Source: an uncultured bacterium (GTDB lineage: Bacteria > RBG-13-66-14 > B26-G2 > WVWN01). Taken from it: a stretch of 46,850 nt of DNA. The stretch spans positions 1 through 46,850 of the forward strand of contig CBFCYS010000001.1 in the NCBI GenBank assembly GCA_965602215.1, in the 5' to 3' direction. Below the pieces are notes generated by a model. That model worked only from the letters and a program-made list of their open reading frames with translations. It was not told where the DNA came from and searched no databases. Position 1 is the first letter of the stretch. Every line of letters begins with the position of its first letter. The position numbers and the translations under genes were made by a program. Shown piece after piece: positions 1 to 46,850 of the stretch.

Positions 1-1028
1 GTAAACGTCGCCGCCGCCAGCGCGTGGTTGGTGCAAATATTCGACGTCGCTTTTTCGCGGCGTATGTGCTGCTCGCGCGTTTGCAGCGTCAGGACGTACC
101 CGGGCTTACCTTCCGCGTCCGTCGTCTTGCCTACGAGGCGGCCGGGCATCTGGCGCAAAAACTCGCGGCGGGTGGCGAAGAATCCCACGCCCGGGCCGCC
201 GAAGGACGGGGCTATGCCGAAGCTCTGCCCCTCCCCCACGACGACGTCGGCGCCGAACTTGCCGGGAGGCGACAGCGTCGCCAACGCCAGCGGTTCGGTT
301 ACGGCCACGACGAGGAGCGCCCCCTCGCGATGGCAAATCTCGGCGACGTCCGCGAGCCTCGTTTCCACCAACCCGAAGAAGTTCGGATACTGCATTACGA
401 AACACCCGGCGTCGCCCAGCGAGCCGCTAAGGCGGTTGAGGTCCACCGTGCCGCCCGGCTCGTACGGCGCGCAACAGGGCAGCGTCGCGGCCTCGACGCC
501 CGGGATGTTGGTCAGATACGTTTCGACGACGCGCCGGTACTCCGGGTGCAGGTTGGGGGCCATAACCACCCGCGACCTTTCCTTCTTGAGCCGCAGGCAC
601 ATGAGCGCCGCCTCCGCGGCCGCGGTCGCGCCGTCGTACATCGACGCGTTCGCGACCTCCATCCCGGCGAGGGCCGCGACGTACGTCTGGAATTCGAATA
701 TTATCGCCAGCGTACCCTGACTTACCTCGGGCTGGTACGGCGTGTAGGCGGTGTAGAACTGACTCTGGCCTACGAGGTGTCGCACCGCCGCCGGGACGAA
801 GTGGTCGTAGCAGCCGGCGCCGAGGAACGAGAGGCGGTCGGTGCGGTTCGAGCCGGCGAGCTCCGCCATATGGCGTACGAGCGCCGGCTCGGCCAAAGGT
901 TGCGGCAAATCGAAGTCGACCCGCAGGAGCTCGTCGGGCAACGGCTCGAAGAGGTCGTCGACGGCGCCGACGCCGATTTCTCCGAGCATCTTTTCAACTG
1001 TTTCGTCGTCGTGGGGAACGTACGGCAT
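1..1028 (-). CDS. gcvPA: Glycine dehydrogenase (decarboxylating) subunit 1 (GcvPA), C-terminus beyond window edge
   Basis: Absent from the ORF track because it runs off the edge. My minus-strand translation from ATG 1028..1026 (GGAGGAAG upstream) reads MPYVPHDDETVEKMLGEIGV...LSFLGAGCYDHFVPAAV...YTPYQPEVSQGTL...ANASMYDGATAAAEA...REKATSNICTN. This matches P-protein subunit 1 and follows gcvT-gcvH on the same strand. Confidence 0.85.
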   Translation of the reverse strand, partial: MPYVPHDDETVEKMLGEIGVGAVDDLFEPLPDELLRVDFDLPQPLAEPALVRHMAELAGSNRTDRLSFLGAGCYDHFVPAAVRHLVGQSQFYTAYTPYQPEVSQGTLAIIFEFQTYVAALAGMEVANASMYDGATAAAEAALMCLRLKKERSRVVMAPNLHPEYRRVVETYLTNIPGVEAATLPCCAPYEPGGTVDLNRLSGSLGDAGCFVMQYPNFFGLVETRLADVAEICHREGALLVVAVTEPLALATLSPPGKFGADVVVGEGQSFGIAPSFGGPGVGFFATRREFLRQMPGRLVGKTTDAEGKPGYVLTLQTREQHIRREKATSNICTNHALAAATF

Positions 1029-1061
1029 TAAGGTCTTCCTCCAAAGAGCATTTTAACCGTT

Positions 1062-1089
1062 AAACAAAACGAGGGGCCGCAACCCCTCG
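1062..1089 (-). terminator. Intra-operon hairpin plus T-tract between gcvH and gcvPA (terminator or attenuator candidate)
   Basis: On the minus strand: CGAGGGG-ttgcgg-CCCCTCG (7-bp GC-rich stem) followed directly by TTTTGTTT. It lies between the gcvH stop (1145) and the gcvPA start (1028). Confidence 0.5.
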
Positions 1090-1144
1090 CCGGCGAGGAA
1101 GCGCGGCCAGCCGACGGCCGGCCGGCGCGGCGCACCCTAAATTA

Positions 1145-1522
1145 TTAAGCTCCGATGAATTCTTTATATTCCGCCGCGTTTTTGAGGTTTTCTACTTCCG
1201 AGGGGTCTTTCAACTCCACCTTTACGAGCCACCCGTCGCCGTAGCAATCGCGGTTGACCAGGGCGGGGTCCTGACTCACGGCGTCGTTTACGTCGACCAC
1301 TTTTCCGGAAAGGGGCGCGTTGAGGTCGGACGCCGCCTTCACCGATTCCACGACGCCGAACTCGCCGCCCGCCGTCACTTCGGCGCCGACTCCCGGCAGC
1401 TCCAAATACACGATGTCGCCCAGTTCCGACTGGGCGTGGTCAGTAAGGCCCACGGTCGCGACGTTACCGTCGACTTTCGCCCACTCGTGCGTCTCCGCGT
1501 AACTCAGGTCTTCGGGGTCCAC
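1145..1522 (-). CDS. gcvH: Glycine cleavage system H protein
   Basis: 125 aa. It has the lipoyl-lysine motif VESVKAASD and the conserved YAETHEW and GDGWL segments. GTG start with AAGGAG upstream. Confidence 0.93.
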   Translation of the reverse strand: MDPEDLSYAETHEWAKVDGNVATVGLTDHAQSELGDIVYLELPGVGAEVTAGGEFGVVESVKAASDLNAPLSGKVVDVNDAVSQDPALVNRDCYGDGWLVKVELKDPSEVENLKNAAEYKEFIGA

Positions 1523-1548
1523 CCGCAGCTCCTTTCCAACGGCGAATC

Positions 1549-2652
1549 CTAGCTCCCGCCGATAAGCTTTAAAAAAGGCGTTTCGACGACGCGCGCCAAT
1601 CGCGGCTTGTTGCGGATGTCGACCAGTATCTCGGTCCCGACGTCGTCGTACGGCAGCTCGAGGTAGCCCAGGCCGATGTTTTCGCGCAAGCTGGGGGAAT
1701 ACGACCCGGACGTAACGCGGCCAATACTTTTCTCTTCTATATTTATTATACCGTAGTCGTGGCGGGGTATGCCCGGGTCCACCATAACGAAACCGGCCAG
1801 CTTCCGTTTGACGCCGTCGTTCTTCTGTGCGATCAGGGTTTCCTTGCCTACAAAATCGCCCTTATCGAACTTGACGGTCCAACGGATGTCCGCCTCCAAA
1901 GGCGTCGTGCTCTCGTCGATGTCGTACCCGTAAAGGCAGTACTTCATCTCGAGCCGAAGGGTATCGCGAGCGCCCAGGCCGACCGGAACGCCTCCTATCC
2001 CCGTCGTCAGGTCGAAGAGCACGTCCCACACTTCTCCGGCACGCGCGGCGTCCACGTACACTTCGAAGCCATCCTCGCCGGTGTAGCCGGTGCGGGAGAG
2101 GCGAATAGGTATGTCGTCTATTACGGAAAATTCGAACTGGTAGTAACGGATTTCGTTCAGGTCTTGCGCCAGGGCCTCCGTCATTATCGCCTCCGACTGC
2201 GGCCCCTGTACCGCAACGAGCGCCGTTTGGAGCGATTTATCCTCGACCGTCAAACTCTTGGGAAGGTGGCTTACGACCCAGCCGTAATCCTTTTCGATGT
2301 TGGAAGCGTTCACGACGAGCATGAACGCCTCGTCCTCGTCGCGGTACACCAGAATATCGTCGACGATGCCGCCTTGAGGAGTGCAGACGGGCGTGTACAA
2401 CGCCTTCCCAATCTTCAACTTCTCTACGTTATTCGCGACGAGTTTGTTCAACGCCGCGGGGGCGCCCTTGCCGGAGACGTGGAACTCGCCCATGTGGCTC
2501 AGGTCGAAGATGCCGGCGTTCTCGCGTACCGTGACGTGCTCGTCGATAATGCCCGAGTATTGCACCGGCATGACGAACCCGGCGAACTCGACCATTTTAC
2601 CGCCGAGCGACACGTGCCTGTCGTACAGGGGCGTCTTTATAGCTTTTCCCAT
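1549..2652 (-). CDS. gcvT: Glycine cleavage system aminomethyltransferase T
   Basis: 367 aa. KTPLYD...H..LGGKMVEFAGF.MPVQY...EH..VRE.AGIFD.SHMG is the typical GcvT N-terminus, and the gene sits directly upstream of gcvH. Confidence 0.93.
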   Translation of the reverse strand: MGKAIKTPLYDRHVSLGGKMVEFAGFVMPVQYSGIIDEHVTVRENAGIFDLSHMGEFHVSGKGAPAALNKLVANNVEKLKIGKALYTPVCTPQGGIVDDILVYRDEDEAFMLVVNASNIEKDYGWVVSHLPKSLTVEDKSLQTALVAVQGPQSEAIMTEALAQDLNEIRYYQFEFSVIDDIPIRLSRTGYTGEDGFEVYVDAARAGEVWDVLFDLTTGIGGVPVGLGARDTLRLEMKYCLYGYDIDESTTPLEADIRWTVKFDKGDFVGKETLIAQKNDGVKRKLAGFVMVDPGIPRHDYGIINIEEKSIGRVTSGSYSPSLRENIGLGYLELPYDDVGTEILVDIRNKPRLARVVETPFLKLIGGS

Positions 2653-2666
2653 AAAGTTATCGCCCC

Positions 2667-3833
2667 TTACAACGACTTCAGCGCTTCGGCCAAACGACCT
2701 ATCGCCTTTTCAAGATTTTCAACGGAGTTGGCGTACGAGAACCTGATGTACCCCTTCCCGTACTCGCCGAAGGACGTGCCGGCCAGACAAGCCACGCCGG
2801 CCTCATTCAGGAAATAATCCGCGAGCCACTTCTCGTCCTTGCCGGTGCCCGTGATATTCGGGAAGACGTAGAACGCGCCCCTGGGCTTCTTGCAGGTAAC
2901 GCCCTCGAGCGAGTTAAGGCCGTCGACGATGACGTCCCGCCGCTCGCGGAACGCCTCGACCATCTTCGCGGAATCGTCCTGGGGCCCGGTCAAACCCTCG
3001 ATACCCGCGATCTGCGCGAACGAGCACGTACACGAGTTGGAGTTGGTCATAAGGCGCGTTACGTGCGGCGCCAGTTCGGCGGGCATCGCGCCCCAACCCA
3101 TACGCCAGCCGGTCATGGCGTACGTCTTGGAATAACCGTCGATGAGAACGGTGCGCTCCTTCATACCGGGGAAGGTGGCGATGGAGTGATGCTCGCCCTC
3201 GTAAATTATGCGGTTATATACTTCGTCGGTTAAAACGATGAGGTCGTGTTTTATCGCGAGCTCGGCGATGGCGGTGAGGTCGTCCTTCGTGAGGACGCCG
3301 CCGGTCGGGTTCTGCGGCGAGTTGACGACCACCATCCGCGTCTTGTCCGTGACGAGCGATGCCAACTCGTTTACGTCGAGGCGGAAGTCCAGCTCCTCGC
3401 GCAGTTGCACCGGCACCGCCTTCGCGCCGATATAATTAATCATGGATTCGTAGATGGGGAAACCGGGATTCGGGTATATTACCTCGTCGCCTTCTTCGAC
3501 GCAGGCCAGAATGGTGAAGAACATTATCGGTTTGGCCCCGGGGACGACGACGATTTCGTCCGGCGAGTAATCGAGGTCCCAAAGTCGCTTCATGTACTTC
3601 GAGATGGTCTCGCGGTGCTCGGGCAGGCCGGCGCTGGGGCCGTAATGGGTCCAGCCCTGGTCGAGCGCTTTCTTCGCCGCCTCGCGGATATTAACCGGCG
3701 TATCGAAGTCCGGTTCGCCGATCTCGAGGTGTACGATGTCACGCCCTTCGCACTCGAGCTTCTTCGCTTTGGCTAAAACCTCGAAAGCCGTCTCGGTTCC
3801 GAGCCGGCCCATGCGTTTAGCTATGTACATCAC
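2667..3833 (-). CDS. PLP-dependent aminotransferase, class I/II (aspartate/aromatic aminotransferase-like)
   Basis: 388 aa. It has NSPQNPTGGVL and the PLP-lysine context GYSKTYAMTGWRMGW. The stop is 14 nt upstream of the gcvT start, so the two are probably co-transcribed. Confidence 0.85.
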   Translation of the reverse strand: MMYIAKRMGRLGTETAFEVLAKAKKLECEGRDIVHLEIGEPDFDTPVNIREAAKKALDQGWTHYGPSAGLPEHRETISKYMKRLWDLDYSPDEIVVVPGAKPIMFFTILACVEEGDEVIYPNPGFPIYESMINYIGAKAVPVQLREELDFRLDVNELASLVTDKTRMVVVNSPQNPTGGVLTKDDLTAIAELAIKHDLIVLTDEVYNRIIYEGEHHSIATFPGMKERTVLIDGYSKTYAMTGWRMGWGAMPAELAPHVTRLMTNSNSCTCSFAQIAGIEGLTGPQDDSAKMVEAFRERRDVIVDGLNSLEGVTCKKPRGAFYVFPNITGTGKDEKWLADYFLNEAGVACLAGTSFGEYGKGYIRFSYANSVENLEKAIGRLAEALKSL

Positions 3834-3903
3834 GTTCTCCTATCGGTTAATGAACGCAAAACCTAATGAACCCGGGAGTAAATCACGTTTCGGTTTGAGC
3901 TCG

Positions 3904-3932
3904 AAGCTACCACACAGTTATTAGAAAGTCAA
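3904..3932 (-). promoter_or_regulatory. Candidate sigma70-type promoter for the aminotransferase-gcvTH-PA operon
   Basis: Minus strand TTGACT-17 nt-TAGCTT, about 70 nt upstream of ATG 3833. The -10 element is only a moderate match. Confidence 0.3.
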
Positions 3933-3984
3933 GATTGATTTTGGAAAAAAGCCCCGTGGTGCCTAAAACCGTCCGCGGTCCCCG

Positions 3985-4641
3985 CTAGGCGCCCGCGAAG
4001 AAAGGGTTGTGCTTTCGCTCCTCGCCCACCGTCGTCGGCGGCCCGTGGCCGGCGAACACGTCCGTCTTCGCCGGCAGCGTTAGGATCTTCGTTTTGATCG
4101 AGGATATCAACGTCCGCTCGTCGCCGCCGCACAGGTCCGTCCGGCCAATGGAACCGGCGAAGAGCGCGTCGCCGCTGAACACCAGGCCGTCGCCTACCAG
4201 CGAGATGCCTCCCGCAGTATGCCCCGGCGTATTTACCACCTTCAAGCCGACTTCCGCGACCTCGTCCCCCTCCCGCAACAGGACGTCCGCCGCCGGGGAT
4301 ACGGCGTAGCACTCCTGGAACATCGCCACGGCCTCCAGGCCGATAATAAGCGCGTCCTGGCGATGGAGGGCCTCGGCGCCCGGGCCGAGGTAGGGCGCGT
4401 CCCCCTCTCCTATATATATAGGTACGCCCAATAACTCCTTTAACGCGCCGTTGCCGCCGGTGTGGTCGAGGTGGCCGTGGGTATTTATTATCGCGACGGC
4501 CTCCAGCTCGAGCGCGCGGAGGTGGCCGGCGATTTCGTCGGCGTCCGAAGCCGGGTCTACGACGACGGCGCGTTTCCCGTCGTACGAGAAGATGTAGCAA
4601 TTGGTGCCGACCGGCCCGAGTTGAAGCGTTTCAATAAGCAC
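3985..4641 (-). CDS. MBL-fold metallo-hydrolase (glyoxalase II-like)
   Basis: 218 aa. It has the metal motif THGHLDHTGG, then NTPGHTAGG and a later GD..F. GTG start. Confidence 0.85.
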   Translation of the reverse strand: MLIETLQLGPVGTNCYIFSYDGKRAVVVDPASDADEIAGHLRALELEAVAIINTHGHLDHTGGNGALKELLGVPIYIGEGDAPYLGPGAEALHRQDALIIGLEAVAMFQECYAVSPAADVLLREGDEVAEVGLKVVNTPGHTAGGISLVGDGLVFSGDALFAGSIGRTDLCGGDERTLISSIKTKILTLPAKTDVFAGHGPPTTVGEERKHNPFFAGA

Positions 4642-4647
4642 GGTCGG

Positions 4648-4676
4648 ATATTAATATTGCCGGACAGGGTTGTCAA
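4648..4676 (-). promoter_or_regulatory. Candidate promoter placing the TSS at the MBL GTG start (leaderless candidate)
   Basis: Minus strand TTGACA(4676..4671)-17 nt-TAATAT(4653..4648). Only 6 nt (ccgacc) separate the -10 from GTG 4641 and no SD is possible. Confidence 0.4.
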
Positions 4677-4742
4677 GGCAAGTGGTATCGTCGAGCTCCA
4701 CAGGAGTGGGTTAGCCCAGCCCCGCGGAAAACCAAATAGAAA

Positions 4743-4762
4743 GGCGCGCCCGGCGGCGCGCC
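4743..4762. terminator. Strong GC hairpin (bidirectional terminator candidate) downstream of the O-methyltransferase operon
   Basis: GGCGCGCC-cggc-GGCGCGCC gives an 8-bp perfect stem. It is flanked by A/T runs on both sides (minus strand: ...TTTCTATTTGGTTTT) and lies 40 nt past stop 4803. Confidence 0.6.
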
Positions 4763-4802
4763 CTTTATTATACGAGAACTATTCCGGCGGCGCGGGGAGT
4801 AT

Positions 4803-5405
4803 CTACCCTATATCCACCTTGACCGTCCACGACAGGCCGTTGCCTATCTCGAGCACCGTCGTCGCCGCGGCCGGCAAACGGCGCAGCCACTCCAGGAAAG
4901 GATTTATCACGTCGGCGTGCGAGAGGACGTTGTCGGCCACCAGCGACGCGCCGGCCGCGAGCCGGGGCCATAACAACTCGCCGTACGCCACGTACTCGTC
5001 CTTCTCGCCGTCGACGAAGGCGAGGTCGAACGGTTCGTCGAGCGTCGCGAGCGTATCGCGCGCGTCGCCCTTTATTATCTCGACGAGGTCGGCGACGCCG
5101 GCCGATTCTATATGTTCGTTCGCCACGTCTATTATGTCGGGGTTTTTCTCCAACGTTACGAGGGAGCCCCCCGTCTCCGCGCACGCCCGCGCCAACCACA
5201 ACGTCGAGTAACCCGCGCTGGTGCCCACTTCCACCGTACGCCGCGCGCGCGTCGCCAGCCCCAGCAGGAAAATGAACTCCGCCGAGTGGGGGTGGAGCGC
5301 CCGGAAGCGCTGCCGGGGCGGCAGCCCCGCGCGCCGCTGGCGCCCGTCCTCCAGCCGGACCGCGGCCTCGACCAACCGCCACGCCTCCAAGTCGAAATTC
5401 GACAT
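4803..5405 (-). CDS. Class I SAM-dependent O-methyltransferase (family 3 / caffeoyl-CoA OMT-like)
   Basis: 200 aa. It has the SAM-binding motif VEVGTSAGYSTLWLA, followed by LVTLE...D and AFVDGEK. Confidence 0.8.
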   Translation of the reverse strand: MSNFDLEAWRLVEAAVRLEDGRQRRAGLPPRQRFRALHPHSAEFIFLLGLATRARRTVEVGTSAGYSTLWLARACAETGGSLVTLEKNPDIIDVANEHIESAGVADLVEIIKGDARDTLATLDEPFDLAFVDGEKDEYVAYGELLWPRLAAGASLVADNVLSHADVINPFLEWLRRLPAAATTVLEIGNGLSWTVKVDIG

Positions 5406-5407
5406 GG

Positions 5408-5818
5408 TTACTCCTCTACTTTAGCATCTACGCCGTAAAGGTCCCGCGCCGGGTCGAACTCGAGGTCGAAGCCGAGCGTCATGTCCCACGTCGAGCTGGG
5501 CATATCCCACGTAAGGACCTCCTCGCGTATCGCCTCGGCAAAAGCCGGGTCGCCTATGGTGTCGCTTTCGATCTCGACCGCGGTCACCGTACCGTCCGCG
5601 GCTATCGTCAGGTTAGGATGGAGCGTCCCCGCCGGGCCGTCGGCGCCGAAGTGCGATAGGTATATCTCCTTCAGCCGCGGTTGCTTCTGCGCCAGGAGGA
5701 CCGCGAGCTCCACCGTCCACGAAAGGGCGCCGGTCAAAGCGTCCCAAAAGCCGGCGGCGGCGGGGGCGACGACGGCCGCTAGCAACAATACCGTTAGAAG
5801 CACTCTCGCTCTAGCCAT
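5408..5818 (-). CDS. Small secreted protein with a TonB C-terminal-like domain
   Basis: I trimmed track ORF 5408..6019 to the internal ATG 5818, giving MARARVLLTVLLLAAVVAPAAAG (signal peptide). The ATG overlaps the upstream stop as TAATG. The C-terminal part, LTIAADGTVTAVEIESDTIGDPAFAEAIREEVLTWDMP, resembles TonB_C. Confidence 0.5.
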   Translation of the reverse strand: MARARVLLTVLLLAAVVAPAAAGFWDALTGALSWTVELAVLLAQKQPRLKEIYLSHFGADGPAGTLHPNLTIAADGTVTAVEIESDTIGDPAFAEAIREEVLTWDMPSSTWDMTLGFDLEFDPARDLYGVDAKVEE

Positions 5819-6471
5819 TAGGAAGCCTTTCTGCCGCGTAGCGCGAAATGCGGGTGCGGGTAACCACGGGTTAAATCGAACGTCTCCACTTCCAGGCCCG
5901 CCCGTTCCATCGCGACGCGGTAATCGTCGCCCGCGCGCAGGAATATCCCGGCGCCCTCCGTCAGGCCCAGGACGCGCACCGCGAGCCACTCCTGAAAGTA
6001 ACACCAACGCCGTTTCCAAACCGGCCGGTCCGTCATCTCTTTAATTATAAGGTACCCGCCCGGGCGCAGCCTGGCCGCCGCGAGGAGGATAAGCTCGTCC
6101 CGGCGGCCCGGCGGCAGAAGGTACAACATGTCCACAACGGCGACCGCATCGAACGGGCCCCGGCTCTCCACGTACGCGTACGCGTCGTCGAGTACGAACG
6201 CTACGCCCTCCCGGCCGGCGGCGGTTTTGACGGCCGCGTTAACCTTTCTCTCGTCAGCGTCCACGCCGACGACGTCGAGGCCGGGCCGGCGCGCCTTCAG
6301 GACATTCACGAAGACGCCGGCGGAACAACCAAGTTCGACGACACTCACGACGTCCGGCGGCACGAGCGCGGCTACCTTCTCGAGCGGCGCCGTCGCGTAA
6401 CGGATTCGCGCGTAAAGGCGGTCGCGTAAAGAAAGGCCGGCGTAGAGAGGTGCGATATCCGCGTACGGCAT
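5818..6471 (-). CDS. Class I SAM-dependent methyltransferase
   Basis: 217 aa. Motif I is VVELGCSAGVF, then VGVDADE, and motif post-II is LRPGGYLIIKE. Confidence 0.75.
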   Translation of the reverse strand: MPYADIAPLYAGLSLRDRLYARIRYATAPLEKVAALVPPDVVSVVELGCSAGVFVNVLKARRPGLDVVGVDADERKVNAAVKTAAGREGVAFVLDDAYAYVESRGPFDAVAVVDMLYLLPPGRRDELILLAAARLRPGGYLIIKEMTDRPVWKRRWCYFQEWLAVRVLGLTEGAGIFLRAGDDYRVAMERAGLEVETFDLTRGYPHPHFALRGRKAS

Positions 6472-6530
6472 CTTCTACCGGGCCCTCCCGACCCCCTCCC
6501 GATAACATACCGTCGGGCCGGGTGTCAATA

Positions 6531-6556
6531 AATAAAAAGGGCCGGCGGACCGGCCC
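6531..6556 (-). terminator. Rho-independent terminator of the Sec-candidate gene
   Basis: Minus strand GGGCCGG-tccg-CCGGCCC followed by TTTTTATTTATT, 18 nt after stop 6574. Confidence 0.65.
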
Positions 6557-6573
6557 CACGGGGGAAATCGTCG

Positions 6574-7464
6574 TTAATGGAAAGTTGCTCTAACCTTCCC
6601 GAAAGACGTCGGCTCAACCGTTACCGTACCGGTATTAAAATGCCACTCGTACGTCGGCATGACGTTATTAAACAAGTCCTTACCGTCCACCTTAACCGTA
6701 ACTCGAGTTTCGGCAGGTAGGGGACTAGTGGGGTCGAATTCTAACCGGAAGTCGAGGAAATTTCCCGTAAGGGTTAATTTTCCGGAAACGGCCGCGTCAT
6801 CGGGCACCGTGACCGCCATCTTTACCGAAGCGCGGTCGACGCCCGAACCGTCCTCCTTCAGGTTCACGGCTATGTTCGTGTTAACGTTGACGCCCGTCGC
6901 GTTGGGAGTAGGGCTTGGGCTGTGGCAATAAGGCGCCTTGGTATCGCCGTTTATGGTGCGCCGGAGCGCCTTGACGATCTCGGCCTCGTTGAAGCTGTAA
7001 GCCTCCATCCAGTAGATCTTGCCGGTGGTGCCGACGACCGAGGTCTGACTGTACCAACTGTTTATCCGCCAATTGTAGAAGTCGGTCGTTTCGGCGTCGA
7101 GGAAGTCTTGCGGCAAGGTGCGGCCGTAGTGCAAATACTTGTAACGGTATTGCGTGTAAGCGTCGTCATAACCGTTGTAAGATATAACCTCTACGCCGGC
7201 ACCCTCGTTATGGTGCTTGTTGTACAGGCTTTCGAGCTGACCCAGCTCGACGATGCACGGACCTCAAGAGGCTTTCCAGTGGACGACTACGACGCCTTTG
7301 CCGTGGTAAGAATTAATATTTAACCAAGGGCCGTGATAGGTGGGCGGAACGTTGTTGATGGTATAGTTGGCCAACGCCGGATGGTCGTCGCCGACCTGGA
7401 GAGGGATCGCGCCGCCGGCCGTCAGCGCCAACGCCGCGGCCGTAAAAAACAACTTCCTGCCCAT
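6574..7464 (-). CDS. Secreted thioredoxin-fold (TlpA/ResA-like) thiol:disulfide oxidoreductase with an in-frame UGA (candidate selenocysteine, U-G-P-C), a C-terminal Ig-like (SbsA/Big_5-like) domain and a conserved tail
   Basis: Track ORFs 7264..7641(-) and 6574..7134(-) share one frame and are separated only by TGA 7266..7264. Read-through gives ...YHGKGVVVVHWKAS-U-GPCIVELGQLESLYNKHHNEGAGVEVISYN.... The real start is ATG 7464 (GGAGGT upstream, signal peptide MGRKLFFTAAALALTAGGA). 296 codons. Confidence 0.6.
7233..7249 (-). promoter_or_regulatory. Candidate bacterial SECIS hairpin
   Basis: RNA sense: UGA-14 nt-CGAGCUG-GGU-CAGCUCG. This is a perfect 7-bp stem with G/U in the apical loop, and the loop is about 24 nt from the U of UGA. 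Confidence 0.45.
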
Positions 7465-7501
7465 ATAGATACCTCCAGTTTTAGCGACTGTTCCTATAAA
7501 C

Positions 7502-7530
7502 AATTTAGCCGAGAATTCGCCGCCCGTCAA
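7502..7530 (-). promoter_or_regulatory. Candidate promoter of the Sec-candidate gene
   Basis: Minus strand TTGACG(7530..7525)-17 nt-TAAATT(7507..7502), about 38 nt upstream of ATG 7464. Confidence 0.4.
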
Positions 7531-7553
7531 GGGAAAATAATCAACTACGTTAT

Positions 7554-7573
7554 ATATGCGTCGGATATGCGTC
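7554..7573. repeat. Tandem direct repeat ATATGCGTC-gg-ATATGCGTC (11-nt period)
   Basis: Exact 9-nt repeat at 7554..7562 and 7565..7573, located 24-48 nt upstream of the candidate -35 of the Sec-candidate gene. Confidence 0.3.
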
Positions 7574-7609
7574 AAAAAAAACCTACGGCCTGGGCGGCGG
7601 TAAACCGAA

Positions 7610-8362
7610 TTAATCCGGAACGCGGGCCTCGGGTTCCTCATCGGCGATGGGCGGCCCGACGCGCCACGTCCCGAACAATTTTTTTAACCGTCGGACGAAT
7701 AAAAACAGGAAATTCCTCGAGCCGTCGCGCCACAGCGAAAGCTTGGATTCGCCCCGCCGCTTGACGTAGTGGAAATGGACCGGGACCTCGCGCGCGTGGA
7801 GGAGGCGGCGGTTTTCAAACACCTCCAGTTTCAATTCCTCCGAGAACGGCATACCGTCCGACGTAACGTTTACGCGCTCGAGTACGTCGCGTTTAAAACA
7901 CCACATCCCGGATTGCGAGTCCCGGACCCGGAACCAGTACAGGAGTGCGATCGTGAGGTTGAAGACGCGGTTGCCGAGGAAGCGTAGAATATAATCTAAG
8001 TTCTCTTGCCAATCGGCGGCGATGCGCCAGGCGCTGATAAAATCCAACTCGTCGGCGACGAGGATGTCGATAAGATAAGGTATGGCGTTAACGGGGTAAG
8101 TCGCGTCGCCGTCCAACGTGCAGATAACGTCGCCCGTGGCCTGCGACAGGCCGGACTTGTACGCCCGGCCGTAACCCGGGCGCGCCTCGAAGACAACCTT
8201 GGCGCCCCCCTCCCGGGCGACTACGCCGGTCCGGTCGCTCGAGTTATTGTCCACCACGATGACCTCGTCGACGAAGGAGGGCATTTGCCGCAAACATTCC
8301 TCGACGCCCTCTTCTTCGTTGTAGCAGGGCATCACGACCGATATTTTTAAACCGTGGCGCAT
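7610..8362 (-). CDS. Glycosyltransferase family 2 (polyprenol-phosphate sugar synthase-like)
   Basis: 250 aa. ISVVMPCYNEEEGV...VIVVDNNSSDRT...LDGDATYP is the GT-A DxD architecture. Confidence 0.85.
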   Translation of the reverse strand: MRHGLKISVVMPCYNEEEGVEECLRQMPSFVDEVIVVDNNSSDRTGVVAREGGAKVVFEARPGYGRAYKSGLSQATGDVICTLDGDATYPVNAIPYLIDILVADELDFISAWRIAADWQENLDYILRFLGNRVFNLTIALLYWFRVRDSQSGMWCFKRDVLERVNVTSDGMPFSEELKLEVFENRRLLHAREVPVHFHYVKRRGESKLSLWRDGSRNFLFLFVRRLKKLFGTWRVGPPIADEEPEARVPD

Positions 8363-8380
8363 AATCGACCGAACCTTAAC

Positions 8381-9382
8381 TCAATATCTTCTTCGTAGCA
8401 AGAAATAACTCGCCGTTCCCCACGCCCCGCCGGCAAAACTGAAAGCGAGCTCGAGCGGAAGAAACGCCAACGCGCCTAACACCATAGATACGCCGCGACG
8501 CGCCAGGAACGCCAGCCACCGGAAGTTCAAAGCGTAGACGGCGACGAGCGTCGCCGCCGCGCCCGGCGCGGCCCACTCCCAGGCGAACGGCGCCAGCGCC
8601 GCCCACAACAAAAAGAGCATCGGCGCCGGCAACGATAATATAAACGACGTCGGCACGGACGTACGGTTGCCTCCCGCGCCGCGGCGCCTTCCCATCCGCA
8701 ATATGCACCGCGTCAACGCCGCGCCCCGCCGGAACGCGGTCAGGAGCGCGCCTAAGGTACTATATACCTTCCGGTGCTCGACTTCGACGTCCTTGTCCAA
8801 TAAAATCCGGACGCCGCGCGCGGCCAACGTTCGCCCGAAGGCGGTATCCTCCACCGACGGCCTCTTATAACCTTCGTCCATCCCGCCGGCCGCCAGGAAT
8901 ACGTCTTTCTTGATCGACGCGCAGCTGGTATAGAAAAGGTCCACCCACGCCGGCAGCTGCAGATACGTGAAACGCATCCAGAGGTTTTTGTATTTGCTGG
9001 CGAAATCCGGCAGCGCCGGCAGCTCGGCCTCCACCCCCAGGACGGCGTCGACGCCGTCGCCGTACGAGGCCGCGACGTCCTCGAATATACCGACCGGGAC
9101 GAAGACGTCGGCGTCTACGAAGAGGAGGACGTCGTTGCGGGCGGCGCGCGCGCCGGCGTTGCGGGCCGCGGCGGGGCCCGGGCCGCCGTCGTTCGGTACG
9201 ACGCGGAGCTTGGCGTTCTCCGGCAAAGCCGCCAGCGAGCCGTCGGTCACGCGGTCGTCGACGACGACCACCTCGCCGGGAGGCGGCTCGGCCGCAAGCG
9301 CCGTCCGTACGGCCGCCGCCGCCAACGGCGCGCCGTTCCCCACCGGCATAACCACGGATATATCGGAAGCTCGGTACGTCAT
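8381..9382 (-). CDS. Glycosyltransferase family 2 with C-terminal membrane segments
   Basis: 333 aa. ISVVMPVGNG...VVVVDDRVTDGS...LLFVDADV, followed by a hydrophobic C-terminal third. Confidence 0.8.
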   Translation of the reverse strand: MTYRASDISVVMPVGNGAPLAAAAVRTALAAEPPPGEVVVVDDRVTDGSLAALPENAKLRVVPNDGGPGPAAARNAGARAARNDVLLFVDADVFVPVGIFEDVAASYGDGVDAVLGVEAELPALPDFASKYKNLWMRFTYLQLPAWVDLFYTSCASIKKDVFLAAGGMDEGYKRPSVEDTAFGRTLAARGVRILLDKDVEVEHRKVYSTLGALLTAFRRGAALTRCILRMGRRRGAGGNRTSVPTSFILSLPAPMLFLLWAALAPFAWEWAAPGAAATLVAVYALNFRWLAFLARRGVSMVLGALAFLPLELAFSFAGGAWGTASYFLLRRRY

Positions 9383-9502
9383 TTTTCTGGGATTAAACCG
9401 CGCCGGCCTATCGCCGGAGTCTCGCCCGACGGTGGCGTCGCTCCCACGATACTTCTACCGGCGTCGATTTCGTGTTAAACTAACGCCGTCTTTACGCCGA
9501 TT

Positions 9503-10330
9503 ATGTCCGAACGCCCTAAAATATTCGCGCTCTTCGGCGCGGCCGCTAACGACTCTTTGTGCCCCGCGACGCTTAACGCCGCCTTCGCCGCCGCGGACTT
9601 GAAATGGCCGTACGTACCGTTCCGGGCCGACGGCGAAACGCTGGCCGGCCTATTCGCGCGGTTGACGACCGACGGCCTGGCCGGCGCCAACTTCATCTAT
9701 CCGTGCGAGGAGGCCGCGGCCTCCCTCTGCACCGAACTCTCCCCCGAAGCGGCTACGCTGGCCGCGGTAGACGCCGTTCGCTGCACCGCGGGCGCGGTGG
9801 AAGGATTTAAACTCGACGTTTGCGCCTTCGCGCGCTCACTGGACGAATTGGGGTTGGACGTCGCCGGCAAGCCGGCGTTGGTCCTGGGCGCCGGGCCCGC
9901 CGGCCGGGCTTGCGGCCTCGTACTCGAGCAAGCCGGCGCCGCCGTCACGTACGCCGTGCGCGACGCAACGCGGCCGCGGCCGGGGGTTTCGAGCCAGGCC
10001 GCAGTCGTCAGGATGGAGGACGCGCCGGCCCTTCTGGTTAAAAAAAATCCGGTTGCGCTTGTTAACACCGCGCCTGCGACGCCGGCCGCTGAAGCACCTC
10101 CGCTCAACTACGACGCGATACCCGACGATTGTTTCGTATACGACCTGACCAGTACCAGCCGGACGCCCTTACTGGGAGCGGCGGAAGGCCGCGGCCTCCG
10201 CCACGCCGACGGCCTGGCTATGTTCCTCTATAAAAGTTGCCTCGCGTTCGAGATATGGACCGGAAGCGAAGCCCCGTTCGACGTAATGCGTCGCGCCGCC
10301 GCGGCGGAACTCGCCAGGCGCGACTTGTAG
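9503..10330 (+). CDS. aroE: Shikimate dehydrogenase-like protein
   Basis: 275 aa. It has a Rossmann motif LVLGAGPAGRA and the overall AroE layout. The N-terminal substrate motif is divergent. It is convergent with aroK. Confidence 0.65.
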   Translation: MSERPKIFALFGAAANDSLCPATLNAAFAAADLKWPYVPFRADGETLAGLFARLTTDGLAGANFIYPCEEAAASLCTELSPEAATLAAVDAVRCTAGAVEGFKLDVCAFARSLDELGLDVAGKPALVLGAGPAGRACGLVLEQAGAAVTYAVRDATRPRPGVSSQAAVVRMEDAPALLVKKNPVALVNTAPATPAAEAPPLNYDAIPDDCFVYDLTSTSRTPLLGAAEGRGLRHADGLAMFLYKSCLAFEIWTGSEAPFDVMRRAAAAELARRDL

Positions 10331-10334
10331 GGCA

Positions 10335-10862
10335 TTACTCTTCACTCGTCACCCCCACCAATTCGATAATCCGGTCGACGACCTCCGCCGGCATAAGCTC
10401 TTCGGTTTGAATTTGCAGCGGTACTTTGTCATATACCGCGCGCCGCTCCGCCTTAAGCTCGCTGATGCGGGCGAGCGGGTCGGCGCTCTGGAGCAGCGCG
10501 CGCGGCGCTTCGCCCTCGAGCCGTTTTTGAATGGTTTCGGGGCTGGCGCGCAACGCCACCACGGCGCCGGATTCCTCAAAGCGGCGGTAATTCTTGTCGT
10601 CGAGGATCGCGCCGCCGCCCGCGGCCACGACCAAACCCCGCTGCGACGCGAGCTCGGCCACCAGCAGGTTCTCTTCGTCCCGGTACCGACCTTCGCCGAA
10701 ACGGGCGAAGATACCGGGGATGGATTCGCCCAGCCGCTCGGCGATGACGGCGTCCATATCTACGAACCGCCGCCGGAGCCTCCCCGCCAGCAACTTGCCG
10801 ACGACCGTCTTTCCGACCCCGGAAAAACCCACCAGGTAGATATTATCCTCGGGAGTTATCAT
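10335..10862 (-). CDS. aroK: Shikimate kinase
   Basis: I trimmed to ATG 10862 (GGAGG 6 nt upstream). The sequence has IYLVGFSGVGKTVVGKLLA (P-loop), FVDMD and GE..YRD.E. Confidence 0.85.
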   Translation of the reverse strand: MITPEDNIYLVGFSGVGKTVVGKLLAGRLRRRFVDMDAVIAERLGESIPGIFARFGEGRYRDEENLLVAELASQRGLVVAAGGGAILDDKNYRRFEESGAVVALRASPETIQKRLEGEAPRALLQSADPLARISELKAERRAVYDKVPLQIQTEELMPAEVVDRIIELVGVTSEE

Positions 10863-10967
10863 ACGGCGCCTCCGCACGCCGAGCGAGGTTACCATACCGC
10901 GGCGACGGGTGTCAACAACGCGACGAAGGCCCGCGGTCTCCCGGGAAGGGCGCCCGTTAACGCGCGC

Positions 10968-10996
10968 TTGCCGCGGCGCCGCCGTTGTGGTATTAT
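10968..10996 (+). promoter_or_regulatory. Candidate promoter of prfB
   Basis: TTGCCG-17 nt-TATTAT with an extended -10 (TGg immediately upstream), 27 nt before ATG 11024. Confidence 0.45.
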
Positions 10997-11023
10997 CCTC
11001 AGCATAGATACGGAGCCCTGATT

Positions 11024-12137
11024 ATGGAAGATATAAGCGAGCTCGAGCAAAGGCTGGACAGGCTTTCTCATACGGTGGACGACGTCCGGGACGGTCTTTG
11101 ACCCGGAAAAAATCGCCAACCGCATCGTCGACCTCGAGGAGAAGGCCGCCGCGCCGGACCTCTGGGGAAACCACGACCAGGCCCAAAAGCTGCTGGCCGA
11201 GCTAAGTCGCCTTAAAAAACGGGCCGAAGCGTTCGCCGCCGCCGAAAAAAAACTCGAGGACCTGGGCGTCTTTTACCAGCTCTGCCTCGAAGAACAGGCG
11301 GCCTGCGCCGACTTCGGCAGCGAACTCTCGACGCTGGAAGAAGAGGTCGAGCGCCTCTCGCTATTGACTTTCCTGGGGGGCCGTTACGACGGTTCCGACG
11401 CCATAGTCGAGGTTAAACCCGGCGCCGGTGGCGTGGACGCCGCCGATTGGGCCGAGATGCTCTTTCGGATGTACCTCAAGTGGTCCGAAGCGCGCGGCTA
11501 CCGATGCGACGTCCTGGCGGCCGAAGCGGCGGAGGAGGCCGGCGTACGATTCGCCGTATTCGAAGTGCACGGCGACTACGCGTACGGCAACCTGAGCTGC
11601 GAGGCGGGCGTACACCGCCTGGTCCGGATATCGCCCTTCGACCAAAAGAGTCGGCGCCATACGTCGTTCGCCAACGTAGCCGTATGGCCCAAACTCGACG
11701 AGACGGTGGAAGTCGAGATCGACGAGGGCAACCTTAAAATAGATACCTTCCGTTCGTCGGGGCCCGGCGGCCAGCACGTGAACGTTACGGACTCGGCGGT
11801 GCGCATCACCCACCTCCCCACCGGCATCGTCGTGTGCTGCCAGGCCGAGCGCTCGCAGCATCTAAACCGACTTCGGGCGCTGGCGGTACTACGTTCGAAA
11901 TTGCACAAGTTAAAAGAGGACGAACACCGCGCCCGCGTCGAGGACCTTAAAGGGCCCAAGCACGATATCGCGTGGGGGAACCAGATACGCTCGTACGTCC
12001 TCTTCCCGTACCAGCTGGTCAAAGACCTGCGGACGGGGCACGAAACGAACAACGTCGACCGCGTCCTCGACGGCGGCCTTGACGAGTTGATCGCCGCCGC
12101 CCTGAAGTGGCGCGGTACGAAGGGGGGCCGGGAATGA
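11024..12137 (+). CDS. prfB: Peptide chain release factor 2, requires a programmed +1 frameshift
   Basis: Frame 0 reads MEDISELEQRLDRLSHTVDDVRDGL and then TGA (11099..11101). The +1 frame from 11100 continues DPEKIANRIVDLEEKAAAPDLWGNHDQAQ... into track ORF 11364..12137. The RF2-specific SPF motif (RISPFD) and GGQ (SGPGGQHVN) are both present. Confidence 0.9.
11096..11102 (+). promoter_or_regulatory. RF2 autoregulatory +1 frameshift site CTT TGA C
   Basis: The exact canonical slippery/stop heptamer CUU UGA C lies at codon 26, with a G-rich SD-like stretch (cgggacgg) just upstream. Confidence 0.85.
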
Positions 12138-12754
12138 CGCTCGAAAGGTTTTTTAGAACGGCGCTGCGCGGCCCGGCGACGGCCGCTACGGCTATCCTGG
12201 TAATGAGTACTGCCGCCGGCGGCGAAGAGCTCGTCACGCCGGCGTACCCGGCGGATATCCGCGATAAGCCGTTCGAAGTCAACGTCGTCGTTTGCGGCGC
12301 GTCGGAGGCCGGCGAACCCGGCGTTTGCAGGGTCATATATAACGACGGCCCGGACTCGTTCGCGGACGCCGCCTCCGCCGCGTTCGGAAAATGCACGTTC
12401 GAGCCGGCTCGCGAGCGCGCCACTATCTGGTACGAATTCCGCCTGTTGCGCGAAACGAAAGTGGCGGACGCCTCGCGCGAACCGGAAAGGGAATTCGACG
12501 CCGCGCCGGAACTGGTAGCGTCCGTCGCGCCCACCTTTCCGGCCGGCGCGCCGTCGCTGAGGACCGAAATCTCGCTGGCCTTGTTCATCGGCCCCGACGG
12601 CAGCGTCTGGTACGCGGAACAGGCCGACGGCGGCGCGGACCCGCTCTACGTCGAACGGGCACTCGCCGCGGCGCGCGAGTTCACATTCGAGCCGGCGGTC
12701 TTGAAGGGCGAACCGACGGCCACGTGGTGGCCGTTTATAATCGAATTTAAATAA
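12134..12754 (+). CDS. Secreted protein with two TonB C-terminal-like repeats
   Basis: I trimmed to ATG 12134 (ATGA overlap with the prfB stop). A signal-like N-terminus is followed by two segments ending ...FGKCTFEPA and ...AREFTFEPA, as in TonB_C. Confidence 0.5.
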   Translation: MTLERFFRTALRGPATAATAILVMSTAAGGEELVTPAYPADIRDKPFEVNVVVCGASEAGEPGVCRVIYNDGPDSFADAASAAFGKCTFEPARERATIWYEFRLLRETKVADASREPEREFDAAPELVASVAPTFPAGAPSLRTEISLALFIGPDGSVWYAEQADGGADPLYVERALAAAREFTFEPAVLKGEPTATWWPFIIEFK

Positions 12755-12803
12755 TAACGGCTCACAACCTGTAGTCGAATAGAAACACCAGGTGAGCATA
12801 CTG

Positions 12804-13217
12804 ATGCGTTGGATAATTGTGCCGGCCTTGCTCGCGGCCGCAGCCGCCGCCCAGGACGGCTTCGCCCCGGCGACGCCGATACACGTCGAGCCGCTGGGCG
12901 AAATCGAAATAGTCCCGGGGACGCTCTTTACGGACACGGTGGTACTGAAACTCACCGTCGACGCCGAAGGGCAAATCACGGAGGTCGAGGTGTGGTCGTC
13001 CTCCGGCAACGACGAAATCGACGCTACGGCGTTGGCGGCGGCGCGCAAATGCCTTTTCGCGCCGGCCACCGACGGCGGCGAGCCGGTCGAATCGTTCTAC
13101 CAGATATACTACCGGCTCTCGGCATACAGAACGCGCGAATACCTGAGCGCCGAAGAAAAGGCCGGAACGGCCGAGAAAACCCCTCCCCCTAAGGAGGAAG
13201 ATGACGGAGGAAACTAA
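12804..13217 (+). CDS. Secreted TonB C-terminal-like protein
   Basis: ATG 12804 is preceded by AGGTGAG. The sequence reads MRWIIVPALLAAAAAAQ (signal) then ...LKLTVDAEGQITEVEVWSSSGNDEIDATALAAARKCLFAPA. The 3' end overlaps the lysS start by 17 nt. Confidence 0.5.
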   Translation: MRWIIVPALLAAAAAAQDGFAPATPIHVEPLGEIEIVPGTLFTDTVVLKLTVDAEGQITEVEVWSSSGNDEIDATALAAARKCLFAPATDGGEPVESFYQIYYRLSAYRTREYLSAEEKAGTAEKTPPPKEEDDGGN

Positions 13218-14718
13218 AAGCCTGCGCGACATCCGCCTGGATAAGCTCGCGCGCCTGCGCGAGCGAGGAATCGACCCCTACCCCGTGGAATCGACGCGGA
13301 GCCACGTCATACGCGACGTCACGTCCGCCTTCGACGAGCTCGAGGGCAAAGACGTGGCCGTCGTAGGGCGCGTCACCGCGCTGCGCCCCCACGGCAAAGC
13401 CTCCTTCGCCGACGTAACCGACGCCTCCGGCAAGATGCAATTGTATTTCAAATCGGACATGCTGGGCGATCGCTACGAGCTCTTCGGCCTCCTCGACCTG
13501 GGCGACTTCGTGGGGGCCGCCGGTAAAATATTCAAAACCCGCACCGGCGAGGTAACGGTCGCGGTCGAGGAGTTCGACGTCCTGGCTAAGAGCGTCCGGA
13601 CGCCCCCCATCGTCAAGACCGAAAAGACGGACGAGGGCGAGGTCGTCCACGACGAGTTCGCCGACCCGGAAAAGCGCTACCGGAAGCGCTACCTCGACGT
13701 GATGGTCAACCCGCAGGCGCGGGCGTGCGTACTCACCCACGCCGAGTTGCTGCGGACGGCGCGGCAATACATGGCCCGGCAGGGCTACGCCGAAATCGAG
13801 ACCCCCATCCTCCAGCCGCTGTACGGCGGCGCCAACGCCTGCCCCTTCACCACCTACCACCGCGACCTGGAGATGGACCTCTACCTCCGCATCGCCGACG
13901 AGCTTTACCTCAAGCGGCTGCTCGTCGCCGGCCTGGAGAAAGTTTACGAAATAGGCAAGGACTTCCGCAACGAATCCATCGACCGGACCCACTACCCCGA
14001 GTTCACCATGCTCGAGGCGTACGAGGCGTTCGGCGACTACCGGACGATGATGGCGCTGACGCAGGGCTTGATAATCGCCGCGGCGGAGGAAATCCGGGGG
14101 ACGTTGAAGCTGACGTACCAGCGTCGCGACGTGGACCTCGAGCCGCCGTGGCCCGAAGTATCGATGGTTGATACCCTCAACGAAAAATTGGCGGCGTCCG
14201 GGATAAGCGACGTGCTCGGCTGCGACGAAAAGGAACTGGAGGACGTCCTGCGCATCGGCGAATTCGGCGAGCTGTGGCCCAAAGTCGAAGGGCGCTGGTC
14301 CCGCGGCCGGGCGATAGACGTACTGTTCGACGAGCTGGTCGTTCCGGAGCTCTGGGCGCCGACGTTCGTGGTCGGCTTCCCGGCGGAGCTTTCGCCGCTC
14401 GCGAAGCGTCAACGCGACAACCCGGCGCTGGCGGAGCGGTTCGAGCTATACCTATGTAATATGGAGGTAGCCAACGCCTTCAGCGAGCAGAACGACCCCG
14501 GCGAGCAGCGTAAGGCTTTGGAGGCGCAGGCGGAAGCTCGAGCCGCCGGCGACGAGGAGGCCCAGCAAGTGGACGAGGACTTTCTGGAGGCGCTGGAGTA
14601 CGGCATGCCGCCGGCGGGCGGCCTGGGCGTCGGCGTCGACCGCGTCGCGATGATATTAGCCGACGCGCCCAATATACGGGAGGTAATCGCGTTCCCGCAG
14701 CTCAGGGTGAAAAAGTAA
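13201..14718 (+). CDS. lysS: Lysine--tRNA ligase (class II)
   Basis: 505 aa. It has an OB-fold N-terminus, then EIETPILQ, YLRIADELYLKRL, FRNE and GLGVGVDRVAM, the class II motifs 1-3. Confidence 0.95.
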   Translation: MTEETKSLRDIRLDKLARLRERGIDPYPVESTRSHVIRDVTSAFDELEGKDVAVVGRVTALRPHGKASFADVTDASGKMQLYFKSDMLGDRYELFGLLDLGDFVGAAGKIFKTRTGEVTVAVEEFDVLAKSVRTPPIVKTEKTDEGEVVHDEFADPEKRYRKRYLDVMVNPQARACVLTHAELLRTARQYMARQGYAEIETPILQPLYGGANACPFTTYHRDLEMDLYLRIADELYLKRLLVAGLEKVYEIGKDFRNESIDRTHYPEFTMLEAYEAFGDYRTMMALTQGLIIAAAEEIRGTLKLTYQRRDVDLEPPWPEVSMVDTLNEKLAASGISDVLGCDEKELEDVLRIGEFGELWPKVEGRWSRGRAIDVLFDELVVPELWAPTFVVGFPAELSPLAKRQRDNPALAERFELYLCNMEVANAFSEQNDPGEQRKALEAQAEARAAGDEEAQQVDEDFLEALEYGMPPAGGLGVGVDRVAMILADAPNIREVIAFPQLRVKK

Positions 14719-14742
14719 TGGCTGCCGTCGCGCAATAGGCTC

Positions 14743-15456
14743 ATGCCCACATATACCACCGGCGTAGAAGGAATAGGAATCCCCACCCGCGAGCTCGTCT
14801 TAGGGCTCGTCGGCGTATATAACCGCGCGTACTGGCCCGCGGCGGCCTTCGGCGCCGTCGTCGCTTTCGCCGTGCTCGCGTTCGTATTGGTCAAACCCGG
14901 CGCCTTCAGCGATTTAATAGTCAAAATCTTGCTCAACTTGCTTTGGCTCTGGACCGGCATCATCTTTTTCTGGGGGCGCTTCGCGCCCGAGTTCCACGTC
15001 GCCTACCTCTTCGCCTTCGCCTTTATATTGCAGGGTACTTTTTTATTTATGGACGCCTTCTTCGGAACGTTGGAATTTCGCCCCTTTAAGAGCGCCCCTA
15101 CCCTATTAATAGGGTGCGGCCTGATCGCCGCCGCCGGCGTCTTACACCCGTTTATCTCGAGCTGGCTGGGCCGCGGTTGGCCCGCGTTGCGGCTCGTCGG
15201 CACGGCGCCGGCGTCCACGGCGGCGTTTACGCTGGCCCTACTCACGTTCACGCTCCATAAGCCGAGGCCGCTGTTTTTCGTAATCCCGGCGGCCTGGGCC
15301 CTCGTCGCCGGCGTCTGCGTCGCCGAGGCCTGGCGTTTTTACGAGGAATTGATCCCGGCCGGCGTCGCGGCCGTGGCCATACTTTGTTTCGTAGTCGCCC
15401 TGTGGCGAACGTTGCCCGCACGAGAATCTGAAACCGCTGGAGGAGCTACCTCATGA
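14743..15456 (+). CDS. Polytopic membrane protein, paralog A (possibly DUF6064-like)
   Basis: 237 aa and very hydrophobic. It aligns with the next gene: YNRAYWPA/FNRAVFPA, LEFRP/IEFRP, GWPALRLVG/GWPELALFG. Confidence 0.55.
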   Translation: MPTYTTGVEGIGIPTRELVLGLVGVYNRAYWPAAAFGAVVAFAVLAFVLVKPGAFSDLIVKILLNLLWLWTGIIFFWGRFAPEFHVAYLFAFAFILQGTFLFMDAFFGTLEFRPFKSAPTLLIGCGLIAAAGVLHPFISSWLGRGWPALRLVGTAPASTAAFTLALLTFTLHKPRPLFFVIPAAWALVAGVCVAEAWRFYEELIPAGVAAVAILCFVVALWRTLPARESETAGGATS

Positions 15457-16100
15457 TAACCGCAGAGGCATTTACGTCGTTCCTCGCCGAGTTCAACCGC
15501 GCCGTCTTCCCGGCGCACATCCTCTTCTACCTGCTCGCGATAGGCGCGGCGTTCCTCGTCTTCGCGCGCCCCGGCAAGCGGTCCGACGTCGTCGCTAAAA
15601 GTGTCCTGGCGGCCTTTTGGGCCTGGCTCGGCATTTTTTATATGATATTGTTTTACACGCGGATTAACTCCGCCGGCTACGCCTGGGGGGCGCTATTTCT
15701 CCTGCAGGCGGTTTTCTTCGCCGTCGAAATATTTTGGCCCAAAATAGAATTCCGGCCTTACGTCCACCCGAAACTGGGCCACGTGGGCGCGACCGTCGCC
15801 GGCTGGTCGCTGGTGGGGTACCCGATAACGGCGTTGATACTCAAACACGGCTGGCCCGAGCTGGCGCTCTTCGGCTGCGCGACGCCGATAGCCATATTCA
15901 CCTGCGGCCTGCTGCTCTTCACCTTCGACCGCAAGCCGCGTTGGCGCTTCACGTTCATACCGTTCCTGTGGTCCGTCGTGGGCGGCCTGGGTCCGGCGGT
16001 GCAGTGGCGATACTTCGAAGATTACGCCCTATTCATCGCGGGCGCTTTACTCCTCGCCGCCTGGATATGGGCCTCTTATAAATACAAGAAAAAGAAGTAA
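15453..16100 (+). CDS. Polytopic membrane protein, paralog B
   Basis: 215 aa. Its start overlaps the paralog A stop (ATGA). See the shared motifs listed for paralog A. Confidence 0.55.
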   Translation: MITAEAFTSFLAEFNRAVFPAHILFYLLAIGAAFLVFARPGKRSDVVAKSVLAAFWAWLGIFYMILFYTRINSAGYAWGALFLLQAVFFAVEIFWPKIEFRPYVHPKLGHVGATVAGWSLVGYPITALILKHGWPELALFGCATPIAIFTCGLLLFTFDRKPRWRFTFIPFLWSVVGGLGPAVQWRYFEDYALFIAGALLLAAWIWASYKYKKKK

Positions 16101-16102
16101 TT

Positions 16103-17080
16103 GTGACGGACGGACTCGGCTTAAAAATCGTAGGCCTTAAGAAGACGTACCCGAAGGCGTTCCGGCGACCGGCGGTGGAGGCGATTAAAAATCTCGACCT
16201 CGACGTGCGGGACGGCGAGGTCGTGGGGCTACTCGGGCCTAACGGCGCCGGCAAGACGACGGCCATAAAAGCCGTCTGCGGTTTATTGAAGCCTACCGCC
16301 GGCGAAATATTCATAGGCCCATATTCGCTCGCGCGCGAGCGCCGGCGGGCGCTGGCGCGCATGGCGGTGGTGCTCGAGGGGGACCGCAACCTCCGCTTTC
16401 GGCTAACGGTGAAAGAAAACGTAACCTTTTTCACCACCCTGGCCGGGTGCGACCGGCGGCGCGTCAAGGAAGAGACGCCGGCGGCTCTAGAGCGGTTCCA
16501 CCTAACCGGGAAAGCCGACGAGCAAATACGGAACCTTTCAAAGGGTCAGAAACAGATACTATCGGTCGCCATCGCTTATCTTACGCGGGCCGAGCTCATC
16601 CTCATGGACGAGCCGACGCTTGGCCTGGACGTCCAAACGTCACGGGAACTCCAAAACATCATTCGCGAGATGGCCCGGGAGGGTCGCGCGGTATTGCTGA
16701 CCACCCACGAGATGGCGGTCGCGCAAAAGGTCGCGGACCGCGTCGCCATCGTCACCGAAGGGCGGTTGGTTACGTTTAAGCCGAAGGAAGAGCTCCTGGA
16801 ACATTTCCGTTATCACCAATACACCATACACCTTCGTTGGCCGGAAAAGGCGCCCGGAACTGTCGACTTCGGCGACGGCGACGTCGAAATTATACCCGCC
16901 GGCGACCATCAACGTGATTTAACCCTCCGCCTCCATACAGATAAGAAGGAACGTTTATACGAAATCCTGGCGAAGCTGCGAAACAAGGAATGCGAGATAT
17001 TAGAGGTCGCCCGCCACCAACCCGACCTCGAGCAAGTGTTCCTCTCCGTCGTCGGGAGGGAAAGGGACAAGCCGGCGTGA
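16103..17080 (+). CDS. ABC transporter ATP-binding protein (ABC-2 subfamily type)
   Basis: Walker A GPNGAGKTT, signature LSKGQKQ and Walker B LILMDEPTLGLD. GTG start. Confidence 0.9.
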   Translation: MTDGLGLKIVGLKKTYPKAFRRPAVEAIKNLDLDVRDGEVVGLLGPNGAGKTTAIKAVCGLLKPTAGEIFIGPYSLARERRRALARMAVVLEGDRNLRFRLTVKENVTFFTTLAGCDRRRVKEETPAALERFHLTGKADEQIRNLSKGQKQILSVAIAYLTRAELILMDEPTLGLDVQTSRELQNIIREMAREGRAVLLTTHEMAVAQKVADRVAIVTEGRLVTFKPKEELLEHFRYHQYTIHLRWPEKAPGTVDFGDGDVEIIPAGDHQRDLTLRLHTDKKERLYEILAKLRNKECEILEVARHQPDLEQVFLSVVGRERDKPA

Positions 17081-17874
17081 AATATTGGATTCACATTGCC
17101 CGCGCCCACTTCACCGCGGAATTTATCACGTTTTTACGTTACCCGTTCGACCTCGCGTCGCTGTACCTCATCGTAACGCTACCTTTGGTCGGCATATTCC
17201 TGGGCGTTTACGCTTTAGTCCCCGCCGGCCTCGTTATGGGCAGTACGATGGCGTCGGTCTACGTGGGCTACATATTCTGGACGTTCTACGTGCTCACCGT
17301 ACAACAGGCGGCTTGGGAAATAAAGGCGGCCGCGACTAAGGGTTATATCGAGCGCGAGTTCCTCACCCCCGCGGGGCACGGCCCGACCGTCGTCGCTAAA
17401 ATATTCGCGGTAAGCGCGACCGGCCTGTTTCACTACGCTGTGATATCCATAACATGCGCGCTGATTTGCGGCTTCGCGTTGACCGTAGACGTGCTGAGCG
17501 TACTATTCATATTCTTTTTTTGCTACGTTTTCCTCGCCGGCATCGGCCTCACGGTCGCCGGCTTCGCGCTCGTGTTCAAACGCATAGCCAATCTGATCGT
17601 GTTAGTTCAATTTGTATTGATCGTACTCTCGTTTGCGGCGTTGGGCTCCTACCACCGGGCCGCGGAAACCGCGCTGCGATGGTTCCCCTATACGCAGTCG
17701 GTACGGTTGTTACGCGCGGTCCTACTCGACGGCAAAGGCTTTTCGTACGTGACACAACCCGCGAACCTCGTGCCGTTGGTCGTGGGGGCGTTAGCATTCT
17801 TCGGCGCGGGGTACCTTGCTTTCCGGTGGCTCGACCGGGTCGCTATGGACCGCGGATTAATCGGCCAGTTCTAA
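17077..17874 (+). CDS. ABC-2 type transporter permease
   Basis: I trimmed to GTG 17077 (GTGA overlap with the ATPase stop). The 265-aa protein has about 6 hydrophobic helices. Confidence 0.65.
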   Translation: MKYWIHIARAHFTAEFITFLRYPFDLASLYLIVTLPLVGIFLGVYALVPAGLVMGSTMASVYVGYIFWTFYVLTVQQAAWEIKAAATKGYIEREFLTPAGHGPTVVAKIFAVSATGLFHYAVISITCALICGFALTVDVLSVLFIFFFCYVFLAGIGLTVAGFALVFKRIANLIVLVQFVLIVLSFAALGSYHRAAETALRWFPYTQSVRLLRAVLLDGKGFSYVTQPANLVPLVVGALAFFGAGYLAFRWLDRVAMDRGLIGQF

Positions 17875-17893
17875 AGGTTAACGACACGGAGTT

Positions 17894-18862
17894 ATGAAAT
17901 ATATTTATTTTATAGCGACGGCGCTCGCGTCGGCGCTGCCTACGACCACGGCGGCGACGTACTTGTACGAAGGGGAATGGGGCCGGTTGGGCACGGGCCA
18001 CGGCGCGTTCGTGGAAGTATCCGGCGTCGCCGTAGCGCCCAACGGGAACGTCTACGTATCCGACCCGAGCAATAACTGCATCCAATACTTTACGGCCTCC
18101 GGCAGCTTCCTCGGCGTGTGGGGGACGGCCGGAACCGACCCCGGCCGGTTCAACAGGCCTTTCGGCGTGGCGGTAGCGCCTAAAGGACGGGTATACGTCG
18201 TCGATACGGACAACAACCGCGTCCAGTACTTCACCGCCGCCGGCAGCTACCTCGGGAAGTGGGGCCGAGCAGGGTCGGGGCCGGGAGAGTTCGACAACCC
18301 TCTCGGCGTCGCGGTCGCGCGCAGCGGGAACGTCTTTGTCGCCGACGCCGGGAACGACCGCATACAACGATTCGCCCCCAACGGCCGCTACCTCGGGAAG
18401 TGGGGCCGCAGCGGCAACGGGAACGGCGAGCTGAACTTCCCCGCCGACGTCGCGCTCGCGCCGGACGGCCGCGCGTACGTGGCGGACGCCCGCAACGCCC
18501 GGGTCCAATACTTCACCGGGTTCGGAACGTTCCTGGGCAAGTGGGGCGCGTGGGGTTACGGCGAAGGGCAATTCTTCTACCCGAAGGCCTTAGCGGTTTC
18601 GGGCGACGACCGGGTATTCGTAACGGAGGATTTCAACCATCGCGTTCAGTGTTTTACGACCGGCGGCAGTTTTATCGGGATATGGGGCTCGCTCGGAAGG
18701 GGCGAAGGAGAATTCAACGAACCCCGCGGCGTAGCGACGTTCAACGACGGTAAACGGGTATACGTCGCCGACCGGTGGAACGACCGCGTACAATATTTCC
18801 GGCGCGTGGAATCCGGCGTCGAGCCGTGCTCGCTCGGGCGGGTAAAAGCGCTTTTCGAATAG
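17894..18862 (+). CDS. Secreted six-bladed NHL-repeat beta-propeller protein 1
   Basis: A signal peptide is followed by six units of about 47 aa of the type G.G.G.F..P.GVAV.P.G.VYVAD..N.R(I/V)QYF...G.(F/Y)LG.WG. The C-terminal tail is VEPCSLGRVKALFE. Confidence 0.85.
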   Translation: MKYIYFIATALASALPTTTAATYLYEGEWGRLGTGHGAFVEVSGVAVAPNGNVYVSDPSNNCIQYFTASGSFLGVWGTAGTDPGRFNRPFGVAVAPKGRVYVVDTDNNRVQYFTAAGSYLGKWGRAGSGPGEFDNPLGVAVARSGNVFVADAGNDRIQRFAPNGRYLGKWGRSGNGNGELNFPADVALAPDGRAYVADARNARVQYFTGFGTFLGKWGAWGYGEGQFFYPKALAVSGDDRVFVTEDFNHRVQCFTTGGSFIGIWGSLGRGEGEFNEPRGVATFNDGKRVYVADRWNDRVQYFRRVESGVEPCSLGRVKALFE

Positions 18863-18956
18863 ATTTAATTTTCCTTTCCTTCCCGAGCAAGGCGGCGCGC
18901 GATTTTACCAACGAAAACTTACGGTCATCCCGACATTCAACCGGGGAGGTTCGAAT

Positions 18957-19934
18957 ATGAAAAGGACAATCACGACGGCGGCCTTGTTGCTACTGGCCGC
19001 GACGGCGGCTTTCGCCGAGTTCGCGTACGAAGGACAATGGGGAAAACAGGGCTCGAAAGAAGGCCAGTTCGACCACCCGTGGGACGTCGCCGTAGCCGGC
19101 GGCGGCCGCGTCTTCGTCGTCGACCGCCACAACCACCGCATCCAGTACTTCGCCGCCACCGGGAGCTACCGCGGTACGTGGGGTTCGTACGGTACCGCCG
19201 CGGGCAAGTTCCGCTTCCCCTCCGGGGTCGTCGCGTCCGCGAACGGCGTATACGTCGGCGACTCGCTAAACCATCGCGTCCAGCGTTTCACCACCGGGGG
19301 AAGTTTCCGAAACGCCTGGGGCGAACGCGGTACGGGAGAAGGAGAATTCGATAGGCCCCTCGGCGTAGCCACGGCGCCCAACGGCAACGTTTACGTCGTC
19401 GACTCCGGCAACTACCGCATCCAATACTTCTCGCCGGCGGGAAGCTTCGTCGGCAGTTGGGGCGCGCAGGGCAGCGGCGAGGGCCAATTCGAAGCCCCCC
19501 GGGGAATAGCCGTAGGGCAAAACGGCAACGTCTACGTCGCGGACGCCGAGAACCATCGCGTCCAGCGTTTTTCCTCCAACGGCAGCTTCTTGAAGTCGTG
19601 GGGCACGCGGGGAAGCGGCGAAGGCCAATTCAACACCCCGTACGGCGTCGCCGTCGGCCCGGACGGCAACGTGTACGTCGCCGATTGCGACAACCACCGC
19701 ATCCAGTATTTCAATCCGGCGGGGAGCTTCGTCGGCAGGTGGGGTTCGTTCGGGACGGGCGACGGCCAGCTCAACTACGCCCGGGGCGTAGCCGCGACGG
19801 CGTGGAGCGGCGATACGTCGACCGTACGCGTCTACGTTGCGGATACCAACAACAACCGGGTTCAGTATTTCAAAGACCTCCAGCCTGCGGTAGAGCCGAC
19901 GTCGTTGGGACGGGTAAAGGGACTTTTTAAATAG
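18957..19934 (+). CDS. Secreted NHL-repeat beta-propeller protein 2
   Basis: Signal MKRTITTAALLLLAATAAFA, then six NHL units. The tail is VEPTSLGRVKGLFK. Confidence 0.85.
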   Translation: MKRTITTAALLLLAATAAFAEFAYEGQWGKQGSKEGQFDHPWDVAVAGGGRVFVVDRHNHRIQYFAATGSYRGTWGSYGTAAGKFRFPSGVVASANGVYVGDSLNHRVQRFTTGGSFRNAWGERGTGEGEFDRPLGVATAPNGNVYVVDSGNYRIQYFSPAGSFVGSWGAQGSGEGQFEAPRGIAVGQNGNVYVADAENHRVQRFSSNGSFLKSWGTRGSGEGQFNTPYGVAVGPDGNVYVADCDNHRIQYFNPAGSFVGRWGSFGTGDGQLNYARGVAATAWSGDTSTVRVYVADTNNNRVQYFKDLQPAVEPTSLGRVKGLFK

Positions 19935-20031
19935 GTCGAGCACCGGGTCCCGCGGCAATGTACCGACGCGTCCGCGGACTTGAGCGCGAACGACTTAACA
20001 CCGCTAACCACATCCTGACGAAGGACGGGAA

Positions 20032-20997
20032 ATGAAACGAGTATCCATATCAGCCGCGCTCTTGATCTGTATGGCCGCGGCCGCCTCCGCCGAATTCAAG
20101 TACGCGGGCCAGTGGGGCTCGTCCGGCGCCGCGGCCAGCGAATTCAACGCGCCGACGGGAATAGCCGTCGCGCCCAACGGCAACGTGTACGTCGCGGACG
20201 CGTTTAACCATCGCATCCAATACTTTACCGCCACCGGCAGCTTCCTCGGCCGATGGGGCTCGCGCGGTTCCGACAAAGGCCAGTTCATCTACCCCTCGGA
20301 CGTGGCGGTGGCTCCCAACGGCAACGTCTACGTCGCCGACTTCGACAACAACCGAATCCAATACTTCAAACCGAACGGCGCGTACCTGGGCCAGTGGGGC
20401 GAGTACGGCGTACTGCCGCGGTTCTTCAATAAACCGCACGGCGTGTCGGTGTCGCGCAGCGGCAACGTCTACGTCGCCGACACGTTCAACAATCGCGTGC
20501 AGTATTTCACGCGAGCCGGCAGCTTCCTGGGCTCCTGGGGTACCAAAGGCGCAATCGACGGCGAATTCCAACAACCGATCTGCGTCGCCGTAGCACCCCA
20601 CGGCAACGTCTACGTAGCGGACCAACTCAACGACCGGGTGCAATACTTCGACGCCAAAGGCATCTTCCTCGGTAAATGGGGCACGAACGGTTTCGGCTGG
20701 GGCCAATTCCAGTACCCCTCGGCCATAGCAGCCGGCTCCGATTACCGCATCTACGTCACCGATTACTCCTGGCACCACGTCCAATACTTCACCGCGTCCG
20801 GCAGCTACCTCGGCAAATGGGGCAGCCGGGGAGAAGGCGACGGCGAATTCAACTTCCCCGACGGCGTCGCCATCTCGCCCGCCGGCACGAAAGCATACGT
20901 CGCCGATACCGGCAACAACCGCATCCAATACTTCAAGCGCGTCGAGCCCGCCGTCGCGCCCTCCTCGCTGGGGCGCGTGAAAGCGCTGTTTAAGTAA
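20032..20997 (+). CDS. Secreted NHL-repeat beta-propeller protein 3
   Basis: Signal MKRVSISAALLICMAAAASA, then six NHL units. The tail is VAPSSLGRVKALFK. Confidence 0.85.
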   Translation: MKRVSISAALLICMAAAASAEFKYAGQWGSSGAAASEFNAPTGIAVAPNGNVYVADAFNHRIQYFTATGSFLGRWGSRGSDKGQFIYPSDVAVAPNGNVYVADFDNNRIQYFKPNGAYLGQWGEYGVLPRFFNKPHGVSVSRSGNVYVADTFNNRVQYFTRAGSFLGSWGTKGAIDGEFQQPICVAVAPHGNVYVADQLNDRVQYFDAKGIFLGKWGTNGFGWGQFQYPSAIAAGSDYRIYVTDYSWHHVQYFTASGSYLGKWGSRGEGDGEFNFPDGVAISPAGTKAYVADTGNNRIQYFKRVEPAVAPSSLGRVKALFK

Positions 20998-22269
20998 ATG
21001 AAAAAATCGTTCGAGCTCTTTGTCGCGCGGCGCTACCTTACCGCCAAGGGGAAAGATACCTTCCTCTCCGTCATCACGCTCATATCCATCGGCGGCGTCA
21101 CTTTAGGCGTGACGGCGCTCGTCGTCGTCATCAGCGTGATGAACGGCTTCGAGATCGACCTGCGCGAGAAGATCCTCGGAACCACGGCCCACATTACGGT
21201 CCTCCACGTAGGCCGGGAGGGCATCACCGACTACCCGGAGGTGGCGGCCGAAGTCGAACGGGTGGAAGGCGTCGAGGCCGTGGCGCCGTTCGTCTTCGTC
21301 GAGGGAATCCTCTCGTCGAAGCACGACTCCATCGGCGCCGTCATACGCGGCGTCGACATGGCGAGCCACCGCGAGATATCCACCATCGAGGATAAAATCG
21401 TCGAGGGGACGATGGACTTCGACGTCGCGAAGAAGTCGACGCTGGAGCCCGAGTTGGGCGGTTACGTCCCGCCCGACGACGGCATCGTCCTCGGCGTAGA
21501 GCTCGCCCGCAACCTGGGCGTCGACCTCAACGACACCGTCACGCTCATCTCGCCCCAGGTCATCTGGAACCCGCTCGCGCCGGTCCCTCCCAAGATGAAA
21601 AACTTCCGCGTCGTCGGCATCTTCGACGTCGGCATGTTCGAGTTCGACTCGTCGCTCGCGTACATAGATTTAAAAACGGCGCAAGAGTTCCTCGCCATCC
21701 CTCGTAAAGTCAACGGCCTGGAAGTCCGCGTCGCCGACGTCTTCGACGCGCCGCTCGTCTCCGCCCGCATAAACGACGCCTTAGGTCTCCCCTACTTCGC
21801 CCGCGACTGGACCATTACCCACGAGCAGCTCTGGACCATGCTGGCGCTGGAAAAGCACACCATGTTCGTCATCCTCACGCTCATCATACTGGTGGCCGCG
21901 TTCAACGTCCTCTCCACGCTCATCATGATCGTCATCGAGAAGACGCCCGAAATAGGCATCTTGAAAGCGATGGGCGCGACCAACGGCGCCGTCGTCCGCA
22001 TCTTCGTCCTAAAGGGCCTTATCATCGGGACGGTGGGAACGGCGCTCGGCGTGGTTGCGGGCCTGGGCCTTTGCCGCATCCTGGAGAGGTACCAGTTCGT
22101 AAAGCTGCCGGCGGAAGTGTACGCTCTGCGCACGCTGCCCGTCGTCGTTCAACCGTTGGACGTCCTGTTCATTTGCGTCGTAGCGCTCACGATAAGCGTG
22201 GCCGCGACGATATACCCGGCCTGGCGCGCGGCGCGCCTCGAGCCGGTAGAAGCGATCCAACATGAATAA
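20998..22269 (+). CDS. Lipoprotein-releasing system permease, LolC/LolE family (FtsX/MacB-type)
   Basis: 423 aa. The sequence starts FELFVARRYL..K.....S.I..ISI.GV.LGV.AL..V.SVMNGF, has a periplasmic domain and ends in an FtsX-like 3-TM bundle. The start abuts the NHL3 stop. Confidence 0.85.
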   Translation: MKKSFELFVARRYLTAKGKDTFLSVITLISIGGVTLGVTALVVVISVMNGFEIDLREKILGTTAHITVLHVGREGITDYPEVAAEVERVEGVEAVAPFVFVEGILSSKHDSIGAVIRGVDMASHREISTIEDKIVEGTMDFDVAKKSTLEPELGGYVPPDDGIVLGVELARNLGVDLNDTVTLISPQVIWNPLAPVPPKMKNFRVVGIFDVGMFEFDSSLAYIDLKTAQEFLAIPRKVNGLEVRVADVFDAPLVSARINDALGLPYFARDWTITHEQLWTMLALEKHTMFVILTLIILVAAFNVLSTLIMIVIEKTPEIGILKAMGATNGAVVRIFVLKGLIIGTVGTALGVVAGLGLCRILERYQFVKLPAEVYALRTLPVVVQPLDVLFICVVALTISVAATIYPAWRAARLEPVEAIQHE

Positions 22270-22948
22270 CGTCGTCGAAGCGCGAGGGCTTCACAAGTAC
22301 TACCGGAGCGGCGACCAGACCCTCAAGATCCTCGTGGGCCTGGACCTGGACGTCGCCGCCGGCGAGGTGGTGGCCGTCGTCGGCGAGTCGGGCGCGGGCA
22401 AGACGACGCTGCTCAACTTACTGGGCGGCCTGGACAAACCCACCGAAGGCCGCGTTTTCGTGGACGACACCGACATCTTCGACCTGGCGGGCTCCCGGCG
22501 AGCGCGCTTCCGCAACCGCTCCGTAGGGTACGTATTCCAGTTCCACCACCTGCTGCCCGAATTCACCGCGCTCGAGAACGTAATGATGCCGCTGCTTATA
22601 GCCCGGGCGGACGCCGCGGAAGCGGCGCGGCGCGCGCGCAAATACCTCGACGCCGTGGGCGTACTCAAACGCGAAACGCACCGCCCGGCCAAGCTCTCGG
22701 GCGGCGAACGCCAACGGGTAGCGGTCGCCCGGGCGTTGGCGGCGGAACCGGCCGTGGTCCTGGCCGACGAACCTTCCGGCAACCTCGACGAACACACCGC
22801 CGGGAGTTTGCACGACCTTCTCTTCGACCTCAACGCGCGCTTGGGACAAACGTTCGTAATCGTTACGCACAATCGCGCGTTGGCCCGCCGGTGCACGCGG
22901 ACGTTGACGTTGGAAGGCGGCGTCTTGCACGGCACCGAAATCCCGTAA
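22262..22948 (+). CDS. lolD: Lipoprotein-releasing system ATP-binding protein
   Basis: GESGAGKTTLLN, FRNRSVGYVFQFHHLLPEFTALENV, LSGGERQRVAVARAL and VLADEPSGNLD. Confidence 0.85.
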   Translation: MNNVVEARGLHKYYRSGDQTLKILVGLDLDVAAGEVVAVVGESGAGKTTLLNLLGGLDKPTEGRVFVDDTDIFDLAGSRRARFRNRSVGYVFQFHHLLPEFTALENVMMPLLIARADAAEAARRARKYLDAVGVLKRETHRPAKLSGGERQRVAVARALAAEPAVVLADEPSGNLDEHTAGSLHDLLFDLNARLGQTFVIVTHNRALARRCTRTLTLEGGVLHGTEIP

Positions 22949-22951
22949 AAC

Positions 22952-22980
22952 TTGCGGCGGTTTTCGAAAGATGATATAAT
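22952..22980 (+). promoter_or_regulatory. Candidate promoter of clpC
   Basis: TTGCGG-17 nt-TATAAT (perfect -10), 58 nt upstream of ATG 23039. Confidence 0.5.
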
Positions 22981-23038
22981 TACGTACGAAAGTAAAAACG
23001 GAACCGGAAAAACCCTTACGTTTTAAAAGCGAAAAATT

Positions 23039-25489
23039 ATGCTGGATAAATTTACGGCTCGGGCCCGAAAAGTCATCCTTATTGCACGCGAGGAAGCGAC
23101 GCGCCTCCACCACGACGCCGTCGGAACCGAGCATATACTCCTGGGCCTCATCCGCGAAGGCGACGGTGGCGCGGCGGCGGTCCTGCGGAAGTTCGGCCTC
23201 TCGCTCGAGATGGCGCGCCGGCAGGTGGAAAAACTTATACCGCCGGGCGGCGGCATGCGGACCGTGGGCGACATCCCCTTCACCGCCCGCGCCAAATCTG
23301 TCATAGGCCACGCGGTCGAGGAATCGGGCTTGCTCAACCACAACTACGTGGGCACCGAACACCTCTTGTTGGGAATACTCCGCGAGGCCGAGAGCGTCGC
23401 GGTCAAGGTTCTCACCCACCTCAACGTCGATCCGGACGACCTCCGCCTCGAGGTCATCTCGAGCCTGGGCACAGGCGAGAAGGCCACGCGGACGAGGCGC
23501 CGCAAGTCGAAGACGCCGGTCCTCGACGAGTTCGGCCGCGACTTAACCGCGTTGGGCCGCGACGGCGAGCTCGACCCCGTCATCGGCCGCGAAGACGAGA
23601 TCGAGCGCGTGATTCAAATTCTCAGCCGCCGCAAAAAGAACAACCCGGTCCTCATAGGCGAGCCGGGCGTCGGCAAGACCGCCATCGTCGAGGGCCTCGC
23701 CCAAAGCATCATCGAGAACAACGTCCCGGAGGCGCTGACCGGCAAGCGGCTGTTGACTCTCGACCTGGCCGCGGTCGTGGCGGGCACCAAGTACCGGGGC
23801 CAGTTCGAGGAACGGATGCGGATGGTCGTCGAGGAGATACGGAAAAACGAGGACATCATCATCTTCATCGACGAGCTCCACACCATCGTAGGCGCCGGCG
23901 CCGCGGAGGGAGCCATCGACGCTTCCAATATGCTCAAACCGGCGCTGGCGCGAGGCGAGTTACAGTGCATCGGCGCCACCACCCTCTCCGATTACCGCAA
24001 GCACATCGAAAAAGACGGCGCGCTCGAGCGGCGATTCCAAACTATAATGGTGGACGCGCCCTCGGTCGAGGAGACGATTGAGATAATCCAGGGCCTCCGG
24101 GACCGGTACGAGGAACACCACCACGTTAAGATAAAAGACGACGCCATCGTCGCCGCGGCCCGGCTGGCGGACAGGTACATATCGGACCGCTACCTCCCCG
24201 ACAAGGGCATAGACGTCATCGACGAGGGCTGCGCGATGGTGCGGCTGCGCCATTCGACGCTGCCGCCCGACATCCGCGACCTGGAAGGCAAAACGGCCGA
24301 GATGCGCACCGAAAAGGAAGCGGCCATCGAACGCCAGGAATTCGAGACCGCGGCCCGCTACCGCGACCGCGAGCGCGAATACCGCCTTAAGGTCGAGGAG
24401 GCCAAGGAGCGGTGGCGCGCCCTCACCGAACAGGAAGAGAACGTCCTCACGGTGGACGACGTCGCCTACATCGTATCCAAGACCACCGGCATACCGGTCG
24501 ACCGGCTCGAGCAGGAGGAGTTCGAAAAACTGCTCCGGATGGAGGACGACCTCCACAAACGCGTCATAGGCCAGAACGAGGCCATCGGCGTCGTAACGCG
24601 AGCCATAAGGCGCAGCCGCCTGGGCGTCAAAGACCTCAAGCGGCCCATCGGCTCCTTTATTTTCCTCGGCCCCACGGGCGTCGGCAAGACCGAACTCGCC
24701 AAAGCACTGGCCGAATTCCTGTTCGAGGACGAGGACGCGATTATCCGCGTCGACATGTCGGAGTACATGGAGAAGCACACCGTCTCGCGGCTCGTGGGCG
24801 CGCCCCCGGGCTACGTCGGCTACGAGGAGGGCGGCCAGCTGACGGAACGCGTCCGCCGCAAACCCTACTCCGTCATATTGCTGGACGAGATAGAGAAAGC
24901 CCACCCCGACGTATTCAACGTCCTCTTACAGGTAATGGAGGACGGCCGGTTGACCGACAACATAGGCCGCACCGTCGACTTCCGCAACATCGTCCTCATT
25001 ATGACGTCGAACATCGGCGCCCGCCAGATCAAGGACGGCGGCGGCATAGGCTTCGGCGCCGCCCCCGGCGAGGCGACGTACGGAGAAATCAAGAAGACCG
25101 TGATGACCGAGGTCAAGAAGCTCTTCAACCCGGAATTTCTGAACCGGGTCGACGAGGTCATCGTCTTCCACCCCCTCGATAAGCGACACCTCCGCTCCAT
25201 CGTCACGCTCATGATAAACGAGCTCAAGCAAAGGTTGGAAGAGCACATGCTCGAGCTCTATTTCACCGACGACGCCAGCGAGTTCCTGATGGAGAAAGGG
25301 TACGACCCGACTTTCGGCGCCCGGCCCCTCCGCCGCACGATACAGAAATATGTGGAAGACGCGTTGGTCGAAAAGTTGCTCCGGGAGGACGTTACCCCCG
25401 GCGATACCGTCGCCATAGACGTCACCGCCGAAAGCGACCAACTCTCCTTCGAAATAGTAAAAACCCTTACCGGCGCCGAGCAAAGCTAA
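23039..25489 (+). CDS. clpC: ATP-dependent Clp protease ATP-binding subunit ClpC (class I AAA+)
   Basis: 816 aa. It has two Clp_N repeats ([19 protein letters not shown]), Walker A motifs GEPGVGKT and GPTGVGKT, and a UVR-like linker [12 protein letters not shown]. Confidence 0.93.
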
Positions 25490-25495
25490 TAGAAC

Positions 25496-25516
25496 GCCGA
25501 GGACCCAAACCTCGGC
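25496..25516 (+). terminator. Hairpin directly after the clpC stop (weak terminator candidate, no U-tract)
   Basis: GCCGAGG-acccaaa-CCTCGGC. Confidence 0.3.
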
Positions 25517-25623
25517 CCCCCCTAAATAACCGCGCCGAGTCCGAATATTCGCCGTAATATACACGGAACGAAATCCGGGATTTCAGCGATTCGGGCCGCG
25601 GCGCCCCGCCCATCGGAGGGATT

Positions 25624-25944
25624 ATGGCCGACGATAAAAAGAAAAAACCCGAACCGGAACGCCCGTTAATCGAACCCGAAATGGCCGACGAGGTGGCGGA
25701 CGGCGCCTACGCCAACGTCGCGCAGATAGTGTTCTCGCCGGCCGAGTTCGTCTTCGACTTCGGCCGCGCCGTGCCGGGGCGGGCCGGCTTCAAAATCATT
25801 AGCCGCATAATAACGACGCCGCTGCACGCCAAGCAATTCCTGACGACGCTCACCGAGAACGTCTCGCGCTTCGAAGAGCAGTTCGGCGAAATCAAGATAC
25901 CGCAGCGGCCCGAGCCCGGCGGCCCCGAAGGCTTCAAGCAATAG
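25624..25944 (+). CDS. DUF3467 domain protein
   Basis: 106 aa. ADGAYANVAQIVFSPAEFVFDFGR...SRIITTPLHAKQFLTTLTENVSRFE matches my recollection of the DUF3467 consensus. GGAGGG RBS. Confidence 0.6.
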   Translation: MADDKKKKPEPERPLIEPEMADEVADGAYANVAQIVFSPAEFVFDFGRAVPGRAGFKIISRIITTPLHAKQFLTTLTENVSRFEEQFGEIKIPQRPEPGGPEGFKQ

Positions 25945-25946
25945 AG

Positions 25947-26462
25947 ATGGAGAAACGGCCTAACCTCTTCGTTCCCGGTAAAACGGAATACGTTAAAAAC
26001 AGGACCGGCCGGCCTCCCGGCCGGTGCATCCTGTGCGACGTCGTACGCGGCGAAGGCGACGTCGTTAACCTGGAGCTTGTACGCGACGAAGGTTTCGTAA
26101 TCACGCTCAACCTCTACCCTTACAACCCGGGCCACGTAATGGTTTTTCCCGCCCGCCACGTAGAGGACCCGCGCGAGCTCGACGCCGACGAGCACGCCCG
26201 CCTCGCGCAGCTGCAGAATTTAACTCTCGACGTGCTCTCCGCGGAATACGAACCCGGCGGCTTCAACGTCGGCTATAACGTCGGCGTCGCCGCGGGCGCC
26301 TCCATCGCCCACCTCCACCTTCACATCGTCCCGCGATACCCGCGCGAACTGGGCGTCGTGGACGTCCTGTCGGGCGCGAAGATCGTTATCGAAGACCCGA
26401 CCGAAACGCGACGGCGGCTGCGGCCCGCGTTCGAAAAAGCCCTCGAAAAAAGCCGCGGCTAG
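25947..26462 (+). CDS. HIT family (histidine triad) nucleotide hydrolase/transferase
   Basis: 171 aa. It has a C.LC segment, NLYPYNPGHVMVFP and the histidine triad HLHLHIVPR. Confidence 0.85.
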   Translation: MEKRPNLFVPGKTEYVKNRTGRPPGRCILCDVVRGEGDVVNLELVRDEGFVITLNLYPYNPGHVMVFPARHVEDPRELDADEHARLAQLQNLTLDVLSAEYEPGGFNVGYNVGVAAGASIAHLHLHIVPRYPRELGVVDVLSGAKIVIEDPTETRRRLRPAFEKALEKSRG

Positions 26463-26495
26463 CAAGGCCGCGGCTTGAAATTTATACCCATTCCC

Positions 26496-28619
26496 TTACT
26501 CGGAAGATATCCCGAAGTCGCGCTCGAAAGCCGGGTCGCGGGGGCCGCCCAGCGAAATATAATCTCGGTAGGCCGCGCGCGCCCGTTCGATATCCCCTAC
26601 CTTGCCGTACAACACCGCCAAAAAGCCGAAGACTTCCGAAGATGTAGGTTGGAGGCCGGCCTCCCGTTCGAAATATTCGAGGGCGGCCAGGTAATCTTCA
26701 TTTTGGTAATAAATCCGGCCGGCGATCATACCGGGGCCCGGCAGATTGGGGTTCGCTTCCATCGCCGCGTGCGCGTACGTCAACGCGTCCGCGACGTTCC
26801 CCATAGACAAGTCCAATTCCGCCAACCGATATAGGACGGACGCGTCGCCCGGCATCAATTCCGCGACGCGGCGGTACGCCATTTCGGCCCGTCGGTAATC
26901 CCCCAGGCCGATGTAAACTTCACCCAGCTGCGTCCACGCCGGGATGTATCCCGGCTCGAGCATGACGGCGCGATGCAGCGACGGCAGCGCCTGGTCGAGC
27001 CGGCCGACGCGGACAAACGCGATAGCCAGGTTGTAATGCATCTCCGGCCGGTCGGGGGCGACGATGGTCCCGCGCCAGAAAGCCTCTATCGCCGTATCGA
27101 CTTGCCCCGCGTGTTCGTAGGCCATACCCAGCATTATAAACCCCTGGTACATTTCCGGCGTAAGCTCGGTAGCCTTTTTTAAATACGATATGGACGATTC
27201 GTAGTCGCCCTCGTCGAAATAATATTTACCGTAGCGGTAGTAGCTCTGACCGAAAGCGCCGTCCCGGCTAATACCGGGCGGAGGCCACATCGCGAAAGCG
27301 CCCACCGCTATTGCGGCCGCGGTCAAAGCCGCGGCAGGCCGCCAACGCCAACGCCGCCAGAGGTCATACCACAACACCAACCCCGCGCCCGCGAAAACTA
27401 TTACCATCGGGACCATCGGCAGCCGGTAACGGGCCGAAACGAAGAACGCCAAAACCGACAGCGCGTACGTTGCCACGAACAGCGCGCCGGCGGTTCGCGC
27501 GAAGGGCGACTTACGCCACCCCACCGCCAAACCAATTACGCCGAACGGAAATACGAAACCGAACCAGGGCACCTGCACGCGGTGGAACGGCGATATGAAT
27601 TTCATGAAATAAAAATCTACGTTAAGGCTTACCTCGTAATCGTTTAAAAAGTAACGTATCTTACGCCCGTACAATTTCGCCGCTTCGCCCGGGTGGTCCC
27701 GGAGCCACGTTAGGCCGTTCGACGACCACCACCGCGAAACCTCGGACGGTTTCATCTCGCGGCCTTCGAACTCCCGGGCGACCAACGTCGCCATGTCTTT
27801 ATTCAATTCCGCGGGCCTACCCTGATACACCTCGCCCAGGTTCCAGTAAACGCCCGTGGCGTTGGGCGAGTTGCCGAGGTAGAAGTTGAGCCCCCCTTGC
27901 GACGATACCACGACGAAATCGCCCCCCACGACGAAGTTGCGCAGCGTCGCCGCCAACACTATAACGGCTATCGGCGCGAAGTAGGCCGCGATCCGGCGCC
28001 ACTTCAAACGCTTGACGTACACGACGAAAAGCGGCACCGCCGCTAATACGAAGACAAACAGGTTCGTCCGGTCCAACACCGCCAAACCCAATAGCGCACC
28101 CGCGCCGGCGAAATTCCACCACCGACCCTCCACCCCGCGCGCCAACAGGTAAAACGAACCCGCTATCAAGAATATGTCCAGCGACACCGGGAGCACGAAC
28201 GAGCTGAAAAATATCGCCGGAAGGTACAGCGCCCATATCACGCCCGCCACCTTCGCCGGCCTCTCCCCCAACGCCCGACGCGCGAACCCGTAGAGGAACA
28301 GCGCCGAGCCTACTTCCAACGCGATATGTACGAAACGCACCACCGTCAAGTGCGGCCCGATCAAACGGTAGATTATCCCCAAAAAGTACGCGTACAACGG
28401 CCCGATGAAGAAAACGTCTTCCCCGCCGAGCCAATCCCCCGACGCTATCCCCTGTGCCCAGTTGTTGAAGAAAAATGCGTCCGGGATATGGCGGAGGTAC
28501 GTGAAGAACGGGTCGTGCGCTACGCTCGCCAGGTAGACGGCCCGCGTCGTCAACGTCGCCGCCGCCAACGCCAGCGGCCAACGGTTGTCCAGTACCCAAT
28601 TTTTAAATTTCGAATTCAA
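26496..28619 (-). CDS. GT-C fold glycosyltransferase (family 39 / ArnT-PMT-like) fused to C-terminal TPR repeats
   Basis: I trimmed to TTG 28619 (AGGAGC 6 nt upstream) because the longer track ORF reads through the tRNA. The first ~480 aa carry many TM helices, and the remaining ~230 aa are TPR-like (…AYEHAGQVDTAIEAF…HYNLAIAFVRVGRLDQA…). Confidence 0.8.
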   Translation of the reverse strand: MNSKFKNWVLDNRWPLALAAATLTTRAVYLASVAHDPFFTYLRHIPDAFFFNNWAQGIASGDWLGGEDVFFIGPLYAYFLGIIYRLIGPHLTVVRFVHIALEVGSALFLYGFARRALGERPAKVAGVIWALYLPAIFFSSFVLPVSLDIFLIAGSFYLLARGVEGRWWNFAGAGALLGLAVLDRTNLFVFVLAAVPLFVVYVKRLKWRRIAAYFAPIAVIVLAATLRNFVVGGDFVVVSSQGGLNFYLGNSPNATGVYWNLGEVYQGRPAELNKDMATLVAREFEGREMKPSEVSRWWSSNGLTWLRDHPGEAAKLYGRKIRYFLNDYEVSLNVDFYFMKFISPFHRVQVPWFGFVFPFGVIGLAVGWRKSPFARTAGALFVATYALSVLAFFVSARYRLPMVPMVIVFAGAGLVLWYDLWRRWRWRPAAALTAAAIAVGAFAMWPPPGISRDGAFGQSYYRYGKYYFDEGDYESSISYLKKATELTPEMYQGFIMLGMAYEHAGQVDTAIEAFWRGTIVAPDRPEMHYNLAIAFVRVGRLDQALPSLHRAVMLEPGYIPAWTQLGEVYIGLGDYRRAEMAYRRVAELMPGDASVLYRLAELDLSMGNVADALTYAHAAMEANPNLPGPGMIAGRIYYQNEDYLAALEYFEREAGLQPTSSEVFGFLAVLYGKVGDIERARAAYRDYISLGGPRDPAFERDFGISSE

Positions 28620-28643
28620 GAGTGTGCTCCTATGTAAATTTAA

Positions 28644-28661
28644 GCCCCCTCGAGCGGGGGC
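28644..28661 (-). terminator. GC hairpin just 3' of tRNA-Glu
   Basis: Minus strand GCCCCC-gctcga-GGGGGC followed by TTAAATTT. It lies between the tRNA 3' end (28665) and the RBS of the GT-C gene. Confidence 0.4.
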
Positions 28662-28664
28662 CGT

Positions 28665-28736
28665 TAGCGCTACGGGGATTCGAACCCCGGTCTGATGGCT
28701 GAGAACCACCTATCCTAACCCCTAGACGATAGCGCC
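28665..28736 (-). tRNA. tRNA-Glu (anticodon CUC)
   Basis: Hand-folded as GGCGCTA TC GTC TAGGGGTTA GGAT A GGTGG TTCTCAG CCATC AGAC CGGGG TTCGAAT CCCCG TAGCGCT A. The layout parallels E. coli tRNA-Glu (TCGTCTAG...GGA, TTCGAATCCCC). No CCA is encoded. Confidence 0.85.
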
Positions 28737-28744
28737 TCGGCTTC

Positions 28745-28773
28745 TATATAACGTAAACGCCGTACAGTGTCAA
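28745..28773 (-). promoter_or_regulatory. Near-consensus promoter of tRNA-Glu
   Basis: Minus strand TTGACA(28773..28768)-17 nt-TATATA(28750..28745). Only 8 nt separate the -10 from the mature 5' G at 28736. Confidence 0.55.
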
Positions 28774-28864
28774 GGTTATAATAAAATCGCGCGCACGTCG
28801 ATAACAAAGGTTTACGGGAACGCCGTTTTCTGATATAAATACGGAAGCCCTAACGGCTTTCGCT

Positions 28865-30415
28865 ATGCTCCCGGTAAACCGAAAACTCTCGAGCCGCGAC
28901 TTCCTGCTCGCTGTCTTCGCCGCGGCGGTCCTCACGTTCGCGTTCCCGCGCTTCGACGTCGAAGCGTTGGCGTTCGTCGCGCTCGTGCCGCTGCTCGTCG
29001 CCTTCGAAGGTTTGAACGTCCGCCAGGGCGCCTGGCTGGGTTACGTCTTCGGCCTGCACTGGAACGTCTTCCTTCTATACTGGCTGTCGCCGGCGACGAC
29101 GCCCGGGTTCATATGCGCCGTCATCTACCTCGCTTTATACCAGGCGCTCTTCGGCTTCCTGTACGTCGCGGCCCGGCGTCACGGCCGGCTGCCGGCGCTG
29201 CTTTGCGCGCCGGTGTTGTGGGTCGCGGTGGAATGGCTGCGTTCCATCGGTTATCTCGCCTTCCCCTGGGGCCTGCTGGCCCATTCCCAATATAAATTTA
29301 ACCTGCTGATACAAATCGCCGACGTCGCCGGGACCTGGCCGGTGTCGCTCGCGGTCGTCGCCGTCAACGTCCTCGTCTATTATATCCTGACAAATCGCCG
29401 CCACGTCGCTACGTGGCTGCGCGCCGGCGGGGCCGCGGCGGCGCTGTTCGGCGCGCTTTGCCTCTACGGCGCGCTCGCCCGCGTTACCCCCGACGAGGGA
29501 CAACCCATCCGCGTCGCGGTCCTGCAACCCAACATCGACCAGGACGTCAAGTGGGACCCGGAGTACCGCGACCAGACGATACGCGTGCTCGTGAACCTGA
29601 GCTACGAGGCGAAGCGCGAGGGGGCGACGTTGATAATCTGGCCCGAGACGGCGACGCCGTTCTACCTCTTCGAAGACCCGTTCTACCGCGAGTTAATCTT
29701 CGACGTCGCCGAGGATTTATCGGTCGACCTCCTCACCGGGACGGTCGAGCGGGACCCCAGGCCTAACGTCGTCCGCGGCCGCGACCACTACCGCTACAAC
29801 GCCGCCGCGCTCATTACGCCCGCTCGCGGCGTAGCAGGCCGCTATGCCAAAGTCCGGCTGGTGCCGTTCGGCGAACATATCCCCTGGGAAACGGACGTAC
29901 CGGCCGTTACCGAAACCCTTTTCGCCGACTCCGGCGACTTCACCCCCGGCCCGGGCTGGGAAGTCATCCGCCCCCCCGGCTATGACTTCGGCTGCCTGAT
30001 ATGCTACGAGGCGGTCTTCCCCGACATATCGCGCGCGTACTCCCGCGGGGGCGCGGACTTCCTCGTCAACATCACCAACGAAGCCTGGTTCGGCCGGACC
30101 AACGCCCCCTACCAAACGTTGTCATCCGCGGTCTTCCGCGCGGTCGAGAACCGCAGCTGGTACGTCCGCGCCGCCAATACGGGCGTTACCTGTTTTATAG
30201 ACCCCAACGGCCGCGTCGTACGCAAGTCCAAGATATATATCCGCAACCAGTTGACGGACGACGTCCACCGCCGGCAATACCTCACATTTTACGCCCGCCA
30301 CGGCGATTGGTTCGCGTACGTGGCCTTCGCGGCCGCGGCGATTATCTGCGGCTGGACGCTATTCACCGTCGCTAAGCAATATTGGCTGTCACGGCGGCGG
30401 CGGACGGGCCACTAA
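28865..30415 (+). CDS. lnt: Apolipoprotein N-acyltransferase
   Basis: 516 aa. An N-terminal multi-TM region is followed by a CN-hydrolase domain (VAVLQPNI, LIIWPETA, LICYEAVFP with the catalytic Cys). Confidence 0.9.
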   Translation: MLPVNRKLSSRDFLLAVFAAAVLTFAFPRFDVEALAFVALVPLLVAFEGLNVRQGAWLGYVFGLHWNVFLLYWLSPATTPGFICAVIYLALYQALFGFLYVAARRHGRLPALLCAPVLWVAVEWLRSIGYLAFPWGLLAHSQYKFNLLIQIADVAGTWPVSLAVVAVNVLVYYILTNRRHVATWLRAGGAAAALFGALCLYGALARVTPDEGQPIRVAVLQPNIDQDVKWDPEYRDQTIRVLVNLSYEAKREGATLIIWPETATPFYLFEDPFYRELIFDVAEDLSVDLLTGTVERDPRPNVVRGRDHYRYNAAALITPARGVAGRYAKVRLVPFGEHIPWETDVPAVTETLFADSGDFTPGPGWEVIRPPGYDFGCLICYEAVFPDISRAYSRGGADFLVNITNEAWFGRTNAPYQTLSSAVFRAVENRSWYVRAANTGVTCFIDPNGRVVRKSKIYIRNQLTDDVHRRQYLTFYARHGDWFAYVAFAAAAIICGWTLFTVAKQYWLSRRRRTGH

Positions 30416-30455
30416 TATCCGAAATCAATTTTTAGGCCGTAAGGAGGTCGTACCG

Positions 30456-31703
30456 ATGACCGTACTCAGAACCATCTCCATAATATTCATCTTCTTCTGC
30501 TCGGTCGTAGCGTGGGTCGTCCTCGGCGGAACCCTCGTTCACCGGACGGACAAAGCGAAAGAATTCGGCGCCGACGCCGTAGGCCAACTCTGGGGCACGG
30601 AGCAGCGCCAACAAGCCCCCCTCTTCCATTATATGGTAGCGCGCGAAGTCGAGGTCGTAGCCGGCGAAGGCGAAGAACCGGAGAAAACCGAAAAGAAAGT
30701 AATCGAGGAACCGGTTTACGTCGAGCCGACCGGCACGGAAGTCGACGTCGACTTAAAATTAGAACACCGAAAAAAAGGCCTTTTATGGTTCAGCACGTAC
30801 GTCGTCGACTACCGCGCCAAGTACAGCGTTACGAACGACACGTCGGAACCGCGTAAGATTTTCGTCAACTTCTTCTTCCCGGCGACGAACGCCCTCTACG
30901 ACGACTTCACGTTTCGCGCCAAAAACGAAGAGGTTGATTTCCCGCCCGGCGCCGCCGACGGCATTACGGCCTCCTTCGAACTCGCCCCGGGAGAAACCGC
31001 GGACGTCGTAATCGGCTACAAGTCGCCCGGCCTCGACCGCTGGATATACTCGTTCTCCGACGGCGTTACGCGCGTGCGGGATTTCACGCTCAACGCCCAC
31101 ACCGATTTCGACAGCGTTGACTTCCCGGAAGGGTGCGTCTCGCCCACCGCCAAGGAAAAGACGGCCGACGGGTGGAACCTGACGTGGCAGTATAAAGACC
31201 TCGTTACCGGGTACCAGCTCGGCGTCGAGATGCCCAAGAAGCTTGACCCGGGCCCCATCGCCAGCCGGATGTCGTTCTTCGCCCCGGTCTCGCTCTTATT
31301 CTTCTTCACGGTCCTATTCATAATATCCGCGGTCAAGGCGGATAAAATCCCGCCCCTCCACCCGATGAACTACTTCTTCCTGGCGGCGGCCTTCTTCGCT
31401 TTCCACCTCCTCTTCGCCTACCTCGCCGACCACATTGGCATACACCTGACGTTCCTGGCGTCGACCCTCGTCTCGTGCGTGCTGGTCTTCGTTTACGTCG
31501 CTCTGGCGCGCGGCGCGCGGTACACGGTCGCGTACGCCACGTTCCCGCAGCTCATGTTCCTGGTGCTGTTCTCGTACGCCTTCTTCTACCCGGGATACAC
31601 GGGCCTTATAATAACGATCGGCGCCATCGTCACGTTGGCGGTACTCATGATCTCCACGGCTCGCGTCGATTGGGCGGCCAAATTCGGCGCTAAACGCAGC
31701 TGA
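30456..31703 (+). CDS. Cell envelope integrity protein, CreD family-like
   Basis: 415 aa. It has an N-terminal TM, a large periplasmic region and a C-terminal TM bundle. LHPMNYFFL...ADHIG...TARVDW parallels E. coli CreD LHPMQYLLV...SEHTG...TRNIDW (from memory). Confidence 0.65.
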   Translation: MTVLRTISIIFIFFCSVVAWVVLGGTLVHRTDKAKEFGADAVGQLWGTEQRQQAPLFHYMVAREVEVVAGEGEEPEKTEKKVIEEPVYVEPTGTEVDVDLKLEHRKKGLLWFSTYVVDYRAKYSVTNDTSEPRKIFVNFFFPATNALYDDFTFRAKNEEVDFPPGAADGITASFELAPGETADVVIGYKSPGLDRWIYSFSDGVTRVRDFTLNAHTDFDSVDFPEGCVSPTAKEKTADGWNLTWQYKDLVTGYQLGVEMPKKLDPGPIASRMSFFAPVSLLFFFTVLFIISAVKADKIPPLHPMNYFFLAAAFFAFHLLFAYLADHIGIHLTFLASTLVSCVLVFVYVALARGARYTVAYATFPQLMFLVLFSYAFFYPGYTGLIITIGAIVTLAVLMISTARVDWAAKFGAKRS

Positions 31704-31708
31704 GGTAA

Positions 31709-31740
31709 AGGCGTCGCGTTTGGCGCGGCGCCTTTTTTTT
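31709..31740 (+). terminator. Rho-independent terminator after the creD-like gene
   Basis: AGGCGTCGCG-tttgg-CGCGGCGCCT (10-bp stem with one G.U pair) followed by a T run of 7-8. Confidence 0.8.
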
Positions 31741-31748
31741 GCTATAAT
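31720..31748 (+). promoter_or_regulatory. Candidate promoter of the histidine kinase gene (overlaps the terminator)
   Basis: TTGGCG-17 nt-TATAAT, 34 nt upstream of the start at 31783. Confidence 0.35.
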
Positions 31749-31782
31749 ATAAACGAGCAACCGACCTTAATATCCGAGAGAC

Positions 31783-32610
31783 GTGTTTATGCCTGAAAAG
31801 CTCGAAGAAGACCCGACCGAAACGGCTACCGCCCCGGCGACCCCGGCGGCGTCACCTATCGAAAACGCGTGTCCCGTCGAAGAACGGCGCTACGACTACC
31901 TACTCACGCTGGTCCACGAGTTCCGCAACCCGCTGGCGGCTCTGGCCGGCGCCGTCGACATCTTAGAAGACGAACTCCGGCCTTACCTCGACCCCAAAAA
32001 GCGCGAGTTCTTCGACATAGTGGAAGTCAGCCTCGCCCGTTTGAACCAGATGCTCGACGAGATGCTTGAGCTTACCGCCCTCGAGGGGCGCGATATCGAA
32101 TTAAATTACGAAACCGTTGACGTCGCCGCGCTTTGCCGGGACGCCCTCGCCGAGTACGAACCGCGCGCCGAGGTCTTTAAGGTCAAGTTAAACCCGGTAA
32201 AGGCCGAAGGCAACCTGGCGAAAGCCGAATGCGACCCCGAACTCATAACGAGAGTAATAGCGAATTTAGTATCCAACGCCGTGAAATACAATGGGCCGGA
32301 CGGCGAGGTCGACATATCGTTGTCGGCTCGAGACGGGAGCCTCCGCGTCGCCGTCGCCGATACCGGGACCGGCATCCCGGAGGCGGACTTCGGCAAGGTA
32401 TTTACGCGCTTCTACCGCGCCCCGGAGGTACGCCGGCGGAAAATCGCCGGTACCGGCCTGGGGCTCGTTATAGCCAAGAATATCGTCGAGCTCCACGGCG
32501 GCGAGATGTCGTTTACCTCGCGCGCCGGCCACGGCTCGATTTTCTGGTTTACGATTCCGTTTAAAAGGGCGGAAAAAACGGACGCCGAAAATGACAACCG
32601 CGGTTCGTGA
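31783..32610 (+). CDS. Soluble sensor histidine kinase (HisKA + HATPase_c, no TM or obvious sensor domain)
   Basis: H-box LVHEFRNPLAAL, N-box NLVSNAVKY, G1 DTGTGI and G2 GTGLGLVIAKNIVELHGG. No response regulator is adjacent. Confidence 0.85.
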   Translation: MFMPEKLEEDPTETATAPATPAASPIENACPVEERRYDYLLTLVHEFRNPLAALAGAVDILEDELRPYLDPKKREFFDIVEVSLARLNQMLDEMLELTALEGRDIELNYETVDVAALCRDALAEYEPRAEVFKVKLNPVKAEGNLAKAECDPELITRVIANLVSNAVKYNGPDGEVDISLSARDGSLRVAVADTGTGIPEADFGKVFTRFYRAPEVRRRKIAGTGLGLVIAKNIVELHGGEMSFTSRAGHGSIFWFTIPFKRAEKTDAENDNRGS

Positions 32611-32752
32611 AAAGGGGGTAAGCAGGCGTTCTTTTCTGGGGTTGCTCGCGGCCGCGGCGGCCTTCCTGTTAACGCGGCTGCCGGGACGGCGAAACGACGG
32701 CAAGCCGACGAAGGCCCGCTTTTGGCGTCGGCTGGGGGACGACAAGAAATAA
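32591..32752 (+). CDS. Possible small (53 aa) protein with a twin-arginine signal motif
   Basis: This is my own read and falls below the track's length cutoff: MTTAVREKGVSRRSFLGLLAAAAAFLLTRLPGRRNDGKPTKARFWRRLGDDKK. SRRSFL matches the Tat consensus and is followed by an h-region. The RBS is weak and the ORF overlaps the HK 3' end by 20 nt. Confidence 0.25.
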   Translation: MTTAVREKGVSRRSFLGLLAAAAAFLLTRLPGRRNDGKPTKARFWRRLGDDKK

Positions 32753-32804
32753 ACTGACCTACTTCGGATGCACGTAGAAACGGGCCCGAACGCGGGCCCG
32801 TATT

Positions 32805-33548
32805 TTACTTCACCCGTTTTCCGGGCGGGCTTGCCCTGTAAAACGGGAAAAGCTTCGCCGCCCTGCCGAACACCTTGTATAATAGCGCGACCGGCGTATA
32901 CAATATTAATAGGAAATCCTCTCCCAAAGACCAGTTGGAGACGTACGCGGAGTCGGAGGCGAGCTTGTCGACGAGGATGTTGTCGACATAATTTTCGTCG
33001 ATATTAACCGGCGATAAAAATTCCTCCTCGGCGATGTATCGAAGTTGCGTGGGGCCGGTTATCCCGGGCCGGAAACGCAAAATCCGACGGTGCTCCGGCG
33101 TAAGGGCCGACATAAACCGGGGCAGGTCGGGCCGCGGCCCCACCAGGCTCATCTCGCCGCGCACGACGTTTATCAAGTTGGGAAGTTCGTCGAGCTTGGT
33201 GACGCGCAGGAAGTTGCCCACGCGAGTTATACGCGGGTCGCCGGCGCCGGTAAGGTCCGGGCCGAGCTGCGGCGCGTCTTTTACCATGGTGCGGAACTTG
33301 AAGATGAAGAACGGCTTGCCTTCTTTACCGGTCCGTTCCTGGCGAAAGAATACCGGCCCGGCGCTGGTAACCTTTATTAGGAAAGCGATAACGGCGAAGG
33401 CCGGCGAAAGCACGACAAGCGCGGCGGCCGCCCCGACTAGGTCGAAGGCGCGCTTCACGTAATTCAAGCCGAAGGACGCTTCATCCTTTTTATCGCGCGC
33501 GGCCTTACGCACAATATAGATTATAAAGGCCCCCGCCCGAGATGTCAA
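32805..33548 (-). CDS. Polyprenyl-phosphate sugar-1-phosphate transferase (bacterial sugar transferase, WbaP/PglC-like)
   Basis: KRAFDLVGAAAALVVLSPAFAVIAFLIK..S.GPVFFRQERTGKEGKPFFIFKFRTM...DPRITRVG.FLR...LDELPNL.NV..GEMSLVGPRP. The start is uncertain (TTG 33548 or GTG 33458). Confidence 0.85.
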   Translation of the reverse strand: MTSRAGAFIIYIVRKAARDKKDEASFGLNYVKRAFDLVGAAAALVVLSPAFAVIAFLIKVTSAGPVFFRQERTGKEGKPFFIFKFRTMVKDAPQLGPDLTGAGDPRITRVGNFLRVTKLDELPNLINVVRGEMSLVGPRPDLPRFMSALTPEHRRILRFRPGITGPTQLRYIAEEEFLSPVNIDENYVDNILVDKLASDSAYVSNWSLGEDFLLILYTPVALLYKVFGRAAKLFPFYRASPPGKRVK

Positions 33549-33581
33549 TTTTTAAGCCCGAGGGCCGACGTCCCTTTGCCG

Positions 33582-33611
33582 TTGACTTGAAATCGCTAAC
33601 TTTGCTAAAAT
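33582..33611 (+). promoter_or_regulatory. Candidate promoter of thrS
   Basis: TTGACT-18 nt-TAAAAT, 22 nt upstream of GTG 33634 (AAAGGAAAA RBS). Confidence 0.4.
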
Positions 33612-33633
33612 AGCGTGAAAGGAAAACGCGATT

Positions 33634-35577
33634 GTGGATATAGAAATTAATGTCGAGGGCTTCGGCCCCGTAAAAGTCAAACCCGACGCGACCCTCCTTG
33701 AGGTAGCGGCGGCCGCGGCCGTGAAGGACGCGCTCGTCGCCCGCCGCGGCGACGCACTGGTAGACCTCGCCGCCGCCGCCCAGGCCGGCGAGACGGTGGC
33801 GTTCCTGAGTTACGAGGACGAAGCGGCGCGGGAGGTTTTCCGTCATACCGCCTCGCATATCCTCGCGCACGCGCTGACGGACCTCTACCCCGACGTCAAG
33901 CTGGCCATAGGACCCGCGACCGCCGACGGTTTCTACTACGACTTCGACGCGTCGGCGACCATAAGCGACGACGACCTCCCCAGGATAGAGGAACGCATGC
34001 GACAGCTCGCCGAGGCCGACCTCCCCATCGAAAGGGAGGAAATAACCAAGGCCCAAGGCCGTAAGCTGTTCGCCGGCAACCCGTACAAACTCGAGCTCGT
34101 CGACGAGATCGCGGATAAACAAGTAATAATATACCGGCAAGGCGACTTCGCCGACCTGTGCCTGGGGCCCCACCTTCCCTCCACCGGTTACGTCAAGGAG
34201 CTGAAGATCACCGCCCTGGCGGGCGCGTATTGGCGCGGCGACGAGCGCAACGACATGCTCACCCGCGTATACGGAACCGCCTACCGCAAGCCGGAGGAGC
34301 TCGAACTTCACCTGGCGCGCGTCGAGGAGGCGAAGCGCCGCGACCACCGGACGCTGGGGCGCGATCTTAATATATTCTCCATCGCCGAGGAACGCGGCGC
34401 CGGCCTGGTCTACTGGCACCCGAACGGGGCGTTCGTGCGGGACCGCATCGAGGCCTTCTGGAAAGAGGAACACCAACGGCGCGGGTACCAACTCGTCATG
34501 ACCCCCCACATCGCCCGCGCCCGCCTGTTCGAGACGTCGGGCCACTTCCAGTACTTCCTCGATAACATGTACACCTTCGACGTCGACGGCGTACCGTACG
34601 TCCTCAAGCCGATGAACTGCCCCATGCACGTCGCCATCTACAAGTCGCGCGTCCACTCCTACCGGGAACTGCCGATTAGATACGCCGAGCTGGGGACCGT
34701 TTACCGAAAAGAACGCTCGGGAACGCTCCACGGCCTCCTGCGCGTCCGCGGCTTCACCCAGGACGACGGCCATATATTCTGTACCCCCGACCAACTGGTG
34801 GACGAGCTGTGCGGCTGCGTAGACCTGGCCATATTCCTCCTGCATACTTTCGGCTTCACCTCGTACGATATAGAACTCTCGGCCCGCGACCCCGAACAGC
34901 CGGAAAACTACGCCGGCACCGCGGAGGAATGGGCGCGGGCGGAGGACGCTCTCGCCGAAACGCTCGAGCGCCTCGAGCTCCCCTATAATCGGATGGAGGG
35001 CGAGGCCATCTTCTACGGCCCGAAAATAGATTTCCAAATTTACGACGCGTTGGGGCGGAAATGGCAAGGCCCCACCATCCAATTCGACTTCAACCTACCG
35101 CCCCGCTACGGCGTTAAGTACATAGGTTCGGACGGCGCCGAACACCAGTGTTATATGATCCACCGCGCTATGTTGGGCTCGTTCGAGCGCTTCTTCGGTA
35201 CGCTGCTCGAACATTACGCCGGCGTCTTTCCACCCTGGCTCGCGCCGGTCCAATTACGCATTATACCGGTGAACCCCGACTTCGCACCGTACGCCGCCGA
35301 GCTGGCGGCCGCAATGAACGCCGCGGGCCTGCGCGTCGACGTGGACAACTCGGACGGCAAACTGAACGCTAAAATCCGAGCCGGCGAGTTGGCCAAGGTG
35401 CCCTATCTCGCCGTCGTCGGCAAAAGAGAAAGCGAAGCCGGAACGTTGGCGCTGCGCCGCCACGGCGGCGAGGACCTCGGCGCGATCGACGCCGAACGCC
35501 TCGTCGAAGCCTTCAGGGAAGCGACTGCGAATAAGGCCGTCGCGCTCGAGCTCGCGGGAGGAGACGTAAATAATTAG
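33634..35577 (+). CDS. thrS: Threonine--tRNA ligase
   Basis: 647 aa. It has a TGS-like N-terminus, the editing-domain motif HTASHILA, class II core motifs (FRHE-like RKERSGTLHGLLRVRGFTQDD, MIHRA) and an anticodon-binding C-terminus. Confidence 0.95.
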   Translation: MDIEINVEGFGPVKVKPDATLLEVAAAAAVKDALVARRGDALVDLAAAAQAGETVAFLSYEDEAAREVFRHTASHILAHALTDLYPDVKLAIGPATADGFYYDFDASATISDDDLPRIEERMRQLAEADLPIEREEITKAQGRKLFAGNPYKLELVDEIADKQVIIYRQGDFADLCLGPHLPSTGYVKELKITALAGAYWRGDERNDMLTRVYGTAYRKPEELELHLARVEEAKRRDHRTLGRDLNIFSIAEERGAGLVYWHPNGAFVRDRIEAFWKEEHQRRGYQLVMTPHIARARLFETSGHFQYFLDNMYTFDVDGVPYVLKPMNCPMHVAIYKSRVHSYRELPIRYAELGTVYRKERSGTLHGLLRVRGFTQDDGHIFCTPDQLVDELCGCVDLAIFLLHTFGFTSYDIELSARDPEQPENYAGTAEEWARAEDALAETLERLELPYNRMEGEAIFYGPKIDFQIYDALGRKWQGPTIQFDFNLPPRYGVKYIGSDGAEHQCYMIHRAMLGSFERFFGTLLEHYAGVFPPWLAPVQLRIIPVNPDFAPYAAELAAAMNAAGLRVDVDNSDGKLNAKIRAGELAKVPYLAVVGKRESEAGTLALRRHGGEDLGAIDAERLVEAFREATANKAVALELAGGDVNN

Positions 35578-35580
35578 GGT

Positions 35581-38500
35581 ATGTCGGCCACTTGCCCCAA
35601 TTGCGGCCGGGCCCTGGCGCCGTCCGCGGCTTTTTGTCCCAACTGCGGCGTTAAAACCGGCGAAGCGGGGGGAGAAGCAGCCGCCGTGGCGGCCGAGCTC
35701 GCCGGCCTCGACGTACTAACCCCTTCCCTCTCGCCCGACGTGCTGGGCGAACTTACCGAAAAATTCCTCGCCGCCGCCGACGAAATAGCCAAAGAACGCG
35801 GCGGCACGGCCACCCGCGAAGGCCCCTCCACCGTTAACGTCAAATTCCCTCGCGACCTCGAGTCGCCGGCGGCCACGGCGGCTTCGTGTGCCCTGGTCCT
35901 CCGGGACGTTACCCGGAGCCTCCTGGCGACGTCGCCGAAGGACTTAAGTACCAACGCGTACTTGACGGTCGGCGTGGACGCGACCCCGCCGGAAACCGAA
36001 ACCGCCGGCGAACCGTCGTCACCCCGGGCAAAAGCCGAAAGGCTCCGAAGAAAAGCGGGCAAGTGGGTCATCCTCGCGGGCGAAGACGTCCACGATTTAA
36101 CGGCCGGCGACTTCAAGTACGTTCCGGTGGGCTTTTACCAAACGCGAGGAAGGAAACCCGCCGTAAAGATTTACGAATTGAAGGAAGACCGGCGGTACCC
36201 CACGTCCGCCCCGCCGATGCAGAAGTCGCCGTTCGTGGCCGTCGCCGGTTTCGAAGAAGCGATCGAGAATTCCTTCGCCGCCGTCCTCTCCACAGGACGG
36301 AGGCGGACGGTGTTCGTTACGGGCGCCACCGGAACGGGGAAAACCACCTGGCTAGCGGTAGCGTGCCGCGCGGCGCGGGCAAACGGTTTTCGGGTATACG
36401 CGTCTTCTTGTATGGAACGCCGGCGGTACGCGCCGTTCGCCCTCTGGGCCCCGATATGGCGCGAGGCGTTCGCCGACCTGGCGCCCGAAGTACCGCCGTC
36501 GAAAGCGGCGGCTCGAGCCCTTCAACAAATCGACGAAAGATTGGAGATTTGGGCGCCGCTGTTCTCGCAGGTCCTGGGCTTCCGGGCCGAACCGGACCCC
36601 CACGTCGCGGACGTAACCCCCGAATTCCGACACCGGCGGATTATAGAAATCACGAAAAGGTTGATCGTAGAAGCCGCCGCCGAAAAGCCGACCGCCGTAG
36701 TGTTGGACGACATACATTTCGCGGACGCGTCGTCTCGGGGCTTACTCGGTTCGCTGCTCGCCGCGCCGACGGACGTGCCGCTCGCGCTCGTGATCGCCTG
36801 CGAGACCTCCGACGACACTATCGAACGCGCCGCCGACGCGATACTATCGACCAGACCCTTTACCGAAAACGAAGTCGCCGCTTTCGCCGAAAATTTCGCC
36901 GATGCCGATGCCGAGGAAACCGGCGCGCTGCTCTACGCGGAAGGCAAAGGCCACCCCGAAATTCTCCAGCAGGTCTGGCTCGCGACGCGGGAAAAAACGG
37001 ACCTGAATATTAATTCGTTGGCGGCCGACGGTGAGTTGGAAGGCCCCGCGCTCGTGGCGCGCCGCCTACGCGATTTCGACAAACGTTGGCAAAACGCGAC
37101 GGCGGCCCTGGTAATGATGGGCGTTCCGGTCCGCGACGGAGACCTACGCGTTCTCGCGGCGGACGCTTTCGGTGCGGACGGGACCGCGGCCGAAGCCTGG
37201 CGCTATAAATTATACAAACTCGATTTACTCCGGCCCGCTTTGGGCGACGATGACTCCCTATACGTTCCGCCCCACCTCGCCTCAGCCGTGCTCGCCGCCG
37301 CCGCGCCGACGCCGGAAAGCCGAGCGACCGCGGCGCGAACCGCGGCCGCCTTCCTCGCCGAACGCTACCCGGGGGAACTGCCGGCCCGCGTCACACTGGA
37401 GCTCGCGGCCGGGAAGCCGCGGTCGGCGTACGACCTCGCCCGGGAGAACGTGGAACAAGCACGTTGGCTCGGCTCACCCCACGACGCCGTAGCTCAACTG
37501 ACGGCCGTCATCCACGAACTCGAAAGGGCGGCGCCCCAAGAAGAATCGGGTTTACAGCTACTACCGCGCTTATATCTTACTCGGGCGGAAGCGTTCTACG
37601 AAGCCGGCCTGGCCGCCGCCGCCCTCAACGACCTCGAAAAGATCGGAACCGAAGAAGGCGAATTGGCGGCGCGGCGTTTCTACACCCAAGGTCAGGTGTA
37701 CCTCCGCCGCAGTTACTTCCCGGAAGCCGAAACCGCGTTCCTCGAAACGCTGCAACTCGCCGCTCGCTTAAAAGATTACGACCTGGTCGCCGACGTGGAG
37801 CTGGCTTTGGCCGACCTGTTCCGTCAACAAGGCGACATCGCCAAGGCGACGTACGAGCTCGAGAAATCGTTGAAAGCCGACCGTGTCTCGTCGCCCCGGG
37901 CGTTCGAATTGCTCGCCGGCCTAAAGTACCGGGACGGTTACGTCGCCGACGCGGTACAGGCGGCGCAACGCAGTCTATCCTCGACCGATGCCGAACGTAA
38001 GCCCATAACCGCCGCCGGGGCCGCCCTCTCTTTGGCCCCCGTTTTCTTCGAATACGGCCGGGTACCCAACGCCCGCAGCCTAATCGCGAAAGCCCGCGAA
38101 GCGTTCGTCGTCGTGGGCGACAGGCGGGGGCAATGCAAGGCCTACGTACTCGAGGGGACCATCGACCTGGCTACCGAGGACCTGGCTACGACCGGAACGA
38201 CCTTCGACGAAGCGTTGCGTTTGGCCGAAGAGGAAGGGTTCGACTCGTGCGGCGTCGAAGCCGCCCTTGGCCTGAGCGTCGTACGCCTTTTCCAAAACGA
38301 CCCGGCGGCCCACCGCCGTCTTCTGGTCAAGGCCAAAGAGACGACCGCGGGGGATACGCGCTCGCCCCAGGCGGGCATCGACCTGGCCGAGGCGACCGCG
38401 TGCTTCGCGGCGGGGGATTACGACGACGCGTATCGTCTGGCCGACGCCGCGACCGGGGAGTGCCGGCGGACGGGCGACGCGTTTTCGTACGGCAGCGCTG

Positions 38501-38874
38501 CGGTCCTGGCCGCTCGGGCGGCGCTCGCGGCCGGTAAGCAGGAAAAGTGCCGCGAGGTCCTGGCGCAACCGGACCTCGACCGTCGCGCTCGGGAATCGAA
38601 AGTGTTCTTCGCGCGTTATAATCTGGCGGCGGGCGAGCTTTTTACCGCAGAGGCCGACCTGGAGCGGGCGCGGAAACATCTGGCGGCCGCGGCGGCCGCG
38701 GCCCGCGAGCTGGGCCTTTGGCTCGTTCGCAGCGAGTGTTATTTAAAACTGGCCGACATCGCCCCGCAAGAAAACGAACGCGAGAAGTACCGCCGGCGGG
38801 CGTTGTGGTTGCTCGAGAAAAAAGGCGCGACCCTCCTGGCGGGTAAAGTTAGGGAGAACATCGGGTTGTTATAA
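35581..38874 (+). CDS. Large STAND-type P-loop NTPase: N-terminal double zinc ribbon, degenerate cyclase-homology-like region, AAA_16-like NTPase, C-terminal TPR-like superhelix
   Basis: CPNCG..(9)..CPNCG at the N-terminus. Residues about 60-200 resemble a class III cyclase fold without the catalytic Asp pair (…YLTVGVDA…AERLRRKAGKWVILAGEDV…KIYEL). Walker A is VTGATGTGKTTWL and Walker B is VVLDDIHFAD. The C-terminal ~600 aa are Ala/Leu-rich helical repeats. Confidence 0.7.
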   Translation: MSATCPNCGRALAPSAAFCPNCGVKTGEAGGEAAAVAAELAGLDVLTPSLSPDVLGELTEKFLAAADEIAKERGGTATREGPSTVNVKFPRDLESPAATAASCALVLRDVTRSLLATSPKDLSTNAYLTVGVDATPPETETAGEPSSPRAKAERLRRKAGKWVILAGEDVHDLTAGDFKYVPVGFYQTRGRKPAVKIYELKEDRRYPTSAPPMQKSPFVAVAGFEEAIENSFAAVLSTGRRRTVFVTGATGTGKTTWLAVACRAARANGFRVYASSCMERRRYAPFALWAPIWREAFADLAPEVPPSKAAARALQQIDERLEIWAPLFSQVLGFRAEPDPHVADVTPEFRHRRIIEITKRLIVEAAAEKPTAVVLDDIHFADASSRGLLGSLLAAPTDVPLALVIACETSDDTIERAADAILSTRPFTENEVAAFAENFADADAEETGALLYAEGKGHPEILQQVWLATREKTDLNINSLAADGELEGPALVARRLRDFDKRWQNATAALVMMGVPVRDGDLRVLAADAFGADGTAAEAWRYKLYKLDLLRPALGDDDSLYVPPHLASAVLAAAAPTPESRATAARTAAAFLAERYPGELPARVTLELAAGKPRSAYDLARENVEQARWLGSPHDAVAQLTAVIHELERAAPQEESGLQLLPRLYLTRAEAFYEAGLAAAALNDLEKIGTEEGELAARRFYTQGQVYLRRSYFPEAETAFLETLQLAARLKDYDLVADVELALADLFRQQGDIAKATYELEKSLKADRVSSPRAFELLAGLKYRDGYVADAVQAAQRSLSSTDAERKPITAAGAALSLAPVFFEYGRVPNARSLIAKAREAFVVVGDRRGQCKAYVLEGTIDLATEDLATTGTTFDEALRLAEEEGFDSCGVEAALGLSVVRLFQNDPAAHRRLLVKAKETTAGDTRSPQAGIDLAEATACFAAGDYDDAYRLADAATGECRRTGDAFSYGSAAVLAARAALAAGKQEKCREVLAQPDLDRRARESKVFFARYNLAAGELFTAEADLERARKHLAAAAAAARELGLWLVRSECYLKLADIAPQENEREKYRRRALWLLEKKGATLLAGKVRENIGLL

Positions 38875-38908
38875 AACGGCGGTGAATAGGGCGTTTAATT
38901 TCAAAGAT

Positions 38909-38920
38909 CGGTACGTACCG
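38909..38920. repeat. Perfect 12-bp palindrome CGGTACGTACCG
   Basis: Self-complementary and located 48 nt upstream of the candidate mglBA -35. Confidence 0.3.
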
Positions 38921-38967
38921 AACGGCGGCGGCATAGGCCGAATTCCAACTTTTATAGCAAAAAAATC

Positions 38968-38996
38968 TTGACTTGGTAGCGTTTTTATATTTTAAT
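38968..38996 (+). promoter_or_regulatory. Candidate promoter of mglB-mglA in an AT-rich 200-nt spacer
   Basis: TTGACT-17 nt-TTTAAT. The leader to ATG 39099 is about 100 nt. Confidence 0.45.
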
Positions 38997-39098
38997 GGAA
39001 AACGTCAAGAAACGTAATTTAAACTCAGGCCATAACGCCTTTTATATATGACCCACGCGCCGGCGACCCCTTAAGTGGCCGTACGCGAGGTGAGGTTT

Positions 39099-39599
39099 AT
39101 GCCTGGTATGGAACTCGTCCTATTCGAAGAAGATTACACAAGCCTTAACGAGATATTGGCTACGCTCGTCCGCGAAACCAATTCCAAGTTCGCGCTGTTG
39201 GTGGACCGCTCGGGGCAGCTGGTCTCCAGCCAGGGCGACACCGAGAATATGGACTCGTTGTCCTTCGCGTCGCTCTCGGCGGGCAACTACGCCGCGACCA
39301 GCGAGCTCTCGAAAATCCTGGGCCAGGAGGAGTTCTCAGTACTCTTCCACCAGGGCACCAGCGAATCGATACATCTATCCATAGTAGCCAAACGCGTTAT
39401 CCTGGTCGTGGTCTTCGATAACAAGACTACGTTAGGGTTGGTTCGGCTTCGAGTTAAAAAGGCGGTAGAAGAACTCTCGGGTATATTTAACCGCATCTTC
39501 CAAAAAGTCGCGGAACGCGGCATCGAAGCGCCTTCGCCGCTGGGCGAAACCTTCTCGAGCGTCGCCGAAAGCGAGATAGACAACCTCTTCAAAGATTAA
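39099..39599 (+). CDS. mglB: Roadblock/LC7-domain GTPase-activating protein MglB
   Basis: MELVLFEEDYTSLNEILATLVRETNSKFALLVDRSGQLVSSQGDT...LVVVFDNKTTLGLVRLRVKKAVEELSGIF closely parallels Myxococcus MglB (…VVFLVDKNGQLISSAGQT…LVVIFDNRTSLGLVRLRIKKASDEL). The start could be 39075, 39099 or 39108. Confidence 0.85.
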   Translation: MPGMELVLFEEDYTSLNEILATLVRETNSKFALLVDRSGQLVSSQGDTENMDSLSFASLSAGNYAATSELSKILGQEEFSVLFHQGTSESIHLSIVAKRVILVVVFDNKTTLGLVRLRVKKAVEELSGIFNRIFQKVAERGIEAPSPLGETFSSVAESEIDNLFKD

Positions 39600-39630
39600 A
39601 AGGTCCTTACCCGCGGCCGGGGGTTCGGCT

Positions 39631-40224
39631 ATGTCCCTAATCAACTATTCCTCTCGCGAAATAAACTGCAAGATCGTTTATTACGGTTGCGGTCTTTGCG
39701 GCAAAACGACCAATCTCCTGTACATCCACGAGAAACTCCCCCACGACATCAAGGGGAAGATGGTCTCGTTGGCCACCGATACCGACCGGACCCTCTTCTT
39801 CGACTTCTTACCCCTCGAGCTGGGAACGGTGAACGGCTTCAAAACGCGCTTCCACCTTTATACCGTACCCGGCCAGGTCCACTACGACGCCTCCCGCAAA
39901 CTAATACTGAAGGGCGTGGACGGTATCGTCTTCGTCGTGGACTCCCAGCGCAACCGCTTCGACGAAAACATAGAATCGTTCGAGAATATGATAAAGAACC
40001 TCCAGCTCCAAGGGTACCGGTTGGATAGCATCCCTTATATATTCCAATACAACAAGCGCGATTTGCCTAACTGCTCGCCGGTGGAACAGCTCGAGGCCGC
40101 GCTCAATAAAGACCAGGTACCGTGCTTCGAATCGATCGCCACTACCGGCATCGGCGTATTCGATTCCCTGCGCGCGATCTCGAAGCTCGTTATTGCGCAT
40201 CTCTCGCGCCAAACGGCCCGTTAA
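39631..40224 (+). CDS. mglA: Ras-like small GTPase MglA
   Basis: MSLINYSSREINCKIVYYGCGLCGKTTNL...TDRTLFFDFLPLELG...GFKTRFHLYTVPGQVHYDASRKLILKGVDGIVFV.DSQ...QYNKRDLP is nearly collinear with M. xanthus MglA. The P-loop reads GCGLCGKT where Myxococcus has GPGLCGKT. Confidence 0.92.
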   Translation: MSLINYSSREINCKIVYYGCGLCGKTTNLLYIHEKLPHDIKGKMVSLATDTDRTLFFDFLPLELGTVNGFKTRFHLYTVPGQVHYDASRKLILKGVDGIVFVVDSQRNRFDENIESFENMIKNLQLQGYRLDSIPYIFQYNKRDLPNCSPVEQLEAALNKDQVPCFESIATTGIGVFDSLRAISKLVIAHLSRQTAR

Positions 40225-40303
40225 TTAGAAACTCGCTAGAATCCCGGCGGCGGGCGGCGGTGCCCGGGTACTGTCGTGAGCCGCCGTTTTGCAAGTCCTC
40301 GCT

Positions 40304-41368
40304 ATGGGCTTAGACGGCAATTTAGAAGACTTCCCGCTCGCCGACGTGCTGCAGCTCATAAACATGGGTTCGCGCACCGGCTTACTCGTCATATCCAAAA
40401 ATAATTCCTCGGCCCGCATATGGTTCGAACAGGGCCAGGCCGTACACGCCGAAGTCGGCGAATTGGACGGCGAAAAGGCCGTCTACGAAACCTTCAATTG
40501 GCGGGAGGGGCGTTTTACCTTCGAGACCGACTCTAAGACCGACCTAAGGACGATCGAGCTAGATTGCCAGAACTTGATTATGGAGGCGGTCCGCCGACTC
40601 GACGAATGGACCAAATTACGGAAGATAATCCCAAACTCCGGCTACGTCGTCGCCTTCGCCGCCGGCCCCGGCGACAAGGCCGGCAACATTACGCTCCAGG
40701 CCCACGAGTGGAAAGTACTATCCCTGGTCAACAGCGGCCTTAGCGTCTCCGCCCTCGCCGAGAAGACGGGTTTCTCGGAACTTAAAACCACGCAAATCAT
40801 CCACTCTCTTATAGACTCGGGCCTGCTCGAAGTCCACGCGCCCAACAGCAAACCGGCTCCCCCCTCCGAAGAACAGGCGCGCGTAAAAAGCCTGCGCGAG
40901 TTTCTCAAGGGCGTCGAACAACCCGGCTCGCGCGGCTGGCGCGAAGCCGCGGGTCCCGGCGCTAAAACCAACGTCGGCGTATTGGCCCTATTCATCAACT
41001 CGCTGCTCGATAACTTCGACAAACCCAACGGCCTGTACAACGCCGTGAAACAGGACAAACCGTTGCGCGAGCGGATATCCGAGCAAGCAGAACGCTATCC
41101 CCAAGTGGAGATAATCAAACTCGACGACGACCGCGTCGACGTAGGCCGACTGGACGAAGAAATCGAAGCCCTCGACGATCTGGGCAAGAAGAACCTCATC
41201 GTCGCGCTCGCCGAAGTCAAAGAACAAATAATGACGACCGCCGAGAAACAAACCAACAAGATAGCCGCGGCGCGGCGCCACAACAAAGTGTTGGAGTATG
41301 TCTTCGGCCCCAACGGCACGCCCCAGAACATAGGCCTGGGCAGCATCCTTGAAAAGGAAGCCCCCTAG
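40304..41368 (+). CDS. DUF4388 (PATAN) domain protein with a central winged-helix-like segment
   Basis: I trimmed to ATG 40304. GNLEDFPLADVLQLINMGSRTGLLVI....ARIWFEQGQAVHA..G.L.GEKAVYETFNWREGRFTFE is the DUF4388 signature. EWKVLSLVNSGLSVSALAEKTGFSELKTTQIIHSLIDSGLLEV looks wHTH-like. Confidence 0.7.
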   Translation: MGLDGNLEDFPLADVLQLINMGSRTGLLVISKNNSSARIWFEQGQAVHAEVGELDGEKAVYETFNWREGRFTFETDSKTDLRTIELDCQNLIMEAVRRLDEWTKLRKIIPNSGYVVAFAAGPGDKAGNITLQAHEWKVLSLVNSGLSVSALAEKTGFSELKTTQIIHSLIDSGLLEVHAPNSKPAPPSEEQARVKSLREFLKGVEQPGSRGWREAAGPGAKTNVGVLALFINSLLDNFDKPNGLYNAVKQDKPLRERISEQAERYPQVEIIKLDDDRVDVGRLDEEIEALDDLGKKNLIVALAEVKEQIMTTAEKQTNKIAAARRHNKVLEYVFGPNGTPQNIGLGSILEKEAP

Positions 41369-41440
41369 CCGGGACCGAAAACGCCGCCCGCCGAAGCGCA
41401 GCGCCCGCCAGGGCGATTTTTAATACCGGGACGTTCAACC

Positions 41441-43414
41441 TTGCCTAAAACTCATCTAAACCCTTCCCAGGAACGGGTGGTCGCGGCGCCCCCCGGGGCG
41501 ATGGTGGTCGTCGCGGGAGCGGGCTCGGGCAAAACCCGCGTCATAACGGAACGCATTATCCACCTCATCTCGAAGCGGGGCGTGCCGCCGGCCAACATCC
41601 TGGCCGTTACTTTTACGAATAAGGCCGCCCAGGAAATGCAGCGGCGCGTCGAAGCGACGTTGGGATACCGGCCCGCCGTAACGGTCGGTACGTTCCACGC
41701 CACCGGCGCGCGTATACTACGCGCCGAAACGCGCTACACCGCCGGCCGCGCCGACCGGAACTTCGTCATCTTCGACGCCGGCGACACCGAGGCCGCTATA
41801 AAAAAGATAGCCAACAAATGGACGCTCCCCGCCGAGCAGTTCCACTATAAACGGCTGGCCGCGGCTATAGAGGCCGCCAAGCGCGAACTGACTCCGGCCG
41901 AGGACTACCCTCGCTCCGACGGCTACCGCGAGACCTTGGCCGACGTCTACGCCGCCTACCAAAACATCCTTCGCGAGAACAACGCGTACGACTTCGGCGA
42001 CCTCTTAATGGAGTTGGCCTTTCTCTTCCGCCGCGAACGCGACGTCCTGGAGCGTTGGCGGGAACGCTACCAACATATCCTCGTCGACGAGTACCAGGAC
42101 ACGAATTTCGCCCAGTACGAGCTGCTCCGGCTGCTGGGCGAGAAGTACCGCCAGATATGCGTCGTGGGAGACCCGGACCAGTCGATATACCGGTGGCGGG
42201 GGGCGGATATAACCAACTTTCAACGGTTCGCGCGCGCCTTCCCCGAAGCGCGTTCCTACACGCTGGAGCAAAACTACCGCTCGCACCAGGGCGTCCTGGA
42301 CGCGGCCAACGCCCTTATAAGATTCAACACCCAAAGCCGCTACGCCAAAGAGCTGTGGAGCGACCGCCCGGCGGAAGTGAAGCCGGCCGTCGTCCAATGC
42401 TACGACGAACGACACGAGGCGCTCCGCGTTGCCCACGCGGTCGAAGACGCGCGCGCCAACTACGGCCTGGAGTACCGCGACTGCGCCGTGCTCTACCGGG
42501 TGAACGCGCAATCCCGCGTCTTCGAGGAAGTTTTGGCCAAAACCGGCGTGCCGTTCCAGATCGTCGGCGGCACGCGCTTTTACGAACGCCGCGAAGTTAA
42601 GGACGCGCTCGCCTACCTGCGATTGATTCACAACAGCAACGACGCCGTCGCTTTCGCCCGCGTAGTCAACGTGCCGCCGCGCGGCGTGGGCGCCGCGTCG
42701 TCCAAGAAAATAGAGGACAACCGGCGGGGACGTCCGCCGCTCGAGGCCGTGGCCGACGAAACGCTGCTGGCGGAACTCCCGGCCCGCGCCGCTACCGGCC
42801 TGCGCCGCTTCGTGGGGTTAATAAGCGAGCTGGCCGGCGAAGCGGACTCCAAACCTCCCAGCGAGATCCTCGCCGCCGTCGTCGAGAGAAGCAGCTACCT
42901 GGCCTGGCTGGCCGAGCAGGAAGAAGTTAAAGGGGAAGCGCGCGCCGAAAACGTCAGGGAATTGATTAACGCCGCGGCCGAATTCGAGAGCGAGCACCCG
43001 CAGGCGACCTTGACCGAGTTCCTGGAGGCCGTCGCCCTCGTGAGCGACATCGACAGCTACGACGCCGACGCCGACCGCGTTTCGCTGATGACGCTGCATA
43101 CCGCCAAAGGGTTGGAGTTCGGCGCCGTATTCATGGTCGGCCTCGAGGAACGCCTCCTTCCCCACGCCAACTCGCTCGCCGAGGCGGCGGAGCTCGAAGA
43201 AGAACGTCGGCTTTGCTACGTCGGCGTTACGCGCGCCAAGGACCTCTTGTACCTGTCGTTCGCCGGAGCGCGGAGCGTCGCCGGCGTAACGGAACCGCGC
43301 GAGAGGTCGCGCTTCCTGCGCGAAATCGGCGACGGCTGCTTGACCGAATTGGAGCCTTTGGACGTAGACGACGTTATACAATACGAACCGTGGGGCGGCC
43401 GCGGCCGCCCTTAA
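41441..43414 (+). CDS. pcrA: ATP-dependent DNA helicase, UvrD/PcrA/Rep family (SF1)
   Basis: 657 aa. It has AGAGSGKTRVI (motif I), ILAVTFTNKAA, ILVDEYQDTN, YRWRGA, NYRS and TLHTAKGLEF....V. TTG start. Confidence 0.9.
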   Translation: MPKTHLNPSQERVVAAPPGAMVVVAGAGSGKTRVITERIIHLISKRGVPPANILAVTFTNKAAQEMQRRVEATLGYRPAVTVGTFHATGARILRAETRYTAGRADRNFVIFDAGDTEAAIKKIANKWTLPAEQFHYKRLAAAIEAAKRELTPAEDYPRSDGYRETLADVYAAYQNILRENNAYDFGDLLMELAFLFRRERDVLERWRERYQHILVDEYQDTNFAQYELLRLLGEKYRQICVVGDPDQSIYRWRGADITNFQRFARAFPEARSYTLEQNYRSHQGVLDAANALIRFNTQSRYAKELWSDRPAEVKPAVVQCYDERHEALRVAHAVEDARANYGLEYRDCAVLYRVNAQSRVFEEVLAKTGVPFQIVGGTRFYERREVKDALAYLRLIHNSNDAVAFARVVNVPPRGVGAASSKKIEDNRRGRPPLEAVADETLLAELPARAATGLRRFVGLISELAGEADSKPPSEILAAVVERSSYLAWLAEQEEVKGEARAENVRELINAAAEFESEHPQATLTEFLEAVALVSDIDSYDADADRVSLMTLHTAKGLEFGAVFMVGLEERLLPHANSLAEAAELEEERRLCYVGVTRAKDLLYLSFAGARSVAGVTEPRERSRFLREIGDGCLTELEPLDVDDVIQYEPWGGRGRP

Positions 43415-43432
43415 AACGTCGGAGCAGACGAT

Positions 43433-43747
43433 ATGGATGCGGAAGAAGAGAGAATTAAAATCATCCGGCGTATGATTCGGGAAGCGTACCTGGCGCTCCC
43501 GGGCGAAGAAGAGGAGAACCTGGCGCGCGAGGTCACCGGCCTGCTCGAAAACGTGGAGATATTGGCCGCGCTGGACGTCGAGGAAGGGCCGCCGCCGCCG
43601 GCTTTGGAACCATCGGAATTGCGGCCCGACGAAGTAGGGCCGTCGCTCCCCGTCGACGGCGCGCTGGCAAACGCGCCCGAAGGCCACGACGGCTTTGTCT
43701 CCGTACCCAAAGTGTTGGCGCCCGAAGAAAAAGGTGACGATAAATGA
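43433..43747 (+). CDS. gatC: Asp/Glu-tRNA amidotransferase subunit C
   Basis: 104 aa. ...LRPDEVGPSLPVDGALANAPEGHDGFVSVPKVL matches the GatC C-terminal consensus (…REDE…NAP…DG.F.VP.V.). Confidence 0.8.
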   Translation: MDAEEERIKIIRRMIREAYLALPGEEEENLAREVTGLLENVEILAALDVEEGPPPPALEPSELRPDEVGPSLPVDGALANAPEGHDGFVSVPKVLAPEEKGDDK

Positions 43748-44865
43748 AAACCGTTCGTCTCGTCGCTACCGCCGCGCTCGCCGTCTTCTCCGCCTGCACC
43801 GCGCCCGAGAAAGGCGAGCCGACCGCGGAGACGGCCGCCGCGCCCGAAGAAGTCCCGGTCATAGAGACGCTTAAAGCGCCGACCGCCGACGCGGATATCA
43901 AATGGGAGGAGTGGGCGCCCGCGGGGGCGGCCGACGCGAAGCTGGATTGGCCGGCGGGTATCGCCCGCGCCCGGGGCGCGTTGTATCTCGTCGGCACGCG
44001 CGCGTTAAAACGCGCCGCCGGCCCGGGCCCGCGAGCCGAGATCGTATTTATTAAGGTGACTCCCGACGGCCTGGACGAAGTCGCGGCCTACCCGAGCTAT
44101 TTCGGCGAACGCGCGAGCGCCGCCGTAACGGCGGGACCCGGCGGCCGAGTGTGGTTCGTCGGCGGCATGTATACGCCGCCGCCTATAAAGTTGGCGCCCG
44201 AAGGGCAGCTGGATTTCGCCGAGCTGAGCATGCCCGTCGGCGACGTATTCACCTGGGACCCGGTAACGAAAGACGTTAAGCTGGAGACTTATTTACCGGC
44301 GCCGCGCGGCGACGCCACGGCCTTTTTCGCCGACGGGGAATTATACGTCGTCGCCGGTAAGTACGACCCCGCGGACCCGGCCGACGACAACAACCGCCAG
44401 GTACACCGCTATAACCCGCGCGACGGCCTGTGGACCAAACTGCACGACCTCCGGGTACCGCTCGCTCGAGCCGCGGCGGCCGTCGCCGGAGGGGGCCTCT
44501 ACGTAATCGGCGGCACGCAGCTCAAACCGGAGCACGTCACCAACGCCGTCCGTCGATACGACCTCGTCGTGTATAAATGGCAGACGCTGCCGCAACTCCC
44601 GCGCCCGCGCGCCGGCGCCGGCGCGTTCGCCGCAGGCAATTATATATACGTCGTCGGCGGCTGCGAAGCCGAACCCTTCGACTCGCCGCCGCGGATGGCC
44701 GTTAAATCCTACCGCTACGATTTGAAAGAGAAGAGGTGGGAGGAACTCCTCTCCCCCCTTCCCGAAGGGTGTTCGCTGGCAACGTACGACGGCTCGTACT
44801 TCTACCTGGTGGCCGCTCATAAAACTTACCGCGGCCGCATCGTACGGGCCGAAGGTCGGAGTTAA
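43744..44865 (+). CDS. Lipoprotein with Kelch-type beta-propeller repeats
   Basis: Lipobox AVFSAC at residues 14-18. It has repeated ...G(G/E)LYV(V/I)GG... blades. The start overlaps the gatC stop (ATGA). Confidence 0.6.
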   Translation: MKTVRLVATAALAVFSACTAPEKGEPTAETAAAPEEVPVIETLKAPTADADIKWEEWAPAGAADAKLDWPAGIARARGALYLVGTRALKRAAGPGPRAEIVFIKVTPDGLDEVAAYPSYFGERASAAVTAGPGGRVWFVGGMYTPPPIKLAPEGQLDFAELSMPVGDVFTWDPVTKDVKLETYLPAPRGDATAFFADGELYVVAGKYDPADPADDNNRQVHRYNPRDGLWTKLHDLRVPLARAAAAVAGGGLYVIGGTQLKPEHVTNAVRRYDLVVYKWQTLPQLPRPRAGAGAFAAGNYIYVVGGCEAEPFDSPPRMAVKSYRYDLKEKRWEELLSPLPEGCSLATYDGSYFYLVAAHKTYRGRIVRAEGRS

Positions 44866-44872
44866 ATCCGCT

Positions 44873-46303
44873 ATGGACTTGATAAACGTTAAGGCGTCCG
44901 AAATCGCGGCCAAGGTTCGCGCGGGCGAACTCTCCCCGGGCGACGTGGTCGGCGGCTTCCGCCGCCGCGTCGAGGCGCACGACGCCGCCGTCAACGCGTT
45001 CCTTCGCTTAAACGACCGCGAAGCCCCCGCGGCCGCGGACGGCCCTTTGGCCGGCGTCCCCGTCGCCGTCAAAGACAATATCTGCACGGACTGGATGACC
45101 ACCACCGCGGCCTCGCGCATCATAGAAAACTACCGGCCGCCGTACAACGCGACGGTCGTCGATAGGCTATTAAACGCCGGCGCCTACGTCATCGGCAAAA
45201 CCAACCTCGACGAATTCGCTATGGGGTCCTCCACCGAATATTCCGCGTTCTTCCCCACCAAAAACCCCCGCGACCTGACGCGGGCCCCGGGAGGTTCCAG
45301 CGGCGGCTCGGCGGCGGCGGTTTGCGCCGGCTTCGCGCCCCTCGCGCTGGGCTCGGATACCGGCGGCTCTATTCGCCAGCCGGCGGCGATGTGCGGCGTC
45401 GTCGGCTTTAAACCTACGTACGGCCGCGTCTCGCGCTACGGCCTAATTGCGTTCGCGCCGTCCTTCGACCAAATCGGGCCGCTGGCCCGCAACGTCAAGG
45501 ATGCCACGCTGTTATTGCAAGTCATCGCCGGCCATGACCCTCGCGAGGCGACGTCCAGCCGCCGCGACGTCCCCGACTACGTCGCCGGCCTCGAGCGAGA
45601 TCACGGCGCTTTTCGGGTAGGCCTTATAGAAGAATTCTTCGGCACCGACGTCCCCCCGGGCATAAAGGCCGCGATTGAAAACGCGCTCGGCAAACTGGAG
45701 CCGCTGGGCCACGTCGTAGAGCGGGCCGCCATCCCCAGCGCCTCCTGGGCGCTGCCCACGTACTACGTGACCGCCTGCGCGGAGACCTACTCCAACCTCG
45801 CCCGCTACCAGGGCGTGTTGTTCGGGCCGCGGGCGGACGGCTACGACGGCCCGGCGGATATGGTGGCCAAGGCCCGCGCCCGAGGCTTCGGCGGCGAGGC
45901 CCGGCGGCGGCTGGCCGCCGGCGCGTACGTATTGTCCATCGGCTACCGCGACCGCTATTACGCCAAGGCGCAGACGATCCGCCAGCACATGCGGGTGCAG
46001 TTCGCCGCGGCGTTCGAACAGTTCGACTTCCTCGTATACCCGGTATCGCCGTTTACCGCCTTCAAGTTGAATACCCGCAACCTCGACCCCCAGCTCATGT
46101 ATTTGGCCGATATCTTTACGGGCCTGGCGAACCTGGTCGGCCTCCCCGCCCTCTCTTTGCCCTGCGGTTTCGACGAGGAAGGGCTGCCGGTGGGAATACA
46201 CATTATGTCGCGGCCCTGGGACGAGGAGCGGCTGCTGGCGTTGGCCCACCGCCTGGAGTTCGAGCTGGGGCTGCCCCAGGACGCCGTGACGCCGGCGCCG
46301 TAA
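44873..46303 (+). CDS. gatA: Asp/Glu-tRNA amidotransferase subunit A
   Basis: 476 aa. It has the amidase signature GGSSGGSAAAV, KDNI and SDTGGSIRQPA. Confidence 0.93.
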   Translation: MDLINVKASEIAAKVRAGELSPGDVVGGFRRRVEAHDAAVNAFLRLNDREAPAAADGPLAGVPVAVKDNICTDWMTTTAASRIIENYRPPYNATVVDRLLNAGAYVIGKTNLDEFAMGSSTEYSAFFPTKNPRDLTRAPGGSSGGSAAAVCAGFAPLALGSDTGGSIRQPAAMCGVVGFKPTYGRVSRYGLIAFAPSFDQIGPLARNVKDATLLLQVIAGHDPREATSSRRDVPDYVAGLERDHGAFRVGLIEEFFGTDVPPGIKAAIENALGKLEPLGHVVERAAIPSASWALPTYYVTACAETYSNLARYQGVLFGPRADGYDGPADMVAKARARGFGGEARRRLAAGAYVLSIGYRDRYYAKAQTIRQHMRVQFAAAFEQFDFLVYPVSPFTAFKLNTRNLDPQLMYLADIFTGLANLVGLPALSLPCGFDEEGLPVGIHIMSRPWDEERLLALAHRLEFELGLPQDAVTPAP

Positions 46304-46368
46304 AAACGCGGCCCGGCGATGTGAAACAGGGCCGGTAGCGGCGTCACTAATACGGCGGTGATAGAATA

Positions 46369-46850
46369 ATGAGCACGAAAAAGGGATTATTTTCGCGCTT
46401 TCTCCTACCGGCGCTCTTTTTAGGTATTTTAGGTACGGCCGGCTGCGGCGACGAGGAACCAACGCCGACCGAACGCGGGCCGTACGACGCGACCGAGCCA
46501 AAGTACGTCCTCGCCAACGTCGAGCTCGCGTTCAACCGCGGCGACGTTAATCTTTTGAGCAACTGCCTTGCCGGCGACTTCGCGTTCTACTTCGACGTCA
46601 ACGACATAGGCCAAAAAGTCGACGGTTATACCATCCCGACGTCGTGGACGCGGGATGAGTTCTTAACGGCCGCCGGCAATATGTTCGCGGAGACGTACGA
46701 TACCTCGTTAACCAACCGCTGGCGCGAGGTAGGGTCGCCGGCCCCCGGCGCGACCTTCTATCAGGCCGCCGACGTCCCGTTAGGAATCACGGTTATGGTC
46801 ACCGCGACTAACGGATACCTGTTCGACGACGGGACGTGCGACTACGAGTT
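46369..46850 (+). CDS. Lipoprotein of unknown function, 3' end beyond window
   Basis: Absent from the track because it has no stop. My read from ATG 46369 is MSTKKGLFSRFLLPALFLGILGTAGCGDEEP... (lipobox LGTAGC), and the frame stays open to the window end. Confidence 0.55.
   Translation, partial: MSTKKGLFSRFLLPALFLGILGTAGCGDEEPTPTERGPYDATEPKYVLANVELAFNRGDVNLLSNCLAGDFAFYFDVNDIGQKVDGYTIPTSWTRDEFLTAAGNMFAETYDTSLTNRWREVGSPAPGATFYQAADVPLGITVMVTATNGYLFDDGTCDYE

Follow-up and report, generated by a model that had tools for sequence, protein, structure and literature searches.

Two adjacent open reading frames very probably form one gene for a secreted thioredoxin-like enzyme with a UGA-encoded selenocysteine in its active site

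Two open reading frames (ORFs) on the minus strand of a 46,850-nucleotide stretch of DNA from an uncultured bacterium (the whole stretch analyzed is termed the window herein), 7264..7641(-) and 6574..7134(-), raise the question of whether they are separate genes or parts of a single gene that contains an internal UGA codon. The first-pass annotation had joined them, and the sequence bears this out: the ORFs have a common frame, the lone interruption is the TGA at 7266..7264, which lies in the predicted context ...GKGVVVVHWKAS-TGA-GPCIVELGQLESLYNKHH..., and the stretch left uncovered by the ORF list (7135..7263, 129 nt) encodes conserved protein. Translation of 7464..6574(-) yields 296 sense codons, with one internal stop, before a terminal TAA, and the frame has a start of its own, as had been noted, with an ATG at 7464..7462 behind a GGAGGT motif. 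The two ORFs are very probably one gene for a secreted thioredoxin-like enzyme in which UGA specifies the active-site residue as selenocysteine (Sec). The features of the locus are collected in Table 1.

Table 1. Features of the predicted selenoprotein gene and its flanks (positions are those of the window)
Feature	Position	Strand	Remark
Promoter-like site TTGACG-17 nt-TAAATT	7502..7530	-	Consensus scan, 9/12 matches
Shine-Dalgarno motif GGAGGT	7471..7476	-	6 nt upstream of ATG 7464
Complete predicted selenoprotein gene	6574..7464	-	296 codons including one predicted Sec codon; TAA stop 6576..6574
Signal-peptide-like N-terminus MGRKLFFTAAALALTAGGA	7408..7464	-	Inferred cleavage site
Thioredoxin-fold (Redoxin/TlpA-like) domain	6940..7392	-	Residues ~25-175; Pfam, NCBIfam, PDB profile, AF2
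In-frame UGA, predicted Sec, residue 67	7264..7266	-	First position of the U-G-P-C redox motif
SECIS-like hairpin UCGAGCUG-GGU-CAGCUCGA	7232..7250	-	Arms 7250..7243 and 7239..7232, loop 7242..7240
Big_5 bacterial Ig-like domain	6631..6945	-	Residues 174-278; PF13205, E 3e-10
Conserved 12-residue C-terminal tag PTSFGKVRATFH	6577..6612	-	Sequence conservation
Intrinsic-terminator-like hairpin GGGGCCGG-TCCG-CCGGCCCT followed by TTTTATTTAT	6528..6557	-	Terminator scan

The N-terminus resembles a signal peptide in all homologues, as had been proposed for this protein: in each, basic residues make up the n-region, the core is hydrophobic, and the c-region consists of small residues, and sequence conservation begins right after this part, at [IV]PL.VGDD. 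To classify the domain that follows, U was replaced by C and the protein was compared with redox families (PF08534, PF00578, and cd02966). The domain alone scored above the Pfam cut-offs for Redoxin (27.9 versus 26.6) and AhpC-TSA (26.6 versus 26), which is the outcome that the first-pass annotation had looked for in the joined protein; the full-length protein scored just under both. AhpC-TSA was matched by 11 and Redoxin by 9 of 13 family members. The only NCBIfam matches (E ≤ 0.01), all weak, were to ResA, StoA, and TlpA, with scores of 31.1, 17.9, and 16.2 bits for ResA, TlpA, and StoA against equivalog cut-offs of 170, 210, and 230 bits, respectively, and as judged by these scores the protein is a relative of these equivalogs rather than a member. 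Membership in glutathione peroxidase (PF00255) was considered and rejected, with a score of 13.1 versus 27 bits and a UxxC rather than a UxxT motif.

Comparison of a family profile with PDB chains returned 2m72 (E 1e-8), together with ResA and DipZ, all of them TlpA-like structures, and in the alignment the UGA occupies the column in which ResA, 2m72, and further TlpA-like chains have the N-terminal Cys of CxxC. The motif had been given as W-x-x-C-G-P-C with UGA in place of the first Cys; the UGA followed by G-P-C is there, whereas the actual spacing from the Trp is W-x-x-x-U-G-P-C (HWKAS-U-GPC). In the family, U-G-[PQ]-C comes after a VVVVHW strand, and one distant paralogue has C-U-G-G-G instead. 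An AF2 model of an orthologue with Ser at this position (P0001) places residue 67 just before a helix (residues 69 to 87) in a redox domain of b-a-b-a-b-b-a order. The pLDDT of this domain was <50 in a first model and a moderate 50 to 74 once distant homologues had been added, and Foldseek matched the modelled domain to ResA with TM scores of 0.62 to 0.64. The conserved cis-Pro that typically faces the active site in thioredoxin folds is absent from the clade of the window protein: the cis-Pro column of 2m72 holds Ser (S139) here and in all close orthologues, and among the distant homologues it holds Pro in three and Gly in one. The C-terminal Big_5 domain was modelled with a pLDDT of 84 to 97, and Foldseek matched it to CopC and to the Ig-like domains of LdtMt2.

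Of 15 close orthologues, which share 54 to 97% identity and come from independent MAGs and metagenomes, 14 have the TGA in this column of the alignment. It is also present in two further assemblies from the same population, with 1 and 29 mismatches in 891 nt. All four distant homologues carry it as well, at tblastn identities of ~33 to 37% over the C-terminal part, in the motifs U-G-Y-C, C-U-G-G-G, U-G-A-C, and U-P-Y-C. The full-length frame is kept in the 15 close and 4 distant homologues, with protein conserved on both sides of the TGA and with no extra stop or frameshift in any of those compared. The orthologue alignment proposed in the first-pass annotation shows UGA, not Cys, in this column and none of the additional damage expected of a pseudogene. 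UGA is used by 18 of the 19 homologous genes from other MAGs and metagenomes, and Cys by none; no Cys form was found among the close orthologues, and no full-length Cys form among the best 150 phmmer matches from a search of 1.84 billion representatives, a list that was dominated by multi-Big_5 proteins and that also supplied the distant homologues. Alignments in which MAFFT misplaced the 66-amino-acid N-terminal fragments were left out. Sec appears, from these sequences, to be fixed in a small family. The sole close orthologue without UGA (L004) reads TCC...TCC, that is, S-G-Q-S; Sec, the resolving Cys, and the hairpin described below have been lost together in this gene, which makes it a natural control.

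A search for a SECIS element downstream of the TGA had been suggested, and a hairpin that fits the bacterial SECIS (bSECIS) model, and that lies under synonymous constraint, is present there. It is separated from the UGA by 13 nt (7263..7251) and has a stem of 8 bp, a GGU loop of 3 nt, a UGA-to-loop distance of 21 nt, and a minimum free energy of −11.8 to −12.6 kcal/mol (−11.8 kcal/mol for the hairpin alone, centroid). The published bSECIS criteria are a loop of 3 to 9 nt with G in position 1 or 2, a stem of 4 to 16 bp, a UGA-to-loop distance of 16 to 37 nt, and a minimum free energy of ≤ −7.5 kcal/mol (PMC13188914, Fig. 2), and the values of the hairpin lie within all four. Among 12 TGA carriers, 11 have an identical stem, and the exception (L011) opens only the loop-closing pair. 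L004, the orthologue that lacks the UGA, is the only one with a mid-stem mismatch, so that this exception fits the reading of the UGA as Sec.

From codon −1 to codon +10, synonymous sites are frozen (TCT 13/13, GAG 13/13, CTG 12/13, CTC 13/13). The synonymous entropy of this 12-codon segment is 0.16, compared to a median of 0.54, which is the lowest value of all (rank 1 of 255 segments), and the eight lowest-entropy segments all overlap it. In the distant homologues, hairpins of different sequence occur at the same place, with loops GUA, GAU, AGAAA, and AGAUG that each have G in position 1 or 2; two of these hairpins are not above background. Folding energies were unexceptional in comparison to shuffled sequences, with z-scores of −1.2 for the window and −0.4 to −2.6 for the other TGA carriers tested, and because of these weak z-scores the stability of the hairpin alone is not counted as evidence. 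The close orthologues show no true covariation, as their stem does not vary. An Rfam scan of 6400..7700 (E ≤ 10) returned no SECIS family and only chance-level hits to sR34, ncS54, epsC, and tfoR, a result that says little, because so short a hairpin offers a covariance model little sequence and Rfam coverage of bacterial SECIS elements is uncertain.

With considerable confidence, we regard 7464..6574(-) as one gene for an exported selenoprotein in which UGA is read as Sec by means of the SECIS hairpin. In the mechanism that we propose, the hairpin, which lies within the coding sequence and overlaps the E-L-G-Q-L-E codons, would act as a bacterial SECIS element and direct the decoding of the UGA as Sec by bringing SelB-GTP-Sec-tRNA(Sec) to the ribosome as a competitor of RF2. 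The 296-amino-acid product would comprise a Sec-type signal peptide, the TlpA/ResA-like domain, the Big_5 domain, and the 12-residue tag. Sec would be the attacking residue of U-G-P-C and would cycle between selenol/thiol and selenenylsulfide states, and the Ig-like domain and the tag may position the enzyme in the envelope. Its most likely role is that of an extracytoplasmic (periplasmic or surface) thiol-disulfide oxidoreductase. SelB dependence, selenium incorporation, and export, together with a substrate and a redox partner, we infer from the features described above.

An alternative is that the UGA is read through as a residue other than Sec, either as Cys or Trp by a near-cognate or suppressor tRNA or as Cys by a Cys-charged tRNA-Sec-like tRNA, with an ordinary CxxC or WxxC protein as the product. 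We consider this unlikely. It would agree with the unremarkable stability of the hairpin relative to shuffles and with the absence of Sec machinery from the sequences searched: no selA, selB, selD, or tRNA-Sec was found in the 46.8-kb window, in a further ~10 kb to the left of it, or in the fetched loci, and ARAGORN detected no tRNA-Sec in the window and 14 loci. The left-end extension carries gcvP, lplA, and BMC-related genes and no sel genes, and the right-end contigs that were found reach about as far out as the window. Read-through of this kind is, however, at odds with a hairpin whose position and loop are of the kind seen in a SelB-binding SECIS element and whose synonymous sites are frozen, and with a UGA that has been kept down to ~33 to 37% identity although a single base change (to UGC or UGU) would give Cys. 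It is also at odds with the presence of RF2 under UGA-dependent autoregulation; the prfB gene of the window scored 393.7 against a cut-off of 370 and carries, at 11096..11102, the CTT TGA C sequence that is canonical for +1 frameshifting.

That the UGA simply terminates translation is, in our view, very unlikely. The locus would then produce a 66-residue exported peptide, with or without a separately initiated C-terminal protein, or full-length protein only rarely and under selenium regulation. Gene callers do predict two genes in all assemblies examined, as the first-pass annotation had anticipated: in other assemblies, the gene is called as separate 66- and 186-amino-acid genes, and across the orthologues differing internal start codons are picked, giving products of 165 to 228 amino acids that are labelled "hypothetical" or "Ig-like domain-containing" and have lost the redox domain. 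Some truncated product is also to be expected, since competition between RF2 and SelB at the UGA is normal. The break, however, would fall inside the active-site motif of one thioredoxin fold, between strand b1 and helix a1, the downstream part has neither a signal peptide nor a conserved start, and in 20 sequences neither the frame nor the spacing across the UGA varies.

A nonsense mutation in a pseudogene, or a sequencing or assembly error, is extremely unlikely: a lone in-frame stop resembles a fresh nonsense mutation when one sequence is viewed, but the same TGA recurs in independent assemblies and lineages down to ~33% identity, without further stops or frameshifts and with amino acids conserved on both sides. 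Because the column is shared by orthologues, same-population assemblies, and distant homologues, and the flanking protein is conserved, the sequence comparison indicates that the TGA is neither damage nor error.

The chance that UGA is a sense codon for Trp or Gly (tables 4/25) is negligible, as nothing more than the in-frame TGA itself speaks for it, and the window (62% GC) contains RF2 with a UGA frameshift site and seven other likely genes that end in TGA, none with genuine coding read-through, while related families have Cys, rather than Trp or Gly, at the homologous position. Beyond the stop, six of these seven genes show nothing coding-like, and what comes in frame after the seventh is another gene that has a start of its own; judged by this usage and by RF2, UGA is an ordinary stop in this organism. 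A second candidate for TGA read-through, from 8381..9382 into 7610..8362, was rejected, as these are two complete GT2 genes that share a frame.

The predicted selenoprotein may be set beside several known systems. Like the predicted bacterial TlpA-like selenoproteins, to which we liken it by description, it has a thioredoxin fold with Sec first in UxxC, a UGA followed by an in-frame bSECIS-type stem-loop, and matches to Redoxin and AhpC-TSA. Unlike them, it has an additional C-terminal Big_5 domain and 12-residue tag, and the cis-Pro is replaced by Ser in its clade. It also differs in that no selenoprotein-specific NCBIfam model (the NF04xxxx series [PMC13188914]) matches it at E ≤ 0.01. The Cys-type proteins ResA, TlpA, CcmG, and StoA include the best sequence and structure matches of the redox domain (ResA 4nmu, 1st9, and 1su9); they share the active-site position and are exported or anchored outside the cytoplasm, as is predicted for the window protein, which differs in having Sec for Cys, ~14 to 16% identity, and an extra Ig-like domain. 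The C-terminal part of Mycobacterium tuberculosis DipZ (2hyx and 5cyy), which was matched by the family profile (E 4e-6) and by Foldseek, likewise has a TlpA-like thioredoxin domain followed by a beta-sandwich. DipZ, in contrast, uses Cys, the part concerned forms the soluble terminus of a membrane protein of the DsbD/CcdA type, the beta-sandwich is of another family, and the domain orientation disagrees with that of the AF2 model (rmsd about 19 Å). The SECIS element of Escherichia coli fdhF is the reference SelB-binding hairpin. Each is a stem-loop within the coding sequence, immediately 3' of the UGA, and has an apical loop of the G-G-U type; the one described here is simple, with a perfect stem of 8 bp, a loop of 3 nt, a UGA-to-loop distance of 21 nt, and no evident bulged U.

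The C-terminal tag (P-[TA]-S-x-G-x-[IV]-[KR]-A-x-[FY]-x-COOH) is kept in all homologues and is common to three NHL-repeat proteins of the window and to other exported proteins in related loci. The idea that it is a known sorting signal was rejected, as it matched no NCBIfam or Pfam model and nothing was found on it in the literature. The candidate promoter and terminator that had been proposed were both recovered by scans: the promoter is weak evidence, with 2 sites found versus 0.8 expected, and the terminator-like hairpin (6557..6538) has 8 pairs, 7 of them G-C, before a T-run. The neighbouring genes encode GT2 glycosyltransferases and methyltransferases, with no cytochrome-c-maturation or sporulation gene context. 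The GC counts on which the first-pass annotation had based the suggestion of an acquired gene are correct to the base, with 48 G+C for 6601..6700 and 65 for 6301..6400, and the gene has a GC content of 55.2% versus 61.9% for the window. The suggestion itself is not supported: since gene order is conserved across the lineage and the low-GC stretch (0.55 to 0.59) also takes in the upstream GT2 gene, we reject horizontal acquisition. GC is just as low in several other regions of the window.

We conclude that this is a real, misannotated selenoprotein gene and a well-supported, fairly ordinary addition to a known class. Among predicted bacterial selenoproteins, those with a UxxC thioredoxin fold are the most common, and the finding leaves current concepts unchanged. 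Joining the two called parts restores the active site of a thioredoxin fold, and the bacterial selenoproteome gains a UxxC protein, predicted to be exported, with an unusual Ig-domain fusion. At the level of the gene, it is also further evidence for the decoding of UGA as Sec in Zixibacteria-type lineages; a literature search on Zixibacteria and selenocysteine or selenoproteins found nothing relevant. Since Sec appears to be fixed in the family (18 of 19 with UGA, none with Cys), the family is a useful case for asking why Sec is retained over Cys.

A broader, speculative reading, which we hold to be possible but doubtful, combines these features into a lineage-restricted, always-Sec family, without orthologues of the Cys form, in which a thioredoxin domain with UxxC or CU sits on an extracellular Ig-like stalk, is delivered or anchored by the tag, and is coupled to GT2 enzymes. 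If it were true, the 12-residue tag, common to NHL-propeller proteins, would be one not previously described, and the conserved neighbouring glycosyltransferases of the polyprenyl-phosphate type would be functionally coupled partners. Beyond a TlpA-like selenoprotein, the locus would then represent a new system for redox chemistry and sorting at the surface of Zixibacteria and their relatives.

The two ORFs 7264..7641(-) and 6574..7134(-) lie in one frame, as borne out by a minus-strand reading of 6400..7800 and by the ORF listing, and translation of the joined gene gave 296 sense codons and a single internal stop in the context VVVVHWKAS-[TGA]-GPCIVELGQLESLYNKHH, as written in the first-pass annotation. 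The ATG start, ribosome-binding sequence, candidate promoter, and terminator that it had named are all present. Its hand counts of G+C (48 and 65) were exact, and the GC content is 55% for the gene and 62% for the window. The suggestion that the gene was acquired was not supported: the upstream GT2 gene lies within the same low-GC stretch, and the gene order is conserved, which argues against recent acquisition. Orthologous loci share the arrangement GT2 - GT2 - selenoprotein - methyltransferase - small ORF - O-methyltransferase - MBL hydrolase - aminotransferase - gcvT - gcvH, and the 250-aa GT2 gene, similar to polyprenyl/dolichyl-phosphate hexose transferases, still adjoins the selenoprotein gene in the distant L017 and L018 loci. 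A long plus-strand ORF (24..1031) is probably spurious; syntenic loci put gcvP (GDC-P) here on the minus strand, extending off the end of the window. Elsewhere in the window, three genes at 39075..41368(+), encoding a Roadblock/LC7 protein, a small Arf/MglA-like GTPase, and a PatA_N (DUF4388) protein, resemble a GTPase module of the polarity or motility type.

Features of the predicted selenoprotein gene, its Ser variant (L004), and the C-terminal tag in the window and related loci
Feature	Position	Strand	Remark
Gene	7464..6574	(-)	single frame, one internal TGA
In-frame TGA	7266..7264	(-)	translation
GGAGGT	7476..7471	(-)	5' of ATG at 7464
Promoter-like TTGACG-17-TAAATT	7530..7502	(-)	present as first described
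Hairpin, G+C-rich, plus T-run	6557..6528	(-)	present as first described
Ser-Gly-Gln-Ser site	L004 10133..10144, contig JASFLY010000004.1		74% identity
C-terminal tag	window 6577..6612	(-)	selenoprotein end
C-terminal tag	window 18830..18862, 19902..19934, 20965..20997	(+)	three NHL-repeat protein ends
C-terminal tag	L004 13397..18938	(-)	six tandem ORFs
C-terminal tag	L017 726..758, 5633..5668	(-)	

A search with the joined protein (Cys written for the UGA residue) returned 24 clusters, only 1 of them with a full-length product; nearly all are N-terminally shortened at differing internal codons (165 to 228 aa), the truncation by gene callers that had been foreseen. Two clusters carry organism names, both from Zixibacteria MAGs, and a literature search on Sec-decoding machinery for Zixibacteria yielded nothing informative. 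Among 15 related loci (L001 to L006 from GTDB genomes and L007 to L015 from metagenomes), 14 have TGA at the same column (54 to 97% identity), and all are without further stops or frameshifts, the protein being kept on either side. Two more assemblies of the window's own population retain the TGA (1 and 29 mismatches over 891 nt). An exhaustive phmmer search, with the contigs then read, added four distant genes, a tandem pair among them, all with TGA at the same alignment column; tblastn puts them at ∼33 to 37% identity with the C-terminal part of the window protein, and their motifs are U-G-Y-C, C-U-G-G-G, U-G-A-C, and U-P-Y-C. Neither search found an orthologue with Cys at the UGA column. 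Given this conservation, the TGA is not damage or error, and a pseudogene or sequencing error is contradicted. The tandem paralogues (L017 2740..3993 and 4177..5436; also L018) both carry an in-frame TGA, one with the usual U-G-Y-C and the other with C-U-G-G-G, its partner Cys shifted to position -1, and both have an additional ∼100-aa domain ahead of the C-terminal tag.

This organism uses UGA as a normal stop codon. RF2 is encoded in the window (TIGR00020, 393.7 bits versus a cut-off of 370), and its gene, prfB, at 11024..12137(+), has after codon 25 the classical, autoregulatory +1 frameshift site CTT-TGA-C (11096..11102); the ORF listing holds only the downstream part of prfB. Seven other ORFs chosen as likely genes terminate in TGA; six show no coding-like continuation past it, and in the seventh (8381..9382) the frame runs on into a second, independently started GT2 gene. 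This pair, 8381..9382(-) and 7610..8362(-), separated by the TGA and 18 nt, was rejected as a read-through candidate, since each gene starts on its own and encodes an entire domain. An alternative genetic code is thus contradicted.

A hairpin, UCGAGCUG-GGU-CAGCUCGA, lies 13 nt past the UGA at 7250..7232(-), with 8 bp, a GGU loop, and a UGA-to-loop distance of 21 nt (-11.8 kcal/mol alone and -12.6 kcal/mol with two extra outer pairs), and satisfies the four bacterial SECIS model constraints quoted in PMC13188914 Fig. 2. The stem is unchanged in 11 of 12 TGA-carrying orthologues, the remaining one (L011) opening the loop-closing pair only; the sole mid-stem mismatch is in L004, the orthologue without UGA. 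In a codon alignment, synonymous sites are nearly frozen from codon -1 to +10: the 12-codon window from codon -1 has the lowest normalized synonymous entropy of 255 windows (0.16 versus a median of 0.54), and the eight lowest all overlap this region. In distant homologues the corresponding position holds hairpins that differ in sequence and have G at loop position 1 or 2. Together, these observations point to selection on the hairpin. Its folding energy was not significantly better than that of shuffles, the stem showed no covariation within the close clade, and two of the distant hairpins were no better than background. An Rfam scan gave no SECIS match, which is not counted against the hairpin because a covariance model has little to work with in so short an element. 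Read-through without Sec insertion and true termination at the UGA are both unlikely; the conserved TGA, the use of UGA as an ordinary stop, and the RNA element, taken together, weigh against these as against the other two alternatives. The best explanation is that the gene encodes a predicted SelB/SECIS-dependent selenoprotein.

The single exception among the 15 loci, L004 (protein P0001), reads TCC-GGC-CAG-TCC (Ser-Gly-Gln-Ser) where U-G-Q-C is expected, and therefore both redox residues are lost. Its hairpin stem is broken by a G->A change, and its context differs from that of the other orthologues in that six tag-bearing ORFs adjoin. L004 appears to be a redox-dead but otherwise conserved copy, a tidy natural experiment.

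The joined protein matched Pfam Redoxin and AhpC-TSA above the gathering thresholds on the domain alone and just below them on the full protein; NCBIfam matches to ResA, StoA, and TlpA were all weak, and no selenoprotein-specific NCBIfam family matched. A profile of 13 family members matched solved TlpA-like structures (2m72, E 1e-8; also ResA and DipZ), the Sec column aligning with the first Cys of CxxC, the catalytic position originally proposed. Ser139 of the window protein aligns with the cis-Pro, so the canonical cis-Pro is missing in this clade; three distant homologues have Pro. An AlphaFold2 model of the Ser variant, standing in for the window protein, gave the thioredoxin element order with moderate confidence (pLDDT 50 to 74) and an Ig-like domain with high confidence; Foldseek matched it to ResA (TM 0.62 to 0.64), to the CopC and LdtMt2 Ig-like domains, and to the two-domain DipZ C terminus. 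Every homologue starts with a signal-peptide-like segment and ends in a conserved tag, P-[TA]-S-x-G-x-[IV]-[KR]-A-x-[FY]-x. The product would thus be a TlpA-like thiol-disulfide oxidoreductase that is exported and combines a U-G-P-C center with an Ig-like domain and the C-terminal tag.

This 12-residue tag (...P-[TA/C/S]-S-[LF]-G-[RK]-[VI]-K-[AG]-[LT]-F-x-COOH) also closes other proteins: three NHL-repeat proteins encoded in tandem within the window, the six tandem ORFs beside the Ser variant, and further ORFs of related loci. It is without a transmembrane segment, matched no NCBIfam or Pfam model, and falls short of the length of a T9SS C-terminal domain. The tag may serve as a so far undescribed signal for sorting or anchoring.

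Thioredoxin-fold proteins with Sec in a UxxC motif already form recognized families of predicted selenoproteins, TlpA-like (cd02966) and Prx-like ones among them (PMC13188914). The gene, with its predicted Sec in a UxxC thioredoxin fold, is a further member of this known kind. Its unusual traits are the Big_5 fusion, the C-terminal tag, the loss of the cis-Pro, the lack of a detected Cys-form orthologue, and, in a related lineage, a CU-type paralogue. The value of the finding is moderate: it corrects an annotation and contributes one observation on Sec use at the level of the phylum.

Follow-up and report, generated by a model that had tools for sequence, protein, structure and literature searches.

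Why do three NHL proteins and one apparently unrelated exported protein in the same stretch of DNA end in nearly the same short peptide? This question was raised by the window analysed here, that is, the whole stretch of 46,850 nucleotides of contig CBFCYS010000001.1. The original prediction was that this C-terminal tail is a modular targeting, processing or anchoring signal rather than a part of the NHL fold. Here, we explored this issue in the window, in species genomes and in metagenome contigs. Our analysis supported the prediction, and showed that the tail is much more widespread than the four proteins on which it was noticed.

The Tail in the Window

We translated the four genes and obtained exactly the C-termini that had been quoted (Table 1). 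A six-frame scan found the C-terminal motif only on these four ORFs, and the back-translated DNA pattern gave 4 hits in the window against 0.00 expected from 100 shuffles. Pfam confirmed that the passengers are unrelated: the first three proteins have six NHL repeats each, and the fourth is Redoxin/AhpC-like plus Big_5. All four have plausible Sec-type N-terminal signal peptides, as read from the sequence.

Table 1. Positions of the tailed genes and their C-terminal tags in the window.
Feature	Positions	Strand	Description	Matrix score (bits)
NHL1	17894-18862	+	Signal peptide, six-bladed NHL propeller and C-terminal tag; six NHL repeats in Pfam, E = 1e-39	
Tag of NHL1	18815-18862	+	GVEPCSLGRVKALFE plus stop	42
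NHL2	18957-19934	+	Signal peptide, NHL propeller and tag	
Tag of NHL2	19887-19934	+	AVEPTSLGRVKGLFK plus stop	45
NHL3	20032-20997	+	Signal peptide, NHL propeller and tag	
Tag of NHL3	20950-20997	+	AVAPSSLGRVKALFK plus stop	47
Redoxin/Big_5 protein	6574-7464	-	Exported Redoxin-like plus Big_5 (Ig-like) protein with an in-frame TGA at 7264-7266 (WKAS-U-GPC) and the same C-terminal tag	
Tag of the Redoxin/Big_5 protein	6574-6621	-	TVEPTSFGKVRATFH plus stop	+26.1

The three NHL genes are tandem paralogues, so their shared tail alone proves little. We therefore calculated a 15-column scoring matrix from 113 NHL-family tails from outside the window and applied it to the tail of the Redoxin/Big_5 protein. 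Its score was far above those of the best of 38 other window gene C-termini (-23.4), the best of all 13,297 15-mers in window proteins (-8.9) and the best of 10^6 random 15-mers (7.2). The probability of a chance match is thus far below 10^-6. In addition, 24 orthologues of this protein were found in the database, and all 11 whose sequences were read keep the tail.

Distribution and Conservation of the Tail

The sampled loci yielded 362 ORFs ending in the tag within 1.47 Mb. Among 185,579 species genomes, all hits except two fell in about 11 MAGs, which are labelled Coatesbacteria, Zixibacteria or "bacterium". The two exceptions, labelled Sulfurovum, are internal VDPESFGRIKVQFNW motifs followed by TGG (Trp), and are not tags. 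The complete 2.35 Mb genome CP070633 has at least 37 tagged ORFs in the 120 kb sampled. Nine other MAGs have 7-38 each, and two Coatesbacteria-labelled MAGs, each sampled by a single 8 kb block, have 1-2. The metagenome scan returned a further 120 stretches. However, looser TWG-type variants occur in NHL homologues of other lineages. A protein search with a tail-only alignment and a 40-residue query returned only 14 short fragments, because candidate selection favoured short proteins, and was useful for scores but not for passenger diversity. An exhaustive representative search with tail-centred fragments was swamped by multi-repeat NHL proteins matching the upstream columns, and its counts say nothing about the tag.

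The position of the tag is nearly fixed. A relaxed 9-residue core motif lies exactly one residue from the stop in 195 of 199 ORF occurrences, including 47 of the 51 occurrences that were not selected by the stop-containing search pattern. The pattern-selected set has V-14, P-12, S-10 and G-8. Positions left free by the pattern are also conserved (-15 A 65%, -11 A/T 88%, -4 A 87%, -3 L 94%, -1 R/K 83%), and variants found without the pattern keep S, G and K. We also investigated codon usage and found that three to six synonymous codons (two at Lys and Phe, which have only two) are used at each invariant residue. This indicates selection on the peptide, and a DNA- or RNA-level element was rejected for this reason.

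Passenger Proteins and Export

The tagged ORFs fall into 33 sequence clusters. They include NHL, PD40, Ycf48/BNR and Vgb-lyase-like propellers, CBM4_9, CBM96, a beta-helix, Redoxin+Big_5, and several with no Pfam hit. About half of the tagged ORFs (168 of 362) belong to one family, NHL, and some of the spread is therefore paralogue expansion. Nevertheless, the tail is not confined to the NHL paralogues.

Of 123 complete tagged ORFs, 104 passed a crude signal-peptide test, and several of the failures are visibly signal peptides too. We then compared NHL paralogues with different export signals. Five of five paralogues with a true lipobox (Cys-EETPTEPE...) lack the tag and end right after the last blade, while 74 of the 92 paralogues with a type-I signal peptide carry it. 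Most of the remaining 18 are cut off by the end of their locus, and about four complete ones truly lack it. The tag and the lipid anchor thus appear to be complementary in this family.

Predicted Structure and Physical Character

If the tail were the closing strand of each domain, it should be modelled within the fold. AlphaFold2 closed the NHL3 propeller at residue 303 with pLDDT 97-99 (mean pLDDT of the model 92), whereas residues 304-321 fall from pLDDT 75 to 38. In the Big_5 protein, 186 residues downstream of the in-frame TGA were modelled (window 6577-7134). The last confident strand ends at residue 168, and the tail, residues 169-186, is coil at pLDDT 50-57. The tail is therefore outside both predicted folds and is not an NHL feature. 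Together with the matrix score, the 33 clusters and the codon variation, this result refutes the explanation of the tail by chance, by common descent among NHL paralogues alone or as a structural closing element.

The last ten residues have a net charge of +3 in most tails and include L, V, L and F; mean Eisenberg hydrophobicity is about -0.1. The tag might thus be a self-sufficient cationic peptide that binds a membrane or LPS without any dedicated partner, as the C-terminal amphipathic helices of PBP5/6 do, or the MinD membrane-targeting sequence on the cytoplasmic side. The exclusion of lipoprotein anchors in NHL paralogues and the weak helix that AlphaFold2 gave for residues 312-320 of NHL3, at low confidence, are in accord with this idea. 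However, the hydrophobic moment at 100 degrees was 0.45, close to the shuffle mean of 0.43, and 44% of shuffles reached it, whereas the moment at 170-180 degrees was 0.72-0.76. An amphipathic helix was therefore not supported. Moreover, nine to ten positions are nearly invariant across unrelated passengers and MAGs, including P, S and G upstream of the basic part, which is far more constraint than physicochemical membrane binding needs. The fixed distance from the carboxylate also suggests a protein reader. We consider the self-sufficient peptide unlikely.

Comparison with Known C-Terminal Signals

We compared the tag with the tripartite C-terminal sorting domains (LPXTG/sortase, PEP-CTERM/exosortase, GlyGly-CTERM/rhombosortase, PGF-CTERM/archaeosortase, MYXO-CTERM/myxosortase), using the criteria listed in bioRxiv 10.1101/2023.06.07.544157. 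The tag resembles them in its extreme C-terminal position, its dozens of carriers per genome, a signature with several invariant residues at the start, basic residues near the end, otherwise unrelated carriers with signal peptides, and a lineage-restricted distribution. However, it has no transmembrane segment, as only nine mostly polar or basic residues follow the signature. The basic residues, at -7, -5 and -1, are interspersed with hydrophobic ones rather than forming a terminal Arg cluster. No Por_Secre_tail, PEP-CTERM or any other NCBIfam or Pfam model matched the tails, even at E <= 10 (ten tails for NCBIfam), and no curated sorting-signal model was reported for the four full proteins. 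Our literature searches found nothing on this motif.

The T9SS C-terminal domain (Por_Secre_tail, PF18962/TIGR04183) is also a C-terminal signal on Sec-exported proteins of a diderm lineage, but it is a folded beta-sandwich of about 75-100 residues, while the tag is a 15-residue peptide with low pLDDT. As originally predicted, the tail is too short for such a domain. Canonical domains of this kind occur on other, larger proteins of the same MAGs. The tag could be a degenerate form of a known signal, either the last strand of the T9SS domain or a PEP-CTERM signature that has lost its TM helix. The T9SS cargo of the same MAGs ends in ...AATKRMVVVR, which shares with ...GRVKALFR the order of basic, then three hydrophobic residues, then R-COOH. 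V-[EA]-P-[AT]-S-L-G may also resemble the PEP-CTERM signature VPEP-[AS]-[ST]-L, and NHL homologues hit the ScyF NHL/PEP-CTERM model, below its cut-off. However, fifteen residues cannot form the CTD beta-sandwich, there is no hydrophobic stretch to hold a substrate in the inner membrane for an exosortase, and no exosortase was seen in the sampled DNA. This explanation is improbable.

Three other systems were considered. Peroxisomal PTS1 (-SKL-COOH) and other C-terminal motifs read by TPR or PDZ domains are likewise short, unstructured peptides that depend on the register with the free carboxylate and can sit on any passenger, as the tag would. PTS1 is 3-12 residues, eukaryotic and cytosolic, whereas the compartment here is the bacterial envelope, and the last residue of the tag is the least conserved of the core. 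The anchors of E. coli PBP5/PBP6 are also short basic/hydrophobic peptides on Sec-exported soluble domains, but they are family-specific, poorly conserved in sequence and clearly helical-amphipathic. The beta-signal of outer-membrane proteins (...x-Hy-x-Hy-x-F-COOH) shares the alternation of small or hydrophobic residues (G-8, V-6, A-4, F-2) and an aromatic residue near the end. In the tag, F/Y is at -2, followed by R/K, and the carriers are soluble propellers, Ig domains and CBMs, while the lineage's own predicted OMPs end in F/W at -1.

Gene Neighbourhoods

To search for a partner, we clustered all ORFs within the 8-15 kb blocks around the 362 tagged genes. No receptor, protease or transferase was identified in these blocks. 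Recurrent neighbours were a cytoplasmic 178-aa TPR protein, a 528-aa HEFGH protein without Pfam hits, PFOR subunits, RecR and similar, which reflect conserved synteny among relatives. The LolC/E-like and LolD-like genes abutting NHL3 recur only in close relatives (sampled loci L106 and L198), and were not treated as evidence.

Genes of GT-C glycosyltransferases (PMT_2, TMEM260-like plus TPR, GT87) recur in the sampled loci, with 15 in 1.47 Mb, and the window has a PMT_2-TPR gene at 26496-28709(-). Three arrangements look like operons: PMT_2 then tagged then tagged in loci L045 and L090, and tagged, tagged, TMEM260-TPR in locus L085. It may be proposed that the tag is an acceptor or recognition peptide for periplasm-facing GT-C enzymes, whose TPR domain would clamp the C-terminus, as PEX5 does with PTS1 or Hop with EEVD, before O-glycosylation of the invariant Ser at -10, which lies at a fixed distance from the C-terminus. 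However, only 3-4 of the 15 GT-C genes are adjacent to a tagged gene, the metagenome loci added only 2 in 0.7 Mb, and these counts lack a genomic background frequency. The adjacent tagged genes belong to just two passenger families, so the link may concern those passengers and not the tag. This explanation remains very doubtful.

A Possible Sorting or Anchoring Signal

Most likely, the tail is a modular, TM-less C-terminal sorting or anchoring tag, specific to a Coatesbacteria-like lineage, with an architecture not described before and read by an unidentified envelope factor. We put the probability of this reading at about 0.6; nothing shows where the proteins end up, or whether the tag is cleaved. 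The tag consists of a short unstructured linker, a signature, [AG]-V-x-P-[AT]-S-[LF]-G, and a basic nonapeptide, [RK]-[VI]-K-A-L-[FY]-[RK], ending at the free carboxylate.

The carriers are small, soluble, beta-rich domains that, judging only from sequence features, cross the inner membrane by Sec using a cleavable type-I signal peptide. We infer that the exposed, disordered tag is read in the periplasm by one dedicated protein factor, which recognises both the sequence and its fixed distance from the C-terminus. This factor would probably bind the tag as an added strand or through a carboxylate-binding pocket, because the last nine residues are amphipathic with beta periodicity and carry a net charge of +3. 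However, AlphaFold models the NHL3 tail as a weak helix, not a strand. The inferred result is delivery to, or retention at, the outer envelope, and the invariant V-x-P-x-S-L-G may be a processing or attachment site. The tag would stand in for an N-terminal lipid anchor, and would act alongside, not through, the canonical T9SS C-terminal domain.

A further possibility, which we regard as doubtful, is that the tag is the address label of an undescribed envelope pathway. It would direct about 2% of the proteome of a candidate phylum from the periplasm to the outer membrane or cell surface, through a dedicated receptor or transpeptidase unrelated to sortases, exosortases or the T9SS. Looser TWG-type relatives of the tag would be spread across other uncultured phyla.

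LPXTG, PEP-CTERM, GlyGly-CTERM, MYXO-CTERM and the T9SS CTD have each led to a new processing enzyme and a new way of building the cell surface. All short signals described so far share the signature, TM helix and Arg-cluster design. Because the present tag lacks the TM helix, its reader cannot be an intramembrane enzyme acting on a membrane-held substrate, which points to a different recognition logic in the periplasm or at the outer membrane. The 15-residue motif may predict envelope or surface proteins in Coatesbacteria-like genomes, most of which are otherwise unannotated.

Sequence of the C-Terminal Tails

The C-termini of NHL1, NHL2, NHL3 and the minus-strand protein that has an in-frame TGA in the thioredoxin-type motif WKAS-U-GPC are exactly as written in the original prediction. 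Pfam assigned six NHL repeats to each of the first three proteins, and Redoxin/AhpC-like plus Big_5 (Ig-like) to the fourth. No Pfam or NCBIfam model covered any of the tails. In a six-frame scan of the window only these four ORFs ended in the motif, and the back-translated pattern gave 4 hits against 0.00 expected from shuffles. The codons of the four tails differed at most positions. The coordinates of the features are listed in the table below.

Positions of tagged genes and of other features in the window and in the sampled loci (L numbers)
Feature	Sequence	Position	Strand
NHL1	Window	17894-18862	+
NHL2	Window	18957-19934	+
NHL3	Window	20032-20997	+
Redoxin/Big_5 protein	Window	6574-7464	-
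In-frame TGA of the Redoxin/Big_5 protein	Window	7264-7266	-
Part of the Redoxin/Big_5 protein that was modelled	Window	6577-7134
Two tandem DUF6064 membrane proteins and an ABC ATPase plus ABC-2 permease	Window	14743-17874	+
NHL3 stop codon with the permease and ATPase genes that follow	Window	20995-22948	+
LolC/E-like FtsX/MacB_PCD permease	Window	20998-22269	+
LolD-like ABC ATPase	Window	22262-22948	+
GT-C glycosyltransferases	Window; L045; L090; L085; L096	26496-28709; 1893-3398; 5060-6547; 1559-3679; 1123-5911	- (window)
Exported beta-helix protein with an in-frame TGA	L007 (also L018 and L076)	1533-2285 (L007)	+ (L007)
Conserved block with two tagged genes	L019 (same block in L003, L095, L082 and L089)	572-7229 (L019)
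NHL paralogues with lipoprotein signal peptides	L002; L004; L034; L099	3357-4307 and 4415-5395; 544-1659; 4162-5037; 6995-7951
Related motifs with Trp	L077; L109	434-1477; 560-1435

To explore whether the match on the non-NHL protein was more than chance, a 15-column log-odds matrix was trained on 113 distinct tails of NHL-type proteins from outside the window. The Redoxin/Big_5 tail scored +26.1 bits, while the best of 38 other window gene C-termini scored -23.4, the best of all 13,297 15-mers in window proteins scored -8.9, and the best of 10^6 random 15-mers scored 7.2. The family of this protein contains 24 database orthologues at 55-98% identity. The sequences of 11 of them were read, and each ended in a variant of the tail, [VI]-x-P-x-S-[FL]-G-x-[VIA]-K-x-x-[FY]-x.

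Of the 24 orthologues, 23 are only 165-228 aa long, and the ten of these that were read all begin downstream of the TGA position. The one full-length orthologue (P0279) has SSGQS at that site. This is consistent with a real selenocysteine that gene callers truncate. A second putative selenoprotein family carrying the same tag was seen in three MAGs; it is an exported right-handed beta-helix protein (Pfam Beta_helix/NosD) with a conserved in-frame TGA in NYMYFCPG-U-GGGTWYSF.

Distribution of the Tag

We scanned one genome per species of GTDB (185,579 species) with a degenerate DNA pattern for V-x-P-x-S-[LF]-G-x-[VIM]-[KR]-x-x-F-x-stop. The pattern carries about 37 bits, so by our estimate roughly 10 chance hits were expected. 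Among the hits retrieved, all but two fell in 11 MAGs, three labelled Candidatus Coatesbacteria, three labelled Zixiibacteriota and five labelled only 'bacterium'. The two exceptions, in a Sulfurovum bin, were internal motifs followed by TGG rather than a stop. MAGs with these different labels share the tag and near-identical tagged gene families, and their NCBI taxonomic labels are probably inconsistent.

The same pattern returned 120 stretches from the metagenome collection. Together with the window, this is 1.47 Mb of DNA containing 362 ORFs that end in the tag. The complete 2.35 Mb Coatesbacteria genome CP070633 has at least 37 tagged ORFs in the 120 kb sampled.

Anatomy of the Tag

The consensus from 146 distinct tails is A-V-x-P-[AT]-S-L-G-[RK]-[VI]-K-A-L-F-[RK]-COOH. 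Positions that the search pattern left free were still conserved (-15 A 65%, -11 A/T 88%, -4 A 87%, -3 L 94%, -1 R/K 83%). Variants not captured by the pattern also occurred at the same place, with Y or L at -2, V/I/W/M at -9, and A at -12. With a relaxed nine-residue core motif, 195 of 199 occurrences in ORFs lay exactly one residue from the stop, and this was also the case for 47 of the 51 occurrences not selected by the stop-containing pattern.

At each invariant residue three to six synonymous codons were used (two at Lys and Phe, which have only two). Thus, selection acts on the peptide and not on a DNA or RNA element.

Related motifs with Trp were also observed in P0017 and P0100 (NHL homologues from other lineages) and in L077 and L109. 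They read HPTTWGRLKTLY followed by 7 more residues and SVTWGSMKARHR followed by 13 more residues, and inside the lineage PASWGTVKALYR-COOH sits at a true C-terminus. This hints at a wider, looser family of such tails in other uncultured phyla.

Carriers of the Tag

Of 123 complete tagged ORFs, 104 passed a crude signal-peptide test. However, several of the failures are visibly signal peptides too. The cleavage regions are of the A-x-A type, and the median length of the tagged ORFs is 266 residues. All-against-all BLAST gave 33 clusters, 18 of them with two or more tagged members. NHL propellers account for 168 ORFs, a roughly 255-residue family for 89, and a roughly 170-215-residue family for 32. 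Pfam recognised PD40, Ycf48/BNR, a Vgb-lyase-like propeller, CBM4_9, CBM96 and a right-handed beta-helix, and it recognised nothing in several others. We also found that 49 of the 120 best database homologues of NHL3 carry the tag. These results show that the tag is modular and that it is associated with export signals.

Predicted Structure of the Tail

AlphaFold2 was applied to NHL3 with a 62-sequence alignment, and gave a six-bladed propeller with mean pLDDT 92. The last strand is 297-303, residues 304-321 fall from pLDDT 75 to 38, and a low-confidence helix is drawn for 312-320. The part of the Redoxin/Big_5 protein downstream of the in-frame TGA (186 residues) was modelled with 24 sequences. 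The Ig-like domain is confident to residue 168, and the tail, residues 169-186, is coil at pLDDT 50-57. Thus, the tail is not a closing strand of either fold, and it behaves like an exposed short linear motif.

The helical hydrophobic moment of SLGRVKALFR is 0.45, equal to the shuffle mean of 0.43. The moment at 170-180 degrees is 0.72-0.76, in the top eighth of shuffles, which reflects alternation of G/V/A/F with L/R/K/L/R. The net charge of the last ten residues is +3 in most tails.

Relation to Other Sorting Devices in the Same Organisms

Proteins with canonical T9SS C-terminal domains (PF18962) occur in the same MAGs, on larger FG-GAP and BNR proteins. The tag is therefore not the lineage's replacement for that domain.

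Within the NHL family, the five paralogues with a true lipoprotein signal (Cys followed by EETPTEPE-like linkers) all end right after the last blade, without the tag. Of the 92 paralogues with a type-I signal peptide, 74 carry it. Most of the 18 without it are cut off by the end of their locus, and about four complete ones lack it. This complementarity is what one expects if the tag provides localisation that a lipid anchor would otherwise provide.

Genes in the Neighbourhood of Tagged Genes

To look for a partner, all ORFs of at least 90 residues from the 226 loci and the window were clustered, and untagged families that recur near tagged genes were examined. The recurrent ones were a cytoplasmic 178-residue TPR protein, a 528-residue signal-peptide protein with an HEFGH motif and no Pfam hit, a 240-residue exported protein, and PFOR subunits, RecR and the like. 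However, all sit in blocks that are syntenic among related MAGs, and none is a convincing reader. One such block, conserved across five MAGs, holds the 528-aa protein, whose HEFGH motif is zinc-protease-like, a 240-aa exported protein, two tagged genes, and a 178-aa TPR protein without a signal peptide.

The lineage appears rich in GT-C glycosyltransferases (PMT_2, TMEM260-like with TPR, GT87), which occur 15 times in the 1.47 Mb sampled. Three arrangements look like operons with tandem tagged genes. However, the metagenome loci added only two of these genes, and the genomic background is unknown. A link between the tag and these enzymes remains only a minor and unlikely alternative.

The NHL3 stop codon directly abuts the ATG of a LolC/E-like permease, and a LolD-like ABC ATPase follows. 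The same arrangement occurs only in close relatives (L106 and L198), so its significance is unclear. The DUF6064 and ABC transporter genes directly upstream of the NHL cluster are syntenic in L013 and L106 only.

Comparison with Known Sorting Signals

The published hallmarks of small C-terminal sorting domains are a position at the C-terminus, many copies per genome, a signature with at least three invariant residues, a TM helix, a terminal basic cluster, N-terminal signal peptides, and unrelated carriers (bioRxiv 10.1101/2023.06.07.544157). The tag described here lacks the TM helix, and its basic residues are interspersed with hydrophobic ones, but it has the C-terminal position, the copy number, the signature, the signal peptides and the unrelated carriers. 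No NCBIfam model reported the tails even at E <= 10, and we found no paper mentioning the motif. The tag is far too short for a T9SS CTD. It is also out of register with an OMP beta-signal, because F is at -2, and predicted OMPs of the lineage end in F/W at -1. Functionally, the nearest analogies are C-terminal short linear motifs read in register with the carboxylate (PTS1 with TPR domains, PDZ ligands) and the peripheral C-terminal anchors of PBP5/6. These are analogies, not memberships.

The original prediction suggested that the tail is a modular targeting, processing or beta-strand-complementation signal rather than part of the NHL fold. Our results confirm the observation and greatly extend it, and the interpretation survives both of the tests that were set for it, namely that the tail might be confined to the paralogues with no significant match on the Redoxin/Big_5 protein, or might be the closing strand of each domain. 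It is inferred that a dedicated protein reads the tag and that the outcome is envelope retention or surface delivery, and the V-x-P-x-S-L-G part may be a processing site. The most likely reading is that the tail is a new, TM-less class of C-terminal sorting or anchoring tag, which would be read by an unidentified envelope factor in a Coatesbacteria-like lineage.
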